The position numbers and the translations under genes are program-made. A stretch of 42,110 nucleotides of DNA, from IMG/VR virus record IMGVR_UViG_3300048914_000085. One strand, written 5' to 3'. The notes under the pieces are model-generated. The model ran no database searches, had not been told where the DNA came from, and was given only the letters and a program-made list of their open reading frames with translations. Below are positions 1-42,110 of this stretch, one piece after another; position 1 is the stretch's first letter, and every line of letters begins with the position of its first letter. This DNA comes from a virus.

Positions 1-127
1 CGATCGGCTTCCGCCACGACCGCGCCGAGCTGGTGAAGCAGCGGGCGGATGGCCTCGGCTAGCGCCAGCGTCTCCACATGATCGCGCTTTCCGTCCGCGA
101 GGGCTTCGGTCCACTGGCCGGCGAGGT
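1..127. repeat. Terminal direct repeat, identical to 41984..42110 (overlap of a circular assembly)
   Basis: cgatcggcttccgccacgaccgcgccgagctggtgaag...ccggcgaggt occurs at both ends. I compared the two copies base by base. Confidence 0.95.
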
Positions 128-443
128 GCGAGATGCGGGCAACGGTGGCGAAGTCGTCCAGCCCCTTGGCCGAAGTCGGACGCAGTTCGCGGCTGTAGAG
201 TTTGGCGATGTCGTCCAGCGCGGTGGGGTCCAGCGCCAGCAGGTTCCACAGCCGGTGCGGGGCAGGGAATGAACCGTTGGCGAGATTGCCAAGCTGGCGC
301 GGGGACACGCCGAGGGCCAGCGCCACCTTGTCACGGCCATGCACGGCGATCATGCGCGAGACGCCAAGCATCATCTGCGCGTGGAACTTGTCTTCGCCCA
401 CCGGGGCGCAATCAGGAACGACAGTGTTGCTGCGGTCAGGCAT
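1..443 (-). CDS. HTH DNA-binding protein (154 aa in total). The N-terminal 147 codons lie here and the CDS continues across the circular junction to 41962.
   Basis: Hand translation: ATG at 441-443 with AGG 8 nt upstream, and no stop down to nt 1. The frame continues via the duplicated junction to TGA 41962-41964. HTH-like segment RDKVALALGVSPRQLGNLANG. It is absent from the ORF track because it runs off the edge. Confidence 0.7.
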   Translation of the reverse strand, partial: MPDRSNTVVPDCAPVGEDKFHAQMMLGVSRMIAVHGRDKVALALGVSPRQLGNLANGSFPAPHRLWNLLALDPTALDDIAKLYSRELRPTSAKGLDDFATVARISHLAGQWTEALADGKRDHVETLALAEAIRPLLHQLGAVVAEAD

Positions 444-567
444 TGTTGGCCTCATGGGCAGTTACGAAAACAGGGGAGCGCCAGCGGGCGCGAAGCCACC
501 ACGCGGTGATCACAAAGGCGCGGATGTGAAGGGCGGCCAGTTCGTCTTTGCGGAGGAGGGGAAGCAT
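436..567 (-). CDS. Small hypothetical protein (43 aa)
   Basis: The ATG (565-567) abuts the TAG of the upstream gene, and the stop overlaps the ATG at 443 by 8 nt. GC-rich third positions. Product MLPLLRKDELAALHIRAFVITAWWLRARW... Below the track cutoff. Confidence 0.4.
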   Translation of the reverse strand: MLPLLRKDELAALHIRAFVITAWWLRARWRSPVFVTAHEANNA

Positions 568-900
568 CTAGGCCAACCTGTCCGCTACGAGCTTCGTGTA
601 GCCGATGATGTCGTGCCAGCTGTCGTGGTAGAATGGATCGCCATTCAGGATGCGCCCGACCTTGTGGGCGACCATCTCAAGGGCTTCCTTCATCTCAGCA
701 GTGAGTTTGTCCCAGTTCGGGCTGTCGGCCATCGCTGCCGTGATGTTCTGCGTGATGTACGCGTGCTGGGCGAAATCACCGTAACGAGTGCCGCGCTCGG
801 CCAGTGTGGCGTCGATGTCGGGCACAGGGGTCTCCTCCGCCTTGCACGCGCCGCAGAACAGATCGGCCGGAATGCCGTGGTGGCAGTCGAGGCTCGCCAT
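568..900 (-). CDS. DUF6378/MazG-like helical phage protein (110 aa)
   Basis: ORF 568..960 trimmed to Met21. Its ATG (898-900) overlaps the upstream TGA. Motifs ERGTRYGDF ... KVGRIL ... DSWHDIIGYTKL recall the DUF6378 / dNTP-pyrophosphohydrolase-like family. Confidence 0.55.
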   Translation of the reverse strand: MASLDCHHGIPADLFCGACKAEETPVPDIDATLAERGTRYGDFAQHAYITQNITAAMADSPNWDKLTAEMKEALEMVAHKVGRILNGDPFYHDSWHDIIGYTKLVADRLA

Positions 901-1148
901 CACAGCTTCCCCCACTCGCGCGCGGCAAACCGGATCACCGGGCCGATCAGGCCTTCCCATGCATCCCGAAGCCGAAGGGCAACGCTTCGGCGCGGTTTGC
1001 CGCGACCGCAGGCACTCGCCCGGAACGAAACCCAGCCGTCCGCGTCAACCTTATGGCAAGTTGTGCAGTGCCAGGTGAGCAGGGAGCAAGAGGCACCTAC
1101 CACACCGGTGAGAATCACACCTGACCAGTCCAAGACTTGCCCCCTCAA
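900..1148 (-). CDS. Hypothetical protein with an N-terminal hydrophobic segment and a Cys-rich region (82 aa, TTG start in the track)
   Basis: The stop is coupled (TGATG) to the next gene. Product has WSGVILTGVVGASCSLLTW then HCTTCHKV...ACGRGKP. The start codon is uncertain: TTG with no clear SD. Confidence 0.4.
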   Translation of the reverse strand: MRGQVLDWSGVILTGVVGASCSLLTWHCTTCHKVDADGWVSFRASACGRGKPRRSVALRLRDAWEGLIGPVIRFAAREWGKL

Positions 1149-1196
1149 GTTAGTGTTGTGCGCCCCGATCCCGCAGGGCGCGGATATACAGTTCAG

Positions 1197-1424
1197 CTAT
1201 GCGGCCCGTTGTGGGGTGGAGGTGTCTGCGTCAGGGCGCTTGCGAGAAGCGCTTGATGCCAGTTCCTCCAGCGTTGACAGGTCAGCCTGCGCAATCTCCA
1301 GCCACAGGTCGGCGGGAATGCTGTCGCGCTGGTCCCACGAACGGACGGTGGTAATGGGCCGTCCAGTCAGCGAGGCGATCCGATCGTGACCAGCGTCGCG
1401 CAAAATGTCTCGGTGGGTTCTCAT
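1197..1424 (-). CDS. Cro-like small HTH regulator (75 aa from Met6 of the track ORF)
   Basis: RIASLTGRPITTVRSWDQRDSIPADLW resembles Cro/YdaS-type HTH proteins. The gene is divergent from the CI-like gene. ATG 1422-1424 lies exactly 7 nt downstream of a -10-like CATAAC. The alternative ATG at 1439 lies inside the promoter spacer. Confidence 0.6.
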   Translation of the reverse strand: MRTHRDILRDAGHDRIASLTGRPITTVRSWDQRDSIPADLWLEIAQADLSTLEELASSASRKRPDADTSTPQRAA

Positions 1425-1430
1425 GCTCAC

Positions 1431-1459
1431 GTTATGCATTTTGCGTCACGGGAATGCAA
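1431..1459 (-). promoter_or_regulatory. Leftward early promoter with operator (TTGCAT - 17 nt - CATAAC on the minus strand)
   Basis: Reverse complement of 1454-1459 is TTGCAT. The spacer is 17 nt. Reverse complement of 1431-1436 is CATAAC. The 19-mer gtgacgcaaaatgcataac (reverse complement of 1431-1449) recurs exactly at 2967-2985. Confidence 0.5.
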
Positions 1460-1496
1460 GCGCCTTTTGCATAATGCGGTTAGCTATGCTGGAGGC

Positions 1497-1826
1497 ATGG
1501 ACAAAGCCTCGGAACGACTTCGCATCGCCCGACTGCGGGCCGGATTTGAGACCGCCAAGGACGCCGCCGAAGCGATGGGCGTTCCTGTTTCCACATATTT
1601 AGGCCATGAGAACGGAAACCGGGGGTACCCCGCAAAGAAGGCCGAGCTTTACGCGCGCAAGTTCAAGGTGCGCGAGCAATGGCTGCTCTACGGTGTCGGG
1701 GAGGGCCCAGGCGACAACGGCGACCAGAAAGCCGAGATCATCAACATCATCGATCACTTGCCGCCCCTCAAGAGGGCAGAGGCGCTCGGGTATTTGCGTG
1801 GCCTCTCACGGGGCACCAACGCGTGA
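1497..1826 (+). CDS. XRE-family CI-like repressor, HTH only with no S24 peptidase domain (109 aa)
   Basis: MDKASERLRIARLRAGFETAKDAAEAMGVPVSTYLGHENGNRGYP is a classic HTH_XRE. The gene is divergent from the Cro-like gene. Track ORF 1386..1826 trimmed to Met38. Confidence 0.8.
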   Translation: MDKASERLRIARLRAGFETAKDAAEAMGVPVSTYLGHENGNRGYPAKKAELYARKFKVREQWLLYGVGEGPGDNGDQKAEIINIIDHLPPLKRAEALGYLRGLSRGTNA

Positions 1827-1845
1827 TCTGGATAGGGAGGCGGAT

Positions 1846-2118
1846 GTGACGCCGTACGAATGGGGCAAAATAGTGGGCACATCCTTGGGGATGGGCTTCC
1901 TCTTGATCCCGACGCACTGGATTGCCGTCAAGACGATCAAAGATCGGCCCGCCGCTCTCGCGGTGGCATGGGGGATAATCTGGATCTCGTTCGCATGGGT
2001 GCTGGGGCAGCCCGACCCACTTGCCCTGTCGCTCGCCCGTTCGATCCCTGCGGCGCTGATCGGTGGGCTGGTGATGTTCGGAGTTGCCCGTCGCATTCGC
2101 AAGAACCCCACCCCCTGA
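1846..2118 (+). CDS. Small integral membrane protein, about 3 TM segments (90 aa, GTG start)
   Basis: GTG 1846 sits 5 nt after GGGAGG (1835-1840) and just after the repressor stop. Hydrophobic stretches IVGTSLGMGFLLIPTHWIAV, AALAVAWGIIWISFAWVLG and SIPAALIGGLVMFGVA. Confidence 0.6.
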   Translation: MTPYEWGKIVGTSLGMGFLLIPTHWIAVKTIKDRPAALAVAWGIIWISFAWVLGQPDPLALSLARSIPAALIGGLVMFGVARRIRKNPTP

Positions 2119-2142
2119 CCAGCTGGGTGCGAGGGAGAGATT

Positions 2143-2358
2143 ATGAGTTTAGAGCATATGAATCTGCCGGCCACCAAGGGTGACATTGCGTTTGTCGCGG
2201 CCCATGCCTCGCTGGCGGTGCGTATCCTCTCCTCGGCCATCTTGGCTGCTTCTAGCGGAGACCGGGCCGAGTGCGCGGAGCAACTCAGAGAGGCAGGGAA
2301 GCAGGCGGACGAATTGTACGCCACGTTCAAGAGCTTGATCGGCGATGCCAATGACTAA
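2143..2358 (+). CDS. Hypothetical small helical protein (71 aa)
   Basis: ATG preceded by GGGAGAG. It overlaps the next gene. Confidence 0.6.
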   Translation: MSLEHMNLPATKGDIAFVAAHASLAVRILSSAILAASSGDRAECAEQLREAGKQADELYATFKSLIGDAND

Positions 2359-2815
2359 CGGCGCGATCGATGTCGGGTTACTGCAAGCTCAGTACGAACG
2401 TGTCCGGGCCGAGAACGAGCGCTTGAAATCCGGCAGGGGAGGTGGCACCTCTGGTGGTATGGATACGGTTGACGCCAAAATCGCTGCGGCTGAGGCGAGG
2501 ACGGACACCAAGTTCGCCGAGCTGCAAGGCAGCATCAAGCTGGAATTCGCAGAGCTTCGCGGCAATCTTACCCACTTGCAGAGCGCGGTCGACGGGAAGC
2601 CTGGTTTATGGGCCTTGGTCGCGACGGTAGCTACGGGAGCTGCCGGAATTATCGGAATTATACTGGCGGTGCTGGCGTTTGGCGGCGATCGCTTCGATGC
2701 GGGCCTAGGCCTTTCTGGGCAGCAGCAGGCGCAGGAACAGCACGATGCCAAGCAGGACGAGGCACTGCAGGGCATCGGCGCCAAACTCGATAGGCTGATA
2801 GAACGCACCCACTGA
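2345..2815 (+). CDS. Coiled-coil protein with a single TM segment (156 aa)
   Basis: Heptad-like AKIAAAEARTDTKFAELQGSIKLEFAELRGNLTHLQ, then LWALVATVATGAAGIIGIILAVLAF. ATG 2345 (or 2351) overlaps the upstream stop. Confidence 0.65.
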   Translation: MPMTNGAIDVGLLQAQYERVRAENERLKSGRGGGTSGGMDTVDAKIAAAEARTDTKFAELQGSIKLEFAELRGNLTHLQSAVDGKPGLWALVATVATGAAGIIGIILAVLAFGGDRFDAGLGLSGQQQAQEQHDAKQDEALQGIGAKLDRLIERTH

Positions 2816-2843
2816 GTCGGTCCGTCTCCCCGGACCACTGGAG

Positions 2844-2875
2844 CCGCCTCGGGCAACCGGGGCGGTTTTCGTTTT
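2844..2875 (+). terminator. Rho-independent terminator closing the repressor operon
   Basis: ccgcctcgg / gcaa / ccggggcgg forms a 9-bp stem with one G-U pair and a GCAA loop, followed by ttttcgtttt. Confidence 0.8.
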
Positions 2876-2945
2876 CCTACACGCTAGGCGATGGCGCAGA
2901 TTGCACAGGTGATTCGCGACCATGATGCTTTTTCGCGAAAATAAT

Positions 2946-2985
2946 GCAAAATGCATTTGACATACTGTGACGCAAAATGCATAAC
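2946..2985 (+). promoter_or_regulatory. Rightward early promoter (TTGACA 2957-2962, 17 nt, CATAAC 2980-2985) with two copies of the operator core GCAAAATGCAT (2946-2956, 2972-2982)
   Basis: Consensus -35, 17-nt spacer, and the same -10 plus 19-mer as the leftward promoter. The two operator cores are 26 bp apart. Confidence 0.55.
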
Positions 2986-3031
2986 CCTCCTATCAGCCGG
3001 GACAAACCAACCCCGGCGCTAGGAGGTCCAG

Positions 3032-3199
3032 ATGACTTACCCCACCGGATCGATCGCCGCTCTGCTCGCAGAGAAGGGCATCACCCTCGGCACCAGCGAG
3101 AACGGCCATAAGGAGCTGTTCCGTGAAGGTGTGTCGCTTGGCTGGTTCAACGCCAACACGGCGGTCAACCGCTTCCTCCCCGAACACCGGGGGGCTTGA
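3032..3199 (+). CDS. Hypothetical protein, first gene of the rightward operon (55 aa)
   Basis: ATG 3032 sits 5 nt after AGGAGG (3021-3026). Product MTYPTGSIAALLAEKGITLGTSENGHKELFREGVSLGWFNANTAVNRFLPEHRGA. Found by hand, below the track cutoff. Confidence 0.55.
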   Translation: MTYPTGSIAALLAEKGITLGTSENGHKELFREGVSLGWFNANTAVNRFLPEHRGA

Positions 3200-3202
3200 G
3201 CC

Positions 3203-3496
3203 ATGGCCCTAGACATCCTCACCCCAGACCAGCTCGCCAAGGTCCGCGATGCCGCGCTGCGCAAGGCTGACTGGTATGAAGCCCGCCCCGTAAGCACCAC
3301 TGGACAGGTCGGCTTCTTTCAAAAGCAGACCCGTGACAAGCTGGTGCGCGGCCTGCGCCACACCGCTGCCGACTGCCAAGCGGCAATCGACGGCTGCGAG
3401 ACTTCGATGGACTCGGTTCTGGTTGAACTGGACGAGGACGGCGATCTGGCCCGCGCAGCCTACTCGTATGTTCCGGCGATGGGAGCGGCAGCATGA
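3203..3496 (+). CDS. Hypothetical protein (97 aa)
   Basis: Track ORF with balanced composition. ATGA-coupled to the next gene. Confidence 0.6.
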   Translation: MALDILTPDQLAKVRDAALRKADWYEARPVSTTGQVGFFQKQTRDKLVRGLRHTAADCQAAIDGCETSMDSVLVELDEDGDLARAAYSYVPAMGAAA

Positions 3497-3828
3497 GCGC
3501 GCTCGACACCATTACGCTCTCGTCGTCCTACATGACGGACTACACCCGGCAGAAGGCCGCATTTCAGACCGCCGTGTTCTGCGCAGCCAGCCTGCTCAAG
3601 AACGGCAGCCCGATCCAAGCACTCGGCGTTCTGCGCGACTGCATGGAAAAGCACGACGAGGACGCTGCCCGCGTTCTCTGGCCCACCCCTCCCGCGCTGT
3701 CTGTAGCCGAGATGGCGGAACTGATCGCCGGGGATGAAGCCGCCGAGCGCCGGGAAGCCGCGATGGAACTCGACGCTGCCGAGACCCCCTCGGAACTTCC
3801 TGCTCGGACAGGAGGGCTGGGAGCATGA
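3493..3828 (+). CDS. Hypothetical protein (111 aa)
   Basis: ATGA overlaps at both ends. Confidence 0.6.
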   Translation: MSALDTITLSSSYMTDYTRQKAAFQTAVFCAASLLKNGSPIQALGVLRDCMEKHDEDAARVLWPTPPALSVAEMAELIAGDEAAERREAAMELDAAETPSELPARTGGLGA

Positions 3829-4124
3829 GCGTGCAGCACACGCCGGGACCGTGGGCGGTGAACCCGTGGAATGCGCAAGTCGATAGCGGACAGGTCTGCC
3901 CTTCCGGCGAGGAGCTAATCCCGGTTTGTCAGATGCTTTGGCCGACCGATCTCCGCAGCGAGGGCGAGACGCAAGCAAATGCACAGCTTGTTTCAGCGGC
4001 ACCCCGACTCCTGATCGCGCTTGAAGAGGTGCTGCATTGGGACGCCCGGCGCGGCCACCTCATTCCTTATTCAGTTCGCGATCCGGCCCGTTCTGCCATC
4101 GCTAAAGCCCGAGGTGAAGCGTGA
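3825..4124 (+). CDS. Ead/Ea22-like family protein (99 aa)
   Basis: N-terminal HTPGPWAV motif and NAQLVSAAPRLL are typical of Ead/Ea22-like prophage proteins (recognised from memory). Confidence 0.5.
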   Translation: MSVQHTPGPWAVNPWNAQVDSGQVCPSGEELIPVCQMLWPTDLRSEGETQANAQLVSAAPRLLIALEEVLHWDARRGHLIPYSVRDPARSAIAKARGEA

Positions 4125-4297
4125 TTGCCACTGTCACCAGTTGGTGGGCCACACATAGCCCCTTCGCTCTGGAGCGTGACCTTGTGCAGGGCCCCATTCA
4201 CCCCCGCCCTGTCGCTGCTGGCATCATCGCCGGATCACTGCTGATCGTGCTGGTGCCGTTCCTGGTGGCTGCTGCGCGTTTGATGGGAGGTCGGTGA
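4121..4297 (+). CDS. Small membrane protein (58 aa, GTG start)
   Basis: GTGA overlap with the upstream stop. TM segment AAGIIAGSLLIVLVPFLVAAA. Found by hand. Confidence 0.45.
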   Translation: MIATVTSWWATHSPFALERDLVQGPIHPRPVAAGIIAGSLLIVLVPFLVAAARLMGGR

Positions 4298-4629
4298 TGG
4301 CTGAATTCTACATTGAAACCAATAGTTTTGCTGCACCGTTCATTAGCGACAGTGGGCATTGCTATGTCGAGGCCCCGACCGCTGGCGATGCGCTGCGCAA
4401 ATGCGCGCGTGAGTATAGCCACCCGTGCGGCCTGTATGCCGCCGCAGCGTACTCCAGTGCGGATGCCCGCAACAAGGGCGAAAAGCCGCTAGCCCGTTGG
4501 CTCTGCAATCAGGCGCGACGCCTTGAGGGCGTAACCGGAATGGTCCGCATGGATGGTCCGGGCCGGGGCGAAATTAACGGTGAGACAGTCGAAATTGAGA
4601 ACCCGAAAGAGGGGCGCGTCGTCGCATGA
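4297..4629 (+). CDS. Hypothetical protein (110 aa)
   Basis: ATG 4297 sits 6 nt after GGGAGG. The track ORF starts one GTG codon earlier. Confidence 0.6.
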   Translation: MAEFYIETNSFAAPFISDSGHCYVEAPTAGDALRKCAREYSHPCGLYAAAAYSSADARNKGEKPLARWLCNQARRLEGVTGMVRMDGPGRGEINGETVEIENPKEGRVVA

Positions 4630-4781
4630 CCAGCGCCCGCTTCTACCACACCCACCGCCCCAGCCTTGTGAGTGCTCCTGTTGCTCCGATGGATGGAGAG
4701 ACGGAGCGCTTCTGGACCCTCCGCAAGCAGGGCGTCCCCACCACCAGCGAATACCTCCAGATGAAGGGACTTTCGAAGTGA
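4626..4781 (+). CDS. Small hypothetical protein (51 aa)
   Basis: ATGA overlap upstream and GTGA overlap with the erf start downstream. Found by hand. Confidence 0.4.
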   Translation: MTSARFYHTHRPSLVSAPVAPMDGETERFWTLRKQGVPTTSEYLQMKGLSK

Positions 4782-5482
4782 CAGCCCAGTCCAAAATTGA
4801 GCCCGCGCCGCCGCAGTCGGTCTATGCCAAGATTGCCGCCGTGCAGGGCGCGCTTGCCAGCACCGGCATCGGCAAGGACCGCACCAATTCAACGCCCGGC
4901 GCGAACTACCGTTTCCGGGGCATCGATGACGTTTACAACGCCTTGGCCCCGCTGCTCGCCACGCATGGCCTGTGCATCCTGCCCCGCGTCGTGGCGCATA
5001 CCCTGACCGAGCGTGGCAAGACCAAGAACGGCAACGCGATCTTTTCCGCCGTGGTCGATGCTGAGTTCGATTTCGTCTCGGCGGATGACGGTTCGTGCCA
5101 TGTGATCCGCACGGTGGGCGAGGCGATGGACAGCAGCGACAAGGCCACCAACAAGGCGATGAGCGCGGCTTACAAATACGCAGCGTTCATGGCGTTTGCT
5201 ATCCCGACTGAGGGCGATAACGACGCCGACGCCAATACGCACGAAGTCGCCGTTGCGCCGGATGCCATGCCGGATAGCGAATGGGCGAAACTGGTCCAGC
5301 TTGTCGAGGCCACCAGCGCGAACGTCCCGGCAATGCTCAAGTACCTCAACGTGCGGGTGCCGGGTGACAACCTGCGCCTACTCAATCCCGATCAGTACAC
5401 GAAGGTGCTGGACGCCCTCAATGACAAGCTGGCGAAGATGGCGAAGGCCGAAACCGACGCCAAGGCGAAGGAGCCCGCATAA
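4778..5482 (+). CDS. erf: ERF-family single-strand annealing protein (234 aa, GTG start)
   Basis: YRFRGIDDVYNALAPLLATHG ... DSSDKATNKAMSAAYKYA are ERF superfamily motifs. Track ORF 4553..5482 trimmed to the in-frame GTG 4778. Confidence 0.75.
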   Translation: MTAQSKIEPAPPQSVYAKIAAVQGALASTGIGKDRTNSTPGANYRFRGIDDVYNALAPLLATHGLCILPRVVAHTLTERGKTKNGNAIFSAVVDAEFDFVSADDGSCHVIRTVGEAMDSSDKATNKAMSAAYKYAAFMAFAIPTEGDNDADANTHEVAVAPDAMPDSEWAKLVQLVEATSANVPAMLKYLNVRVPGDNLRLLNPDQYTKVLDALNDKLAKMAKAETDAKAKEPA

Positions 5483-6108
5483 TGGACCAGCGCAGCCCCG
5501 AATGGTTCGCAGAGCGGGCCGGGAAAGTCACCGCCTCTTGCGTGTACAAGGTCATGGCCCGCACCAAGACCGGATACGGCGCAGACCGCGCCAACTATCA
5601 CGCCCAGCTTGTCACCGAGCGCCTGACCGGACTTCCGGCGGACAGTTTCAGCAACGCCGCGATGCAGTGGGGCACTGACACCGAGCCCCAGGCGCGCGCT
5701 GCCTACGAATTTCACACCGGGCGCGATGTGGTCGAGATGGGTTTTGCCCCGCACCCGGAGATAACGATGGCCGGGGCTTCGCCTGACGGGCTGGTCGGAT
5801 CGGCCGGGCTGATCGAGATCAAGTGCCCGAACAGCGCGACCCACATCACTACCCTGCGCGGAGCTGAGATCGACCGCAAGTATCTCCTGCAAATGCAGTT
5901 CCAGATGGCCTGCACAGCGCGAGACTGGTGCGATTTCGTGTCGTTCGATCCGCGCCTGCCGCGCGAGATGCAGTTGCATATCCGCAGGGTTGAGCGGGAC
6001 GACGCGCTACTCAGCGAAATTCATGGCGAGGTGGCCAAATTCCTCGCCGAAGTTGATGAAGCCGTGGCGGACCTTCGCACGCGGTACATGACCAAGGAAG
6101 CCGCATAA
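5482..6108 (+). CDS. YqaJ-type (lambda-exonuclease-like, PD-(D/E)XK) recombination exonuclease
   Basis: RSPEWFAERAGKVTAS, SPDG and EIKCP motifs. The gene lies directly after erf. Confidence 0.75.
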   Translation: MDQRSPEWFAERAGKVTASCVYKVMARTKTGYGADRANYHAQLVTERLTGLPADSFSNAAMQWGTDTEPQARAAYEFHTGRDVVEMGFAPHPEITMAGASPDGLVGSAGLIEIKCPNSATHITTLRGAEIDRKYLLQMQFQMACTARDWCDFVSFDPRLPREMQLHIRRVERDDALLSEIHGEVAKFLAEVDEAVADLRTRYMTKEAA

Positions 6109-6377
6109 TGTCTGACCGTCTCGACGCCCTGCTCGTCCGCGAGAGCAATGGGAAAAGCTATTTCACCAAGATCGGCGTGGCCTTCGCCAACAAGGACGGC
6201 AAGGGCTGGTCGGTGCTCCTGGAAGCCATGCCTGCCCCGGTGGAAGGGCAATACAAGATCATGCTCCGCGAGCCGCTGCCCAAGGACGACCGCGAACGCT
6301 CTGCCCGTGGCGATCGCCAGCAGGCCCAGCAGCGCGCCAACTCCTACGCGGACGATGACACCGGAATTCCGTTTTAG
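6108..6377 (+). CDS. Short protein with an SSB-like acidic C-terminal tip (89 aa)
   Basis: It ends ...SYADDDTGIPF (compare the bacterial SSB tip DDDIPF). It occupies the slot after erf and exo where phages usually encode ssb, but it is too short for a standard OB-fold SSB. Confidence 0.5.
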   Translation: MSDRLDALLVRESNGKSYFTKIGVAFANKDGKGWSVLLEAMPAPVEGQYKIMLREPLPKDDRERSARGDRQQAQQRANSYADDDTGIPF

Positions 6378-6454
6378 CCGACGCAATGGCCAGCAATCCC
6401 GCTGCTCTATCCCCGTGCCCGGCGGGTTATCCGGGCCCCTATTCTGAGGACCGC

Positions 6455-6808
6455 ATGAAGATCGATACGCGCCCACGTAAGCAAAACTCGCCCCGGCCAG
6501 CATGGCGGGTGGCCGAGGGCTTCAAGCAATGGCTCCGGGGGCGTTCCTGCGCTGCTGATGGCTACGGCTTGTGCGAAGGCCGGATGGAAGCCGCGCACGT
6601 GGACCATGCGGGCGGCAAGGGCATCGGGGTGAAGGTAGCCGATCGGCACTGCATCCCGCTCTGCACCGGCCATCACTCGCGCCAGCACAAGCGGGGCTGG
6701 GCCACGTTCGAGGCGGAATGCCTTGGCGGGAAGTCGGCTATCGCAATGGCTAATGCCTATTGGAACGCATGGCCGGGCCGCGTCCGGTGGGAGGCCGAGC
6801 ATGGCTAA
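6455..6808 (+). CDS. DUF968-type HNH-like zinc-binding protein (117 aa)
   Basis: CAADGYGLCEG...EAAHVDHAGGKGIGVKVADRHCIPLCTGHHSRQHKRGWATFE matches the DUF968/HNH-like pattern. ATG 6455 follows GAGGA. Confidence 0.6.
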   Translation: MKIDTRPRKQNSPRPAWRVAEGFKQWLRGRSCAADGYGLCEGRMEAAHVDHAGGKGIGVKVADRHCIPLCTGHHSRQHKRGWATFEAECLGGKSAIAMANAYWNAWPGRVRWEAEHG

Positions 6809-7148
6809 CGAGATCATCACCGCCGAACAGGTCAACCGCGCGATCAACGAGGCGGAAGAACTATTTGTCTCTGCTGGCCAAGCCAAGGTCCGTGCCGAGC
6901 AAATGGACTATCGCCGCAAGTCGGTTCGGGCCGCCATGTTCGTCAAGCACAAGGCCAACGTCAAGAGCGCCGCCGAGGCTGCCGAACTGGCCGAATGTGA
7001 TCCGGTTTACGAGCTGGCCAAGGAAGACTGGTTCGCCGCCGCGATGGAAGCCGAAACCCTGCGCGCCCAGGCCGAAGCCAAGCGGATGAAATTCGAGGCG
7101 TGGCGCACCCAAGCAGCAACGGCCCGAGCGCAAATGAACTTGAGGTGA
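6801..7148 (+). CDS. Hypothetical coiled-coil protein (115 aa)
   Basis: Track ORF 6723..7148 trimmed to ATG 6801, which overlaps the upstream stop by 8 nt. Confidence 0.55.
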   Translation: MANEIITAEQVNRAINEAEELFVSAGQAKVRAEQMDYRRKSVRAAMFVKHKANVKSAAEAAELAECDPVYELAKEDWFAAAMEAETLRAQAEAKRMKFEAWRTQAATARAQMNLR

Positions 7149-7151
7149 TCT

Positions 7152-7424
7152 ATGACCGATAGCCAACAACAGGGCTGGAGAAACATCGCCAGCGCGGAAG
7201 ACATTGCCTTCACGCGATGGTTCACGGAAATCGAGGTCTTCTCTCACCGCTGCGAGAGGTTCGCCGATGAATGCCATCTCGACGATGCGGTCCATCAGAT
7301 CGCCCGCAACTGGCTGCGCGCCGCATTTCAGGAAGGGTTCGAAGCCGGGCGCAAGTCCAACCCCCATATTTCCTCACCTAGAGCAACGGGGGGGAGCGAT
7401 GACAGCTCACACCATCGCCTCTAA
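7152..7424 (+). CDS. Hypothetical protein (90 aa)
   Basis: ATG sits 4 nt after GAGGTGA. Confidence 0.55.
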   Translation: MTDSQQQGWRNIASAEDIAFTRWFTEIEVFSHRCERFADECHLDDAVHQIARNWLRAAFQEGFEAGRKSNPHISSPRATGGSDDSSHHRL

Positions 7425-7680
7425 GTTCCGCCGCGCCCTGCGCAACGGCACCGGGGCCAGCTTCACGCAGGACCAATTGCGAGAACTGGCCGACTACGGC
7501 GTGCTGAAAACGCTCGCCCTGATTGAAGCCGAGGAACTATGCCCCGCGAAACCAGCCCCTACGTCCGCGACCCCTATTGGCTCGACTACCGCCGCGACGG
7601 CAAAGCCCCAGGCATCTGGCAAATCGCGCGCAATGAGCGAGGGTCGGTCCTTTATCGCAGCACTCGCAAGCGGGATGTAG
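7399..7680 (+). CDS. Hypothetical protein upstream of int (93 aa). Its 3' 142 nt overlap int.
   Basis: ATG 7399 follows GGGGGGAG. The N-terminal half (MTAHTIASKFRRALRNGTGASFTQDQLRELADYGVLKTLALIEAEEL) looks genuine. The C-terminal tail is low-complexity and lies in an alternative frame of int. An excisionase role is only a positional guess. Confidence 0.4.
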   Translation: MTAHTIASKFRRALRNGTGASFTQDQLRELADYGVLKTLALIEAEELCPAKPAPTSATPIGSTTAATAKPQASGKSRAMSEGRSFIAALASGM

Positions 7681-8747
7681 GAGAGGCCATTGCCGCCCTT
7701 GACGCCCATGCCGAGGAACTGCGCTCCAAGCAGCGCCAGTTACCCCATGAAGCCTTGGCTGCGGCACATCTGGTCAACTACTGGAAGGAACACGGTCGCA
7801 AACTGGTCAACGCCGACCAGACCGGGCGCAGCCTACGGACGTTCCTCGCCTTTCTCATTCAGGACGAAGTGGGCGCGCAGGCGGTGATTACCGACCTGAC
7901 CCCAGTCCTGTTCGAGCGGTTCCGCGAGTGGCGCATGGGGCCGCACGCGTTCTCTCTGGAATGGTTCGGAACGACGTTCGATTATTCCAGCCAAGGTGTT
8001 GCCGGGGCCACCGTGCAGCGGAACGTCAACGACGTGCGGGCCGCGATTTATCACGCGCAGGCCAACATGCGCATTCCGATGGCACCGAAGATCCGCGACC
8101 TCGGGGAGAAATACAAATCCCCGCCGCGCGAACGGGTGCTGTCCTTTGCGGAGTTGGGGCAAATTGCCTGGTATGCCAAGCACAACCCCGACCTGTTCCG
8201 GTTCATTGCCTTGCAGATCGGCACCGCAGTTAGGCCGATGGCCGCACTGGCGTTCGATCCGCGCCGCCAGTTCGATCCGCGCACTGGCCTGATTGACCTA
8301 CAGCCGACCGAGGCCAAGCAGACCAAGAAGCGCAACGCGATCATCCCGGCAATCCGCCCGCTGCGCACGGTCCTCAAGGCATGGGCGCGCGACGGGGCCA
8401 AGCCGGTGGACAGCCGCAAGACCGCATGGCGGATCATGCGCCGCACCCTCGGCCTGACCAGCGACGTGTTCCCCAAGACCATCCGGCACACCGTGGCGAC
8501 GATGCTCTACGCCGACCCGACCGTGCCCGAGCGCGAGATCGTGGAACTGCTCGGCCATGAGGGCAAGCTGGCCCGCACGACGCGCATCTACGCGAAGTAT
8601 GACCCAGCCCGGATGCAGAACGTGACCCGCAGCCTGACCACCATCTGGCAGCAAGTGACTCGGGAAGCGCGGAAATTCGGGACTGACCATCGACTGACCA
8701 CGACGGGGCAGGGTGGAAAGAATATTGTTGTCGATGAATCCCGGTGA
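7539..8747 (+). CDS. int: Tyrosine recombinase / phage integrase (402 aa)
   Basis: C-terminal catalytic-domain pattern (RPMAAL ... IRHTVATML ... LLGHEG ... RIYAKY). The gene ends 26 nt from the tRNA-fragment attP. Confidence 0.85.
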   Translation: MPRETSPYVRDPYWLDYRRDGKAPGIWQIARNERGSVLYRSTRKRDVGEAIAALDAHAEELRSKQRQLPHEALAAAHLVNYWKEHGRKLVNADQTGRSLRTFLAFLIQDEVGAQAVITDLTPVLFERFREWRMGPHAFSLEWFGTTFDYSSQGVAGATVQRNVNDVRAAIYHAQANMRIPMAPKIRDLGEKYKSPPRERVLSFAELGQIAWYAKHNPDLFRFIALQIGTAVRPMAALAFDPRRQFDPRTGLIDLQPTEAKQTKKRNAIIPAIRPLRTVLKAWARDGAKPVDSRKTAWRIMRRTLGLTSDVFPKTIRHTVATMLYADPTVPEREIVELLGHEGKLARTTRIYAKYDPARMQNVTRSLTTIWQQVTREARKFGTDHRLTTTGQGGKNIVVDESR

Positions 8748-8772
8748 TGCTAGGATTTCAGCCGGTTCGGAA

Positions 8773-8822
8773 TGGTGGGCGCGACAGGGATTGAACCTGT
8801 GACCCCACCCGTGTGAAGGGTT
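8773..8822 (-). other. attP core: 3' portion (about positions 27-76 including CCA) of a tRNA-Val(CAC) gene
   Basis: Minus strand reads AACCCTTCACACGGGTGGGGTCACAGGTTCAATCCCTGTCGCGCCCACCA. This gives an anticodon loop TTCACAC, a T arm ACAGG/TTCAATC/CCTGT, a 3' acceptor strand and ACCA. No matching 5' acceptor strand or D arm lies upstream. Confidence 0.75.
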
Positions 8823-8936
8823 TTCAGCCGTGAGCAATGGCGGAATTACGTTAGACCGCGATGGAACGGATGATGATTCATCCGTGAACAAGTCGGCATC
8901 GGCTGACCATCTACTGACCACCGGCGAGGTGGTGTG

Positions 8937-9278
8937 ATGGGCTATTTCCCGAACATGACGTCGTGGGAGTGCTGGGCGGCCGACAACTGCTTCAAGTGCC
9001 GCCACTGGCCAAAGGATGAGAACGCACCCGCCTGCCCGGTCGAGATGGCCCATAACCTGTACGCCTACGAACTGTGCAACGAGAAGGATCATCCGGGGAA
9101 GGTCATCCTCGACATGCTCATTCCTGTGCGCGCTGATGGCCTCGGCAACAAGAAGTGCGCCCTGTTCGCCACGCGCAATGGCGTCTCTGACAAGCATCTG
9201 AAGGACTGGGAGAAGTACAAAGCCGCGATGGCTGAAGCCTCCCTCATCCCTACGGGTATGGTGGGGGAAGGGCGGTGA
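8937..9278 (+). CDS. Cys-rich hypothetical protein (113 aa)
   Basis: ATG 8937 sits 4 nt after GAGGTGG. Product MGYFPNMTSWECWAADNCFKCRHWPKDENAPACPVEM... Confidence 0.6.
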   Translation: MGYFPNMTSWECWAADNCFKCRHWPKDENAPACPVEMAHNLYAYELCNEKDHPGKVILDMLIPVRADGLGNKKCALFATRNGVSDKHLKDWEKYKAAMAEASLIPTGMVGEGR

Positions 9279-9466
9279 GGAACGACCTTCGCAGCGACCC
9301 CGAGTTCCTGCGCTACTACGCCCATGTGCTCACCCGCGAGGCCATGCTGCGAGGGGGTGACGGCTCTTTCGTGGAGTTCCTGATTGCCGGGGCTGACCGG
9401 GCAAGGCGTGAAGCTGACGAGATCGAGAACCGCAAGCCGGCGCAAGGCGACCTGTTCGCCGCCTGA
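9275..9466 (+). CDS. Hypothetical protein (63 aa, GTG start)
   Basis: GTGA overlap with the upstream stop. Confidence 0.45.
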   Translation: MRNDLRSDPEFLRYYAHVLTREAMLRGGDGSFVEFLIAGADRARREADEIENRKPAQGDLFAA

Positions 9467-9487
9467 CCCGCACCACATAGGAGAAAT

Positions 9488-9676
9488 ATGGTGTCCAACA
9501 TGAGCCAGCATTTCCACGAAATTCAGCAGAGCGAGGACTATCAATTCGGGTGGCAGAGCGCCGAGCGCGGCGAGCCTCGACCTGACTGGAAGCCAATGCC
9601 CGGCGAACACTCCGATAAATTGGAGCGCCAAAAGCTGGGTTGGGACAATTTCCACGAACAAGGGAGGTCGCTGTGA
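9488..9676 (+). CDS. Hypothetical protein (62 aa)
   Basis: AGGAGA lies 4 nt upstream of the ATG. Confidence 0.55.
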   Translation: MVSNMSQHFHEIQQSEDYQFGWQSAERGEPRPDWKPMPGEHSDKLERQKLGWDNFHEQGRSL

Positions 9677-9849
9677 CGATAGCGGACGGCGAGACTGTTC
9701 ACGTCGTCCCGCTCAACGATCTGCGCGACCACGACAGCGCCGCAACCTGCTGGTGCCATCCAACGCAAGACGAGGAAGAGCCGCTCGTTTGGGTCCATCA
9801 CAGCATGGATGGACGCGAGAACACTATCGAAAAAGGAAACCTCCAATGA
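9673..9849 (+). CDS. Hypothetical protein (58 aa, GTG start)
   Basis: GGGAGG SD and GTGA overlap. Product has HVVPLNDLRDHDSAATCWCHP. Confidence 0.5.
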   Translation: MTIADGETVHVVPLNDLRDHDSAATCWCHPTQDEEEPLVWVHHSMDGRENTIEKGNLQ

Positions 9850-10067
9850 CCGAAGACCAGATCAAGCACATGGCCAACCGCTTCCTTGGCTGGAAGCTGC
9901 CGAAGCCTTTCCACCCGGACAACTACATCAGCTTTACGCCGCCCGCCCCACTCAATCCGGGTACGCCATACGAGAACGACCTGTGGCCCATCGGAACTAA
10001 CCTGTTCAATGCCGATCAGGCCGAAGCGATGATCCGGTATCTGGTCGAGGGACTGCCTCAGCCATGA
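9846..10067 (+). CDS. Hypothetical protein (73 aa)
   Basis: ATGA overlaps on both sides. Confidence 0.55.
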   Translation: MTEDQIKHMANRFLGWKLPKPFHPDNYISFTPPAPLNPGTPYENDLWPIGTNLFNADQAEAMIRYLVEGLPQP

Positions 10068-10918
10068 CTGACCACTCCCCCGCCCTGATCGTCGCTGCGA
10101 AGGCGCTGGCAGAGAAGCATGGCGTTCCATCGTGGGCAATCCGCGATTGGGGCCATCTACAGGCCGCCCTCTGCGAAGCCCTGACCACCACACCACCGAG
10201 CGAGGAAGCGATGAGCGACCTGACCGCAGTTCAAAAAAGCGCATCACTGGCCATTGCCGAGATCGCGGCAGGCTGGATACGCAAGTCGTTCTTCACGTCC
10301 TGCTCTGGCGGTGGTGAGGGCTATCATCTGAGGCTGACGTACCGTTCGATGGACGAGATGCACAAGGCCGAGGACGCGATCAAGGCGTTTGCGACTGATC
10401 GGCAGTTTCAGCCTCTCACTGAGCGGCTCGCCCCCAAGCCCGAACCCACCGAAACAGCATGGGACGGCACGCCGGATGGCGGGATTTCCGTCGGCCACTT
10501 CAAGCCAGCATTCCCGGCCAAGCCCGAACCCACCGAGGATCACCTGCGGCGGGCGGGAGCATTGCTGGTCGAGGCAGGGAGTTGGCGTCACGCCGTCGCC
10601 CGCCTACTGGCCGAGCGTGATGCGATGCAGGCAAGGGTGTTGATGTGGCTTGGCAGCTATCTAGATTGGCTTCCTGGCTATGCGGTAGAGGAGTTGCAGG
10701 AGATTATTCCTCCCGCCGAACCCACCCCCACAAGCGTAGCTTGCGAAGCGCCCGATCCCGACCTTGTGCTGGCGCGGGAGCATGAAGCCATGGTGTTCGA
10801 GCGGGTGGGGTGCCTTGAAGATGCCGCTGCATGTCGCGCGGGCAGCAAGGACAAGACCATCGCCGTCTCGGCCCGCCTTGATACGATCCGCGCCCTCAAG
10901 TCGAAGGAGCAGGGGTGA
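10064..10918 (+). CDS. Hypothetical protein (284 aa) with an internal KPEPTE duplication
   Basis: Track ORF. AAGCCCGAACCCACCGA is repeated near 10434 and 10519. Confidence 0.6.
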   Translation: MTDHSPALIVAAKALAEKHGVPSWAIRDWGHLQAALCEALTTTPPSEEAMSDLTAVQKSASLAIAEIAAGWIRKSFFTSCSGGGEGYHLRLTYRSMDEMHKAEDAIKAFATDRQFQPLTERLAPKPEPTETAWDGTPDGGISVGHFKPAFPAKPEPTEDHLRRAGALLVEAGSWRHAVARLLAERDAMQARVLMWLGSYLDWLPGYAVEELQEIIPPAEPTPTSVACEAPDPDLVLAREHEAMVFERVGCLEDAAACRAGSKDKTIAVSARLDTIRALKSKEQG

Positions 10919-11151
10919 TGCTCGGCAACCGCATCAGGCTGGAAACCAGCACCAGCGATATGAACTATCATGGGCCGGAGCAATCAACCCTACGCCTAAC
11001 CGTCAGGGCCCGGCGAATGGACAGCTACGCCAAGCGCTGGTCGCTTGACTTCTACGGACGCAGCGGGGCGTGGTTCAGGATCATGCTGACCTTCCCGCGT
11101 TGGCTTGGTCCGTGGCCAAACGTCAAGCTGAAAGGCCAAGCCCATGACTAG
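10915..11151 (+). CDS. Hypothetical protein (78 aa; GTG 10915 or ATG 10918)
   Basis: GTGA/TGATG overlap with the upstream stop, and an 8-nt overlap downstream. Confidence 0.45.
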   Translation: MMLGNRIRLETSTSDMNYHGPEQSTLRLTVRARRMDSYAKRWSLDFYGRSGAWFRIMLTFPRWLGPWPNVKLKGQAHD

Positions 11152-11347
11152 TGATCTGGCCCAGCTAAAAGCCCGGCGCGATGCTTTGAATGCTGAGATC
11201 GCCCTAATGGAACGCGGGATCGAGCGCGCAGCCTACGACGCCTCAATGTGTAATCAGTTGGCGTCCGTAAACAAAGCCAGAGCCGAAAAGGGGGAGCCAC
11301 CCCTTTCGATGGCCGCGTTTCTTGCCAGTGATGGGGAACTGCCATGA
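11144..11347 (+). CDS. Hypothetical protein (67 aa)
   Basis: Track ORF, coupled at both ends. Confidence 0.5.
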   Translation: MTSDLAQLKARRDALNAEIALMERGIERAAYDASMCNQLASVNKARAEKGEPPLSMAAFLASDGELP

Positions 11348-12042
11348 CCGATGACTATGAGGCGCTGGAAGTGTGGCGGAAGGCGAAAGAGGTTCACTAT
11401 ACCCGCTCGCGTGAGATCGAATGGCATATGAGCGAACAGGGTAAGGGCACTGCTAACCAAGCCGCCGCAGCCATCCTGCGCGATCATGTCGAGGCGAAGC
11501 TGGCCGAGGTGCGGGCGGAGCGGGATGCTGATGCAATCGCCCTAGACGGGTATCGGGCAGCGGCTTGTTTCATCGGCGCTGATAGCTGGGATGGTTGCTC
11601 CGACTGTATGGATATTCTCAAGGCGGCGAAGGCCACCGACATCTTTTACAATCCAACCACAGACGACACGGCTTTGGCCCTTAGGAATCTTCGGTCACGA
11701 TACTACGGCGTGGCCCCGCAAATGGCCTCACAAATAGAGGCAGACCCGTCAGGTGGGTGGAAAACGGCCCTTGCCGACCGCGACCGCACCATTGCCGAGC
11801 AAGCGGCTGAGATCACTCGCCTGATGGACGACGAGCGCGCGTGGGGGCAGGGCTATCGCGCTGGTGAGAACAAGTGGGCCGAAGCGGTTGCCGAGCAAGC
11901 GGCTGAACTGGATCGGCTGCACGCCGTCATGGAGCGGTGCGCCGTGATCGTGGACCGCAACCTGTATCACCAGCGCGAGAAGGTGGACGATGTTCCGCGC
12001 CTTCTCCGCTCTGCCATCCACGGAGGTTCCAATGCCAAGTGA
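11344..12042 (+). CDS. Hypothetical protein (232 aa)
   Basis: Track ORF. The internal motif AEQAAE(I/L) is repeated. Confidence 0.6.
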   Translation: MTDDYEALEVWRKAKEVHYTRSREIEWHMSEQGKGTANQAAAAILRDHVEAKLAEVRAERDADAIALDGYRAAACFIGADSWDGCSDCMDILKAAKATDIFYNPTTDDTALALRNLRSRYYGVAPQMASQIEADPSGGWKTALADRDRTIAEQAAEITRLMDDERAWGQGYRAGENKWAEAVAEQAAELDRLHAVMERCAVIVDRNLYHQREKVDDVPRLLRSAIHGGSNAK

Positions 12043-12550
12043 CCAGACAGCATGGCTGATTGAGCGCGACGATCTGGCAACCGTTGAGAGCGGTGGCCGG
12101 GTTTGCCTGCACTACTACGGCTTCTGGCATGAGCATGGGATGCACTTCTGGACGCCGGACCACATGAAAGCATGGAGGTTCACCAGCAAGGAGTGCGCCG
12201 AGCGTGAGACTAACGGTGACCCGCTCCTGCGCGTTGCTGAACATATGTGGATGGACACCCGCACCCCACCAGCGAGCGAGCCTGTTCCCGAGGTGGCGGA
12301 AGCGTTGAAGGAACTCGACAAACTCGCATTCATCCTGCGCAACGAAAAGCAATTACCGTGGCGGGGCGATGCTGTCATCCAAGCCGCCGCCCTTCTCTCC
12401 GCTCAAGCGGTCATGCTGGAGGAGGCGAGGGGGTGCATTGAAGCGCTGCTAGCATGGGATAAGCGGCGCAACTTTCCGGTGCCATACGAGGTGCGCGATC
12501 CAATCCTCGCCCTACTCGCCAGGATGGAGGCTCAAAGCCATGTCGGATGA
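12032..12550 (+). CDS. Hypothetical protein (172 aa) whose C-terminal module is shared with the 3825..4124 product
   Basis: ATG 12032 follows GGAGG. C-terminal LLAWDKRRNFPVPYEVRDP compares with VLHWDARRGHLIPYSVRDP in the Ead-like protein. Confidence 0.55.
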   Translation: MPSDQTAWLIERDDLATVESGGRVCLHYYGFWHEHGMHFWTPDHMKAWRFTSKECAERETNGDPLLRVAEHMWMDTRTPPASEPVPEVAEALKELDKLAFILRNEKQLPWRGDAVIQAAALLSAQAVMLEEARGCIEALLAWDKRRNFPVPYEVRDPILALLARMEAQSHVG

Positions 12551-12773
12551 ACTGCATGGGGATCAGGGCGCTTCGCTACGCGACCGGGCCTGCGGCCATT
12601 TTGTGCTGCATAACATCGACACCATTCTCTCCGCACTAAGGGAGAGAGAGGCGCGCGAGGCGGTACAAGTCCCCGCAATTCAGCAGGAATCGCCCAACGG
12701 CTATCGGCTATACGTTGGCGACCAGGGGCCGACGAACTGGGCAGGCGAACACATGAAGGGAGAAGAGGAATGA
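12540..12773 (+). CDS. Hypothetical protein (77 aa)
   Basis: Track ORF, overlapping its neighbours. Confidence 0.5.
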   Translation: MSDELHGDQGASLRDRACGHFVLHNIDTILSALREREAREAVQVPAIQQESPNGYRLYVGDQGPTNWAGEHMKGEEE

Positions 12774-12985
12774 TCTGGTTGCCAATCGAGACCGCGCCGA
12801 AGGATGGCACGGAATTCGTAATGGTTGATGCGAACGTGAACACCGCGACCGTTGGGCACTGGATGGCGGACGTAGAATGGCGGAACGCCGGGCGGCTTGA
12901 AGGAGAAGGCATTGCAGAGCCGTCATGGTTCCCGCTCTCCGGCCCAACGCACTGGATGCCTTTGCCGCCGCTTCCCACACGGTAA
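12770..12985 (+). CDS. DUF551-like protein (71 aa)
   Basis: MIWLPIETAPKDGTEF ... PTHWMPLPPLP is the typical DUF551 signature. Confidence 0.6.
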   Translation: MIWLPIETAPKDGTEFVMVDANVNTATVGHWMADVEWRNAGRLEGEGIAEPSWFPLSGPTHWMPLPPLPTR

Positions 12986-12994
12986 GGAGGACGT

Positions 12995-13201
12995 ATGGAC
13001 CGGATCGAGAACATGGCGCGGGCGATGGCTATTGCCGATGGGTTTGATCCCGATGCGCAGGCATCCGGTGGACCTAACGATTTTGCTTTGCAGGCGAGCC
13101 AGTTCAACGGCTACGGGGTATGTGCCTACGGGCCAGTTTGGCAGACATATCGTCGCAAGGCTAACTTGATGATAGCCGCATTGGAGGCGTCCCACCCTTG
13201 A
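12995..13201 (+). CDS. Hypothetical protein (68 aa)
   Basis: AGGAGG lies 5 nt upstream of the ATG. Confidence 0.55.
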   Translation: MDRIENMARAMAIADGFDPDAQASGGPNDFALQASQFNGYGVCAYGPVWQTYRRKANLMIAALEASHP

Positions 13202-13299
13202 CACGCCCCGCGCAATGGGGGATTCTAACGGCATGAACCGCGCGATTACCACAACCACCGGCTTAACGATACGATTGACGCGATAAGCGTTCGTCGATT

Positions 13300-13373
13300 G
13301 CCGGGTTAGGTCAATGGTAGATCAACCCCTTTGTAACGGGAAGATGCGGGTTCGATTCCTGCACTCGGCACCA
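13300..13373 (+). tRNA. tRNA-like gene, probable anticodon UGU (Thr), with a noncanonical anticodon arm. CCA is encoded.
   Basis: Hand fold: acceptor GCCGGGT/ACTCGGC (one G-U pair), D arm GGTC/GATC, T arm GCGGG-TTCGATT-CCTGC, ACCA end. The anticodon arm ACCCC-TTTGTAA-CGGGA has only 3 central G-C pairs (A-A and C-C mismatches), or equivalently a 9-nt loop. Confidence 0.55.
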
Positions 13374-13380
13374 CCCATCA

Positions 13381-13456
13381 GCCGGTGTAGCCCAAAGGTA
13401 GAGGCAGGAGACTTAAAATCTCTTCAGCGTCGGTTCGACCCCGACCACCGGCACCA
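13381..13456 (+). tRNA. tRNA with anticodon UAA (reads UUA/UUG, Leu) but a short 5-nt variable loop. CCA is encoded.
   Basis: Hand fold, 76 nt: acceptor GCCGGTG/CACCGGC, anticodon arm GGAGA-CTTAAAA-TCTCT, variable loop TCAGC, T arm GTCGG-TTCGACC-CCGAC, A73, CCA. Confidence 0.7.
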
Positions 13457-13471
13457 TTATAGAGGTGTACC

Positions 13472-13642
13472 ATGGATCAGGAATTCACTCTCAGCCCATC
13501 GCAGGGTGTCATGCTCATGGAGATGGCCGAACTTCTGCGGCATGGCGAGATCGAGATCAGGGGCGACGGGGAAGACCCTGAAAACGCTTACAAGGCATTG
13601 ATGGACATCGCGCAAGAGATTGCATTGCAAGTGGCGCAGTAA
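13472..13642 (+). CDS. Small acidic hypothetical protein (56 aa)
   Basis: ATG 13472 follows AGAGGTG. Product MDQEFTLSPSQGVMLMEMAELLRHGEIEIRGDGEDPENAYKALMDIAQEIALQVAQ. Found by hand. Confidence 0.45.
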   Translation: MDQEFTLSPSQGVMLMEMAELLRHGEIEIRGDGEDPENAYKALMDIAQEIALQVAQ

Positions 13643-13668
13643 GGGGTCGGCTTCGGTCGGCCCCTTTT
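13643..13668. terminator. Hairpin terminator at the convergence point of the plus and minus blocks
   Basis: ggggtcggc / ttcg / gtcggcccc (9-bp stem with two G-U pairs, UUCG loop), then tttt on the plus strand. The minus-strand gene stops at 13668. Confidence 0.7.
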
Positions 13669-14837
13669 CAACATCCCACGCCGTTCAGCGTCACCCCCGA
13701 CTTGACCGGCGAGGCGTTCAGCGTTCCGAGGCACTGCTTGACCATCGTCCCCGTGACCTTCGCCCCGTTGATCGTCACCCCGGAAATGCCCCCGGTGTAG
13801 TTCAGCACGCGGAAAGCGGTGACCGTGTTCGGATTGGTGATCGTGGTGTTCGCAATCGAGACGTTCGTCACACTCTTGAGATCGGTGAACACCATGACCG
13901 CGGCGTGGTCGATGTCAGTCCGGGTCCGCACGCCATCCAGCACGTTGTCGCGCAGGTCGATGCTATCCACCGCGCCCGTGCCCCAGCCCGAGATCGAAGC
14001 AACGCGGATTGCGGAAACCCCGGTGCGGGTCAGCTTGTTGCGGTACGCTTGTCCGCCACTGGTGCCCTCGAACGACACGCCAGAGGCGGCGCCATCGCTG
14101 CACACGTTGTCGAGGAACTGCACGTTGCGATTGATCCCCGTCCCGTAGCCGATCGAGGCAAAGCAGTCGTCACCCGCGTTCAGCGCGGTGTTGAACTGCG
14201 CCAGCACGTTGGACGTGCCGGTGAAGTGGAACGCATCGGCCAGCGAGCCATCGACCAGGCTGTTGGTCACCGTCGCCCCGGTCGAGTTGTAGTAGAGAAT
14301 GCCAGCGCCTGCGACCTTGCGAACGGCCACGCTGTCGATCGCGACGTTACTCGCGGTGTCAACGTAGATCCCGCGCGACAGGCCGTCCGTGGTGCGGGCC
14401 GTGGCATTGGCGGTGACGGTGAAGCCCTTGAGCGTCACCCCACTACCCCCGGCAACGATGACCGAGGACAACAGCGGGTTGAGCGCCTTGAGGACCGTCA
14501 CGTCCTTGCCCGCACCCTGGATGGTGACGTTGGTCTTGCCCGAGATGCGCAGGTTCGTGGAATAGGCACAGGTTGCGGCGGGCAGGGTGGTGTTCCCGGC
14601 GTTGAACGCGGCCTGCAGGGCGGCGGTGTCGTCTATGCCCTTGCAAGTCAGTGAGGCGGTCGGGACCGGCGCAGGTGTGGGAGCGGGGGTGGGCGTAGGG
14701 GTTGGCGTCGGAGCAGGAGCGGGCAGCGCGGCTTTGACGGCCTGCGCGTCGGCAATCAGCCGGTCCACCAGTTCGGGGAGCGTCTGCGCCGCAGCAGCGG
14801 TCGGGGCAAGGGCGAGCAGGATGGCGAGGCGCTTCAT
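13668..14837 (-). CDS. Secreted right-handed beta-helix polysaccharide depolymerase-like protein (389 aa) with a Sec signal peptide and a Pro/Thr linker
   Basis: Track ORF trimmed to MKRLAILLALAPTAAAAQ (GGAGA SD, ATGA overlap with the spanin stop). PAPAPTPTPTPTPAPTPAPVPT linker. The beta-helix region is paralogous to 34863..36356 (HFTG..AQFN..GDDCFASIGYG..FLDN..ASGVSFEGTSGG..NPNT). Confidence 0.65.
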   Translation of the reverse strand: MKRLAILLALAPTAAAAQTLPELVDRLIADAQAVKAALPAPAPTPTPTPTPAPTPAPVPTASLTCKGIDDTAALQAAFNAGNTTLPAATCAYSTNLRISGKTNVTIQGAGKDVTVLKALNPLLSSVIVAGGSGVTLKGFTVTANATARTTDGLSRGIYVDTASNVAIDSVAVRKVAGAGILYYNSTGATVTNSLVDGSLADAFHFTGTSNVLAQFNTALNAGDDCFASIGYGTGINRNVQFLDNVCSDGAASGVSFEGTSGGQAYRNKLTRTGVSAIRVASISGWGTGAVDSIDLRDNVLDGVRTRTDIDHAAVMVFTDLKSVTNVSIANTTITNPNTVTAFRVLNYTGGISGVTINGAKVTGTMVKQCLGTLNASPVKSGVTLNGVGC

Positions 14838-15319
14838 GGTTGGTCTCCGGTGATGGATAGGGCCCAATCGCGGCAGGCTAGGCCGAAGGATTGCCACTCG
14901 GCGGCGGCGCGCACGTCGCGCTCGTCCACGACAATGCCGGTGGACAGGTCCGCAGGAACGGGGGCAGGACTGGCTTGACCGATGGGCTCGGCGGGGCCGC
15001 TATGACCCTGGGGCTGCACGCGGTGCTGGCGAATAAAAGCATCAGTAGCAGCACGAGCGCTGGCAAGATCATCAATGTGTCGCCGATCGGCTTCGGCAGC
15101 TTGATGCGCATAGGTCGTCCTTTCCTGTGTCCGGAGCGCTTCCTGTGCCCGCTGGGCGGCCTGTGAGGCTTGCTGGCAGGCGTCCGCCCTCTGGTGCCAC
15201 TTGTGGGCGTCATGGCGCTGGTAGAGCCCCCACAGGGCCAGCAGGGCGATTGCGAGGAGCAGGGGATTGGCCTTGATCCAGCGCCAGACGGGCAGGAGAC
15301 GAGCGAGCAGCAGCATCAT
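14834..15319 (-). CDS. i-spanin (Rz-like), 161 aa
   Basis: N-terminal TM segment (ANPLLLAIALLALWGLY), a coiled-coil middle, and position after the endolysin and holin-like gene. Trimmed to the MM at 15319. Confidence 0.65.
   Translation of the reverse strand: MMLLLARLLPVWRWIKANPLLLAIALLALWGLYQRHDAHKWHQRADACQQASQAAQRAQEALRTQERTTYAHQAAEADRRHIDDLASARAATDAFIRQHRVQPQGHSGPAEPIGQASPAPVPADLSTGIVVDERDVRAAAEWQSFGLACRDWALSITGDQP
14878..15111 (-). CDS. o-spanin (Rz1-like lipoprotein) fully embedded in the i-spanin gene in another frame (77 aa)
   Basis: MRIKLPKPIGDTLMILPALVLLLMLLFASTAC followed by a Pro-rich mature part. AGGAAAGGA SD upstream of ATG 15111. The lipobox (STA-C) is imperfect. Confidence 0.55.
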   Translation of the reverse strand: MRIKLPKPIGDTLMILPALVLLLMLLFASTACSPRVIAAPPSPSVKPVLPPFLRTCPPALSWTSATCAPPPSGNPSA

Positions 15320-15567
15320 CCCGCACCTTCGTTCTGGGCCTTGGCGACCTGCCGATCCTTGAGTGCAATCGCGCCTGCCGCCGCACCGAGACACGCCGCA
15401 AGTCCCGCCGGATAGGCGATGCAGAACGTGTCGAAGGTAACCGTAACCTTACCTGTCCAGACCAGCGCCGGGGCTGTCACGATATAGGTGGTGGTGCCGA
15501 GTGCGCCGAGAATGCGGCCGATTTCGAATTCACCGGAGATGCCGCGAAGGGCGTTCATGATGCTCAT
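15316..15567 (-). CDS. Holin-like two-TM membrane protein (83 aa)
   Basis: ATGA overlaps with the endolysin stop and the i-spanin start. TM candidates IGRILGALGTTTYIVTAPALVW and FCIAYPAGLAACLGAAAGAIAL. Confidence 0.5.
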   Translation of the reverse strand: MSIMNALRGISGEFEIGRILGALGTTTYIVTAPALVWTGKVTVTFDTFCIAYPAGLAACLGAAAGAIALKDRQVAKAQNEGAG

Positions 15568-15998
15568 GCGTCTGCTCCATAGAGCGCGGCTTCGGCGGCG
15601 CGGCGGCGGGTGAGGCCGGGCAGCACGCGGCCACCAGCCTTGTCCCATCGGGCGAACTGCGCCTGCGCAGCGGCGTATTGCCCCGCGTTGTGCAGGCGGC
15701 GCAGCGTGGAGTTTTCGAGGTTGTGCAGGCCGAGGTTGTAGGCGAACGAGACCAGCGCCGAGAACTGATTGGGGGTGCAGGTCGGGCACAGGCCGGCAAC
15801 ACCTTGTTCGAACAGCCGCAGGTCGTTGATCAGGAAGCCCTCGGCCTGGTCCTGGGTGATCGTCATGCCCATCTGCACGTCGCGGCCCGTGTGGCCGTAG
15901 CCGATGGTCGGAACGCCTGCGGGGCAGAGATACGCCTTGAGCTTGCATCCCTCGAACTGGCGGATGAGGTCAACGCCCGGCCTGTTCGTGCGCATCAT
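15564..15998 (-). CDS. GH24 lysozyme-type endolysin (144 aa), soluble with no SAR segment
   Basis: DLIRQFEGCKLKAYLCPAGVPTIGYGHT contains the E-x8-(D/C)-x5-T catalytic pattern of T4/P21-type lysozymes. Track ORF trimmed to the MM at 15998. Confidence 0.8.
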   Translation of the reverse strand: MMRTNRPGVDLIRQFEGCKLKAYLCPAGVPTIGYGHTGRDVQMGMTITQDQAEGFLINDLRLFEQGVAGLCPTCTPNQFSALVSFAYNLGLHNLENSTLRRLHNAGQYAAAQAQFARWDKAGGRVLPGLTRRRAAEAALYGADA

Positions 15999-16168
15999 CC
16001 CTGCCCCCCGATCCGCATTGCCAGAGATTGCAAATCGTAGGGCACCGGCTCGACCGGGTAGGCGAGGCGCAAGCGCTGGGTCATCAGGCACCGCTCGGTG
16101 CATATCTCCATCAGCCGGTGGACAGCCTCGGTGCGTTGCTCGAGCGCGGCCTTGCCATCAGCGCACAT
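15995..16168 (-). CDS. Small hypothetical lysis-cassette protein (57 aa)
   Basis: Hand translation MCADGKAALEQRTEAVHRLMEICTERCLMTQRLRLAYPVEPVPYDLQSLAMRIGGQG. GAAAGG SD. ATGA overlap with the endolysin start. Confidence 0.45.
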   Translation of the reverse strand: MCADGKAALEQRTEAVHRLMEICTERCLMTQRLRLAYPVEPVPYDLQSLAMRIGGQG

Positions 16169-16337
16169 GGTTGAGCCTTTCGGAAAGCTGGGTGAGGGCT
16201 TTCGCCATCTCGATGTCAGCGGCCGTGCGGGCGGCGTCGAGCTTGTCGCGGGTGGTCTGGTTCCACACCAGGTAGCCGACGAACGGCCCCGCCATGCCGA
16301 ACTGCTTCGCGAATTCGATGATGTCAGTCCAAGTCAC
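16158..16337 (-). CDS. Small lysis-cassette protein (59 aa, GTG start)
   Basis: GTGA overlap with the upstream stop. Product VTWTDIIEFAKQFGMAGPFVGYLVWNQTTRDKLDAARTAADIEMAKALTQLSERLNHVR. Confidence 0.45.
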   Translation of the reverse strand: MTWTDIIEFAKQFGMAGPFVGYLVWNQTTRDKLDAARTAADIEMAKALTQLSERLNHVR

Positions 16338-16453
16338 TCGCGCCCCCGCTCGATGTGGTTACAGATGGTGTTCGCCAGCCACAGCTCGATGGCGAGGTGA
16401 GCAGCAAAGATGAGAGCGGCAGCCGCCAGGAACCCGGCGGCAAACAGCGTCAC
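16334..16453 (-). CDS. Small single-TM protein (39 aa, GTG start)
   Basis: Product VTLFAAGFLAAAALIFAAHLAIELWLANTICNHIERGRE. First ORF of the tightly coupled chain, with a weak SD. Confidence 0.35.
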   Translation of the reverse strand: MTLFAAGFLAAAALIFAAHLAIELWLANTICNHIERGRE

Positions 16454-16566
16454 CGTACTGACTCGAAATGCTGCGAAAATGGTGATTCACAGATGCGCTT
16501 ATTCGAGGCGCTGAATCCACAATTACTCATGAATCTGCGCCCCTGCTCATGCGTTAGCCTTGTACC

Positions 16567-16683
16567 ATGTCACGCTTGCTTTTGCTCGCCTTCGGCCTTG
16601 CTGTATTCACAGCGGCGTTTTCGCACACGCTCGCCCTGATGGATCAGGCGAGCGCGGTTCTCGCGCGGGAATTGCCGCGATGA
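16567..16683 (+). CDS. Possible small membrane or signal-peptide-like ORF (38 aa) on the opposite strand
   Basis: Product MSRLLLLAFGLAVFTAAFSHTLALMDQASAVLARELPR. ATGA-coupled to the next plus-strand ORF. No SD is seen. Confidence 0.25.
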   Translation: MSRLLLLAFGLAVFTAAFSHTLALMDQASAVLARELPR

Positions 16684-16820
16684 AGTGGGCCGCGGACCTT
16701 ACCCCAGCCCAAGCGAGCATCTGTCTCGGCGTGTTCTGGTTTACGCTGATCGGGGCGATGCTGTTGGCGTGGGGCTTTCGGTGGTGGAACGTCAGGACAG
16801 CCCGGTCAGATCGAGCGTGA
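16680..16820 (+). CDS. Possible small TM protein (46 aa) on the opposite strand
   Basis: Product MKWAADLTPAQASICLGVFWFTLIGAMLLAWGFRWWNVRTARSDRA. Its 3' end overlaps the fibre gene by 29 nt. Confidence 0.3.
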   Translation: MKWAADLTPAQASICLGVFWFTLIGAMLLAWGFRWWNVRTARSDRA

Positions 16821-17940
16821 GGATCATCGCCTTGGCAACCACGGCTGCCTGGTTGGTCGTCTCCCCGTGACGTTCGATTGCCTGCGTCCGTGAACTCGCC
16901 GCATAGGAGGTTAGCTGATGGGTGAAGCCGGATAGCCAGCGCCCCGCGACGGTGGTGCTTTGCGATTCGGCAATGTTTTCACCGACGACCGTCCCCCCAT
17001 CCGAGAGCCGGGTGTAGTTCGATTGGGTCGCACTGTTGCTGCCGATGCCCCAGGCTGCAATCGCGAGGTGCGATGCCGCCGCAGGGGTGAACGTCTGCGT
17101 GAGGGCGGTCGTGTAGGTGGTCTCGGTTCCGCTGCTGTCGGCTGCCAGTGTGGTCTTGTAACTGTTGGCATAGCGGTTGAGGCGGATCGTCAGGACGCGG
17201 ATGTTGCTGATGCCGGTCGTAGCGCCGAGCCCGCTGCGATATTTGACCGTTATCGACTTGCTCCCGGAGACCGAGCCCATGTCGATGAGGCATACGATCG
17301 GATAACGGCGCGTACTCGTCGTGGCCGCCGGAACCAGTTCAGAGATCGTAGTGGTGCCGTCGCTGACCTCGAACCGGATGTCGTTGTTGCTGCCGTCCAG
17401 ATCAAAGCTGACCAACGCCACATAGCTGCCCGTATCGCTGAACGTGTGGGTTGCTGCGGTCTGGAACGAGGTCGAGGTGGTGGTCTGCCGGGTCAGGCTC
17501 TCCGTCGTGTAATCGTGCGTTGCGTCGAGCGCGAGATAGGTGATCCGCAGATTGCTGAGCGTAATCGTTCCAGAAGCAGTCTTGGCCTGGACTGCGAACG
17601 GGCCATCGGTCCCGGTCGCGGTGTAGAACGCAAAACCCCCGAACTGGAGCTTGTCGATGATGGTCGTGGATCGCACAGGCCGGATGATCTGCTCATCCAC
17701 CGAGGAACCGTTGACGGTAAGCTGAAGGGAACCGTCAGCCGCCCCGCCGAATTGTGCATCGGCTGACCAGATCAGCAGGTACTTGCGCCCGCTCACCAGT
17801 GTCGGCGAGGTCGTGATCTTGTCGGCATAGGTCGTGTTGGTGGCCGCTGCGCCGGAGAGGCTTTCGACGGTGCCGTAGTAGGGCGAGGCTCCGCCTGCCG
17901 CCGCCGAGAAGCCTACCATCCGGGACAAAGCGCCGCCCAT
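16792..17940 (-). CDS. Distal tail-fibre / receptor-binding-like protein with three internal repeats (382 aa)
   Basis: Ser/Thr-rich. Three segments of about 115 aa each run from a hydrophobic strand (YLLIWSA / YVALVSF / HLAIAAW) to a strand such as ITLSNLRITYLAL / ISNIRVLTIRL / AKAMILTLDL. Last virion gene before the lysis cassette. Confidence 0.5.
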   Translation of the reverse strand: MGGALSRMVGFSAAAGGASPYYGTVESLSGAAATNTTYADKITTSPTLVSGRKYLLIWSADAQFGGAADGSLQLTVNGSSVDEQIIRPVRSTTIIDKLQFGGFAFYTATGTDGPFAVQAKTASGTITLSNLRITYLALDATHDYTTESLTRQTTTSTSFQTAATHTFSDTGSYVALVSFDLDGSNNDIRFEVSDGTTTISELVPAATTSTRRYPIVCLIDMGSVSGSKSITVKYRSGLGATTGISNIRVLTIRLNRYANSYKTTLAADSSGTETTYTTALTQTFTPAAASHLAIAAWGIGSNSATQSNYTRLSDGGTVVGENIAESQSTTVAGRWLSGFTHQLTSYAASSRTQAIERHGETTNQAAVVAKAMILTLDLTGLS

Positions 17941-18818
17941 CAGGTGAGCCCCGAACCCGAGATCAACCAGGTCGTGCTCGTCAGCTTGACCGCCGTCGCC
18001 ACCCCGTATTGCGCGAGGCTGCGGCTTCCGGTCGTCCCGGCCCCGGCCAGATAAAGCGTGTCGGAGGTGATCGCTATGGTGACCACTTGGCTGGTCATGT
18101 TGCAGAAGGTCAGGATCGTCCCGATCGGATAGGCGACATTGGCATTGCTATCGATGGTGAAGGTGCGGGCGTTGGCATCGGTCGAGGGATGCAGGATCAT
18201 CTTGCCCACATCGCTCATGACCGTGGTGTAGGCGGTGGATTGGCTGTTGACCGGGACGCCGAGGTAGCCGACCGCGTTGGTGGCCGGGGACGATGCCGGG
18301 GTCAGGTTTGCGCCGGCCGAGAATGTCGCCAATGCGCTGTCGGTCTGTGCGGCCGACCATGTGTTGGCCCCATCGGTCAGGGCGACCTTGGTTCCGCTGG
18401 TCCCGGTATCCACCGTGGCTGACGTGCCGAGACCAAGCCCGGTGGACCGCATCGCCGATTGCGTCGTCTGCGCCAATAGCGTCAAAGCCACCGCCGTGGG
18501 CTGGATGGCAGCGGCCGGACTCGCGATGACCCACTTGGTGCCGGCGGCGAAACTGACCGCTGAACCGCTGTTGGTTGAGGCGAGCGGCGTTGTGCGGGTC
18601 AGGGTATTGGTGCCGGAATATGTACCGAGCCCGGTCTCCCATTCGCCGGTCGGGGTGCCGTTCGCGTCTACTGCGAAGATCGAATAATAGATCGTGTCGC
18701 TGGTCGAACAGACGGCCGAGAACCGCTGGAACCCGGTGATCGCCCCTGCCAAGGTAAACGCGCCGGTCCCCGTGCTGGTGGAGGTTTCCAGCACGCGGTC
18801 GCCCCACTTGAGCGCCAT
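17940..18818 (-). CDS. Tail fibre protein (292 aa)
   Basis: AGGAGGG SD. N-terminal ETSTSTGTGAFTLAGAITGFQRF...GEWETGLGTY and a C-terminal Gly/Thr-rich region, as in phage fibres. Confidence 0.55.
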   Translation of the reverse strand: MALKWGDRVLETSTSTGTGAFTLAGAITGFQRFSAVCSTSDTIYYSIFAVDANGTPTGEWETGLGTYSGTNTLTRTTPLASTNSGSAVSFAAGTKWVIASPAAAIQPTAVALTLLAQTTQSAMRSTGLGLGTSATVDTGTSGTKVALTDGANTWSAAQTDSALATFSAGANLTPASSPATNAVGYLGVPVNSQSTAYTTVMSDVGKMILHPSTDANARTFTIDSNANVAYPIGTILTFCNMTSQVVTIAITSDTLYLAGAGTTGSRSLAQYGVATAVKLTSTTWLISGSGLT

Positions 18819-18991
18819 CAATCCCTCCTGATTTTCTGTGAGTAGACGTGCGCCTGCGTGAGCGCGACCGAGCCGTCAGAGCCGGGTGCCAGCAGAACAT
18901 ACATTGTGACTTTGGAGGTCGAGATATTGTCGGTCGGCGGTCCTAGCGAGACAAACTCGATGACCTTGGATACGTCGATTTCATTGGCCAT
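18818..18991 (-). CDS. Small virion-module protein (57 aa)
   Basis: Track ORF trimmed to Met29, with an ATGA overlap upstream. Confidence 0.45.
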   Translation of the reverse strand: MANEIDVSKVIEFVSLGPPTDNISTSKVTMYVLLAPGSDGSVALTQAHVYSQKIRRD

Positions 18992-20001
18992 CAGGTGATC
19001 GCCTTTACGCCGAACTGGACTGCCGAAATCTGCGCGGTCTGCCAATCTGCGGTCGTGTTGGGGTTCTGCTCCCAAACATTGCCGTGGGCATCGTATCCGA
19101 CATCAAGCGCAAGCGAGCTGCTGAAGTAGTTTGTGCTGCCCGAGCGGAGCGCAATCTGGAGGTTCTGCGGCCCCGAAGCCCCGCATTTTGCGCGGGCATA
19201 GACTCCTACAGCGCGAACGACATATCCCGTCAGGGATGGGACTGTTCCGACGAACAGTTCAATCTGGCCATTGGTCGCAGAATAACAGAAATCCGCATCC
19301 GAATAGACGGCTTCATCGACGTCGGTGTAATCGCCAGTCCAGTCGCCGGTCGTACCGGCCCCCGCTGGCGGGACGGTGGTAACCCGCATTCCAACGGTTG
19401 GCTCGTCGGCAATGACAATCTGTGAGAAATAGTTGCTTTCGCTCGTTACGACGGTCCGCCCGTATCCCTGCATCTTGTTCATCGACGCAACGCCGGAAAG
19501 ATCGATCGAACCACTGTCGATGCGCTTGGTCCCGCCCACATACAGTTTCGCCGATCCCGAGGCGCTGTTCACAACCAGGCCAAGGTCGAATGTCTGCATC
19601 GCCAGCGATGTGCTGGAAGCACTATTGGCGTTCAGTGGGATCTCCGCATCGACCAGCGTCCATACGCTCGACGCGTTGCGTTCAAGCCGAAGGGTTTGGC
19701 CGTAGATCGAACCCTTGAGCCGGAACTGCGCGACCCCGGAGTCATCATGGAAGATGGCCCATACCTGTTGGCTTGAGGAGGTCTGCGCGGCGCGGCCAAT
19801 AAAGTTGAAGTGATACCAGATGGTCGTTTGCCCGCCCACTGAGGGCGTCTCGAAATACGATGACCCCCCGAGGCAGCGAATTGCGCAGCGATGGAATCCA
19901 TCCGAAAAGGAAAATCCGCCACCATCCGTGGTCGCCTCGATCACATTGGCATCCGATGGAATGACCGAGCCGATCTCGCCGCCCATGAACAATATGGTCA
20001 C
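18991..20001 (-). CDS. Tail-associated structural protein (336 aa)
   Basis: Beta-rich composition, within the virion operon. No family recognised. Confidence 0.45.
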   Translation of the reverse strand: MTILFMGGEIGSVIPSDANVIEATTDGGGFSFSDGFHRCAIRCLGGSSYFETPSVGGQTTIWYHFNFIGRAAQTSSSQQVWAIFHDDSGVAQFRLKGSIYGQTLRLERNASSVWTLVDAEIPLNANSASSTSLAMQTFDLGLVVNSASGSAKLYVGGTKRIDSGSIDLSGVASMNKMQGYGRTVVTSESNYFSQIVIADEPTVGMRVTTVPPAGAGTTGDWTGDYTDVDEAVYSDADFCYSATNGQIELFVGTVPSLTGYVVRAVGVYARAKCGASGPQNLQIALRSGSTNYFSSSLALDVGYDAHGNVWEQNPNTTADWQTAQISAVQFGVKAIT

Positions 20002-20630
20002 TGCACTTCCCCTTCCAGAACCAGCGAGAAGTCGGCAGCGACCCCGACGCCGTCAGGGGCGATGAAGGTCAGTTTGTCGCCCACCGCATAGGCAACCGTG
20101 ACGTGCGAGGTGGTGGCAAACGTATAGTCGCCCCCCGTGCCGATGACGGCCGTGCCCACTTCCACATCGTTCTTGCGCACGGAAATGATATAGTCCGCGC
20201 CCGGATTGGACTGGACCGCGCCGTCCGCGCCCTCGAAATCGATCGGAAACAGTACGTCATCGGTGAAGATATGCCCGCCCATGAAACCCTGGGCTCCCGG
20301 CGTGCCCTGAAAGGTCATGTGGACGAGGTACGATTGCCCGCTGGTCTCCGATGCGGTGCCGATGACGATGTTGTCGTAAGTGGCGATGATCTCGTCGTTC
20401 GCGTCGGTTAGCACGAACTTGTAGGCAACCCCGTTGGTGACGCGCACTGTCGCCCGACCCGCCGCGTTGAGAACCACCGGGTTGGTGTTCGGGGTGACCC
20501 CGAGCAAGTCCTGGTAGGTGGCGAGGTCGGTGGTGGTGCCCGCCTCGTAGGTGTAGATCTTGCCGCCCGCCAGCACGTCGCCATAGTCGTCCATGGCTTG
20601 CAGCAGCAGGGGTGCGAATGACGTGGCCAT
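19998..20630 (-). CDS. Tail-associated protein with a tailspike-type N-terminal motif (210 aa)
   Basis: GDVLAGGKIYTYEAGTTTDLATYQDLLGVTPNTNPVVLNAAGR resembles the N-termini of podovirus tail or spike proteins. Confidence 0.45.
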   Translation of the reverse strand: MATSFAPLLLQAMDDYGDVLAGGKIYTYEAGTTTDLATYQDLLGVTPNTNPVVLNAAGRATVRVTNGVAYKFVLTDANDEIIATYDNIVIGTASETSGQSYLVHMTFQGTPGAQGFMGGHIFTDDVLFPIDFEGADGAVQSNPGADYIISVRKNDVEVGTAVIGTGGDYTFATTSHVTVAYAVGDKLTFIAPDGVGVAADFSLVLEGEVQ

Positions 20631-20697
20631 TCACGGTCCTTTCGGGTAAAGTGGGGGGATGCGGACGGTGTTGCGCCCGAAGTTCTGGCTGTGGGCG

Positions 20698-23358
20698 CTA
20701 CTGCTGTGGTGGTACGCGCCGAGCGTCGTTTTCCTGTTGAGTGGAGGCCGCCACGCTGCCTGGTGACTGCGCGAGCGATCCGCGCAGCGCATTGGCAAAG
20801 GCGGCATTGTCGTTCGCCGCAATCGAGGCGATGCCCGACACCCGCGAAAGCCATGCGTTGATGGCGTGCGGGTTGTTGGTGTTTGGCGCGTTGCGCAAGG
20901 CCTTGGTGAAGTCGGGATTAAGCAGCATCCGCGCCGCGCGCTGTTCTCCCCACTTGGCGATCATTTCCCGCCCGACCGCACCTGCCGCCGCTCCGCCGGG
21001 GCCGCCAGCCCCAAACCCGAGAGCCGCCATCAGCATGGTCTTGAGTGAGTTGCCCGCGCGCTCCACCGCCTTGCCCGAGGGGGCCTGCCGCGCCATCGCA
21101 TCGGTCTTGGCGTTCGCGATAAGCTGGAGGTCGCGGAGCGCCGCCTTGCCTTGTGCGCCGACCACCGCGCTCAGGGTGCGGTCGCTGACCTTCTCCATGT
21201 TCTTGGCAAAGACCGCCGGGCTGAACTCGCCGCGCTGGTTGGCCCCCCAGTTCTGGACAAAGGTCGCGGCAAAATCAGCGCGTTCCTCAGGGGAGGCCAT
21301 CGCCATGAACCGGCGCAGCGCCGAGTAGTTGTTGATGGTGGTCGCGTTGAGTGCGCGGGCCGCACTCTCCGGGGTCGCATCTCCCCGCTTGCCGAGAAAC
21401 AGCCCGGTCACCTCGCGTTGCACCCGCTTGTATTGCGACCATTTCGCGTCCGCGCGCTGGAGCGCATCGGCGGCCTGAGGGTTCGTCGCGCGAAGCGAGG
21501 AATGCAGTTCGTTGGCGGCCACGTCGAGAACTTCGGTGAAAGTCCGGTCGGCGCGCGAACGGTCCTGCATGTTGTCCCCGATCCGACCGCCAACGGTCTC
21601 GCGCTGTGCCTGAAGTGAGCGCACCGAGAGCCCGGTTTGCAGCAGATCGGACTTCATGCCTTCCAGCGCCCGCACCTCGGCGTCATAGCCGGTGGGCGAT
21701 GCGGCCTTGAGGTCTGCGATCTTGGCGTCGATGAACGCGGCGGTCTGGGTCGGCGGGGCAGTGAAGCCCGGGGCGGCGCGCTCCACTCGCTTGTAAAGCG
21801 CAGAGGCCGAAGCCTTGACGTTGCCCTGTCCACGCTCTGCAACACCCTGTACGGACTGCCCGAGCGCGGTGTTGTCGGCGCGGTCGTAGGGCCGACCGCC
21901 AGCAATATCGGCCGCGCGCTGCTCAATCGCTGCCGCATCACCTTCCCGAGCAGCCTGAATCATCGGCCCGCCGCCTGCGGTGGACTCGGCCGCTGCATAC
22001 TTGCCGCGCAGTTCGGGGCGCACGTCGGGTTGGCGCATCGGAATGCCTTGTCGCTGCCCCGCCTCGATAACTGCTGTGTCAGCCTGTGCGGGCGCGCCGC
22101 GCCGGAACGGAATGCGGCCAAGGCCATACAGCCCGCCGCCAATCACTCCACCAGCAAGGCCCCCGCCGATTGCGCCGCCTACGCTGCCCGGCGCACCTTC
22201 ACCATATCCGAAGCCGCCGATGCTTCCGATCTTGGCGGCATCACCCACAACTTGCCCGAGCGAGGCAGCACCTTGGGCTGTGCGGACAGCGCCGCCACCC
22301 CCTGCGAGTTCCGCGAGCGTGCCCATAATTGGCCATGCCTGCCGGGATTTGTCCACGAAGGCACGTTCAGCGTCGCGTTCCCGCGTATAGGCGGCGCTCG
22401 GGTCTTGGCCCGTAATAAGCCCGCTCAGATAACCACCCACACCGGCCGCTTCGTCCGCGAGGCCAAGCGTGACGCCCTGCCTTGCCAACGCCCCAAGACC
22501 CGACAGGCTGTTGGGATCGCGCCCGAAAGGGTTTGGGGTCTGAGGGCCGGGGGGAAGGGGGGGAGGCGTCTGCCCACCAGTCGGAGGGCTGGTGTCGGTA
22601 ACGCTTCCCGCGATACCGAGATAGTTGCCCGACTCATCATAGGCTCCGCCATCCTGCACGGTCGCGGGGGCGGGGGTAGCCTTTCCCGTAGGTTCCGCCA
22701 GTGCCTGCATGTACGGCGCAATGGCCGGTTCAACCTGCGCCCACGCTGGACCGGCGTTGGCCTTCGCCGCCTCAATCAGCCGGGTGAGGCGCTGGCTCTT
22801 TAGCTGCTTCTCGGCGTCGGTATCACCATACTGCGGGAAATAGGCCGCCGTCTGCCCGGTCAGCTGCTCCTTGTTGTAGGCCGCGCCGGTGCCGAGAGTA
22901 AGCAGGGCGTCCAGCACATCGACTTGAGAGTCGTAGACCGAGCGGCGATTAGCCCCGGCGATGCCGCGAACCACTGGCGACATGATCCCGCCAGGGGAAA
23001 GCCCATCGGGCCGAATGGCTTCGATCAGCCCGGGCTCTTGCGCTGAGGGGTCAGTCTTGGCGATGCCTTGAATGTCATTGAAGCCCCCGGCAATGCGGGT
23101 CAGCAGGGTGGCCACCTTCTGCTGGGCTTCAGTGGGTTTTCCGCCATCGACTTTCTGCGACCCGTCAGGATTGTGGTTCGCGTTCCACTCGCGCTGCTTC
23201 TGATCAAACTCCGCTTGCGAACGTGCCGCAGCCTCCTCCTGCAACTGCTGGTCACGGATTTGCAGCGGCGTCGGGGCCTTGGGCACACCGGGGATAAAGC
23301 CACGGCGCTGTGGAGACCCGATCTCCTCGAAATCGGCCCACGGATCGGTTTGCGACAT
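20698..23358 (-). CDS. Large internal virion / DNA-ejection protein (886 aa)
   Basis: Its size, Gly-rich hydrophobic tracts (GGAIGGGLAGGVIGGGLYGLG) and position match the P22 gp16/gp20-type ejection genes. Confidence 0.5.
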   Translation of the reverse strand: MSQTDPWADFEEIGSPQRRGFIPGVPKAPTPLQIRDQQLQEEAAARSQAEFDQKQREWNANHNPDGSQKVDGGKPTEAQQKVATLLTRIAGGFNDIQGIAKTDPSAQEPGLIEAIRPDGLSPGGIMSPVVRGIAGANRRSVYDSQVDVLDALLTLGTGAAYNKEQLTGQTAAYFPQYGDTDAEKQLKSQRLTRLIEAAKANAGPAWAQVEPAIAPYMQALAEPTGKATPAPATVQDGGAYDESGNYLGIAGSVTDTSPPTGGQTPPPLPPGPQTPNPFGRDPNSLSGLGALARQGVTLGLADEAAGVGGYLSGLITGQDPSAAYTRERDAERAFVDKSRQAWPIMGTLAELAGGGGAVRTAQGAASLGQVVGDAAKIGSIGGFGYGEGAPGSVGGAIGGGLAGGVIGGGLYGLGRIPFRRGAPAQADTAVIEAGQRQGIPMRQPDVRPELRGKYAAAESTAGGGPMIQAAREGDAAAIEQRAADIAGGRPYDRADNTALGQSVQGVAERGQGNVKASASALYKRVERAAPGFTAPPTQTAAFIDAKIADLKAASPTGYDAEVRALEGMKSDLLQTGLSVRSLQAQRETVGGRIGDNMQDRSRADRTFTEVLDVAANELHSSLRATNPQAADALQRADAKWSQYKRVQREVTGLFLGKRGDATPESAARALNATTINNYSALRRFMAMASPEERADFAATFVQNWGANQRGEFSPAVFAKNMEKVSDRTLSAVVGAQGKAALRDLQLIANAKTDAMARQAPSGKAVERAGNSLKTMLMAALGFGAGGPGGAAAGAVGREMIAKWGEQRAARMLLNPDFTKALRNAPNTNNPHAINAWLSRVSGIASIAANDNAAFANALRGSLAQSPGSVAASTQQENDARRVPPQQ

Positions 23359-23678
23359 CAACGCGGCTCCATGTGAATGTGATCGCCCTCGTTGAGGACA
23401 TCGTAACGGGGGTTCAGTTGCCGCAGGCGGCGGTAGTAGTCGCCCAGGGACATCCCGGCGGGCGGGACACTATCACGCGCCATCGGGTTGCCGGCGGCAT
23501 CGCGGCGCATGTGGTAGGAATTGGACACGCCCCCGACTGCGGCGTTGTGGGACGGGGTGCGGAAGGTTGAGGTAATCGTCTCGCCGGGGATGCCGGCAAA
23601 CCTGACCAGTCCGTTAGGGGCGAAAGCCACCGGCAGCGTTGCCGCTGCCGCCTCCCGGAACGCGCATGATGCGGCCAT
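23358..23678 (-). CDS. Peptidase M15 (VanY / D-Ala-D-Ala carboxypeptidase-like) cell-wall hydrolase, probably virion-associated. Start uncertain.
   Basis: FRTPSHNAAVGGVSNSYHMRRDAAGNPMARD ... NEGDHIHMEP fits the H..D / H.H zinc-peptidase pattern. The N-terminal part of track ORF 23358..23849 overlaps the upstream gene and looks non-genuine. Confidence 0.6.
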   Translation of the reverse strand: MAASCAFREAAAATLPVAFAPNGLVRFAGIPGETITSTFRTPSHNAAVGGVSNSYHMRRDAAGNPMARDSVPPAGMSLGDYYRRLRQLNPRYDVLNEGDHIHMEPR

Positions 23679-24345
23679 CAGGGGTGCGGAACGGAGTTCC
23701 CGGCGGAAGGCGTCTGGCCTCCTCGGGCGACGATACCATCCGGGGACCGGATGAGCCTTGCGGAGCGGGGGCCGCACCGCCTGCAAATGGGTTACCCGCG
23801 CCGGTCGGGTTGCCCATCGCATCAGTCGCGAACGCGCCTTGTTCGCCAATCGGGTGCCATGAGATCTTCTGGCTATCCAGCACCTGACCGATGGTCATCA
23901 TCGTGGTGCCGAGCGCGTCAATCGCCTGGTCGGACGGATCGAACTGGGCCAGCTCCTCCGGGGTCCAGCCATTGGCCATGAGAACCGGCGCAGCCTGCTG
24001 GATGAACGCCTTGCGCTGCTCATAGGGCATGGCCTTCATGCGGACCAGCAGCGGCCCGGCGGCCCCGAACTTCTTCTTCGCCAGTTCCCCGGTCGCATCG
24101 CCCGACTTGGCGAGGAACGCGCGGACCTTCATGTAGGTGTCAGGGTCCGTGCTGGCCACGCCTTGGAGCGCTGCCTGATCGCCTTGGACGGCACGGGGAA
24201 GCAGGTCGCTCAACTGCTGATCACGCTGCTGCTGGCGCTGCATCTGCTGCATCTGCATGTCGCGCATGCGATAGGCCTGCGCGTCGTGCATGATGCCGGC
24301 GAGATCGATGGTTTTGGCTTGCAGCGGGATGGATGCGTCGATCAT
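23614..24345 (-). CDS. Putative internal virion protein (243 aa)
   Basis: Gln-rich N-terminus, within the virion operon, coupled at both ends. Confidence 0.45.
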   Translation of the reverse strand: MIDASIPLQAKTIDLAGIMHDAQAYRMRDMQMQQMQRQQQRDQQLSDLLPRAVQGDQAALQGVASTDPDTYMKVRAFLAKSGDATGELAKKKFGAAGPLLVRMKAMPYEQRKAFIQQAAPVLMANGWTPEELAQFDPSDQAIDALGTTMMTIGQVLDSQKISWHPIGEQGAFATDAMGNPTGAGNPFAGGAAPAPQGSSGPRMVSSPEEARRLPPGTPFRTPDGRIMRVPGGGSGNAAGGFRP

Positions 24346-25010
24346 CAGAAGATTCCCGGATTTGCGGCGAAGGCCGACTGAACGCTCGGGGTGAGGCGGG
24401 CGAGGTTGTTACCCCCGCCAAACAGGCCGCTGTTGAACGCCAGCGAGGTCAGGTTGCCGATCCCGCTGTTGATCGCGTTGGCCTGCCCGACATAGCCCGA
24501 GGCCCGCGCATTGCCGGCCTGCATCGCGGCGTCACCGGCATATTGCGCGGCGTCCCGCCCCAACTGGCCCAGCGTGGCGTTGGTCTGTTGTCCCCCGGCG
24601 GCGACCGAGGCGACCCGGTTGAACTGGTCGGTGAAGTCTGACGTGGCCTGACCCTGCCCGTAGCGCTCCAGTGCCTTCGTCGTGCCGCCGCTCATCAGCA
24701 TGCCGCGCGCTGCCGCGCTGCCTTCCACGGCGCGCTGGCCTTCGTTGAAGCGGAACTGATAGCCGGGCGAGGTGGTGTAATCGTACCCCGGCTTGAGCAT
24801 GTCGGACAGTTGCCCGATCGCCTTGCCGCCCGCCTCACGCCACGGTGCAGTATCGGCGCGGGTCTGCTGGTACTGCTGGTTTTGCAATTCCGCCGCGCGG
24901 TCAGCTGCCGCCGCCTGCGTGTTGGCCGCGCTCTTGGCCGCACTTCCGCCGATCACCGAACTGGCGATCCCGCCGACCGCGGCGATGCCGGCTGCTGCTG
25001 CTAGACCCAT
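24345..25010 (-). CDS. Putative internal virion protein (221 aa)
   Basis: Gly/Ala-rich N-terminal hydrophobic segment and the conserved-looking motif PGYQFRFNEGQRAVEGSAAARGMLMSGGTTKALERYGQ. Confidence 0.45.
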   Translation of the reverse strand: MGLAAAAGIAAVGGIASSVIGGSAAKSAANTQAAAADRAAELQNQQYQQTRADTAPWREAGGKAIGQLSDMLKPGYDYTTSPGYQFRFNEGQRAVEGSAAARGMLMSGGTTKALERYGQGQATSDFTDQFNRVASVAAGGQQTNATLGQLGRDAAQYAGDAAMQAGNARASGYVGQANAINSGIGNLTSLAFNSGLFGGGNNLARLTPSVQSAFAANPGIF

Positions 25011-25011
25011 C

Positions 25012-26064
25012 TCAATGCTCCGTCAGTTCGAGGCGGTAGGTTTGCCCGTGTTCAGTCGCGCCCAAACGGCGATACATCGTGCCTAACCGGGGCCCGTCAC
25101 CGCGATTGCCCGATTCCCACACCACTTCGTTGACCCCGCGCGCCTTGAGGCGGGCGAGGGCTTCGCGTTGCAGTTTCATCCCCAGGCCGGGGAACGACGG
25201 GTCGGCGTAGAAGGTGGTGTGCGTGGCCGCCGTGCGTCCCTCGCTCACCAGCGAAGGAGTCACCAGCGTCATCAGGTAACCGAACATCCGCCCATTTGAT
25301 CGGGCGGTGGTGATCTGCATTGCCCCGGCGTCCTCGATCGCCTTGAACAGCGGCCAGTTCTTGGTTTCCCATTCGCGCGGATCTTCGCCGACGACCATGC
25401 AGTGATCCTCGAACAGCTTGCGCCCGTCCCTTCGCCAGGTCTCGCAATCCTCGGTCTGGAAGGTGATCCCGGCGGGCTCCACCGGCCTGCGGGTCGTCAG
25501 TTCGCGCAATTCCGCATGGCGGGCCTGCGCGGTCAGTTTGCCCAACTGCTCGCGGAACGCCACGGCATACCGGACCAGCGCCAGCATATCGCACTGCACG
25601 TTTTCACCCGCGAGACGTTGCCAGTGCGCCCGGTTGAACGGATAGGGCAGGCAATGCTCCCACACCGCCTTGCAGGTTGCTTCCTCGTTCAATGCGTCGA
25701 ACGTGACTTCCAGCGCATTCGTGCGCCTGACCACCTGATCCAGCTTGGCGTCGAGCCGCCGCATGGATGGGCCGGTCAGCGCCGGATCGAACCCGAACGC
25801 CGCAAGGCTTTCCACCACCTCGGCCACCGGCCGGCGCACCACGACAATGCGCGTTTCCGGGGCCATCCGCAGCAGCGTGCGCCAGAACGGCGCGGCGCAG
25901 GTCTCGGAACTCCCGGTATACTCCTGCGACAACCACGACCGCACGTCATCAAGACTGCGCATGTGCCGCAGTTCTTCATGCCCGCACACATGCTCGCGGT
26001 AGGTCAGGAACTTCGCCAGCCATGCCGTGCGGCTGCGGGGCAGCCCCATGACCACGAATGTCAT
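25012..26064 (-). CDS. Two-domain enzyme: N-terminal sulfotransferase-like P-loop domain fused to a C-terminal GNAT acetyltransferase-like domain (350 aa)
   Basis: VVMGLPRSRTAWLAKFL (compare the sulfotransferase 5'-PSB loop PKSGTTWL) and RIVVVRRPVAEVVES (3'-PB-like). C-terminal FYADPSFPGLGMKLQREALARLKARGV resembles GNAT motif A. ATGA overlap upstream and a 1-nt gap downstream. Confidence 0.55.
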   Translation of the reverse strand: MTFVVMGLPRSRTAWLAKFLTYREHVCGHEELRHMRSLDDVRSWLSQEYTGSSETCAAPFWRTLLRMAPETRIVVVRRPVAEVVESLAAFGFDPALTGPSMRRLDAKLDQVVRRTNALEVTFDALNEEATCKAVWEHCLPYPFNRAHWQRLAGENVQCDMLALVRYAVAFREQLGKLTAQARHAELRELTTRRPVEPAGITFQTEDCETWRRDGRKLFEDHCMVVGEDPREWETKNWPLFKAIEDAGAMQITTARSNGRMFGYLMTLVTPSLVSEGRTAATHTTFYADPSFPGLGMKLQREALARLKARGVNEVVWESGNRGDGPRLGTMYRRLGATEHGQTYRLELTEH

Positions 26065-26474
26065 GTCAGCAGGTCAACCGTATCGAGCCGGGTCAGCAGC
26101 GTGGCAAAGGCGGTGGCCAGCGCCTTCAGCCCGTCATCGGTCGCCTGCGCCTCGGCTTGAACATAACTGCCTGAAACGGTCTGCCCGCCGTAAGCCGAAT
26201 AGGACGGTCGCGCTGCCTGGTTCTTGCGCACGAACGGAGCAAGCGCATCATAGGCATCGATCCGCGCGTCGAGCGAATTGACCGCCGTGTTCAGCGCCGA
26301 AATGTCGGTATTGGCCGCATCGATCGCATCGCCCTGGTTGGCAATCGCGGTCTGCGCTGCCTCCAGATCGGCCTGCGTGTCGATGAACGTCGCGATCTTT
26401 TCCAGCACGCGGACAGCGGGTTCGGACAGCCCGAGCTTGTCCTTGAACTCACGGCGCGGGAAATAGTCGGTCAT
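26061..26474 (-). CDS. Coiled-coil protein in the position of the P22 gp26 tail needle/plug (137 aa)
   Basis: Heptad-rich TQADLEAAQTAIANQGDAIDAANTDISALNTAVNSLDARIDAYD. It directly follows the gp10-like gene. Confidence 0.4.
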   Translation of the reverse strand: MTDYFPRREFKDKLGLSEPAVRVLEKIATFIDTQADLEAAQTAIANQGDAIDAANTDISALNTAVNSLDARIDAYDALAPFVRKNQAARPSYSAYGGQTVSGSYVQAEAQATDDGLKALATAFATLLTRLDTVDLLT

Positions 26475-27919
26475 CGCCGCCCCACCTTGTAAACCACCTC
26501 GCCGCCCATCAGCCCGGCGAACACCGGATCGGACACGCTGATTTCCAACACCCAATCCCGCCCCAACCCAAGGTCGAAGAACCGGACCTGCGTGGCGTAT
26601 TCACCGATGGCCCCCAATGGGGCGGTCAGTTCGGAACCGAACGACACCCCGTCACCCGAAACCCGCAGCATCACCAGTGGATCGGTGCCCTGTCCGGTCC
26701 CGTCGAGGCCGACAGCGGTGGCAAAGTCCAGCCACAGTTCCGACAAGACAACCGAGCGCCCGTTCATGCCGAACCGCTGGGTCACGCGGGTGCGGCGGAT
26801 TTCCTGTCCGGCATCGGAATGATAGGCGAGGCTCTGTTCGTAGACCTTGGTCGTCGCATAGTCGGCGACGAGGTGCTTGCCGTAGCACCATGCATGGAAT
26901 TCCGGCCGGTGGCGTTCCTGGTCGCCCGTGTTGCGATTGAGCCACGCCCGTTCGTGCCATTCGCCGGTCTTGAGGTCGTAGGCCCACGACCCTTCATCGG
27001 CGTTCAGGCAGTAGAACGTGCTACCGTCCTCCTGGTAGGTGAACGCGGACAGGTTGGTCGCCGAGCGCGTGAACCGCTCCACCGCCGAGGTCGAAACGCG
27101 GACCAGCGTAAATCCGTTGGAGCGGCGCACGATCCCGCCGCCGTCCTTGTCGTTATCGACCCACCACACCGCATTGTCGGCCCGCAGCGCCGTGTAGGGG
27201 TGGCTGGTGCCCGAGTAGATCACGCCGCCACCGATCCGCTGGAACGGGTTGTCCGCGTCCCCGGAGTCGTACCACACCTCGGCGGAATCAGCGCCGATCA
27301 GCCACAACTGGTCCTCGGTCGGGACCATCGCCTCCACGGTGTCGGGCAGGCTTTCGGCGGTGAAGAAGTTGAGGCCGTCGATGTTGGTCGGGTCGTTCAG
27401 TTCGGAATAGAAGACCTGGCCGTTCTCACCCTGGTAGAGAATGCGCTGATCGAATGACACGCAGAACCGCCCGCGTGGAGCGTCGGCAATTGCCGCGACC
27501 GTCCCCGCAGCGAGATCGAGCGCATAGTACCCGGCCCCGTCACCGATCACGATCACGTCGAGCAGCGAGGCCATGACCACCCGGCCCCGCGCCGAGTTGA
27601 TCTTGCCCCAATTGCGATAAGTGCCGTTGGCATAGATTTCATAGATCCGCCCGGCGGCCACCGCGAACAGGCGATCGTTGTGGACATGCCAGCCCCGGAT
27701 CGGGCCGCGTGGCACGCTGCACAACAGCGAAAGGCCCGGACGACCGCGCAGGGTCCAGCTGTCGCCCTCGCGCTCGGGCTTGATCGGAAACCAGTTGACC
27801 GAGCGTTGCTGGCCGAGCTTGGCCACTTCCCCCTGGCCCGAAGGCCCGACGATCGGGATCGGCGCGCTCTGCCGGTTGGACCGGAGCGCCAGGGCCAGCA
27901 GCGCAGTCTTGGCGAACAT
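26471..27919 (-). CDS. P22 gp10-like packaged-DNA stabilisation / tail hub protein (482 aa)
   Basis: Similar in length to P22 gp10 as I recall it. FTAESLPDTVEAMVPTEDQLWLIGADSAEVWYDSG resembles the gp10 AESQPDGIIGIG...FGSSTIEYF region (compared from memory). Confidence 0.55.
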   Translation of the reverse strand: MFAKTALLALALRSNRQSAPIPIVGPSGQGEVAKLGQQRSVNWFPIKPEREGDSWTLRGRPGLSLLCSVPRGPIRGWHVHNDRLFAVAAGRIYEIYANGTYRNWGKINSARGRVVMASLLDVIVIGDGAGYYALDLAAGTVAAIADAPRGRFCVSFDQRILYQGENGQVFYSELNDPTNIDGLNFFTAESLPDTVEAMVPTEDQLWLIGADSAEVWYDSGDADNPFQRIGGGVIYSGTSHPYTALRADNAVWWVDNDKDGGGIVRRSNGFTLVRVSTSAVERFTRSATNLSAFTYQEDGSTFYCLNADEGSWAYDLKTGEWHERAWLNRNTGDQERHRPEFHAWCYGKHLVADYATTKVYEQSLAYHSDAGQEIRRTRVTQRFGMNGRSVVLSELWLDFATAVGLDGTGQGTDPLVMLRVSGDGVSFGSELTAPLGAIGEYATQVRFFDLGLGRDWVLEISVSDPVFAGLMGGEVVYKVGRR

Positions 27920-28242
27920 CAGAAATAACTCGCCGTACCGGGCGGCATCCGGCTGTCAGCGGTGAGATAGCGCAATTGCGCCATCCCCAGCGCCTTGACC
28001 GAGGGATCGGGATCGAACCCGAAGCGGGCGATAGACCCCCTGCAATACAGCACGAAACTCTCGATCGCGTAGGCCGGGATGTCCTCCAGCGGCCACAGGG
28101 CAACCGACAACTGTTCCAGTTCCCCCTGGCAATTGTCGATCACCGTTTCGAGATAGGCCGCGTCATCGGCGTCGAGCGCATTGCCGCGCCCCTTGATGCC
28201 GAGGTTGGTCGCGAGGTGGTCGCGGAACTGTTCAAGGTTCAT
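27919..28242 (-). CDS. Head-tail adaptor-like protein (107 aa)
   Basis: Lies between the capsid-proximal genes and the gp10-like gene. Helical N-terminus typical of gp6/gp4-type connectors. Confidence 0.4.
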   Translation of the reverse strand: MNLEQFRDHLATNLGIKGRGNALDADDAAYLETVIDNCQGELEQLSVALWPLEDIPAYAIESFVLYCRGSIARFGFDPDPSVKALGMAQLRYLTADSRMPPGTASYF

Positions 28243-28466
28243 GGGGCCACCTTGCGCGGGCGTCCGCGCCTCTTGGGCAGTGAGCCGCCCTTGCGTCCGT
28301 CCCCGTCGTGATCGAGCGGGTGGACCTGTTCAAATTCGATATTGCGGGACAGCCGCGCCACGGCTTCCGGGGGAACTTCGCTCGGCTCGCGCCCATCGAA
28401 CCACACCCCGCACGCATCGATGCCAGTGTGACCGTTGGTGTATTTGCCGATGAACCGGAAGCGCAT
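28239..28466 (-). CDS. Small head-module protein with an AT-hook-like C-terminal tail (75 aa)
   Basis: MRFRFIGKYTNGHTGIDACGVWFDGREPSEV... ends in KRRGRPRKVAP. AGGAAGG SD. Confidence 0.55.
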   Translation of the reverse strand: MRFRFIGKYTNGHTGIDACGVWFDGREPSEVPPEAVARLSRNIEFEQVHPLDHDGDGRKGGSLPKRRGRPRKVAP

Positions 28467-28481
28467 GGCGCGGCCTTCCTG

Positions 28482-28976
28482 TTAGGCCGTACCGACGCCG
28501 CCGCCCACATAGTGGACGATGGCCTTGATCATGCCGGTGCCGCCCGCGTTCGCCGCCGTGTTGCACAGCGCCGTGACGTAGGTTTCCGCGCCGAAAGTCT
28601 TGTACCCGCTGTCCTGGATGATGTTCACGAACGGGTAGAAGATGCCCGCGACCGGCTTGAACATGCTGACGGCATCGCCGTCGAGCGTGCCGAGGTTGCC
28701 GAAGCCATCGGTGTCGGCCAGGTCAACGCCATTGGCTTCCCAGCCAATATCGATGTCCAGCGCCTCGGTGCCGGTGTCGATGTCCGCACCCGTAAACCAG
28801 CCGCCGATGACGGTGGCCCCAGCCGGCAGCTTGCACAGGCGAACGGTATCGCCCGCGGTCAGTGCGGTGGTGATGTTGAAGTAACCCCAGGCCACCCCGA
28901 GGACGCCCTGCGTGTCGGGAAGCGAGGGAACAGGGAAGCTCGCGACGGCGCGCGGGCCAGTGTAGACGGTCGTCAT
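28482..28976 (-). CDS. Possible capsid decoration/accessory protein (164 aa)
   Basis: Immediately downstream of the major capsid gene and its attenuator hairpin. Beta-rich. Confidence 0.35.
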   Translation of the reverse strand: MTTVYTGPRAVASFPVPSLPDTQGVLGVAWGYFNITTALTAGDTVRLCKLPAGATVIGGWFTGADIDTGTEALDIDIGWEANGVDLADTDGFGNLGTLDGDAVSMFKPVAGIFYPFVNIIQDSGYKTFGAETYVTALCNTAANAGGTGMIKAIVHYVGGGVGTA

Positions 28977-28990
28977 GTCGTGAATACCTC

Positions 28991-29018
28991 AAAAAAGGGG
29001 CGGAGCCGAAGCCCCGCC
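28991..29018 (-). terminator. Intrinsic terminator/attenuator directly after the major capsid gene
   Basis: Minus strand: GGCGGGGC-UUCG-GCUCCGCC (8 bp, one G-U pair, UUCG tetraloop), then CC UUUUUU. Confidence 0.65.
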
Positions 29019-29036
29019 TCAGTTGGGGAGAGTGGG

Positions 29037-30173
29037 TTAGCCGATCTCGGCCGAGGTGCCCGAACCGTTCAGGCCGGCGGCATTGGCCGAACCCGTGGTC
29101 GCGAAGAACCCGGTGACCACACCGTGATCCTTGGGGTTGTCGGTGTCGGTCGTGCCTGTGCCGAAGCGGAGCTTGTTGACATTGTAGATGCCATCGACCG
29201 CGACGCCGTACTTGTCGCCGTAGTCGAACTCCTTCGTGCGGGTGCCCCAGCGACGACCCCAGGCAATGCCCAGCGCCTGCGCGCCGCACAGGTACACCGG
29301 GGTGACCTCGGCGGTGCCGCCCGAGCCGATGTTGGCGTAGATCGGCATGTCGTCCACTTCCTTGACGATCGTGCCGTTCCAGTAGATGTCGCCGCCCTCG
29401 AACAGTTTCATCGCCTCGGCCTGGACCACCGTGGATGCCAGGACTTCGGTGTCGATGCTGTCGCGCAGGTTCTTGAACGCATACGGGTTGGCGTAGGCGA
29501 TATAGACGCGCTTGCCGTTGCCGGGGTCGCGCACCGGGCGAATCTTCGGGTTGCAGGTCTTGGCCGCGAGGATCATCGCATCCAGCGCGGTCACGTTGAA
29601 CAGGTCCGCCGTGGTGTCGAGTTGGGCAAGGTCGGCCGAGAGGTCCGAACCACCAGCAGAACCGCCGGCCGAGTAGGCCCCGAACACCGTCCGGTCCTTG
29701 TTGTCCACCAACCACGCGTCACCGATCGCGGCGGTGCGCGCCAGGAACGAAGTCCCGTTGAGCGAGCCGAGCGCGGTGATGATCAGGTCGCGGGTGTCTT
29801 CCTTCGACCAGTCGAGCAGCACCGACTTGGCGGCCTCGCGCAGGTCGATCGCCGAGCGGATTTCTTCCATCTCGGGAATGCGAACCGCGTTGCGGCGCTT
29901 GTTGATGGTGATCGAATGCGACCGCTGGGCCATGTCCTCTTCGTTGCCTTCGAGGACGTTGGAGCCGGTGGTCGCGGCATTGGTCAGCCGGTTGACGAGC
30001 TGGATGTAGATCGTGTCACCCGCGCCCTTGCCCAGCTGGGTCTTGACCTGGATGACCGAGTTTTCCTGCTGCCCCATGACCGAGGCGAAATCAGGGATCT
30101 GGATGTAGGACTTGTAGAAGTCCGCTTCCCACTGCTTGACCTTAAGGGCGGTCGGGACCGTAGTATCGCTCAT
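29037..30173 (-). CDS. Major capsid protein, N4-gp56 / DUF4043-type HK97-fold family (378 aa)
   Basis: KQWEADFYKSYIQIPDFASVMG...GKGAGDTIYIQLVNRL...VLEGNEE pattern. Lies after the scaffold gene. Confidence 0.75.
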   Translation of the reverse strand: MSDTTVPTALKVKQWEADFYKSYIQIPDFASVMGQQENSVIQVKTQLGKGAGDTIYIQLVNRLTNAATTGSNVLEGNEEDMAQRSHSITINKRRNAVRIPEMEEIRSAIDLREAAKSVLLDWSKEDTRDLIITALGSLNGTSFLARTAAIGDAWLVDNKDRTVFGAYSAGGSAGGSDLSADLAQLDTTADLFNVTALDAMILAAKTCNPKIRPVRDPGNGKRVYIAYANPYAFKNLRDSIDTEVLASTVVQAEAMKLFEGGDIYWNGTIVKEVDDMPIYANIGSGGTAEVTPVYLCGAQALGIAWGRRWGTRTKEFDYGDKYGVAVDGIYNVNKLRFGTGTTDTDNPKDHGVVTGFFATTGSANAAGLNGSGTSAEIG

Positions 30174-30230
30174 GGTAAAAATTCCATCTGAGGGACGCCG
30201 GCGTCTTCACGACGCGGGTTCGATTGACTG

Positions 30231-30986
30231 TTAGCTATCCATCGGCAGGCGGAAATCGGGGGCCTGGAACACAGCCCCCCGGTTCGAGACACTGCCATCG
30301 GATGCGGTTGACGTCGGGAACGTGGGCTTGGGGGCTTTCGCCAGCAATTCCGCTTCCCACTTGGCGCGTTCGGCCTTCAGCATTTCGTCGATGCTTCCGA
30401 CGCGGTCCAACTCAAGGGCTTTCTTGCCGGTGTTGTAGGCAAATTCACCCGGATCATTGGATGCGCGCATCTGCTGAACCAACACAGGGTTGACCTGCAC
30501 GGCCTGCCGGAACGCATGGAATGCGTCGTCATAATCGGCATGTTTCGCGCGTGCGGCGGTCTCGCTCACATTGATCCGCTCGACGACCTGCTGTTCCTGG
30601 AACTGCTGCAACAGTTGCTGCCCGAACCGCTGGAACTGGTGTTCCAACGTGGCATTGGGATTGTCCCAAAATTCGGGTGCCGGCTGCTGCGGCTGCTGTT
30701 GGGCCTGCTGGCGCATGGCCTCGAGCTGGACCTCCAGTTCCTGGCGTTTACGCCGTTCATCCTGCAAGGCTTTGACCGGGACGGCGGCTTCGGGTTCCGG
30801 CGCAGGCGGCGCGCTGGCGGCTTCTTCAGCCGGTTTATCGCCCTCTCCCTTCGATGCGAACTTGCCGTCCGGCGCGCGGGGCTGGGCCTCGCGTTCCTCG
30901 GGTTCGTCCACGATAGTCGGTTCGGAAACCAGTTCGGGCCGCACAGGCCCGCTATCCATCGGCAGGATGTCCTCTTCGTCGTCCAT
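30231..30986 (-). CDS. Scaffolding protein (251 aa)
   Basis: Acidic, Gln-rich and helical. Lies between the portal and capsid genes. Confidence 0.65.
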   Translation of the reverse strand: MDDEEDILPMDSGPVRPELVSEPTIVDEPEEREAQPRAPDGKFASKGEGDKPAEEAASAPPAPEPEAAVPVKALQDERRKRQELEVQLEAMRQQAQQQPQQPAPEFWDNPNATLEHQFQRFGQQLLQQFQEQQVVERINVSETAARAKHADYDDAFHAFRQAVQVNPVLVQQMRASNDPGEFAYNTGKKALELDRVGSIDEMLKAERAKWEAELLAKAPKPTFPTSTASDGSVSNRGAVFQAPDFRLPMDS

Positions 30987-31077
30987 GTTGTCCTCACAAG
31001 TCGCCCGTCAAAGTCGGCGGCACTCAAATCGCCCGTTCCCCGGCGGCGGGTCTCCACGGCATCGCGCCGTTGAAAGT

Positions 31078-33000
31078 CTAGGCGGCGGCCTTCGGTTCGG
31101 GCTGCATCGCCTGCATGCGGTCGGTCACCGCATTGTACTGGTCGGTCTCGATCTCGGCGGCGCGCAGCATATGCTCGGCCGGGTCCGTCTGACCGGCGTT
31201 TTGCGCCTGCGCGAGGTTCTTGGCGGTCTCGCTCTTGGTCTTTTCGACCTGCGCCTCGGCCCCGGCCATCTGCAACTGCTGCTGCTGCTCGGCCATCGGG
31301 TTGGGCGCGTTGGCCTGGTCCATGATCTCGGCCAGCTTGTCCTTGTCGCGCAGCGCCGAGGCCATGATCAGCATCTTGATCGCTTCGGGCGGCGCGCCCT
31401 GCGGGAACATGCCCGGCAGCATCTTGGTCAGGGTCTCGAACTGCTCGGCCTGAACGGTGGGGGTGTCCATGCCTTCATCGATCACGATGTCCACGTCGAG
31501 TTCGTTGACCGCGTTGCGGGTCTCGACCACCTGGTCGCCGTGCATCTGGACGAACTGGCCCAGGACCATCTGCGCCTGCTGGTCACCCTGCATTGCAGCC
31601 TGAAGCAACTGGGGCCCGACCACCTTCTCGGCGCTCTTCATGCCCTGCGCGTCGCCCTTGGCCACCTCGTCGGCGATCTGCTTGACCGTCACCTGCTGGT
31701 TGAGCCCGACAAAGCGCAGGTTGTTGGGGTCATCGGTGACCCGGAGCCAGCGTTCATCGGTCCACACCTGGCGGATGCGGTTCCAGATCGCGCGGTAGAC
31801 CTCGATCGACAGCGACCGCAGCCGGTCGAACATCCGGGCGACTTCGACCATCCCGCCGTTCTGCTGGGCGAGGATCGCGCGCCCGCTCATGTCGTTCTCG
31901 TTCTTGCCCTGCAACGCGGCATTGGCCCCGAGCAGATCGATCTCGTTCTTGGCCTCCTGCAACAGCTGGAAATTCGCCGCTGCCATGTCATTGGTCGGCA
32001 GGATCTCGAACTCGCCATCCTCGGCGAGGATCACCCCGTCAGGCTTGGCCAGTTCGCGGCGGACCTTCTCGATGTCCTCGGTTACCGCCCGCGAGGCGCG
32101 GACCTGCCGCATGGTGATCAGGTGCAGGCCCTTCGACCGGCGCTTGTTCACCTCGTCCTGCGGGCTGATCAGCACCCGCACCGCGCCATAACGGTCGTTG
32201 TTGCGATCGACGTAGAGACTGACCGCCAGGATCGGGTTTTCCGGCTGTCCGTCCTCATCGAGATAAGGCGAGGGGGCTTCGGGTTCGAGATAGCCGCCAC
32301 GGGTGAACACGCACCGGGTCCACACCCCACCCTTGCGACGGTAGAGTTCGATCACCCGAAACCGCTTGCGGTTGTAATCCGCCCAGGTGTCCTTGGGCTT
32401 GTCCCCGTATGTGCTTTCGTTGCTGTCGCGGGCGATGGTGGCTTCGACCACCTCGGCCGGCCACCCCTTCTCCTCGGCGACATCGGCGTCGTACCACGTC
32501 ACGATGCCCATATAGCGGGCATCGGACCAGTCGGGCCGGGTGCTGGCCGGGTCGCCGAAGAACCGATCCCACGGAATATGGGTCAGGGTCGGGTCATAAC
32601 CCTGCTTGCCCTGCTTGACCCCGACCATGACTGCCGCCGTGCCTTCGATCAGCAGGTTATCCCATGCATCCGAACGCACCCCGTCCCACTGGGCGGCATC
32701 GCAGACGAAGCGGATGGCATCGGTCGCGGCGTCGGCTGCATCCTGGTCCTTGGGGGTGCGCGGAAACGCCTTGGGGTCCTTGCGCTGCTGCTTCTCGAGC
32801 CCGGAGAGGAAGTCGACCTTGCGCTGGATGCGGTTGTAGGTGACCACCGGCTGCTTGCGGGATTCGAGCGCGGCAACCTCGTCGTCCGTCCACTGCTTGC
32901 CGTCGTAATAATCGCGATCCCGCTCGGCGAGCTTGCGCGCGGCGTCGGTGGCTTTCTCCGCCTCCTCGAACAGCCGGATCAGCGCGGAAACGTCACTCAT
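31078..33000 (-). CDS. Portal protein (640 aa)
   Basis: Size, RDRDYYDGKQWTDDE motif near the N-terminus, Gln-rich C-terminus, and position upstream of the scaffold gene. Confidence 0.8.
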   Translation of the reverse strand: MSDVSALIRLFEEAEKATDAARKLAERDRDYYDGKQWTDDEVAALESRKQPVVTYNRIQRKVDFLSGLEKQQRKDPKAFPRTPKDQDAADAATDAIRFVCDAAQWDGVRSDAWDNLLIEGTAAVMVGVKQGKQGYDPTLTHIPWDRFFGDPASTRPDWSDARYMGIVTWYDADVAEEKGWPAEVVEATIARDSNESTYGDKPKDTWADYNRKRFRVIELYRRKGGVWTRCVFTRGGYLEPEAPSPYLDEDGQPENPILAVSLYVDRNNDRYGAVRVLISPQDEVNKRRSKGLHLITMRQVRASRAVTEDIEKVRRELAKPDGVILAEDGEFEILPTNDMAAANFQLLQEAKNEIDLLGANAALQGKNENDMSGRAILAQQNGGMVEVARMFDRLRSLSIEVYRAIWNRIRQVWTDERWLRVTDDPNNLRFVGLNQQVTVKQIADEVAKGDAQGMKSAEKVVGPQLLQAAMQGDQQAQMVLGQFVQMHGDQVVETRNAVNELDVDIVIDEGMDTPTVQAEQFETLTKMLPGMFPQGAPPEAIKMLIMASALRDKDKLAEIMDQANAPNPMAEQQQQLQMAGAEAQVEKTKSETAKNLAQAQNAGQTDPAEHMLRAAEIETDQYNAVTDRMQAMQPEPKAAA

Positions 33001-33301
33001 AGCGCGTTGCCCCCGCGATCAGCTGCGAACTGTCCACCACCGTCACCCGCACGTAGCCGATCGTCTGTTCCTGCGACGACAGCAGCGCGGCGACCTTGAC
33101 CATGTGCTGCCCGACCCGATCGGCCGTGATCGGAGCCGAGACCGTCAACCCGGCCGGTGACGCCGTGCCGATCGACAGCGTCGGGCACGTCACCGTCACG
33201 TTGTCGATGCTGTTGACACCCGCCACCCCGGTCAGGCTGAACAGGGCGGTGCGGACCTCGCCCAGTTCCATTACCGGGGCGTCGTTGGGGCGGAACTGCA
33301 T
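32993..33301 (-). CDS. Small beta-rich (Ig-like?) protein (102 aa)
   Basis: Track ORF trimmed to Met56 (ATGA overlap upstream). The stop overlaps the portal start by 8 nt. Product has NVTVTCPTLSIGTASPAGLTVSAPITADRVGQHMVKVAALL. Confidence 0.5.
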   Translation of the reverse strand: MQFRPNDAPVMELGEVRTALFSLTGVAGVNSIDNVTVTCPTLSIGTASPAGLTVSAPITADRVGQHMVKVAALLSSQEQTIGYVRVTVVDSSQLIAGATRYE

Positions 33302-33726
33302 CAGTCGGCCGTGAACGCGAGCGCGCCCGCCGAGAACTCGGGGACCGAGCCGACCTGGAGCGTGATCGCGTTGTCGAGCGCGATGTATTCGAGCAGCGTT
33401 CCCGCGCCCGACGACGACAAACCCCGCCCGACATAGCTGATCGCCGCGCCGGGGCTGGCGGTGCATTGCCCGAAGGCAATCGTTGCATCGTTCACCGACG
33501 ACCCCGCCGTGACGGTCCAGCCATCGGTTCCGCGCGACACTGCAACGCGGGCATATCCGGTGTAGGCGGTCTCGCTGGTGGTCTGGTCGCCCGCATCACC
33601 GGGAGAAGCCGTGTGGAGCGAAATGTAGAAGGTGCTGGCCCCGGTCAGCGCAGTCCACGTCGCATCCGCCGTGGCCTCGTCGATGATCTTGCGGATGGCC
33701 GTTTCAAGGGCGTTGGTGGCGCTCAT
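33301..33726 (-). CDS. Hypothetical structural-module protein (141 aa), possibly distantly related to the 34444 domain
   Basis: ATGA coupling at both ends. Product NALETAIRKIIDEA...YISLHTASPGD...AYTGYARVAV. Confidence 0.5.
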   Translation of the reverse strand: MSATNALETAIRKIIDEATADATWTALTGASTFYISLHTASPGDAGDQTTSETAYTGYARVAVSRGTDGWTVTAGSSVNDATIAFGQCTASPGAAISYVGRGLSSSGAGTLLEYIALDNAITLQVGSVPEFSAGALAFTAD

Positions 33727-34439
33727 CGCTTACCTCGGAACGTGAAGGGCTGGGAGGTGGCGTCAAACCGCATCACTGCGGTCTGCGCACGGAACTCGAA
33801 CGACTGCGGAACCGCATGAAACTTGAGCGGATCGCCCGCGATACGCAGCAGGGCCGAGCCGCCGAAACTGATCGAACCCGACGCTGAACTCATCGAGCGC
33901 AGGGACAGGAATGCCGAGCCGCCGAAGGCAATCCCCCCCGTTGCCGAGAGCGGTGAGACCAGACCCGCCGTTGCCGAGCCGCCGAAGGCAATCCCCCCGC
34001 TTGCGGTCATCGCCAGCGGGTAACCGAACGTCGCGCTGCCCCCGAAGGTGATGCCCCCGGTCGCGGTCAACTCCACCGGCACCGCGAGGGTAACCCGAAG
34101 CACGGCCCCTAACGGAACCGCGCCAAGTGGGACGAACGACACCAGGTTCGGGCCGTTGGTCGGAACCGACCCCGTCGTCCCATCCGCTGTGCCGGTGAGC
34201 GCCAGCGACCCCGACGCATCCCCGCTGACCGGGCCGGGAGCAGGACTTTCGACCGTTCCGGCCGCTTCGCCGGTAAATTCAATCGTTCCGGTTGCCGCGT
34301 TGCCGGTGAGGGCTACCGTTCCTGTCGCGGACCCGGTGAATGCTATCGTCCCGCTGGCCGTGCCGCCGCCAACCGCTACTGTCCCGGTGCCACTCGCTCC
34401 TAGAACGAGGAGCCCGACCCCCGAGCCGGTGACGGCCAT
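33723..34439 (-). CDS. Gly/Thr/Ala-rich repeat protein (238 aa)
   Basis: N-terminal GT(V/I)x(F/L)TG repeats and four 20-aa repeats (T/S)A(T/S)GGIxFGGSA. Confidence 0.55.
   Translation of the reverse strand: MAVTGSGVGLLVLGASGTGTVAVGGGTASGTIAFTGSATGTVALTGNAATGTIEFTGEAAGTVESPAPGPVSGDASGSLALTGTADGTTGSVPTNGPNLVSFVPLGAVPLGAVLRVTLAVPVELTATGGITFGGSATFGYPLAMTASGGIAFGGSATAGLVSPLSATGGIAFGGSAFLSLRSMSSASGSISFGGSALLRIAGDPLKFHAVPQSFEFRAQTAVMRFDATSQPFTFRGKR
33853..34060. repeat. Tandem 60-bp coding repeats (about 4 copies)
   Basis: GCCGAGCCGCCGAAGGCAATCCCCCC occurs exactly at 33913-33938 and 33973-33998. Diverged copies start near 33853 and 34035. Confidence 0.75.
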
Positions 34440-34443
34440 CGGG

Positions 34444-34851
34444 TCACGCGCCGCCAGCGGTCAGCGTAAAGCCGGTAATGGTGACAATCTGGGCTGCCGT
34501 GATCGAAACCGAGTCGAGCGTCATGTCGCCGCCGCCGCCCGTGACGGTAACCGAGCCCTGGATATGGCAGGTCGTACCGTCCGAGGCGTAGACCCGGAAA
34601 TGCGCCGCCGTGCCGCTGTTATCGGCGCTGGTATCGGACCATGTGCCCGACTTGGCCTTGGTGCCCCCTGAAGCCGCTGCGAGCCAATCGGACGGCAGGT
34701 TGAGCGTGGCCAGCACGGTGCCGCTGTCGGCCGTGGCGCAGGTCGCCGGGACCGAGCCCGACCGGATCTTCATCACCGCCGCCGTGCCGATCGCGGTCTC
34801 GATCGCGTCCAGCGCCCCGTTGCGGGACGTGGTGGAGAACTGAAATGCCAT
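34444..34851 (-). CDS. Stand-alone copy of the anchor domain found at the N-terminus of the 34863..36356 product (135 aa)
   Basis: MAFQFSTTSRNGALDAIETAIGTAAVMKIRSGSVPATCATADSGTVLATLNLPSDWLAAA... aligns with MTAAFSVAAQNAALDGIEAAIGASAVLKVRTGAVPASCAAADTGTVLSTVSLPSDWMAAA... About half the residues are identical by eye. Confidence 0.6.
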   Translation of the reverse strand: MAFQFSTTSRNGALDAIETAIGTAAVMKIRSGSVPATCATADSGTVLATLNLPSDWLAAASGGTKAKSGTWSDTSADNSGTAAHFRVYASDGTTCHIQGSVTVTGGGGDMTLDSVSITAAQIVTITGFTLTAGGA

Positions 34852-34862
34852 AGGGCGGTTCC

Positions 34863-36356
34863 TTAGGCGGCGATGCCGTTGAGGGTGTTGCCGGTCCGCG
34901 ACGAGAAGGTGACGAACGAACCGATGCTGAACCCGGTGGTCATCGCCCCGGTGGTGTTGGTCATCACGTTGTCATTCATCGCGGCGGTGACGTTGAGGCT
35001 CGAACTGGTGCCAAACACCTGGATGCCGACCGCCGTGTTGGGATTGACGATGGTGTTGCGGCTGAAGATCACGTTGCGGACGTAGGCGGCTTCGGCGAAA
35101 ATCAAGCAGCACGGATGCCCGACCCCGGTATTGGTGCGGCAGCCCTCGAAATAGTTGTACATCGCGGTGATGGTGTCGTTCACCGCGCCCGGATAGGAAC
35201 TCGGGGTATCGATCCGGCACCCGGCCACTGCGCTGCGATAGATGCGGTTGCGCAACGCCGTGCCGCTGGTCGTCCCCTCGAACGAGAACCCGCTGGCCCC
35301 GCTGTCCTCGCTCCAGTTGTCAAGGAAATGGATGTTGCTGTTGCCAGCACCCGCACCGATCGAGGCGAAACTGTCATCGCCGCCGCCAAGGGTCTGGTTG
35401 AACTGCGCGATGACATCCGAGCAGCCATCGGTGAAGTGGAAGTTGTCCGAGAAGTTGTGATCGACCGTGTTGTGCGTGATGCGCAGGCCGGTGGAGGCGT
35501 AGAACAGGCAAGCGGCGTTCTCGACGCCCGAGACCTTGACGTTGTTGACCTCCACCCCGGTGCAACTGACGACTTCCAGCCCGCGCCGGTCGTTGCCGGC
35601 GTCGTACCGCGCCGAGCCGGTCGGGCACGACAGCCACAGGTCCGAAACCCGCGCATTGGTGCAACTGGCAAGCCGTAGCGTGGTGGCCGTCTTGTCGGTC
35701 GCGCGCAGTTCGGTGGTCTGGCCGTCCCCGTAGAGGACGAGGCCGGATTTGCCTGAGAACTCCAGCACGCCCGAATGCTTGTAGACGCCCGCCGGGAAAT
35801 AGAGCGCCACATTGGAGCCAATCGAGGCGATGATCGCGGCGAGTTTGCTCTGGTTGTCGGTTGCCCCGGTCTTGTCGAGATTGTTGGCCCCAAAGTCGGT
35901 CGTGACGTTCTTGATCGTCTTGCCGGCGGTGAACCCGCTGTAGGTCCGCACCCCGGTGATGCCGTAGACCGTCACCGTCCCGAGCTGGAATCGGTTGATG
36001 GTCACGCTTTCGCCGAAGGTGATCGTCTCGGCACTCAGGCTGAAGTCCTGCCCTAATGCCCCTTGCATGTGGCAGGTCGTGCCGGTCGCATCATACACCC
36101 GGAAATGACCCGGCGTGCCCGACGCATCAGCCGAGGGGTCGATCCAGTTGCCTTGTGCGTACTTGGTCAACTCCGCCGCTGCGGCCATCCAGTCAGACGG
36201 CAGGGAGACCGTCGACAGGACCGTGCCGGTGTCAGCTGCGGCGCAACTCGCCGGAACCGCGCCGGTCCTCACCTTGAGGACGGCCGAGGCTCCGATTGCC
36301 GCTTCAATGCCATCCAGCGCCGCGTTTTGCGCCGCCACTGAGAATGCGGCGGTCAT
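34863..36356 (-). CDS. Virion-type depolymerase: N-terminal anchor domain plus right-handed beta-helix (497 aa)
   Basis: The ATG lies 1 nt after the TerL stop. Beta-helix motifs HFTDG..AQFN..GGDDSFASIGAG..FLDN..ASGFSFEGTTSG..NPNT are paralogous to 13668..14837. Confidence 0.65.
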   Translation of the reverse strand: MTAAFSVAAQNAALDGIEAAIGASAVLKVRTGAVPASCAAADTGTVLSTVSLPSDWMAAAAELTKYAQGNWIDPSADASGTPGHFRVYDATGTTCHMQGALGQDFSLSAETITFGESVTINRFQLGTVTVYGITGVRTYSGFTAGKTIKNVTTDFGANNLDKTGATDNQSKLAAIIASIGSNVALYFPAGVYKHSGVLEFSGKSGLVLYGDGQTTELRATDKTATTLRLASCTNARVSDLWLSCPTGSARYDAGNDRRGLEVVSCTGVEVNNVKVSGVENAACLFYASTGLRITHNTVDHNFSDNFHFTDGCSDVIAQFNQTLGGGDDSFASIGAGAGNSNIHFLDNWSEDSGASGFSFEGTTSGTALRNRIYRSAVAGCRIDTPSSYPGAVNDTITAMYNYFEGCRTNTGVGHPCCLIFAEAAYVRNVIFSRNTIVNPNTAVGIQVFGTSSSLNVTAAMNDNVMTNTTGAMTTGFSIGSFVTFSSRTGNTLNGIAA

Positions 36357-36357
36357 A

Positions 36358-37821
36358 TCAGGCCGTTTTCCATGACCCGCCCTCCGGCTTGTCGAAGATG
36401 TCCCACCCGTCGCGGCGCTTGGTGGTGGGCTGGGTCTTCACAATCGCCGGATGGGCCTGGTCGATCGCCCGCCCGATCAGGCTGGCCGTGTCCACGTCGT
36501 CATCATGCTTGCCAGCGGGGAATACGAGAAATTCACTGAGGTCCGCACCCGGCTCGAACTTGACCCGCCCGGTTGCCGCCATCGCCTGGAACGAGCGGGC
36601 CCGCGTCGGCTTGTCCGAGACAGAAGGCAGCCATTCCAACCGGCAATAGACCCGGCGCTCCTGCATCCGGCGCTTGAGCATCGGCTCGATCGCCTTCTGG
36701 ATCACCCCGCCTTCACCGAACCACGCTAGTGGCTTGTGCTTGGCAATGAGATCCAGTTTGCGCTCGATCCACTGGTCAGAGGCAGTCTGACCGCGCCACC
36801 CGTCCACCCGGTAGATGTTGCCAGCAGCGTCGATGCCCCACACGCGATGAACCGTGAAGTCCCCGCCGCCATCCGTAACAGCGTAGTCGCTGGTCCCGTA
36901 GCAGCGGAGCGCAGGCAACTTGTCCCACTCTCCAAACCATTCACGGCGAAAGAACGTGCCTTCATCGGGCTGCGGCCTTTGCTGGTAGAGCGCCGACCAT
37001 TCACGCGGGCCGATCGTCGCCTTGATCCGTGTCAGCGTCTCGACCGGATACCATTCCGGCCACAGCGCCGCGCCTTGGTCGTCAATCGCGGGAAGCTCCA
37101 ACACATCCCATTCACCTGCGTCCTGCTCCAGCAAGCGGCCGGCCAGATCGTCTTCGTGCCACCGGGTCTGGATTAGCACGATCGCGCCACCCGGCATCAG
37201 CCGCGTGTAGAGCGTCGAACGATACCAGTCCCACACCAGTTCGCGCCGCCGCTCACTGTCGGCCTCTTCGCGGTCCTTGAACGGGTCGTCGATCAGCGCG
37301 ATGTCCGCGCCGCGCCCCGTCACTGCCGTACCCACACCGGCTGCCACATAAGCCCCGCCGTGGTTGGTATTCATCCGGTTTGCTGCCGCGCTGTCAGGTG
37401 ACAGGCCCACACCGGGAAAGACCTGCCCGAACTCCGGCTCCGCCACGATGTTGCGCACGTTACGGCCGAAGTCGCTGGCAAGGTCGCTGTTGTAGCTTGC
37501 CGCAATGATCTGGCGCTTCGGGTTGCGACCCAGGCACCACGCCGGAAACCGCTTGCTCGCCAGTTCCGACTTGCCATGCCTCGGCGGCATGAAGATCATC
37601 AGCCGGTCAATGTCGCCCCGTTCCACCGCTTCCAGCTTGTCCGCGATCTGCGCGTGATGCTGGGCGCGTTGATAGGCCGGGTTGGTAAACTCAGTGAACC
37701 CGAGGAGGCTCGATCGCGCCTGCCTGGCCTGCAACTGCTTGGTCAGCCTCTCCAGTTCCACCAGCGAGGAAAGGAGCAATGGCCGATGCAAGGGATCGGA
37801 TGCGCTCTGCAAGCTCGTCAT
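36358..37821 (-). CDS. terL: Terminase large subunit (487 aa)
   Basis: Walker A PPRHGKS, Walker B IALIDDP, C-terminal nuclease-type DDDVD. Third-position GC supports this frame across the overlap with terS. Confidence 0.85.
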   Translation of the reverse strand: MTSLQSASDPLHRPLLLSSLVELERLTKQLQARQARSSLLGFTEFTNPAYQRAQHHAQIADKLEAVERGDIDRLMIFMPPRHGKSELASKRFPAWCLGRNPKRQIIAASYNSDLASDFGRNVRNIVAEPEFGQVFPGVGLSPDSAAANRMNTNHGGAYVAAGVGTAVTGRGADIALIDDPFKDREEADSERRRELVWDWYRSTLYTRLMPGGAIVLIQTRWHEDDLAGRLLEQDAGEWDVLELPAIDDQGAALWPEWYPVETLTRIKATIGPREWSALYQQRPQPDEGTFFRREWFGEWDKLPALRCYGTSDYAVTDGGGDFTVHRVWGIDAAGNIYRVDGWRGQTASDQWIERKLDLIAKHKPLAWFGEGGVIQKAIEPMLKRRMQERRVYCRLEWLPSVSDKPTRARSFQAMAATGRVKFEPGADLSEFLVFPAGKHDDDVDTASLIGRAIDQAHPAIVKTQPTTKRRDGWDIFDKPEGGSWKTA

Positions 37822-38074
37822 CCGTCAGGCTTTCCGCATCATTGATGTTGAGCGTGTGTTCCTTGGGGAGCAGTGAGGCGATGACCTTGAGATATTGGTC
37901 AGGCTTTTCGACGCGGACCGTCTCGATTGTATCCGGCCCATGCTGCTCGAAGCTGTCGTGTAACGCCTGGATGAAGGCTTCGCCCAGTTTGTTCCGTGCG
38001 CCAACAGGGCGGCCCGGCGACTTCGGCGGCACGATGAAGCGTCCTGCCTCATCGCGCTTTTCTCCGCTTTCCAT
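37691..38074 (-). CDS. terS: Terminase small subunit, DUF5681-like (127 aa). Its 3' 131 nt overlap terL.
   Basis: RFIVPPKSPGRPVGARNKLGEAF motif. AGGAGG 5 nt upstream of ATG 38074. Directly upstream of terL. Confidence 0.6.
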   Translation of the reverse strand: MESGEKRDEAGRFIVPPKSPGRPVGARNKLGEAFIQALHDSFEQHGPDTIETVRVEKPDQYLKVIASLLPKEHTLNINDAESLTDDELAERIRSLASAIAPFLAGGTGEADQAVAGQAGAIEPPRVH

Positions 38075-38180
38075 AGCGGCCTCCTGCAATTCGCCAGCCC
38101 GCACTAGCCAGTCGCGCCTTCAGTGCTGCGCGTGGGGGGTGTTCGGCAGGGGGCTGGCAGGCCGGGACTTCCACCAGTCT

Positions 38181-38214
38181 AAATGAAACGCCCGCAACCG
38201 TGAGGCGCGGGCGT
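38181..38214 (-). terminator. Hairpin terminator between the replication/regulatory genes and the packaging operon
   Basis: Minus strand: ACGCCCGC - 11-nt loop - GCGGGCGT, followed by TTCATTT. Confidence 0.45.
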
Positions 38215-38308
38215 GTGACGAAGTGGGGAACCGGGTGTTGATCTGGCGAGTTGCGAATACGGCGCAACTTCACACCTTGACTCCTGATTGCATTTTTTCC
38301 GTCATCCG

Positions 38309-38842
38309 TCAAGGCCCCATGATGCGGCGCGCGGCCATCTTCAGTTCGACGCGAGCAATCTCCATGTGGCGCTTCTCATTGACCGGAACGACCGCAACGA
38401 ATTCGCCCTTGCCGTTGTAGCGTTCCCGGCCACCGTGCTTGGCAATGCACCACTGGGCGAGGCTGATGTCATCCACGGCGACGGCGCGGGCGATATCGCG
38501 TAGAACGCCCATCTCACGCTCAAGCCTGCCGGTCTCGATCACCGCACTGATGATCGCTACGCCAGGACCATTTCCGCCGCCCACCGAGGCGTCGATGCAC
38601 GACTTGACCGGAGACCGCTCGGCGAGGCTCGCCTGATCGCGGTAATAGGCAAGTGCGGTGAATTCGCGCTCTGACAGGATGTCCTGCCGGTGGAGGCTGT
38701 CTATGATTGGAACCCGGCGGAAGGGGCTAACCTTGTGGTCTGGCTGGAGCTGCTTTTTGAAGGTCGCACGGCCCTGCTGTTCAATCGTGGGGGTGTCTCC
38801 TGCATCCTTGGTCTTGGTCTTCGGATTGGTGGCCTTGCCCAT
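38309..38842 (-). CDS. Hypothetical protein, possible regulator (DUF6456-like?) (177 aa)
   Basis: Last gene before the terminator and late operon. Loose resemblance to alphaproteobacterial DUF6456 proteins (recognised from memory). Confidence 0.35.
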   Translation of the reverse strand: MGKATNPKTKTKDAGDTPTIEQQGRATFKKQLQPDHKVSPFRRVPIIDSLHRQDILSEREFTALAYYRDQASLAERSPVKSCIDASVGGGNGPGVAIISAVIETGRLEREMGVLRDIARAVAVDDISLAQWCIAKHGGRERYNGKGEFVAVVPVNEKRHMEIARVELKMAARRIMGP

Positions 38843-38844
38843 GC

Positions 38845-39000
38845 TTACTTCCCCCTCTGATAATCATCCTGCTTCCACCGATCCGGCTCGAAACCGCAGG
38901 GCTTGGGCTGGTCTTCGTGGAGATCATCTAACCAGCGGGCCGTCGAGGTCTTGCCGTCGTGGCCGGAGTTGTTTCGATTGCGAGGGTTGAACTTGGTCAT
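38845..39000 (-). CDS. Small hypothetical protein (51 aa)
   Basis: Track ORF trimmed to Met10 (GAGGGTG SD, ATGA overlap upstream). Confidence 0.4.
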   Translation of the reverse strand: MTKFNPRNRNNSGHDGKTSTARWLDDLHEDQPKPCGFEPDRWKQDDYQRGK

Positions 39001-39161
39001 GCCGGCACCCTCGCCAGTTCGACCCACATCCCTGCGCCCTTCCAGAGACCGGGAAACTCTCCTGACTTTACCCTGTCACGGAGCTTGGACTTGGTTTGGT
39101 TGGGCTCCTGAAGAGCAGCGAGGAACATGGCGTTGCCGTGGCCGATGATGCGGGGGTTCAC
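38997..39161 (-). CDS. Small HTH-like protein (54 aa, GTG start)
   Basis: Hand translation VNPRIIGHGNAMFLAALQEPNQTKSKLRDRVKSGEFPGLWKGAGMWVELARVPA. GTGA overlap upstream and ATGA overlap downstream. Confidence 0.45.
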   Translation of the reverse strand: MNPRIIGHGNAMFLAALQEPNQTKSKLRDRVKSGEFPGLWKGAGMWVELARVPA

Positions 39162-39808
39162 CACCGCAAGCCGTCCTCATCAACCACGATCGGGGCAGGG
39201 CTGAATGTGCCGTCGCTATTTTCGACAACCGCGCCACAGGCTACGCCGAGGCGGAGAACGTGCGGCTGCATCTTGTCCACGTCCTCTTGCGTCAAATCCC
39301 TGTCGCGATCCCGGTGGTTGAATGCGCGCTCTTCGGCTTCGCGGGCTTCGCGCTCGCGCCGGGCAATCAGTCCAGCTTGTGTCTTGCGCGCCGTGTGCTC
39401 GTCATTCCGGCGCCAGCCAGTCAGCAGTTCCAGACATTCGGCGATGGTCGGAAACCACCGGCATTGCTCCATCGCCTTGTCCGCGATGTGACTGATTGCG
39501 GCATCCGGCAGGTGCCCGAGCTTGCGCTGGTAGGCGGCCACGAACAGTTCGCCACTCACATCATCCGCATTCCGGCGCGGCAGGACCGAGAGCATGATGC
39601 GCAGGCACTTGCTCAGATGCGGCTCAGAACACGGGACGGGTGGCGGGAGCGGTGAGGAGGCGATTGCCTTCACCCGGGCCAGCATCGCGTCGTCCAGACG
39701 TTCCGGCAGGCTCGCCAAGTCCAAGTCGTCGGTCGAGTGCTCGGGCGACCCCATCGCGGCGATCAGGGCCTGCCGATTGACGTGTTCCATGTAGCTCGGT
39801 TCTTCCAT
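39158..39808 (-). CDS. Replication accessory / helicase-loader-like protein (216 aa)
   Basis: Follows the initiator gene. CLRIMLSVLPRRNADDVSGELFVAAYQRKLGHLPDAAISHIADKAMEQCRWFPTIAECLELL resembles G39P-type loader proteins. High third-position GC in this frame across the overlap. Confidence 0.45.
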   Translation of the reverse strand: MEEPSYMEHVNRQALIAAMGSPEHSTDDLDLASLPERLDDAMLARVKAIASSPLPPPVPCSEPHLSKCLRIMLSVLPRRNADDVSGELFVAAYQRKLGHLPDAAISHIADKAMEQCRWFPTIAECLELLTGWRRNDEHTARKTQAGLIARREREAREAEERAFNHRDRDRDLTQEDVDKMQPHVLRLGVACGAVVENSDGTFSPAPIVVDEDGLRW

Positions 39809-40403
39809 TGCCTCGGTTCCATTTCCTGCTGTTCAGTACCCAGGTCTTCCAAGCATCCTGCCAGTCTACGAACCGGCTTCCCTTGGATCGGTGGTGGGCG
39901 GTGAAGTGTTCAACCTGCGTGTCGTACTCGCCGTCAGCCCACGAGGCGGTGATCTCCCCGCACTTGCTGCCGGGTGGCCAGTCATCAGGAACCCAGTCCT
40001 CAGGCATCACGCGCGCGCGCTGTGTTTTTACCTTTGACGGTTCTTGATGGTTCAATGACGGTTTGGGTGCCACTGTGGCGGGGGTGGGGTGACACTGTGG
40101 CGGGGGTGGTGTATCGTCTGTCACCGGTGCCACTGTGGCGGGGGTGACACTGTGGCGGGGGTGGATCACGTAGCGGCACCCCTTGCCGGTGACTTCGATC
40201 CGGGTGAGGTGGCCTTGGTCTTTCAGCGATTGGATCGACCGCTGGACCGACCGCTCACCGATGCACGCCTTGCGCCCGATTGTGGCAATCGAGGGCCAGC
40301 ACTCGCCTTCGTCATTGGCGCAATCGGCCAGCGCGAGAAGCACCAACTTCTCGGTTGACGAAAGGGGAAGTTCCCAAGCGAGCGACATGACCCGAATGCT
40401 CAT
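39624..40403 (-). CDS. Replication initiator with an N-terminal winged-HTH and internal origin iterons (259 aa ORF). The last ~60 codons overlap the next gene.
   Basis: WELPLSSTEKLVLLALADCANDEGECWPSIATIGRKACIGERSVQRSIQSLKDQGHLTRIE is an HTH_36/DnaD-like N-terminal domain. The iterons lie in the linker. Confidence 0.65.
   Translation of the reverse strand: MSIRVMSLAWELPLSSTEKLVLLALADCANDEGECWPSIATIGRKACIGERSVQRSIQSLKDQGHLTRIEVTGKGCRYVIHPRHSVTPATVAPVTDDTPPPPQCHPTPATVAPKPSLNHQEPSKVKTQRARVMPEDWVPDDWPPGSKCGEITASWADGEYDTQVEHFTAHHRSKGSRFVDWQDAWKTWVLNSRKWNRGNGRTELHGTRQSAGPDRRDGVARALDRRLGLGEPAGTSGRRDAGPGEGNRLLTAPATRPVF
40066..40163. repeat. Origin-type iterons: four direct copies of CACTGTGGCGGGGGTG
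   Basis: Copies at 40071-40086, 40093-40108, 40131-40146 and 40148-40163. Copies 1 and 3 are preceded by GGTGC, copies 2 and 4 by GGTGA. A relatively AT-rich stretch lies at 40021-40065. Confidence 0.8.
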
Positions 40404-41053
40404 GCCGCGTCCCCAAGGAACAGGTCGCCTTGACGCTGGGCGTCCTCGATGCGCTTGCAGGCGATTGCGAAATACTTGGGTTCGCGCTCGATGCCGATGA
40501 AGTCGCGGCCCATCTGAACGGCGGCAACTCCGGTTGTCCCGCTGCCCATGAAGGGGTCGAGGATGGTTTGTGGCGCGTCAGGAATGAGGCCGATGCACCA
40601 CTCCATGAGTGGAATCGGCTTTTGGGTAGGGTGTTCTTTCCCCGCGTAGTCGCCAGATGCCAGCGGATCGCGGCGATAGACCTTGGCGTTCAGGTCAAGG
40701 TTGCTCCACGCCACCTCGCACTCGGCGAACGTCCGGTTGCGCATCCCCGCGCCTTTATCCCACACCAGCGGGCAGCGGTGGCTGGGAAGACCGAAGTAGT
40801 TCCCGCCCCACATGATCGCTGGAACGCCCATGGCGGCGAGTTGGTGGATCAGGTCGACCGGAACGGAATCGTCCCACTTGAGGTCGGCAGCGCCACCCCA
40901 CTTGGCGACACCATATTTGCCAACGCCGGAGCTGGCCCCGATCCCATACGGCGGATCAGTCACCACCGCGTCCACCTTGGGCAGCGTCGGGAGAATATCC
41001 CGGCAATCACCGAGCATCAGCGTAGCGCGCCCGATGGTTTCGACGCGGCTCAC
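40400..41053 (-). CDS. Orphan beta-class DNA methyltransferase (DPPY, probably N6-adenine) (217 aa)
   Basis: Motif IV VVTDPPYG near the N-terminus and motif I DPFMGSGTTG near the C-terminus. No adjacent endonuclease. Confidence 0.8.
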   Translation of the reverse strand: MSRVETIGRATLMLGDCRDILPTLPKVDAVVTDPPYGIGASSGVGKYGVAKWGGAADLKWDDSVPVDLIHQLAAMGVPAIMWGGNYFGLPSHRCPLVWDKGAGMRNRTFAECEVAWSNLDLNAKVYRRDPLASGDYAGKEHPTQKPIPLMEWCIGLIPDAPQTILDPFMGSGTTGVAAVQMGRDFIGIEREPKYFAIACKRIEDAQRQGDLFLGDAA

Positions 41054-41421
41054 AGCTTCCCCCCAATCGTGATGGTGAACCCGCCGGTCTTGCTGCGGCC
41101 GATGAACTCGACAGTGGGAGCCATAAAGCGGCGGTCGTTGACGCCAAGGCGATCAGCGATGCCGTCGAGATAGCTCTTGGAAGCGGCTACGATGTTGTCG
41201 CGATCGGGCAACGGGCCAGCAGACTTGCCAGTGACGGCGATGCGCACGGGCAGGGCATTCTCCCCGGCAAACAGCACCGGGTGGTTGAGCGGTAGAACTG
41301 CCAGCGCGGCATGATTTGCCCATGCGCGATGGCGCTTCACCTCGCGCGCCTTCTCGAAGTGGTGGGCGCGTCCGTTGGGGAACAGGGCTTTCACCGGATA
41401 GGGCAGATCCACGGTGATCAT
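41050..41421 (-). CDS. rusA: RusA-family Holliday junction resolvase (123 aa)
   Basis: PDRDNIVAASKSYLDGIADRLGVNDRRF matches the RusA D.DN..K...D......DD motif. Confidence 0.75.
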   Translation of the reverse strand: MITVDLPYPVKALFPNGRAHHFEKAREVKRHRAWANHAALAVLPLNHPVLFAGENALPVRIAVTGKSAGPLPDRDNIVAASKSYLDGIADRLGVNDRRFMAPTVEFIGRSKTGGFTITIGGKL

Positions 41422-41756
41422 GCCGCCGCCTGCTTGCGCGTCAGATGGTCCACGATGGCCGGGTGTTCGCGCCTGATAGCGGCGAGCAAGGCTTGGCAGG
41501 CCGTTGCCACGGAGCGGCGAGCCAAGCGGTCGTGGTCACTGTCCCAGGCGAACTGATCGGGTGACAGGGCTGGGGACTTGGTGATCTCCTCGCGTGCCGT
41601 AACCCGCTTGAGGGCGACGGGTCGCGGGCCAGTCTTGCGCTTCGGGTTCCAGTCGGGGAACTTGCGCTGCACAGCCTGACGGATAAACTCCGGGTCATCG
41701 TCCACAAGGCGGGCGAGGTGGGCAGCCAGTTCGTCGGCGGTAAGGTGCGCGCTCAT
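41418..41756 (-). CDS. Hypothetical protein (112 aa)
   Basis: Track ORF with ATGA coupling. Confidence 0.55.
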   Translation of the reverse strand: MSAHLTADELAAHLARLVDDDPEFIRQAVQRKFPDWNPKRKTGPRPVALKRVTAREEITKSPALSPDQFAWDSDHDRLARRSVATACQALLAAIRREHPAIVDHLTRKQAAA

Positions 41757-41965
41757 TTCCGCTGCGCCTCCGCATAGCCCTTGCGAATGGCCGAGTGGCG
41801 GCGGGTTCCGTCGAGGATGTCCTGCTCCAACGGAGTGACGAACCGGCCATGATAGCCGCGAACCTCGTAGGGGAGGGCATCCATCAGGTCGGCGCGCTTG
41901 AAAAACGTGCCTGCGAGGATGCCGAGCGGCAGCGACAGGGCGAACCAGATGGCAAGGACGATCAT
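41753..41965 (-). CDS. Small membrane protein (70 aa)
   Basis: Track ORF trimmed to MIVLAIWFALSLPLGILAGTFF. Its ATG overlaps the TGA of the junction-spanning gene. Confidence 0.5.
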   Translation of the reverse strand: MIVLAIWFALSLPLGILAGTFFKRADLMDALPYEVRGYHGRFVTPLEQDILDGTRRHSAIRKGYAEAQRK

Positions 41966-42110
41966 TGCACGGCTCCCCGGTGGCGATCGGCTTCCGCCAC
42001 GACCGCGCCGAGCTGGTGAAGCAGCGGGCGGATGGCCTCGGCTAGCGCCAGCGTCTCCACATGATCGCGCTTTCCGTCCGCGAGGGCTTCGGTCCACTGG
42101 CCGGCGAGGT
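41962..42110 (-). CDS. C-terminal end of the junction-spanning HTH protein (same CDS as 1..443)
   Basis: The frame from 443 continues through the repeat to TGA 41962-41964 (...AEADRHRGAVQ*). Confidence 0.7.
   Translation of the reverse strand, partial: LAGQWTEALADGKRDHVETLALAEAIRPLLHQLGAVVAEADRHRGAVQ
41984..42110. repeat. Terminal direct repeat, identical to 1..127
   Basis: Exact 127-nt identity with the window start. Confidence 0.95.

Follow-up and report, generated by a model that had tools for sequence, protein, structure and literature searches.

A conserved, predicted single-pass coiled-coil protein and its overlapping partner gene in the repressor unit of an alphaproteobacterial temperate phage: a candidate Rex-like module

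Phage-exclusion systems have repeatedly been traced to prophage genes that are expressed together with the repressor, and those characterised come, to our knowledge, almost entirely from enterobacteria, pseudomonads, lactic acid bacteria and mycobacteria. In phage lambda this niche is occupied by RexAB, encoded 3′ of the repressor gene in the same orientation and flanked by the two operator/promoter regions; RexA is a protein of 279 aa, and the polytopic RexB (144 aa) is commonly given four TM helices. Lysogenically expressed two-gene prophage defences that include a membrane protein and lie beside immunity genes are represented by mycobacteriophages Sbash gp30/gp31 (PMC6426596) and Butters gp30/gp31 (PMC7542560), for which loss of membrane potential or an interaction of the two proteins has been proposed as the mode of action (PMC6426596, PMC7542560). 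The inner-membrane superinfection-exclusion proteins P22 SieA, which has three TM helices, HK97 gp15 and Tuc2009 Sie2009 are, by comparison, encoded by single genes without a coupled partner.

Here we describe a locus of the lambda type in a viral DNA stretch of 42,110 nt (the window). The contig carries a 127-nt exact terminal repeat and is therefore circular; positions 1431-2985 are the immunity cassette of a complete temperate phage genome of ~42 kb with an alphaproteobacterial host (Table 1). Four plus-strand genes lie between two outward-facing promoters: an HTH repressor, w90, w71 and w156, the last of which we call T. The two operator/promoter arms pair as a 45-nt inverted repeat with 80% complementarity, and the 13-nt palindrome ATGCAAAATGCAT (up to two mismatches) is confined to both arms when the whole window is searched, which bears out the proposal of a preliminary description that the two early promoters share an operator. 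The genes of the repressor unit are separated by gaps of 19 and 24 nt, followed by an overlap of 8-14 nt between w71 and T. There is no plus-strand terminator within the unit; the one closing it folds with a dG of -28.8 kcal/mol (z = -4.8), a stability reached by 0 of 200 shuffles, and is thus as strong as had been supposed. Indeed, the cassette features first described are all present, at most a few bases from where they had been placed, and the layout mirrors cro / OR / cI-rexA-rexB / OL-PL of the lambda annotation, so that the comparison with lambda made at the outset was apt. On the right, the early operon runs on to genes for Erf (4778-5482) and YqaJ (5482-6108), identified by the Pfam families ERF and YqaJ. 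Searched by blastn against phages, the region found no counterpart.

Table 1. Features of the immunity cassette and its flanks (positions in the window)
Feature	Position	Strand	Remarks
Cro-like small HTH gene, divergent from repressor	1197-1439	-	carph-isopro, Phage_CI_repr
Left operator/promoter arm	1431-1475		inverted repeat with 2941-2985; operator motif search
Leftward promoter	TTGCAT 1459-1454; CATAAC 1436-1431	-	17-nt spacer
Left-arm putative operators	1434-1446 and 1460-1472		operator motif search
CI-like HTH repressor, 109 aa	1497-1826	+	phrog_2328; HTH identity to L033
S24 repressor relic (VIWIGRRM, stop)	1823-1849	+	last 8 codons and stop, out of frame
w90, basic membrane protein, 90 aa	1846-2118	+	GTG start; SD GGGAGG at 1836-1841
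w71, acidic helical-hairpin partner, 71 aa	2143-2358	+	N-terminal motif PATKGDV
T (w156), predicted single-pass membrane-anchored coiled-coil protein, 156 aa	2345-2815	+	JGI start 2351
Intrinsic terminator closing the repressor unit	2840-2879	+	13-bp stem 2840-2869 and U tract
Right operator/promoter arm	2941-2985		inverted repeat with 1431-1475; operator motif search
Rightward promoter	TTGACA 2957-2962; CATAAC 2980-2985		17-nt spacer
Right-arm putative operators	2944-2956 and 2970-2982		operator motif search
First gene of rightward early operon	3032-3199	+	ORF with AGGAGG SD; outside the cassette

The repressor matches the PHROG repressor family phrog_2328 at 7e-11, and its HTH is 45% identical to that of the S24 repressor of a related prophage (L033), supporting its earlier designation as CI-like; Pfam HTH matches stay below the cutoff. 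The Peptidase_S24 autocleavage domain, complete in the relatives, is absent from this protein, and tblastn comparison with their S24 repressors reveals a deletion. What survives is an out-of-frame relic, 7-8 of whose 8 residues are identical to the relatives' repressors (tblastn; sequence checked directly), with a TGA stop that overlaps the GTG start of w90 (GTGA). The divergent Cro-like gene encodes an NCBIfam carph-isopro domain (8e-7) and has a weak Phage_CI_repr match. It likely starts at ATG 1424 on a leaderless mRNA, as transcription should begin at ~1424, judging by the -10 element (1436-1431).

The gene w90 (GC3 = 0.77) encodes a protein of pI 11 whose hydropathy profile has two strongly hydrophobic segments and one that is less marked, so that the initial estimate of about three TM segments was fair. 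The proposed GTG start, with its GGGAGG Shine–Dalgarno sequence, is likewise supported by the DNA, while the JGI gene call is a 75-aa product from ATG 1891. A word-indexed search of 5.8 billion proteins found no relative of w90 besides w90 itself. Derivation of w90 from a decayed S24 domain was considered and rejected: nothing but the last eight codons of the old repressor survives, and these lie upstream of its start and overlap it. The gene is a lineage-specific extra membrane gene (moron) occupying a variable slot after the repressor, outside the conserved module.

T is organised as a Gly-rich linker, a conserved helix DAKIAAAEARTDTKFAEL, a small-residue-rich TM helix (88-113), the segment AFGGDRFDAG and a C-terminal helix. 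Hydropathy analysis gives a single strong hydrophobic helix (residues 91-109) and the structural model is all-helical (pLDDT 80, pTM only 0.36), in agreement with the one TM segment and coiled coil first assigned to it. We collected 131 homologues, and the family comprises 1,368 clusters at 50% identity. In the alignment, the core is nearly invariant across orders, including the predicted cytoplasmic helix, and the AFGGDRFDAG segment is conserved as well. Such strong conservation of the cytoplasmic helix is unusual for arms-race proteins and counts against a defence reading.

None of the three proteins encoded after the repressor had been assigned to a family at first sight, and database comparisons lead to the same result. 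Searches of w90, w71 and T against Pfam, PHROGs, PADLOC and NCBIfam returned nothing above noise, and a profile search of the PDB found nothing. Extending the Pfam search to 50 and then 127 relatives of T produced scattered coiled-coil noise only, and a PHROGs scan of the 50 gave no match. The T model has no Foldseek match at E <= 0.001 in the PDB or BFVD, and the w71 model none in the PDB. By tblastn, two T proteins have no match in 50,697 GenBank phage records, and one has none among the PLSDB plasmids. No homology or fold match to known defence, Sie, toxin or holin families was found. Sequence comparison places T in a large unnamed family that carries no annotation in any library tested.

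The nearest architectural likenesses are XhlA (PF10779) and the CCDC90-like family (PF07798), which share with T an N-terminal coiled coil and one TM helix near the C-terminus. Matches to them are sub-threshold and scattered (2-4 of 50 and 2-3 of 127 T relatives, E 1e-3 to 1e-2), with w156 itself unmatched in Pfam to either. Unlike these proteins, T continues beyond its TM segment with an additional helix of ~40 residues, and it is not associated with lysis genes.

The protein w71 is acidic (pI 4.9), and its single-sequence model is a two-helix hairpin (H12-38 and H41-70, pLDDT 85), which fits its original description as helical. No DNA-binding domain or fold was found in it. The 3′ end of its gene overlaps the start of T (stop at 2358, T start at 2345 or 2351). 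Within the collected loci, iterative local searching yielded 13 w71 homologues, all encoded immediately upstream of T; a word-indexed protein search with w71 matched w71 alone. A degenerate DNA pattern for PATKGDV gave mostly chance matches and three true partners, two of them on already known contigs, where T follows in each case, and the third at the edge of a locus. The gene directly upstream of T varies, being of the w71 type, of several zinc-ribbon types or of other kinds, and in all cases observed the partner gene overlaps T. The N-terminal helix of T shows at most a partial link to the w71-type partner. A small partner is missing beside some T genes (L015, L017, L019 and L043); in L043, T overlaps the stop codon of the repressor gene itself. 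The three-gene unit suggested earlier therefore survives in part: conservation is confined to the overlapping pair of w71 and T, whereas w90 is an orphan in a variable slot.

The genomic setting of T points to lysogeny. In 17 of 19 distinct viral contigs a CI-type repressor gene of the same orientation precedes it at a distance of no more than ~3 kb; the upstream genes tested encode HTH and/or Peptidase_S24 domains above the Pfam cutoff in 10 of 10 cases, and the T-linked repressors span several families. Four relatives (L013, L028, L035 and L036) have operator-bounded cassettes built as repressor-(partner)-T-HIRAN, and in L033 the genes for CI, a 64-aa protein, a zinc-ribbon protein and T all overlap, with a terminator at the end. 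We can reasonably infer from structure that w90, w71 and T are co-expressed with the repressor, given the lambda-like layout, the linkage to repressors in 17 of 19 contigs and the four operator-bounded relatives.

T is also found sporadically outside prophages and is mobile, occupying both prophage and chromosomal locations. A survey covering the species representatives of 185,579 genomes confirmed at least 20 T loci, a lower bound set by the search motif; this rarity argues against a housekeeping gene. The 147 chromosomal neighbours of T in 17 loci are mostly housekeeping genes and include one type IIG RM enzyme, one Pycsar pair and three integrases, without clear enrichment of defence genes. 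In two Brucella-group species (L015, L017) the T site is syntenic, and at some loci the pair is inserted into housekeeping operons; in L003 it overlaps the preceding gene.

The likeness to RexAB is one of position and composition. The cassette genes occupy the same niche as in lambda, beside a PL-equivalent promoter, and a cytoplasmic and a membrane component are predicted here as well, with expression expected in the lysogen. Homology to RexA or RexB is excluded, as the PADLOC models are silent on w90, w71 and T (E <= 1), although in the positive control they detect lambda RexA at 9e-110 and RexB at 9e-61; in hhalign, the comparisons of A1 with RexB and A3 with RexA stay below 1% probability. 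The components also differ in build: T is single-pass where RexB is polytopic, w90 with its two to three hydrophobic helices has no similarity to RexB, and w71 has 71 aa where RexA has 279. Sbash and Butters are likened to the cassette by description, their hosts and proteins being unrelated, and function was established experimentally there and is inferred here.

Our preferred reading, to which we assign a probability of roughly 0.4, is that the cassette specifies a lysogen-made, Rex-like two-part module for exclusion or abortive infection, with the w71-T pair as its core and w90 as an extra; it is drawn from position, architecture and sporadic distribution. Transcription from a repressor-side promoter would cover CI, w90, w71 and T in a single unit and stop at the terminator, and their products would be made in the lysogen, with the overlapping w71-T pair acting as functional core. 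T would reside in the inner membrane, probably as oligomers, with the ~90-residue coiled-coil N-terminal part on the cytoplasmic side, one Gly/Ala-rich helix spanning the membrane and a helix of ~40 residues outside. The small cytoplasmic partner, translationally coupled to T and exchangeable among lineages, would most likely bind T and control or target it. A signal from a superinfecting phage may act through the partner to release T, possibly with involvement of the HIRAN protein in some relatives, and released T may then perturb the membrane or block a membrane step of infection. Varied partner families beside a nearly invariant T core are what one would expect if a constant effector worked with changing adaptors. 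Counting against the reading are the chromosomal neighbourhoods, in which defence genes are not clearly enriched, the failure to find a match to known families, and the loci in which T has no small partner; these last indicate that T is not an obligatorily neutralised toxin.

T could instead act alone in superinfection exclusion, with no cell killing and with the partner dispensable or a mere stabiliser. T is a small protein of inner-membrane type placed for expression with the repressor, partnerless T genes exist, including that of L043, and the conserved AFGGDRFDAG lies just outside the membrane, all of which would suit this possibility. However, some 90 of the 156 residues of T, including its most conserved helix, are predicted to be cytoplasmic, a translationally coupled partner is the rule, and the PHROG Sie families are unmatched; searches against superinfection-exclusion families (SieA, Sie2009, gp15, Imm and others) in PHROGs and Pfam gave no match for w90, w71, T or 50 T homologues. 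Known Sie proteins change fast, whereas T, with its core nearly invariant across orders, is far more conserved than is usual for them. We regard exclusion by T alone as unlikely.

A role in lysogenic conversion or membrane physiology rather than defence appears rather unlikely. T would then be a borrowed cellular-type, tail-anchored coiled-coil protein that serves, for instance, in envelope stress, in the tethering of ribosomes or proteins, or in controlling prophage induction. Its tail-anchored architecture, the sub-threshold CCDC90-like and XhlA matches in a few members, the very strongly conserved cytoplasmic helix and the non-phage chromosomal sites, syntenic in L015/L017 and elsewhere beside housekeeping genes, would all accord with this. 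Yet T is rare and patchy in species representatives, its upstream partner is variable, and the link to phage repressors holds across different repressor families.

The overlap of w71 with T, two small adjacent genes, is reminiscent of type II toxin-antitoxin systems, and the same overlap is seen in relatives. We considered an addiction pair in which T is a membrane toxin and the small upstream protein its antitoxin, stabilising the prophage or other DNA into which the pair has moved, with defence as a secondary effect. The small acidic upstream protein, the mixing and matching of partners from different families with T, and the sporadic, mobile nature of the pair, including insertions into housekeeping operons, speak for this possibility. 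Against it, w71 has no detected DNA-binding fold, the pair has no promoter of its own in several contexts (e.g. L003, where it overlaps the preceding gene), solo T genes occur in several genomes and known toxins are not resembled. An addiction pair is thus distinctly improbable.

Finally, a part in the lysis machinery, as a holin, antiholin or spanin-like set, to which small, membrane-associated proteins and weak XhlA-like matches in a few family members might point, is highly improbable and was rejected because a separate lysis cluster surrounds the lysozyme gene (15564-15998), with small membrane ORFs adjoining; the cassette lies in a terminator-ended repressor unit behind operators, and the XhlA matches all fall below threshold and come from just 2 of 50 and 2 of 127 members.

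With regard to the preferred Rex-like two-part module, a wider generalisation can be put forward only tentatively, and we consider it somewhat doubtful: T and its exchangeable partner may constitute a new, widespread alphaproteobacterial anti-phage system, in which small sensor proteins, swappable among loci, arm a membrane effector of the single-pass coiled-coil type. In sphingomonad phages, a translationally coupled HIRAN DNA-end-binding protein would be added. Such a system would be hard-wired into the repressor operon of temperate phages and would be a functional analogue of RexAB without homology to it.

With T, a niche already known from other genomes proves to hold a new protein family, and its linkage to several repressor types in temperate phages of alphaproteobacteria is tight and repeated. 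The w71-T pair is a good candidate for a lysogen-expressed anti-phage module, and the combination of a constant membrane protein with a variable partner makes it easy and inexpensive to approach by experiment. Should T prove to be a defence effector, a new Rex-like mechanism would be added and a common 'hypothetical' gene of prophages in Sphingomonas and Rhizobiales would be explained; otherwise, the strict position of T after the repressor gene would still indicate a function linked to lysogeny.

The CI-like repressor gene heads a compact four-gene unit and is followed on the same strand by w90, w71 and T (encoding 90-, 71- and 156-aa proteins), an arrangement that the preliminary description had drawn correctly. 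The genes are spaced by 19 nt and 24 nt, with a final overlap of 8–14 nt, and all four display a GC1 > GC2 < GC3 coding pattern (GC3 0.68–0.77). The unit ends at the only plus-strand terminator within 1000–3400, a hairpin followed by a U tract; it is indeed strong, as had been claimed (dG −28.8 kcal/mol, z = −4.8; 0 of 200 shuffles fold equally well). A 45-nt inverted repeat encloses the unit, each arm containing an outward-reading promoter, and both promoters are overlapped by copies of the 13-nt palindrome ATGCA-AAA-TGCAT, which is absent elsewhere in the window at up to two mismatches. The left promoter reads a cro-like small HTH gene, the right one the Erf/YqaJ early operon. Because this layout mirrors the lambda order cro, OR/PRM, cI-rexA-rexB, OL/PL, the proposed rexAB-like position between early promoters sharing an operator holds. 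The −10 element of the left promoter ends 6 nt ahead of ATG 1424, probably the start of the cro-like gene, giving a leaderless mRNA and a 75-aa rather than 80-aa product. The promoter of the repressor unit was not located confidently by a consensus scan, which missed both evident early promoters too. We infer that the four genes are expressed in the lysogen.

Coordinates of features in the window and in related loci (L numbers: loci of relatives carrying T homologues)
Feature	Position	Strand	Remark
CI-like repressor gene	1497-1826	+	
w90	1846-2118	+	GTG start; post-repressor slot of the window
w71	2143-2358	+	
T	2345-2815	+	JGI start 2351
Terminator hairpin	2840-2869	+	
Inverted repeat	1431-1475, 2941-2985		
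Left-arm promoter	TTGCAT 1459-1454, CATAAC 1436-1431	−	17-nt spacer
Right-arm promoter	TTGACA 2957-2962, CATAAC 2980-2985	outward	17-nt spacer
Terminal direct repeat	1-127, 41984-42110		
Erf and YqaJ recombination genes	4778-6108		
Integrase-like protein, 402 aa	7539-8747		Sub-threshold Phage_integrase match, C-terminal part, E = 1.9e-4
Long minus-strand block	~13.7 kb to 42 kb	−	
Likely lysis cluster	14834-16337	−	Lysozyme gene and three small ORFs
Lysozyme gene	15564-15998	−	Pfam 3e-46; small membrane ORFs either side
Post-repressor slot, L001	3858-4740		Two lipoproteins
Post-repressor slot, L045	5450-5749		99-aa protein, two TM helices
Post-repressor slot, L026	5362-5604		80-aa ORF
HIRAN gene	L001 5424-5822; L009 3468-3872; L013 6332-6727; L028 6423-6812; L035 6435-6626; L036 6396-6776; L045 6444-6875		
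w71-type partner and T	L007 5772-6420; L008 2178-2833		
Tandem T paralogues	L023 364-897, 1179-1691		
GGRV/GGTV-repeat ORF	L027 7162-7746		

The 109-aa repressor matches PHROG repressor families (phrog_2328 at 7e-11). Its HTH, 45% identical to that of a Rhizobiales prophage S24 repressor, is kept, and the S24 autocleavage domain is absent. A tblastn comparison revealed an out-of-frame VIWIGRRM* at 1823–1849, the last eight residues and stop of the relatives' repressors, so the gene is an internal-deletion derivative of an S24 (LexA/CI-type) repressor. The relic TGA overlaps the w90 start codon (GTGA), and relatives use a repressor-stop/next-gene-start junction of the same kind, which supports GTG 1846 as the w90 start, as originally proposed. 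Since the autocleavage domain is lost, RecA-mediated cleavage may be unable to induce the phage.

An exact 127-nt repeat shared by its two ends shows the contig to be a complete, circular genome of ~41,983 bp (63.5% G+C); the leftward operon crosses the window start, continuing into minus-strand genes at the far end. The phage looks temperate, and the 402-aa protein is the sole integrase candidate seen. Structural genes presumably lie in the long minus-strand block, where the genes scanned were a lysozyme and a beta-helix protein only. The likely lysis cluster contains ORFs of 83 aa, 161 aa (with an N-terminal hydrophobic segment) and 59 aa, none of which matched a family.

The preliminary description treated the three genes behind the repressor alike. 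This stands for w71 and T, a conserved overlapping pair, and not for w90, an orphan lacking relatives both among 5.8 billion proteins (beyond its own record) and among 46 related loci. Its product is basic (pI 11), with two helices of strong hydrophobicity plus a third, weaker one. Relatives hold other small envelope genes right after the repressor, so this position is a variable moron slot.

A word-indexed protein search returned 131 relatives of T, and a profile search 1,368 clusters (50% identity) at E ≤ 1e-3, of which 516 reached E ≤ 1e-10; all named records read 'hypothetical protein'. In the alignment, a Gly-rich linker separates a variable N-terminal helix from the nearly invariant helix M-D-x-V-DAKIAAAEARTDTKFAEL; then come a variable-length coiled-coil insert, a Gly/Ala-rich hydrophobic helix and, C-terminally, an AFGGDRFDAG motif followed by a helix. 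The AlphaFold model is all-helical (H10-28, H36-83, H88-155; mean pLDDT 80, pTM 0.36). A ~90-residue hydrophilic N-terminal domain without signal peptide, together with one hydrophobic helix, argues for a membrane protein with its N-terminus inside and C-terminus outside, which would oligomerize via the coiled coil and the small-residue TM helix. That no family could be recognized was borne out: T and its relatives gave no match above noise in Pfam, NCBIfam, PHROG or PADLOC, CCDC90-like and XhlA matches of relatives being rare and sub-threshold. The suggested profile and structure searches (PDB profiles; Foldseek against PDB and BFVD) returned no homologue, and tblastn at E ≤ 1e-3 detected T in none of 50,697 GenBank phage records and in no PLSDB plasmid. 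Membership of RexA/RexB was rejected; the positive control worked. One Acetobacteraceae MAG (L023) carries two tandem T paralogues.

Loci were fetched with the T profile (20 from species-representative genomes, 21 from viral contigs) and, further, by exact-protein look-ups. In viral contigs, a local search placed a same-strand repressor homologue within 3.5 kb upstream of 15 of 19 distinct T genes, within 1.2 kb in 13 of them; ten of ten upstream genes tested had HTH and/or Peptidase_S24 above the Pfam cutoff. Among these ten were two loci missed by that search (L027 and L039), raising the repressor-linked T genes to 17/19. These repressors are diverse (two S24 groups and short XRE proteins). 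In temperate phages from Sphingomonadales and Rhizobiales, T recurs downstream of a repressor gene. In L013, L028, L035 and L036, TTGAC-box inverted repeats flank repressor, optional partner, T and a HIRAN gene, a cassette layout agreeing with the window, and in L033 the CI, 64-aa, 118-aa zinc-ribbon and T genes all overlap, followed by a terminator. An ORF almost wholly of GGRV/GGTV repeats lies ~850 nt downstream of T in L027.

Seven sphingomonad loci have a stand-alone HIRAN-domain gene behind T; the window lacks it. The T stop and HIRAN start overlap or abut in five of the seven (L013 is uncertain; 66 nt separate them in L036), and the gene lies inside the operator-bounded cassette in all four loci with bounds seen. 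The HIRAN protein may be a third component, e.g., a DNA-end sensor.

The gene directly upstream of T, its partner, varies by lineage: w71-type (13 loci), zinc-ribbon of at least four groups (L004/L022, L032-L040, L009, L013), helical of ~106 aa (L031, L039) and several further types. The acidic w71 (pI 4.9) is predicted to form a two-helix hairpin (pLDDT 85), for which the Foldseek matches were all generic (E > 1). All 13 recognizable w71 relatives share an N-terminal PATKGDV motif and lie directly upstream of T, overlapping its start wherever inspected; the partner would bind T. At L015, L017, L019 and L043, T has no small partner. That T alone blocks DNA entry in the manner of SieA (PMC10883804) seems unlikely to us.

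Outside prophages, a w71–T pair lies behind a nitronate monooxygenase gene in Sphingomonas adhaesiva, and a zinc-ribbon–T pair between uvrB and pcm in Rhizobium. In two Sphingomonadales MAGs (L007, L008), a w71-type partner and T are inserted in a cytochrome c oxidase cluster, between genes that we take from sequence signatures to be ctaE and surf1. Just past surf1, L007 encodes a ~970-aa protein with an N-terminal motif typical of type IIG enzymes, probably the PADLOC type IIG match. Only 2 of the 20 genome loci have an upstream repressor. Across representatives of 185,579 species, a motif scan confirmed at least 20 T loci, few enough to mark T as sporadically distributed rather than core. 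Chromosomal neighbours (147 proteins) are mostly housekeeping, include one type IIG restriction–modification enzyme, one Pycsar pair and three integrases, and give no clear defence-island signal. PycC cyclase and PycTIR make up the Pycsar pair, encoded no more than 6 kb from one chromosomal T gene (among L004-L025). That T serves a membrane function borrowed from cells, or has some other role tied to lysogeny, is a doubtful reading that we rank below the DNA-entry block.

Less probable again is a toxin–antitoxin-like addiction pair, and a role in lysis is essentially excluded. We hypothesize instead that w71 and T form a lysogen-expressed two-part exclusion or abortive-infection module (probability about 0.4), the best fit because a nearly invariant membrane protein with a swappable small partner has a sporadic, mobile distribution and is hard-wired to the repressor. 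Analogous logic is documented for lambda RexAB as well as for Sbash gp30/31 (PMC6426596) and Butters gp30/31 (PMC7542560). The genomic niche of T is already known, and what is new is a large unannotated protein family. Since this family is common in alphaproteobacterial prophages and the check is simple, T is worth an experiment.

Follow-up and report, generated by a model that had tools for sequence, protein, structure and literature searches.

Why does a P22-like phage carry a gene for two joined transferase-type domains in the middle of its virion operon? The gene is a 350-aa ORF with an ATG start, found in the window analysed here, which is the whole 42,110-nt stretch of the IMG/VR virus record IMGVR_UViG_3300048914_000085. 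Its neighbourhood is a P22-like virion module (Table 1), and the presence of an integrase marks the phage as temperate. The start ATG is the complement of 26062-26064 and the TGA of the upstream coiled-coil ORF lies at 26061-26063, giving an ATGA overlap. At its other end, the TGA of the gene (25012-25014) is followed by one base (25011) and then by the ATG of the next gene (25008-25010). Both junctions were described in this way by the first-pass annotation, and its view of a translational coupling to the structural operon is upheld: the coupled junctions lie inside the virion/ejection operon. The peptides that it had quoted were all located, at residues 7-16 (GLPRSRTAWL), 72-86 and 292-311 (Table 1). 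The upstream needle-like ORF gave weak Pfam matches to coiled coils only, and a PHROG search with it returned no match. No other gp13- or gp14-like ORF was found in the window.

Table 1. Position of the two-domain gene, its domains and motifs, and its neighbours in the window.
Feature	Position	Strand	Basis
TerL	36358-37821		
Portal	31078-33000		
Major head protein	29037-30173		
gp10-like tail hub ('head closure Hc3')	26471..27919	-	phrog_578, E 2.8e-80
137-aa coiled-coil ('needle-like') ORF	26061..26474, ATG 26472-26474	-	ATGA overlap at each end
Two-domain ORF (sulfotransferase-like + GNAT)	25012..26064, stop codon counted in	-	at least 1,282 homologues; AF2 mean pLDDT 88.4
N-terminal sulfotransferase-like P-loop domain, residues 1-196	25477..26064	-	AF2, Foldseek, phrog_10855, Sulfotransfer_3
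G7-L16 GLPRSRTAWL, 5'-phosphosulfate-binding-type loop	26017..26046	-	conservation in 162 relatives
C27-G-H29-E30-E31, candidate catalytic His/acid dyad	25972..25986	-	C27, H29, E/D30 conserved
R72-S86 RIVVVRRPVAEVVES, 3'-phosphate-binding-type motif (R78...S86)	25807..25851	-	R78 159/161, S86 145/161
C-terminal GNAT-fold domain, residues 197-350	25015..25476	-	Foldseek, BFVD, phrog_1249
P292-V311 PGLGMKLQREALARLKARGV, GNAT motif-A region (beta4-loop-alpha3, G293-x-G295)	25132..25191	-	G293 60/70, G295 67/70
gp7-like ejection protein (IVP-B), 221 aa	24345..25010	-	phrog_598 'DNA ejection', E 4.8e-41
Remaining ejection-protein block	20698..24345	-	position and size; PHROG matches weak
243-aa ORF, ejection block	23614-24345	-	
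Small peptidase-like ORF, ejection block	within 23358-23849	-	
887-aa protein, ejection block	20698-23361	-	

The ORF is a real gene rather than a chance ORF, because its full-length homologues, about 350 aa long, number at least 1,282, homologues are carried by 466 IMG/VR contigs, and the flanking genes are kept across 81 loci. A gp10-like hub lies upstream at 77/81 of these loci and a gp7-like gene downstream at 66/81; the gene order is identical in UFOVP1366 and in prophages of Sphingomonas, Azospirillum, Nevskia and Acidocella. Identity across loci was 52-79% for the enzyme, 21-38% for the hub and 28-54% for the gp7-like protein, and the higher conservation of the enzyme than of its structural neighbours fits constraint from an invariant cofactor. 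One homologue, 53% identical, is found in a cultivable host, Azospirillum rugosum IMMIB AFH-6, on a 622-kb contig (NZ_JAGINP010000001.1, 471995-479044), where it presumably belongs to a prophage.

The first-pass annotation had read the ORF as a fusion of two transferase-type domains, which family and structure both bear out. The AF2 model of the N-terminal domain only had a pLDDT of 94.9 and a pTM of 0.89. A Foldseek search with this model gave the tyrosylprotein sulfotransferases TPST1/2 as top matches (E 9e-5, TMq 0.57), and their lead over other sulfotransferases and P-loop kinases, with E values of about 1e-3, was small. An NTP-dependent P-loop kinase was rejected: kinases are among the weaker matches, yet the Walker-A GK[ST] is absent. 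The domain matched phrog_10855 with an E value of 1e-17. Against Pfam Sulfotransfer_3 (PF13469), the 350-aa protein scored 22.2 bits at a cut-off of 27; this family was found in 34 of 48 homologues (best E 4.3e-8), and one relative, L107, scored 49.8 bits. An NCBIfam search matched nothing. A window ORF at 11990-12550 that matched the N-domain HMM weakly (E 0.0015) is without a P-loop and was treated as a chance match.

The conserved segments of the domain correspond to those of PAPS-dependent sulfotransferases, especially TPST1/2 (PDB 5wrj, 3ap1) and Sulfotransfer_3, with which it shares a P-loop-like fold and a PRS-x-T loop. The stretch P9-R10-S11-R12-T13 matches the PKxGTT/PRSGTT type, with Arg12 in place of the Gly of canonical PRSGTT, and the loop is near-invariant in 162 relatives (R10 148/150, S11 143, R12 142, T/S13 149, W15 149). 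GLPRSRTAWL is collinear with GVPRSGTTLM of TPST1, although this stretch alone scores -0.4 bits. By hmmsearch, C-G-H-E was aligned onto C-G-E-E of TPST1, in the region of the catalytic Glu, and the pattern C-x-H-E/D is kept among relatives (C27 138, H29 141/152, E/D30 149/152). The H29-E/D30 dyad is accordingly listed as a candidate catalytic base. Equating E31/R33 with TPST E99/R101 was dropped, as neither is conserved, unlike H29 and E/D30. The segment R72-S86, which is also the part matched by Pfam Sulfotransfer_3, was aligned with FLLMVRDGRASVHS of TPST1; within it, R78...S86 falls on R-D-G-R-A-S-V-H-S, and the 8-residue spacing of the R...S 3'-phosphate motif is common to both proteins. 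Residue conservation persists down to about 25% identity. In fold and conserved motifs, the N-terminal half thus agrees with the earlier claim of a sulfotransferase-type domain with PAPS-type motifs.

The domain is nevertheless shorter than its counterparts. It ends at approximately residue 196, compared with at least 260 residues in PAPS-dependent sulfotransferases, and falls about 70-100 residues below the length of the solved sulfotransferases that it matched; TPST chains have 273-333 residues, and TMt was just 0.36-0.42. A complete sulfotransferase fold with the C-terminal PAPS-closing segment is absent, and so are equivalents of TPST K158 or S285. The phage protein further differs from TPST in the Arg at the loop Gly and in being cytoplasmic, whereas TPST is an enzyme of the Golgi/secreted pathway.

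Proteins of phrog_10855, annotated as 'hydrolase' or 'putative nucleotide triphosphate hydrolase', occur in the Pseudomonas siphophages PaMx11 (gp74), PaMx25 (gp68), NP1 and Ab18. They belong to one domain family with the N-terminal domain (27-31% identity) and have the motifs LPRS(G/A)TTW, C-x-H-D and (E/H)RD...S in common with it; the loop of these siphophage homologues is the canonical PRSGTTW. They differ in being stand-alone proteins of about 175 aa encoded among DNA ligase, exonuclease, Nrd, denV and RusA genes, outside the virion module. Since the Walker-A GK[ST] is absent, the name NTP hydrolase is probably wrong, which suggests that the annotation of this widespread phage family should read sulfotransferase-like. 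As these homologues lie amid DNA-metabolism genes and without an ejection-protein operon, the substrate of the family need not be an ejection protein.

The C-terminal domain was assigned to the GNAT fold by structure. Foldseek against the PDB returned hundreds of GNATs (E 1e-7 to 1e-6, probability 1.0, TMt 0.6-0.74), phage GNATs matched this domain in a BFVD structure search, and the domain matched phrog_1249 'acetyltransferase' (E 4.7e-5). The structure search was needed because phmmer and profile searches of PDB sequences gave marginal GNAT matches, plus a repeat-based match, judged spurious, to a designed helical bundle. Motif A reads F-P-G293-L-G295, the leading Q/R of Q/R-x-x-G-x-G/A being missing, and P292-V311 was aligned with the part of Naa30 and of phosphinothricin acetyltransferase that binds CoA. 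The acetyl-CoA motif noticed earlier is therefore confirmed as the G-x-G CoA-pyrophosphate loop of a GNAT fold. The 350-aa protein scored 14.3 bits against Pfam Acetyltransf_6 (cut-off 22) and 14-15.5 bits against GNAT families overall (cut-offs 20.7-22), and three relatives passed the Acetyltransf_1 cut-off (L099, 25.2; P0295, 28.3; P0247, 23.1). At the level of the family and its relatives, HMM searches supported both halves, and the 350-aa sequence alone stays below both Pfam thresholds; structure searches supported both halves (TPST1/2 at 9e-5 and GNATs at about 1e-7).

The top Foldseek match for the whole model was TmcA (tRNA-Met cytidine acetyltransferase, PDB 2zpa), in which a P-loop domain is likewise joined to a GNAT. 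Among the 50 listed PDB matches, only the TmcA alignment (>400 columns) was long enough for both domains. With a TM of 0.30 and an rmsd of 20 Å, the domain types match but the arrangement does not. In addition, the P-loop of TmcA belongs to an ATP-dependent helicase-type domain with Walker A, which is missing in the phage enzyme.

The position of the gene, after the hub and needle and directly upstream of IVP-B/gp7, is that of IVP-A; the reference orders are 10-26-14-7 in P22 and 12-13-14 in T7. The gene preceding IVP-B/gp7 (T7 gp13 'IVP-A', P22 gp14, VpV262/SIO1-type GNATs) is described as an acetyltransferase-family morphogenesis gene that is needed for morphogenesis and is not kept in T7 virions (PMC4819975 section 9; PMC6775973). 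PMC4819975 (section 9) also classes the syntenic gene of the phiRIO-1 homology group as nonstructural. The protein under study resembles IVP-A proteins (T7 gp13, PF11090; P22 gp14, PF11039, DUF2824; VpV262/SIO1/Zobellviridae-type GNATs) in its slot, which follows the tail hub, needle or tubular tail B genes and directly precedes IVP-B/gp7, and in a GNAT domain of about 150 aa with an acetyltransferase-family fold (PMC4819975; PMC6775973); it differs in the additional 196-aa sulfotransferase-like domain. A transferase at this place had been considered unusual and a substitute for a small assembly gene. Neither point is supported, as a GNAT-type gene in the IVP-A slot is already known (PMC4819975 section 9; PMC6775973) and the GNAT half is hence the expected occupant, not a replacement. 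The new element is the sulfotransferase-like domain, which the first-pass annotation had flagged correctly. Searching the literature for sulfotransferases within the structural modules of phages returned mentions solely as auxiliary metabolic genes or PAPS reductases.

In a tblastn search of cultured phages (E <= 1e-3), the whole protein matched only stand-alone GNAT genes of two Vibrio phages; the one whose context was read, in a Zobellviridae phage, occupies the equivalent slot. The relation of the GNAT half to gp14 is suggested by position and the literature only: hhalign against P22 gp14 alone and against an 18-member gp14 family gave E values of 0.06-0.09 over 14 columns, which is not significant, and the 350-aa protein had no match to Pfam PF11090 or PF11039. 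At one locus (L100), a gp13-like gene coexists with separate N-domain and GNAT genes. On both grounds, the GNAT domain may not be the IVP-A orthologue.

The sulfotransferase-like module, which comprises 1,509 clusters at 50% identity, occurs alone, with a GNAT, with a T7-gp13-like domain, or with all three joined. Among the best 150 representatives, 63 had the N-GNAT architecture, 55 had the N domain alone, 22 were gp13-like-N and 5 were gp13-like-N-GNAT; the gp13-like label comes from a match to an ORF above the Pfam Phage_T7_Gp13 cut-off. L100 and L101 encode N and GNAT as separate adjacent genes. Judged from these sequences, the modular architectures tie the sulfotransferase-like domain to IVP-A, and at the podophage-type loci with examined context the module always occupies the slot before the ejection genes. 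For the gp13-like-N fusion at L113, pairwise searches of its flanks with T7 gp11-gp15 and with the hub and gp7-like proteins of the window gave nothing significant, and the apparently T7-like layout of that locus is based on gene order and size only.

Other enzymes were also found in the slot. Asp/Asn-β-hydroxylase genes occupy it in other phages (44 and 37 bits, above threshold). At L099, a cupin-like N-terminal domain, with an H-x-H-type motif recognised by eye, is fused to the GNAT, and the cupin-like region had no Pfam match. In Rhodoferax phage P26218, the slot holds gp30, in which a cupin-like part with an H-x-H-type motif, again seen by eye, is combined with a SET-like part; the latter call (E 0.015, below the Pfam threshold, with three collinear hallmark motifs) is a lead only. 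These alternative occupants have folds that are best known for acting on protein side chains.

Taken as a working model, this temperate P22-like podophage would have in its IVP-A slot, at the opening of the ejection-protein operon, a gene built as a two-headed transferase. We tentatively prefer, with rather less than even confidence, the reading that it encodes a late cytoplasmic enzyme modifying ejection or virion proteins during assembly. The enzyme would be made late, in translational coupling with the hub and needle-like genes upstream and the gp7-like gene downstream. The N domain would bind PAPS through the PRSRT loop and R78...S86 and sulfonate a hydroxyl with the H29-E/D30 base, and the C domain would bind acetyl-CoA through the G293-x-G295 loop and acetylate an amine. 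The likeliest substrates would be phage proteins being assembled at that time, chiefly the ejection proteins encoded directly downstream, of which the gp7-like protein is a candidate. With such substrates, the enzyme would act like T7 gp13 or P22 gp14, being needed for infectious particles without necessarily remaining in the virion. This reading is favoured by the two folds with their conserved ligand-binding residues, the fixed position, the high conservation relative to the structural neighbours, the modular link to IVP-A, the side-chain-modifying folds of other slot occupants, the published role of IVP-A, and protein-tyrosine sulfotransferases as the N domain's closest structural matches. 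The truncated N domain, the Arg at the loop Gly, the small preference for TPST, the siphophage homologues and the non-significant comparison with gp14 speak against it. Sulfonation of cytoplasmic bacterial proteins is, to our knowledge, no established process, which also counts against it.

The same position could also suit an effector. The enzyme might be packaged and injected, or made early, and sulfonate or acetylate a host target, which could be a defence protein or a small molecule, for example a signalling nucleotide; we regard this explanation as unlikely. The gene lies within the ejection-protein block, and the siphophage homologues of the N domain, placed amid replication/nucleotide-metabolism genes, are presumably expressed early or in the middle of infection; a podophage enzyme delivered by the capsid would act at a similarly early stage. 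Conservation above that of the structural neighbours is compatible with a conserved host target as well. However, PMC4819975 (section 9) reports that the positional counterpart, T7 gp13, is not kept in virions and describes the phiRIO-1-group gene as nonstructural, fusions of the N domain with a gp13-like domain are frequent, no packaging signal is known, and the alternative slot enzymes do not have known anti-defence folds. Less probable still is a non-catalytic morphogenesis factor, whose relic folds would serve as a chaperone or scaffold loading ejection proteins into the procapsid; T7 gp13 and P22 gp14 may likewise be non-catalytic relic folds, as the sources consulted report no enzymatic activity of either. 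The truncation of the N domain, the change of the P-loop Gly to Arg, the sub-threshold Pfam scores of the 350-aa sequence and the phages with an N domain or a GNAT alone would all suit such a factor. It is difficult to reconcile with the near-invariance of the expected cofactor residues (R10, S11, T13, H29, E/D30, R78, S86, G293 and G295) in 162 + 70 divergent sequences while positions beside them drift, with the relatives that exceed the Pfam thresholds, and with an enzyme conserved more than the structural proteins that it would chaperone.

Glycans or lipids are the substrates of many bacterial sulfotransferases, and the target might be no protein at all but envelope glycan/LPS (as in lysogenic conversion), a metabolite or phage DNA; of the explanations considered, this one seemed to us the most improbable. 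It agrees with the temperate nature of the phage, with the DNA-metabolism genes around the siphophage homologues and with PDB matches that include the 'activating' small-molecule sulfotransferases SgdX2, CurM ST and Cpz8, as well as aminoglycoside acetyltransferases. Against it, the gene is tied to the late operon by translational coupling and is not a moron with expression of its own, its position is constant over 81 loci despite diverging flanking proteins, and its partner domains are IVP-A-like. Furthermore, the predicted protein is without an obvious membrane segment and starts directly in the fold, with its beta-strand and P-loop. With regard to the functions suggested in the first-pass annotation, the comparative data favour virion-protein modification, are compatible with an injected anti-defence enzyme and argue against modification of glycans.

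The function of T7 gp13 and P22 gp14 is only loosely described in the sources consulted, where records and Pfam speak of a 'virion stability factor', a 'head assembly protein' or a 'probable scaffold'. In thousands of uncultured podophages and prophages, the slot is filled by proteins with intact predicted cofactor-binding motifs. A vague assembly-factor problem is thereby turned into a testable hypothesis, post-translational modification of ejection proteins, which could be read out through the masses of virion proteins and through point mutants of the catalytic residues. A broader idea, which we put forward as possible though doubtful, is that podophage ejection operons open with an interchangeable protein-modifying cassette (sulfotransferase-like, GNAT, Asp/Asn-β-hydroxylase or cupin/SET-like) that modifies ejection proteins before packaging. 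If this idea is true, ejection proteins would be sulfonated and acetylated in the phage studied here. It would then be the first phage with enzymatically sulfonated protein in its particle, and genome delivery would be under a kind of control that has so far gone unrecognised.

PHROG searches defined the virion module of the window, and the features are listed in the table. The combination of a P22-like virion module with integrase, Erf-like, exonuclease, methyltransferase, and tRNA genes indicated that the window is a temperate P22-like phage genome, and it probably holds most or all of it. Both tRNA genes sit where the early region gives way to the end of the minus-strand late operon. A 497-aa ORF occupies the space between the terminase and portal genes, where P22-like modules do not usually carry a large gene, and its PHROG match ("virion structural protein", E 2.7e-23) is limited to the first ~125 residues. 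A small ORF flanked by the 243-aa and 887-aa genes of the ejection block has an S-x-H...D...H-x-H pattern and a short match to phrog_894 "endolysin" (E 7.5e-7) and resembles a VanY/M15-type peptidase; it overlaps the 243-aa ORF at its 5' part and has a probable extent of only ~23358-23680.

Annotated features of the window
Feature	Position	Strand	Remark
Erf-like annealing protein, RecE-like exonuclease, tyrosine integrase	4553-8747	+	left arm
tRNA Thr(TGT)	13300-13373	+	adjacent to tRNA Leu
tRNA Leu(TAA)	13381-13456	+	adjacent to tRNA Thr
887-aa protein			virion module, after gp7-like gene
Small peptidase-like ORF	23358-23849	-	after gp7-like gene; true extent probably ~23358-23680 only
243-aa ORF			virion module, after gp7-like gene
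gp7-like "DNA ejection" protein	24345..25010		PHROG E 4.8e-41
Enzyme ORF	25012..26064	-	350 aa, ATG start
Coiled-coil protein, most plausible upstream ORF			137 aa; ATG at 26472-26474
gp10-like hub ("head closure Hc3")	26471-27919		PHROG E 2.8e-80
Major head protein	29037-30173		PHROG
Portal	31078-33000		PHROG
497-aa ORF	34863-36356	-	PHROG, partial
Terminase large subunit	36358-37821		PHROG
DNA methyltransferase	40400-41053	-	near right end

Direct reading of the sequence bore out the first-pass annotation, in which the 350-aa ORF was translationally coupled within the structural operon. Its ATG (complement of 26062-26064) shares bases with the TGA of the upstream ORF as ATGA, and a single base separates its own TGA (25012-25014) from the ATG of the gp7-like gene. 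The hub gene stop codon likewise shares bases with the start of the coiled-coil ORF.

The enzyme sequence alone fell below threshold against Sulfotransfer_3 (22.2 bits, cut-off 27), Sulfotransfer_4 (E 0.0034), and Acetyltransf_6 (E 0.047); its family resolved these calls. Residues 2-163 matched phrog_10855 "hydrolase" (E 4.7e-17) and residues 237-346 matched phrog_1249 "acetyltransferase" (E 1.8e-4), while Sulfotransfer_3 was matched by 34 of 48 homologues (best E 4.3e-8) and by the distant relative L107 at 49.8 bits, well over the gathering threshold. An AF2 model built from the 48-sequence alignment had a mean pLDDT of 88.4, and residues 1-196 alone (the N domain) gave a pLDDT of 94.9 and a pTM of 0.89. 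The best structural matches of the N domain were human and tick tyrosylprotein sulfotransferases (TPSTs; 5wrj, 8w5z, and 3ap1; E 9e-5 to 4e-4, TMq 0.55-0.57), followed more weakly by P-loop kinases and the sulfotransferases Cpz8, Schistosoma SULT, CurM ST, and SgdX2. The whole model matched hundreds of GNAT structures (E ~1e-7, probability 1.0), including RimI, Naa60, AAC(3)-I enzymes, and toxin acetyltransferases. Family and structure searches supported both domain types proposed from the sequence, sulfotransferase-type and GNAT.

In the N-domain HMM, the segment GlPRSrtaWl...Cghe aligned with GVPRSGTTLM...CGEE of TPST1, although this stretch alone scored -0.4 bits, and ivvvRRpveevveS aligned with fllmvRDgrasvhS; the TPST1 query was identical to PDB 5wrj over 265 residues. 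Among 162 divergent N domains, R10, S11, R12, T/S13, W15, C27, H29, E/D30, G51, E/D54, T55, R78, and S86 were near-invariant, and E31 and R33 were not conserved. In 70 C domains, H221, A254, R255, G262, Y263, G293, G295, R333, and G335 were near-invariant, so both halves appear, judging from residue conservation, to retain putative cofactor-binding sites. Unlike full sulfotransferases, the N domain has only ~196 residues and lacks their C-terminal part; it carries Arg12 in place of the Gly of the canonical loop and has no equivalent of TPST Lys158. An NTP-dependent kinase was ruled out because the Walker-A GK[ST] is absent.

The full-length fusion formed at least 1,282 clusters at 90% identity and was found on 466 IMG/VR contigs. 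Of 81 loci, 77 had the gp10-like hub upstream and 66 had the gp7-like gene downstream; the exceptions were mostly contig ends. In the same loci (L007-L086), the enzyme was far more strongly conserved than the structural genes flanking it: it was 52-79% identical to the window copy, the hub 21-38%, and the gp7-like protein 28-54%. The NCBI record of uncultured Caudovirales phage UFOVP1366 has the identical gene order, start/stop overlap, and 1-nt gap. Reference genomes with relatives included MAG contigs classified as Sphingomonas, Nevskia, Acidocella, Beijerinckiaceae, and other taxa. In the isolate Azospirillum rugosum IMMIB AFH-6, a relative lies on a contig of 622 kb.

This position corresponds to that of internal virion protein A (IVP-A). 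[quoted passage not shown] 2016, PMC4819975 section 9). The link between IVP-A and acetyltransferases was drawn likewise for the SIO1-type GNAT (Bischoff et al. 2019, PMC6775973). The gene order is 12-13-14 in T7 and 10-26-14-7 in P22, where genes 26 and 14 overlap. Among cultured phages, tblastn with the enzyme at E <= 1e-3 matched only two Vibrio phages, in each case at a stand-alone GNAT gene (30-34% identity). One of these genes, which encodes a 151-aa GNAT of a Zobellviridae phage that also matches phrog_1249, is preceded by head-closure, adaptor, and coiled-coil genes and followed by genes for a TM protein and a protein of 1,600 aa. The slot is therefore expected to hold a GNAT-fold protein. 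No gp13- or gp14-like ORF was found elsewhere in the window, and hhalign of the GNAT domain with P22 gp14 (Pfam DUF2824) gave no significant match (E 0.06-0.09 over 14 columns). The first-pass view that a transferase is unusual here did not hold for the GNAT half; it held in spirit for the sulfotransferase-like half, for which our literature search found no paper describing such a module in the IVP-A context. That half is where the novelty lies.

With residues 1-196 as query, a full HMMER scan gave 1,509 clusters (50% identity) at E <= 1e-3 and 636 at E <= 1e-10. Local HMMs assigned the best 150 of the 1,509 to N-GNAT, the window's type (63), N alone, fragments among them (55), X-N (22), X-N-GNAT (5), and other architectures (5). 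The HMM of the ~150-aa domain X gave a weak but in-register match to T7 gp13 itself, and matched a 160-aa ORF of locus L100 at E 6e-39; this ORF passes Pfam Phage_T7_Gp13 (27 bits, cut-off 25). One X-N gene is preceded by a 1,054-aa gene and followed by genes of 218, 716, and >1,551 aa, sizes that resemble the T7 order, although pairwise searches of these neighbours against T7 genes did not confirm homology.

The slot also varies among genome contigs. N and GNAT are separate overlapping genes in L100 and L101. N stands alone with the gp7-like gene directly after it in L098, L102, and L104; in L098 (2983-3639, an Alphaproteobacteria MAG) the protein has 218 aa, is 54% identical, and overlaps the gp7-like gene by ATGA, which shows that the sulfotransferase-like half can be kept after loss of the GNAT half. 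In L105 and L110, N is followed by a long ORF unmatched by the gp7-like query, and in L103 it follows a weakly gp14-like ORF. N of L107 is fused to a different C-terminal domain, GNAT-like by eye; for the whole L107 protein Pfam reports Sulfotransfer_3 only. On two contigs of one Thiohalomonadales MAG (L106 2538-3131 and L108 3482-4054), an Asp/Asn-β-hydroxylase gene (PF05118; 44.2 and 37.0 bits, cut-off 22.6) follows N; the next ORF is gp7-like by position and sequence character only, with no tblastn match. An Acetobacteraceae MAG contig (L099 263-1114) encodes a 283-aa fusion of a cupin-like domain, called by eye from an H-x-H-type motif (HSHHFDH) in a stretch with no Pfam match, with the window's type of GNAT at 44% identity; the downstream ORF looks gp7-like and was unmatched by tblastn. 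Directly before the ejection gene, gp30 of the cultured Rhodoferax phage P26218 (L111 6744-7619) and its counterpart in the Manatee Spring podovirus MW202557 (L112 4356-5240) are ~292-aa proteins with a cupin-like N half (by eye) and the collinear SET-domain motifs SPIHGTGIF, GRYTNHSPxPN, and GEEVTIDY, sub-threshold in Pfam SET (E 0.015); the gp30 annotation as similar to tail fibre protein looks wrong. Across these architectures, the sulfotransferase-like domain behaves as a mobile module within the IVP-A slot.

Pseudomonas, Xanthomonas, Stenotrophomonas, and Variovorax phages also encode homologues of the N domain as stand-alone proteins (27-31% identity). Genomic context was inspected in two Pseudomonas siphophages, PaMx11 (gp74, L115 3998-4549) and PaMx25 (gp68, L116 4010-4531), where the homologue is surrounded by genes for DNA ligase, exonuclease, Nrd, denV, and RusA. 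The family therefore extends beyond virion modules and need not act on an ejection protein. Databases name these homologues "hydrolase" or "putative nucleotide triphosphate hydrolase" (phrog_10855); the phrog_10855 members lack the Walker-A lysine, have the canonical LPRSGTTW, C-x-H-D, and RD...S motifs, and look like minimal sulfotransferases. Many other Pseudomonas siphophages carry members of the same kind. If those DNA-metabolism genes are expressed early, this context supports an injected or early-acting effector directed at the host, a role that we consider unlikely for the window enzyme. A non-catalytic chaperone made of relic folds is more doubtful, as motif conservation counts against it. 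We give least credence to modification of a glycan, small molecule, or DNA; lysogenic conversion fits poorly with late-operon coupling and with a protein that has no obvious membrane segment.

We tentatively favour a putative late cytoplasmic enzyme of the IVP-A slot that, with PAPS and acetyl-CoA as cofactors, would modify proteins of the phage during assembly, likeliest the ejection proteins. This assembly role is supported by the fixed, translationally coupled position, the N-domain fusion to a gp13-like domain, the other side-chain-modifying folds that occupy the same slot, the TPST-like best structural matches, and the reported morphogenetic, non-virion role of IVP-A. The poorly understood IVP-A step thereby gains a concrete, testable biochemical hypothesis.
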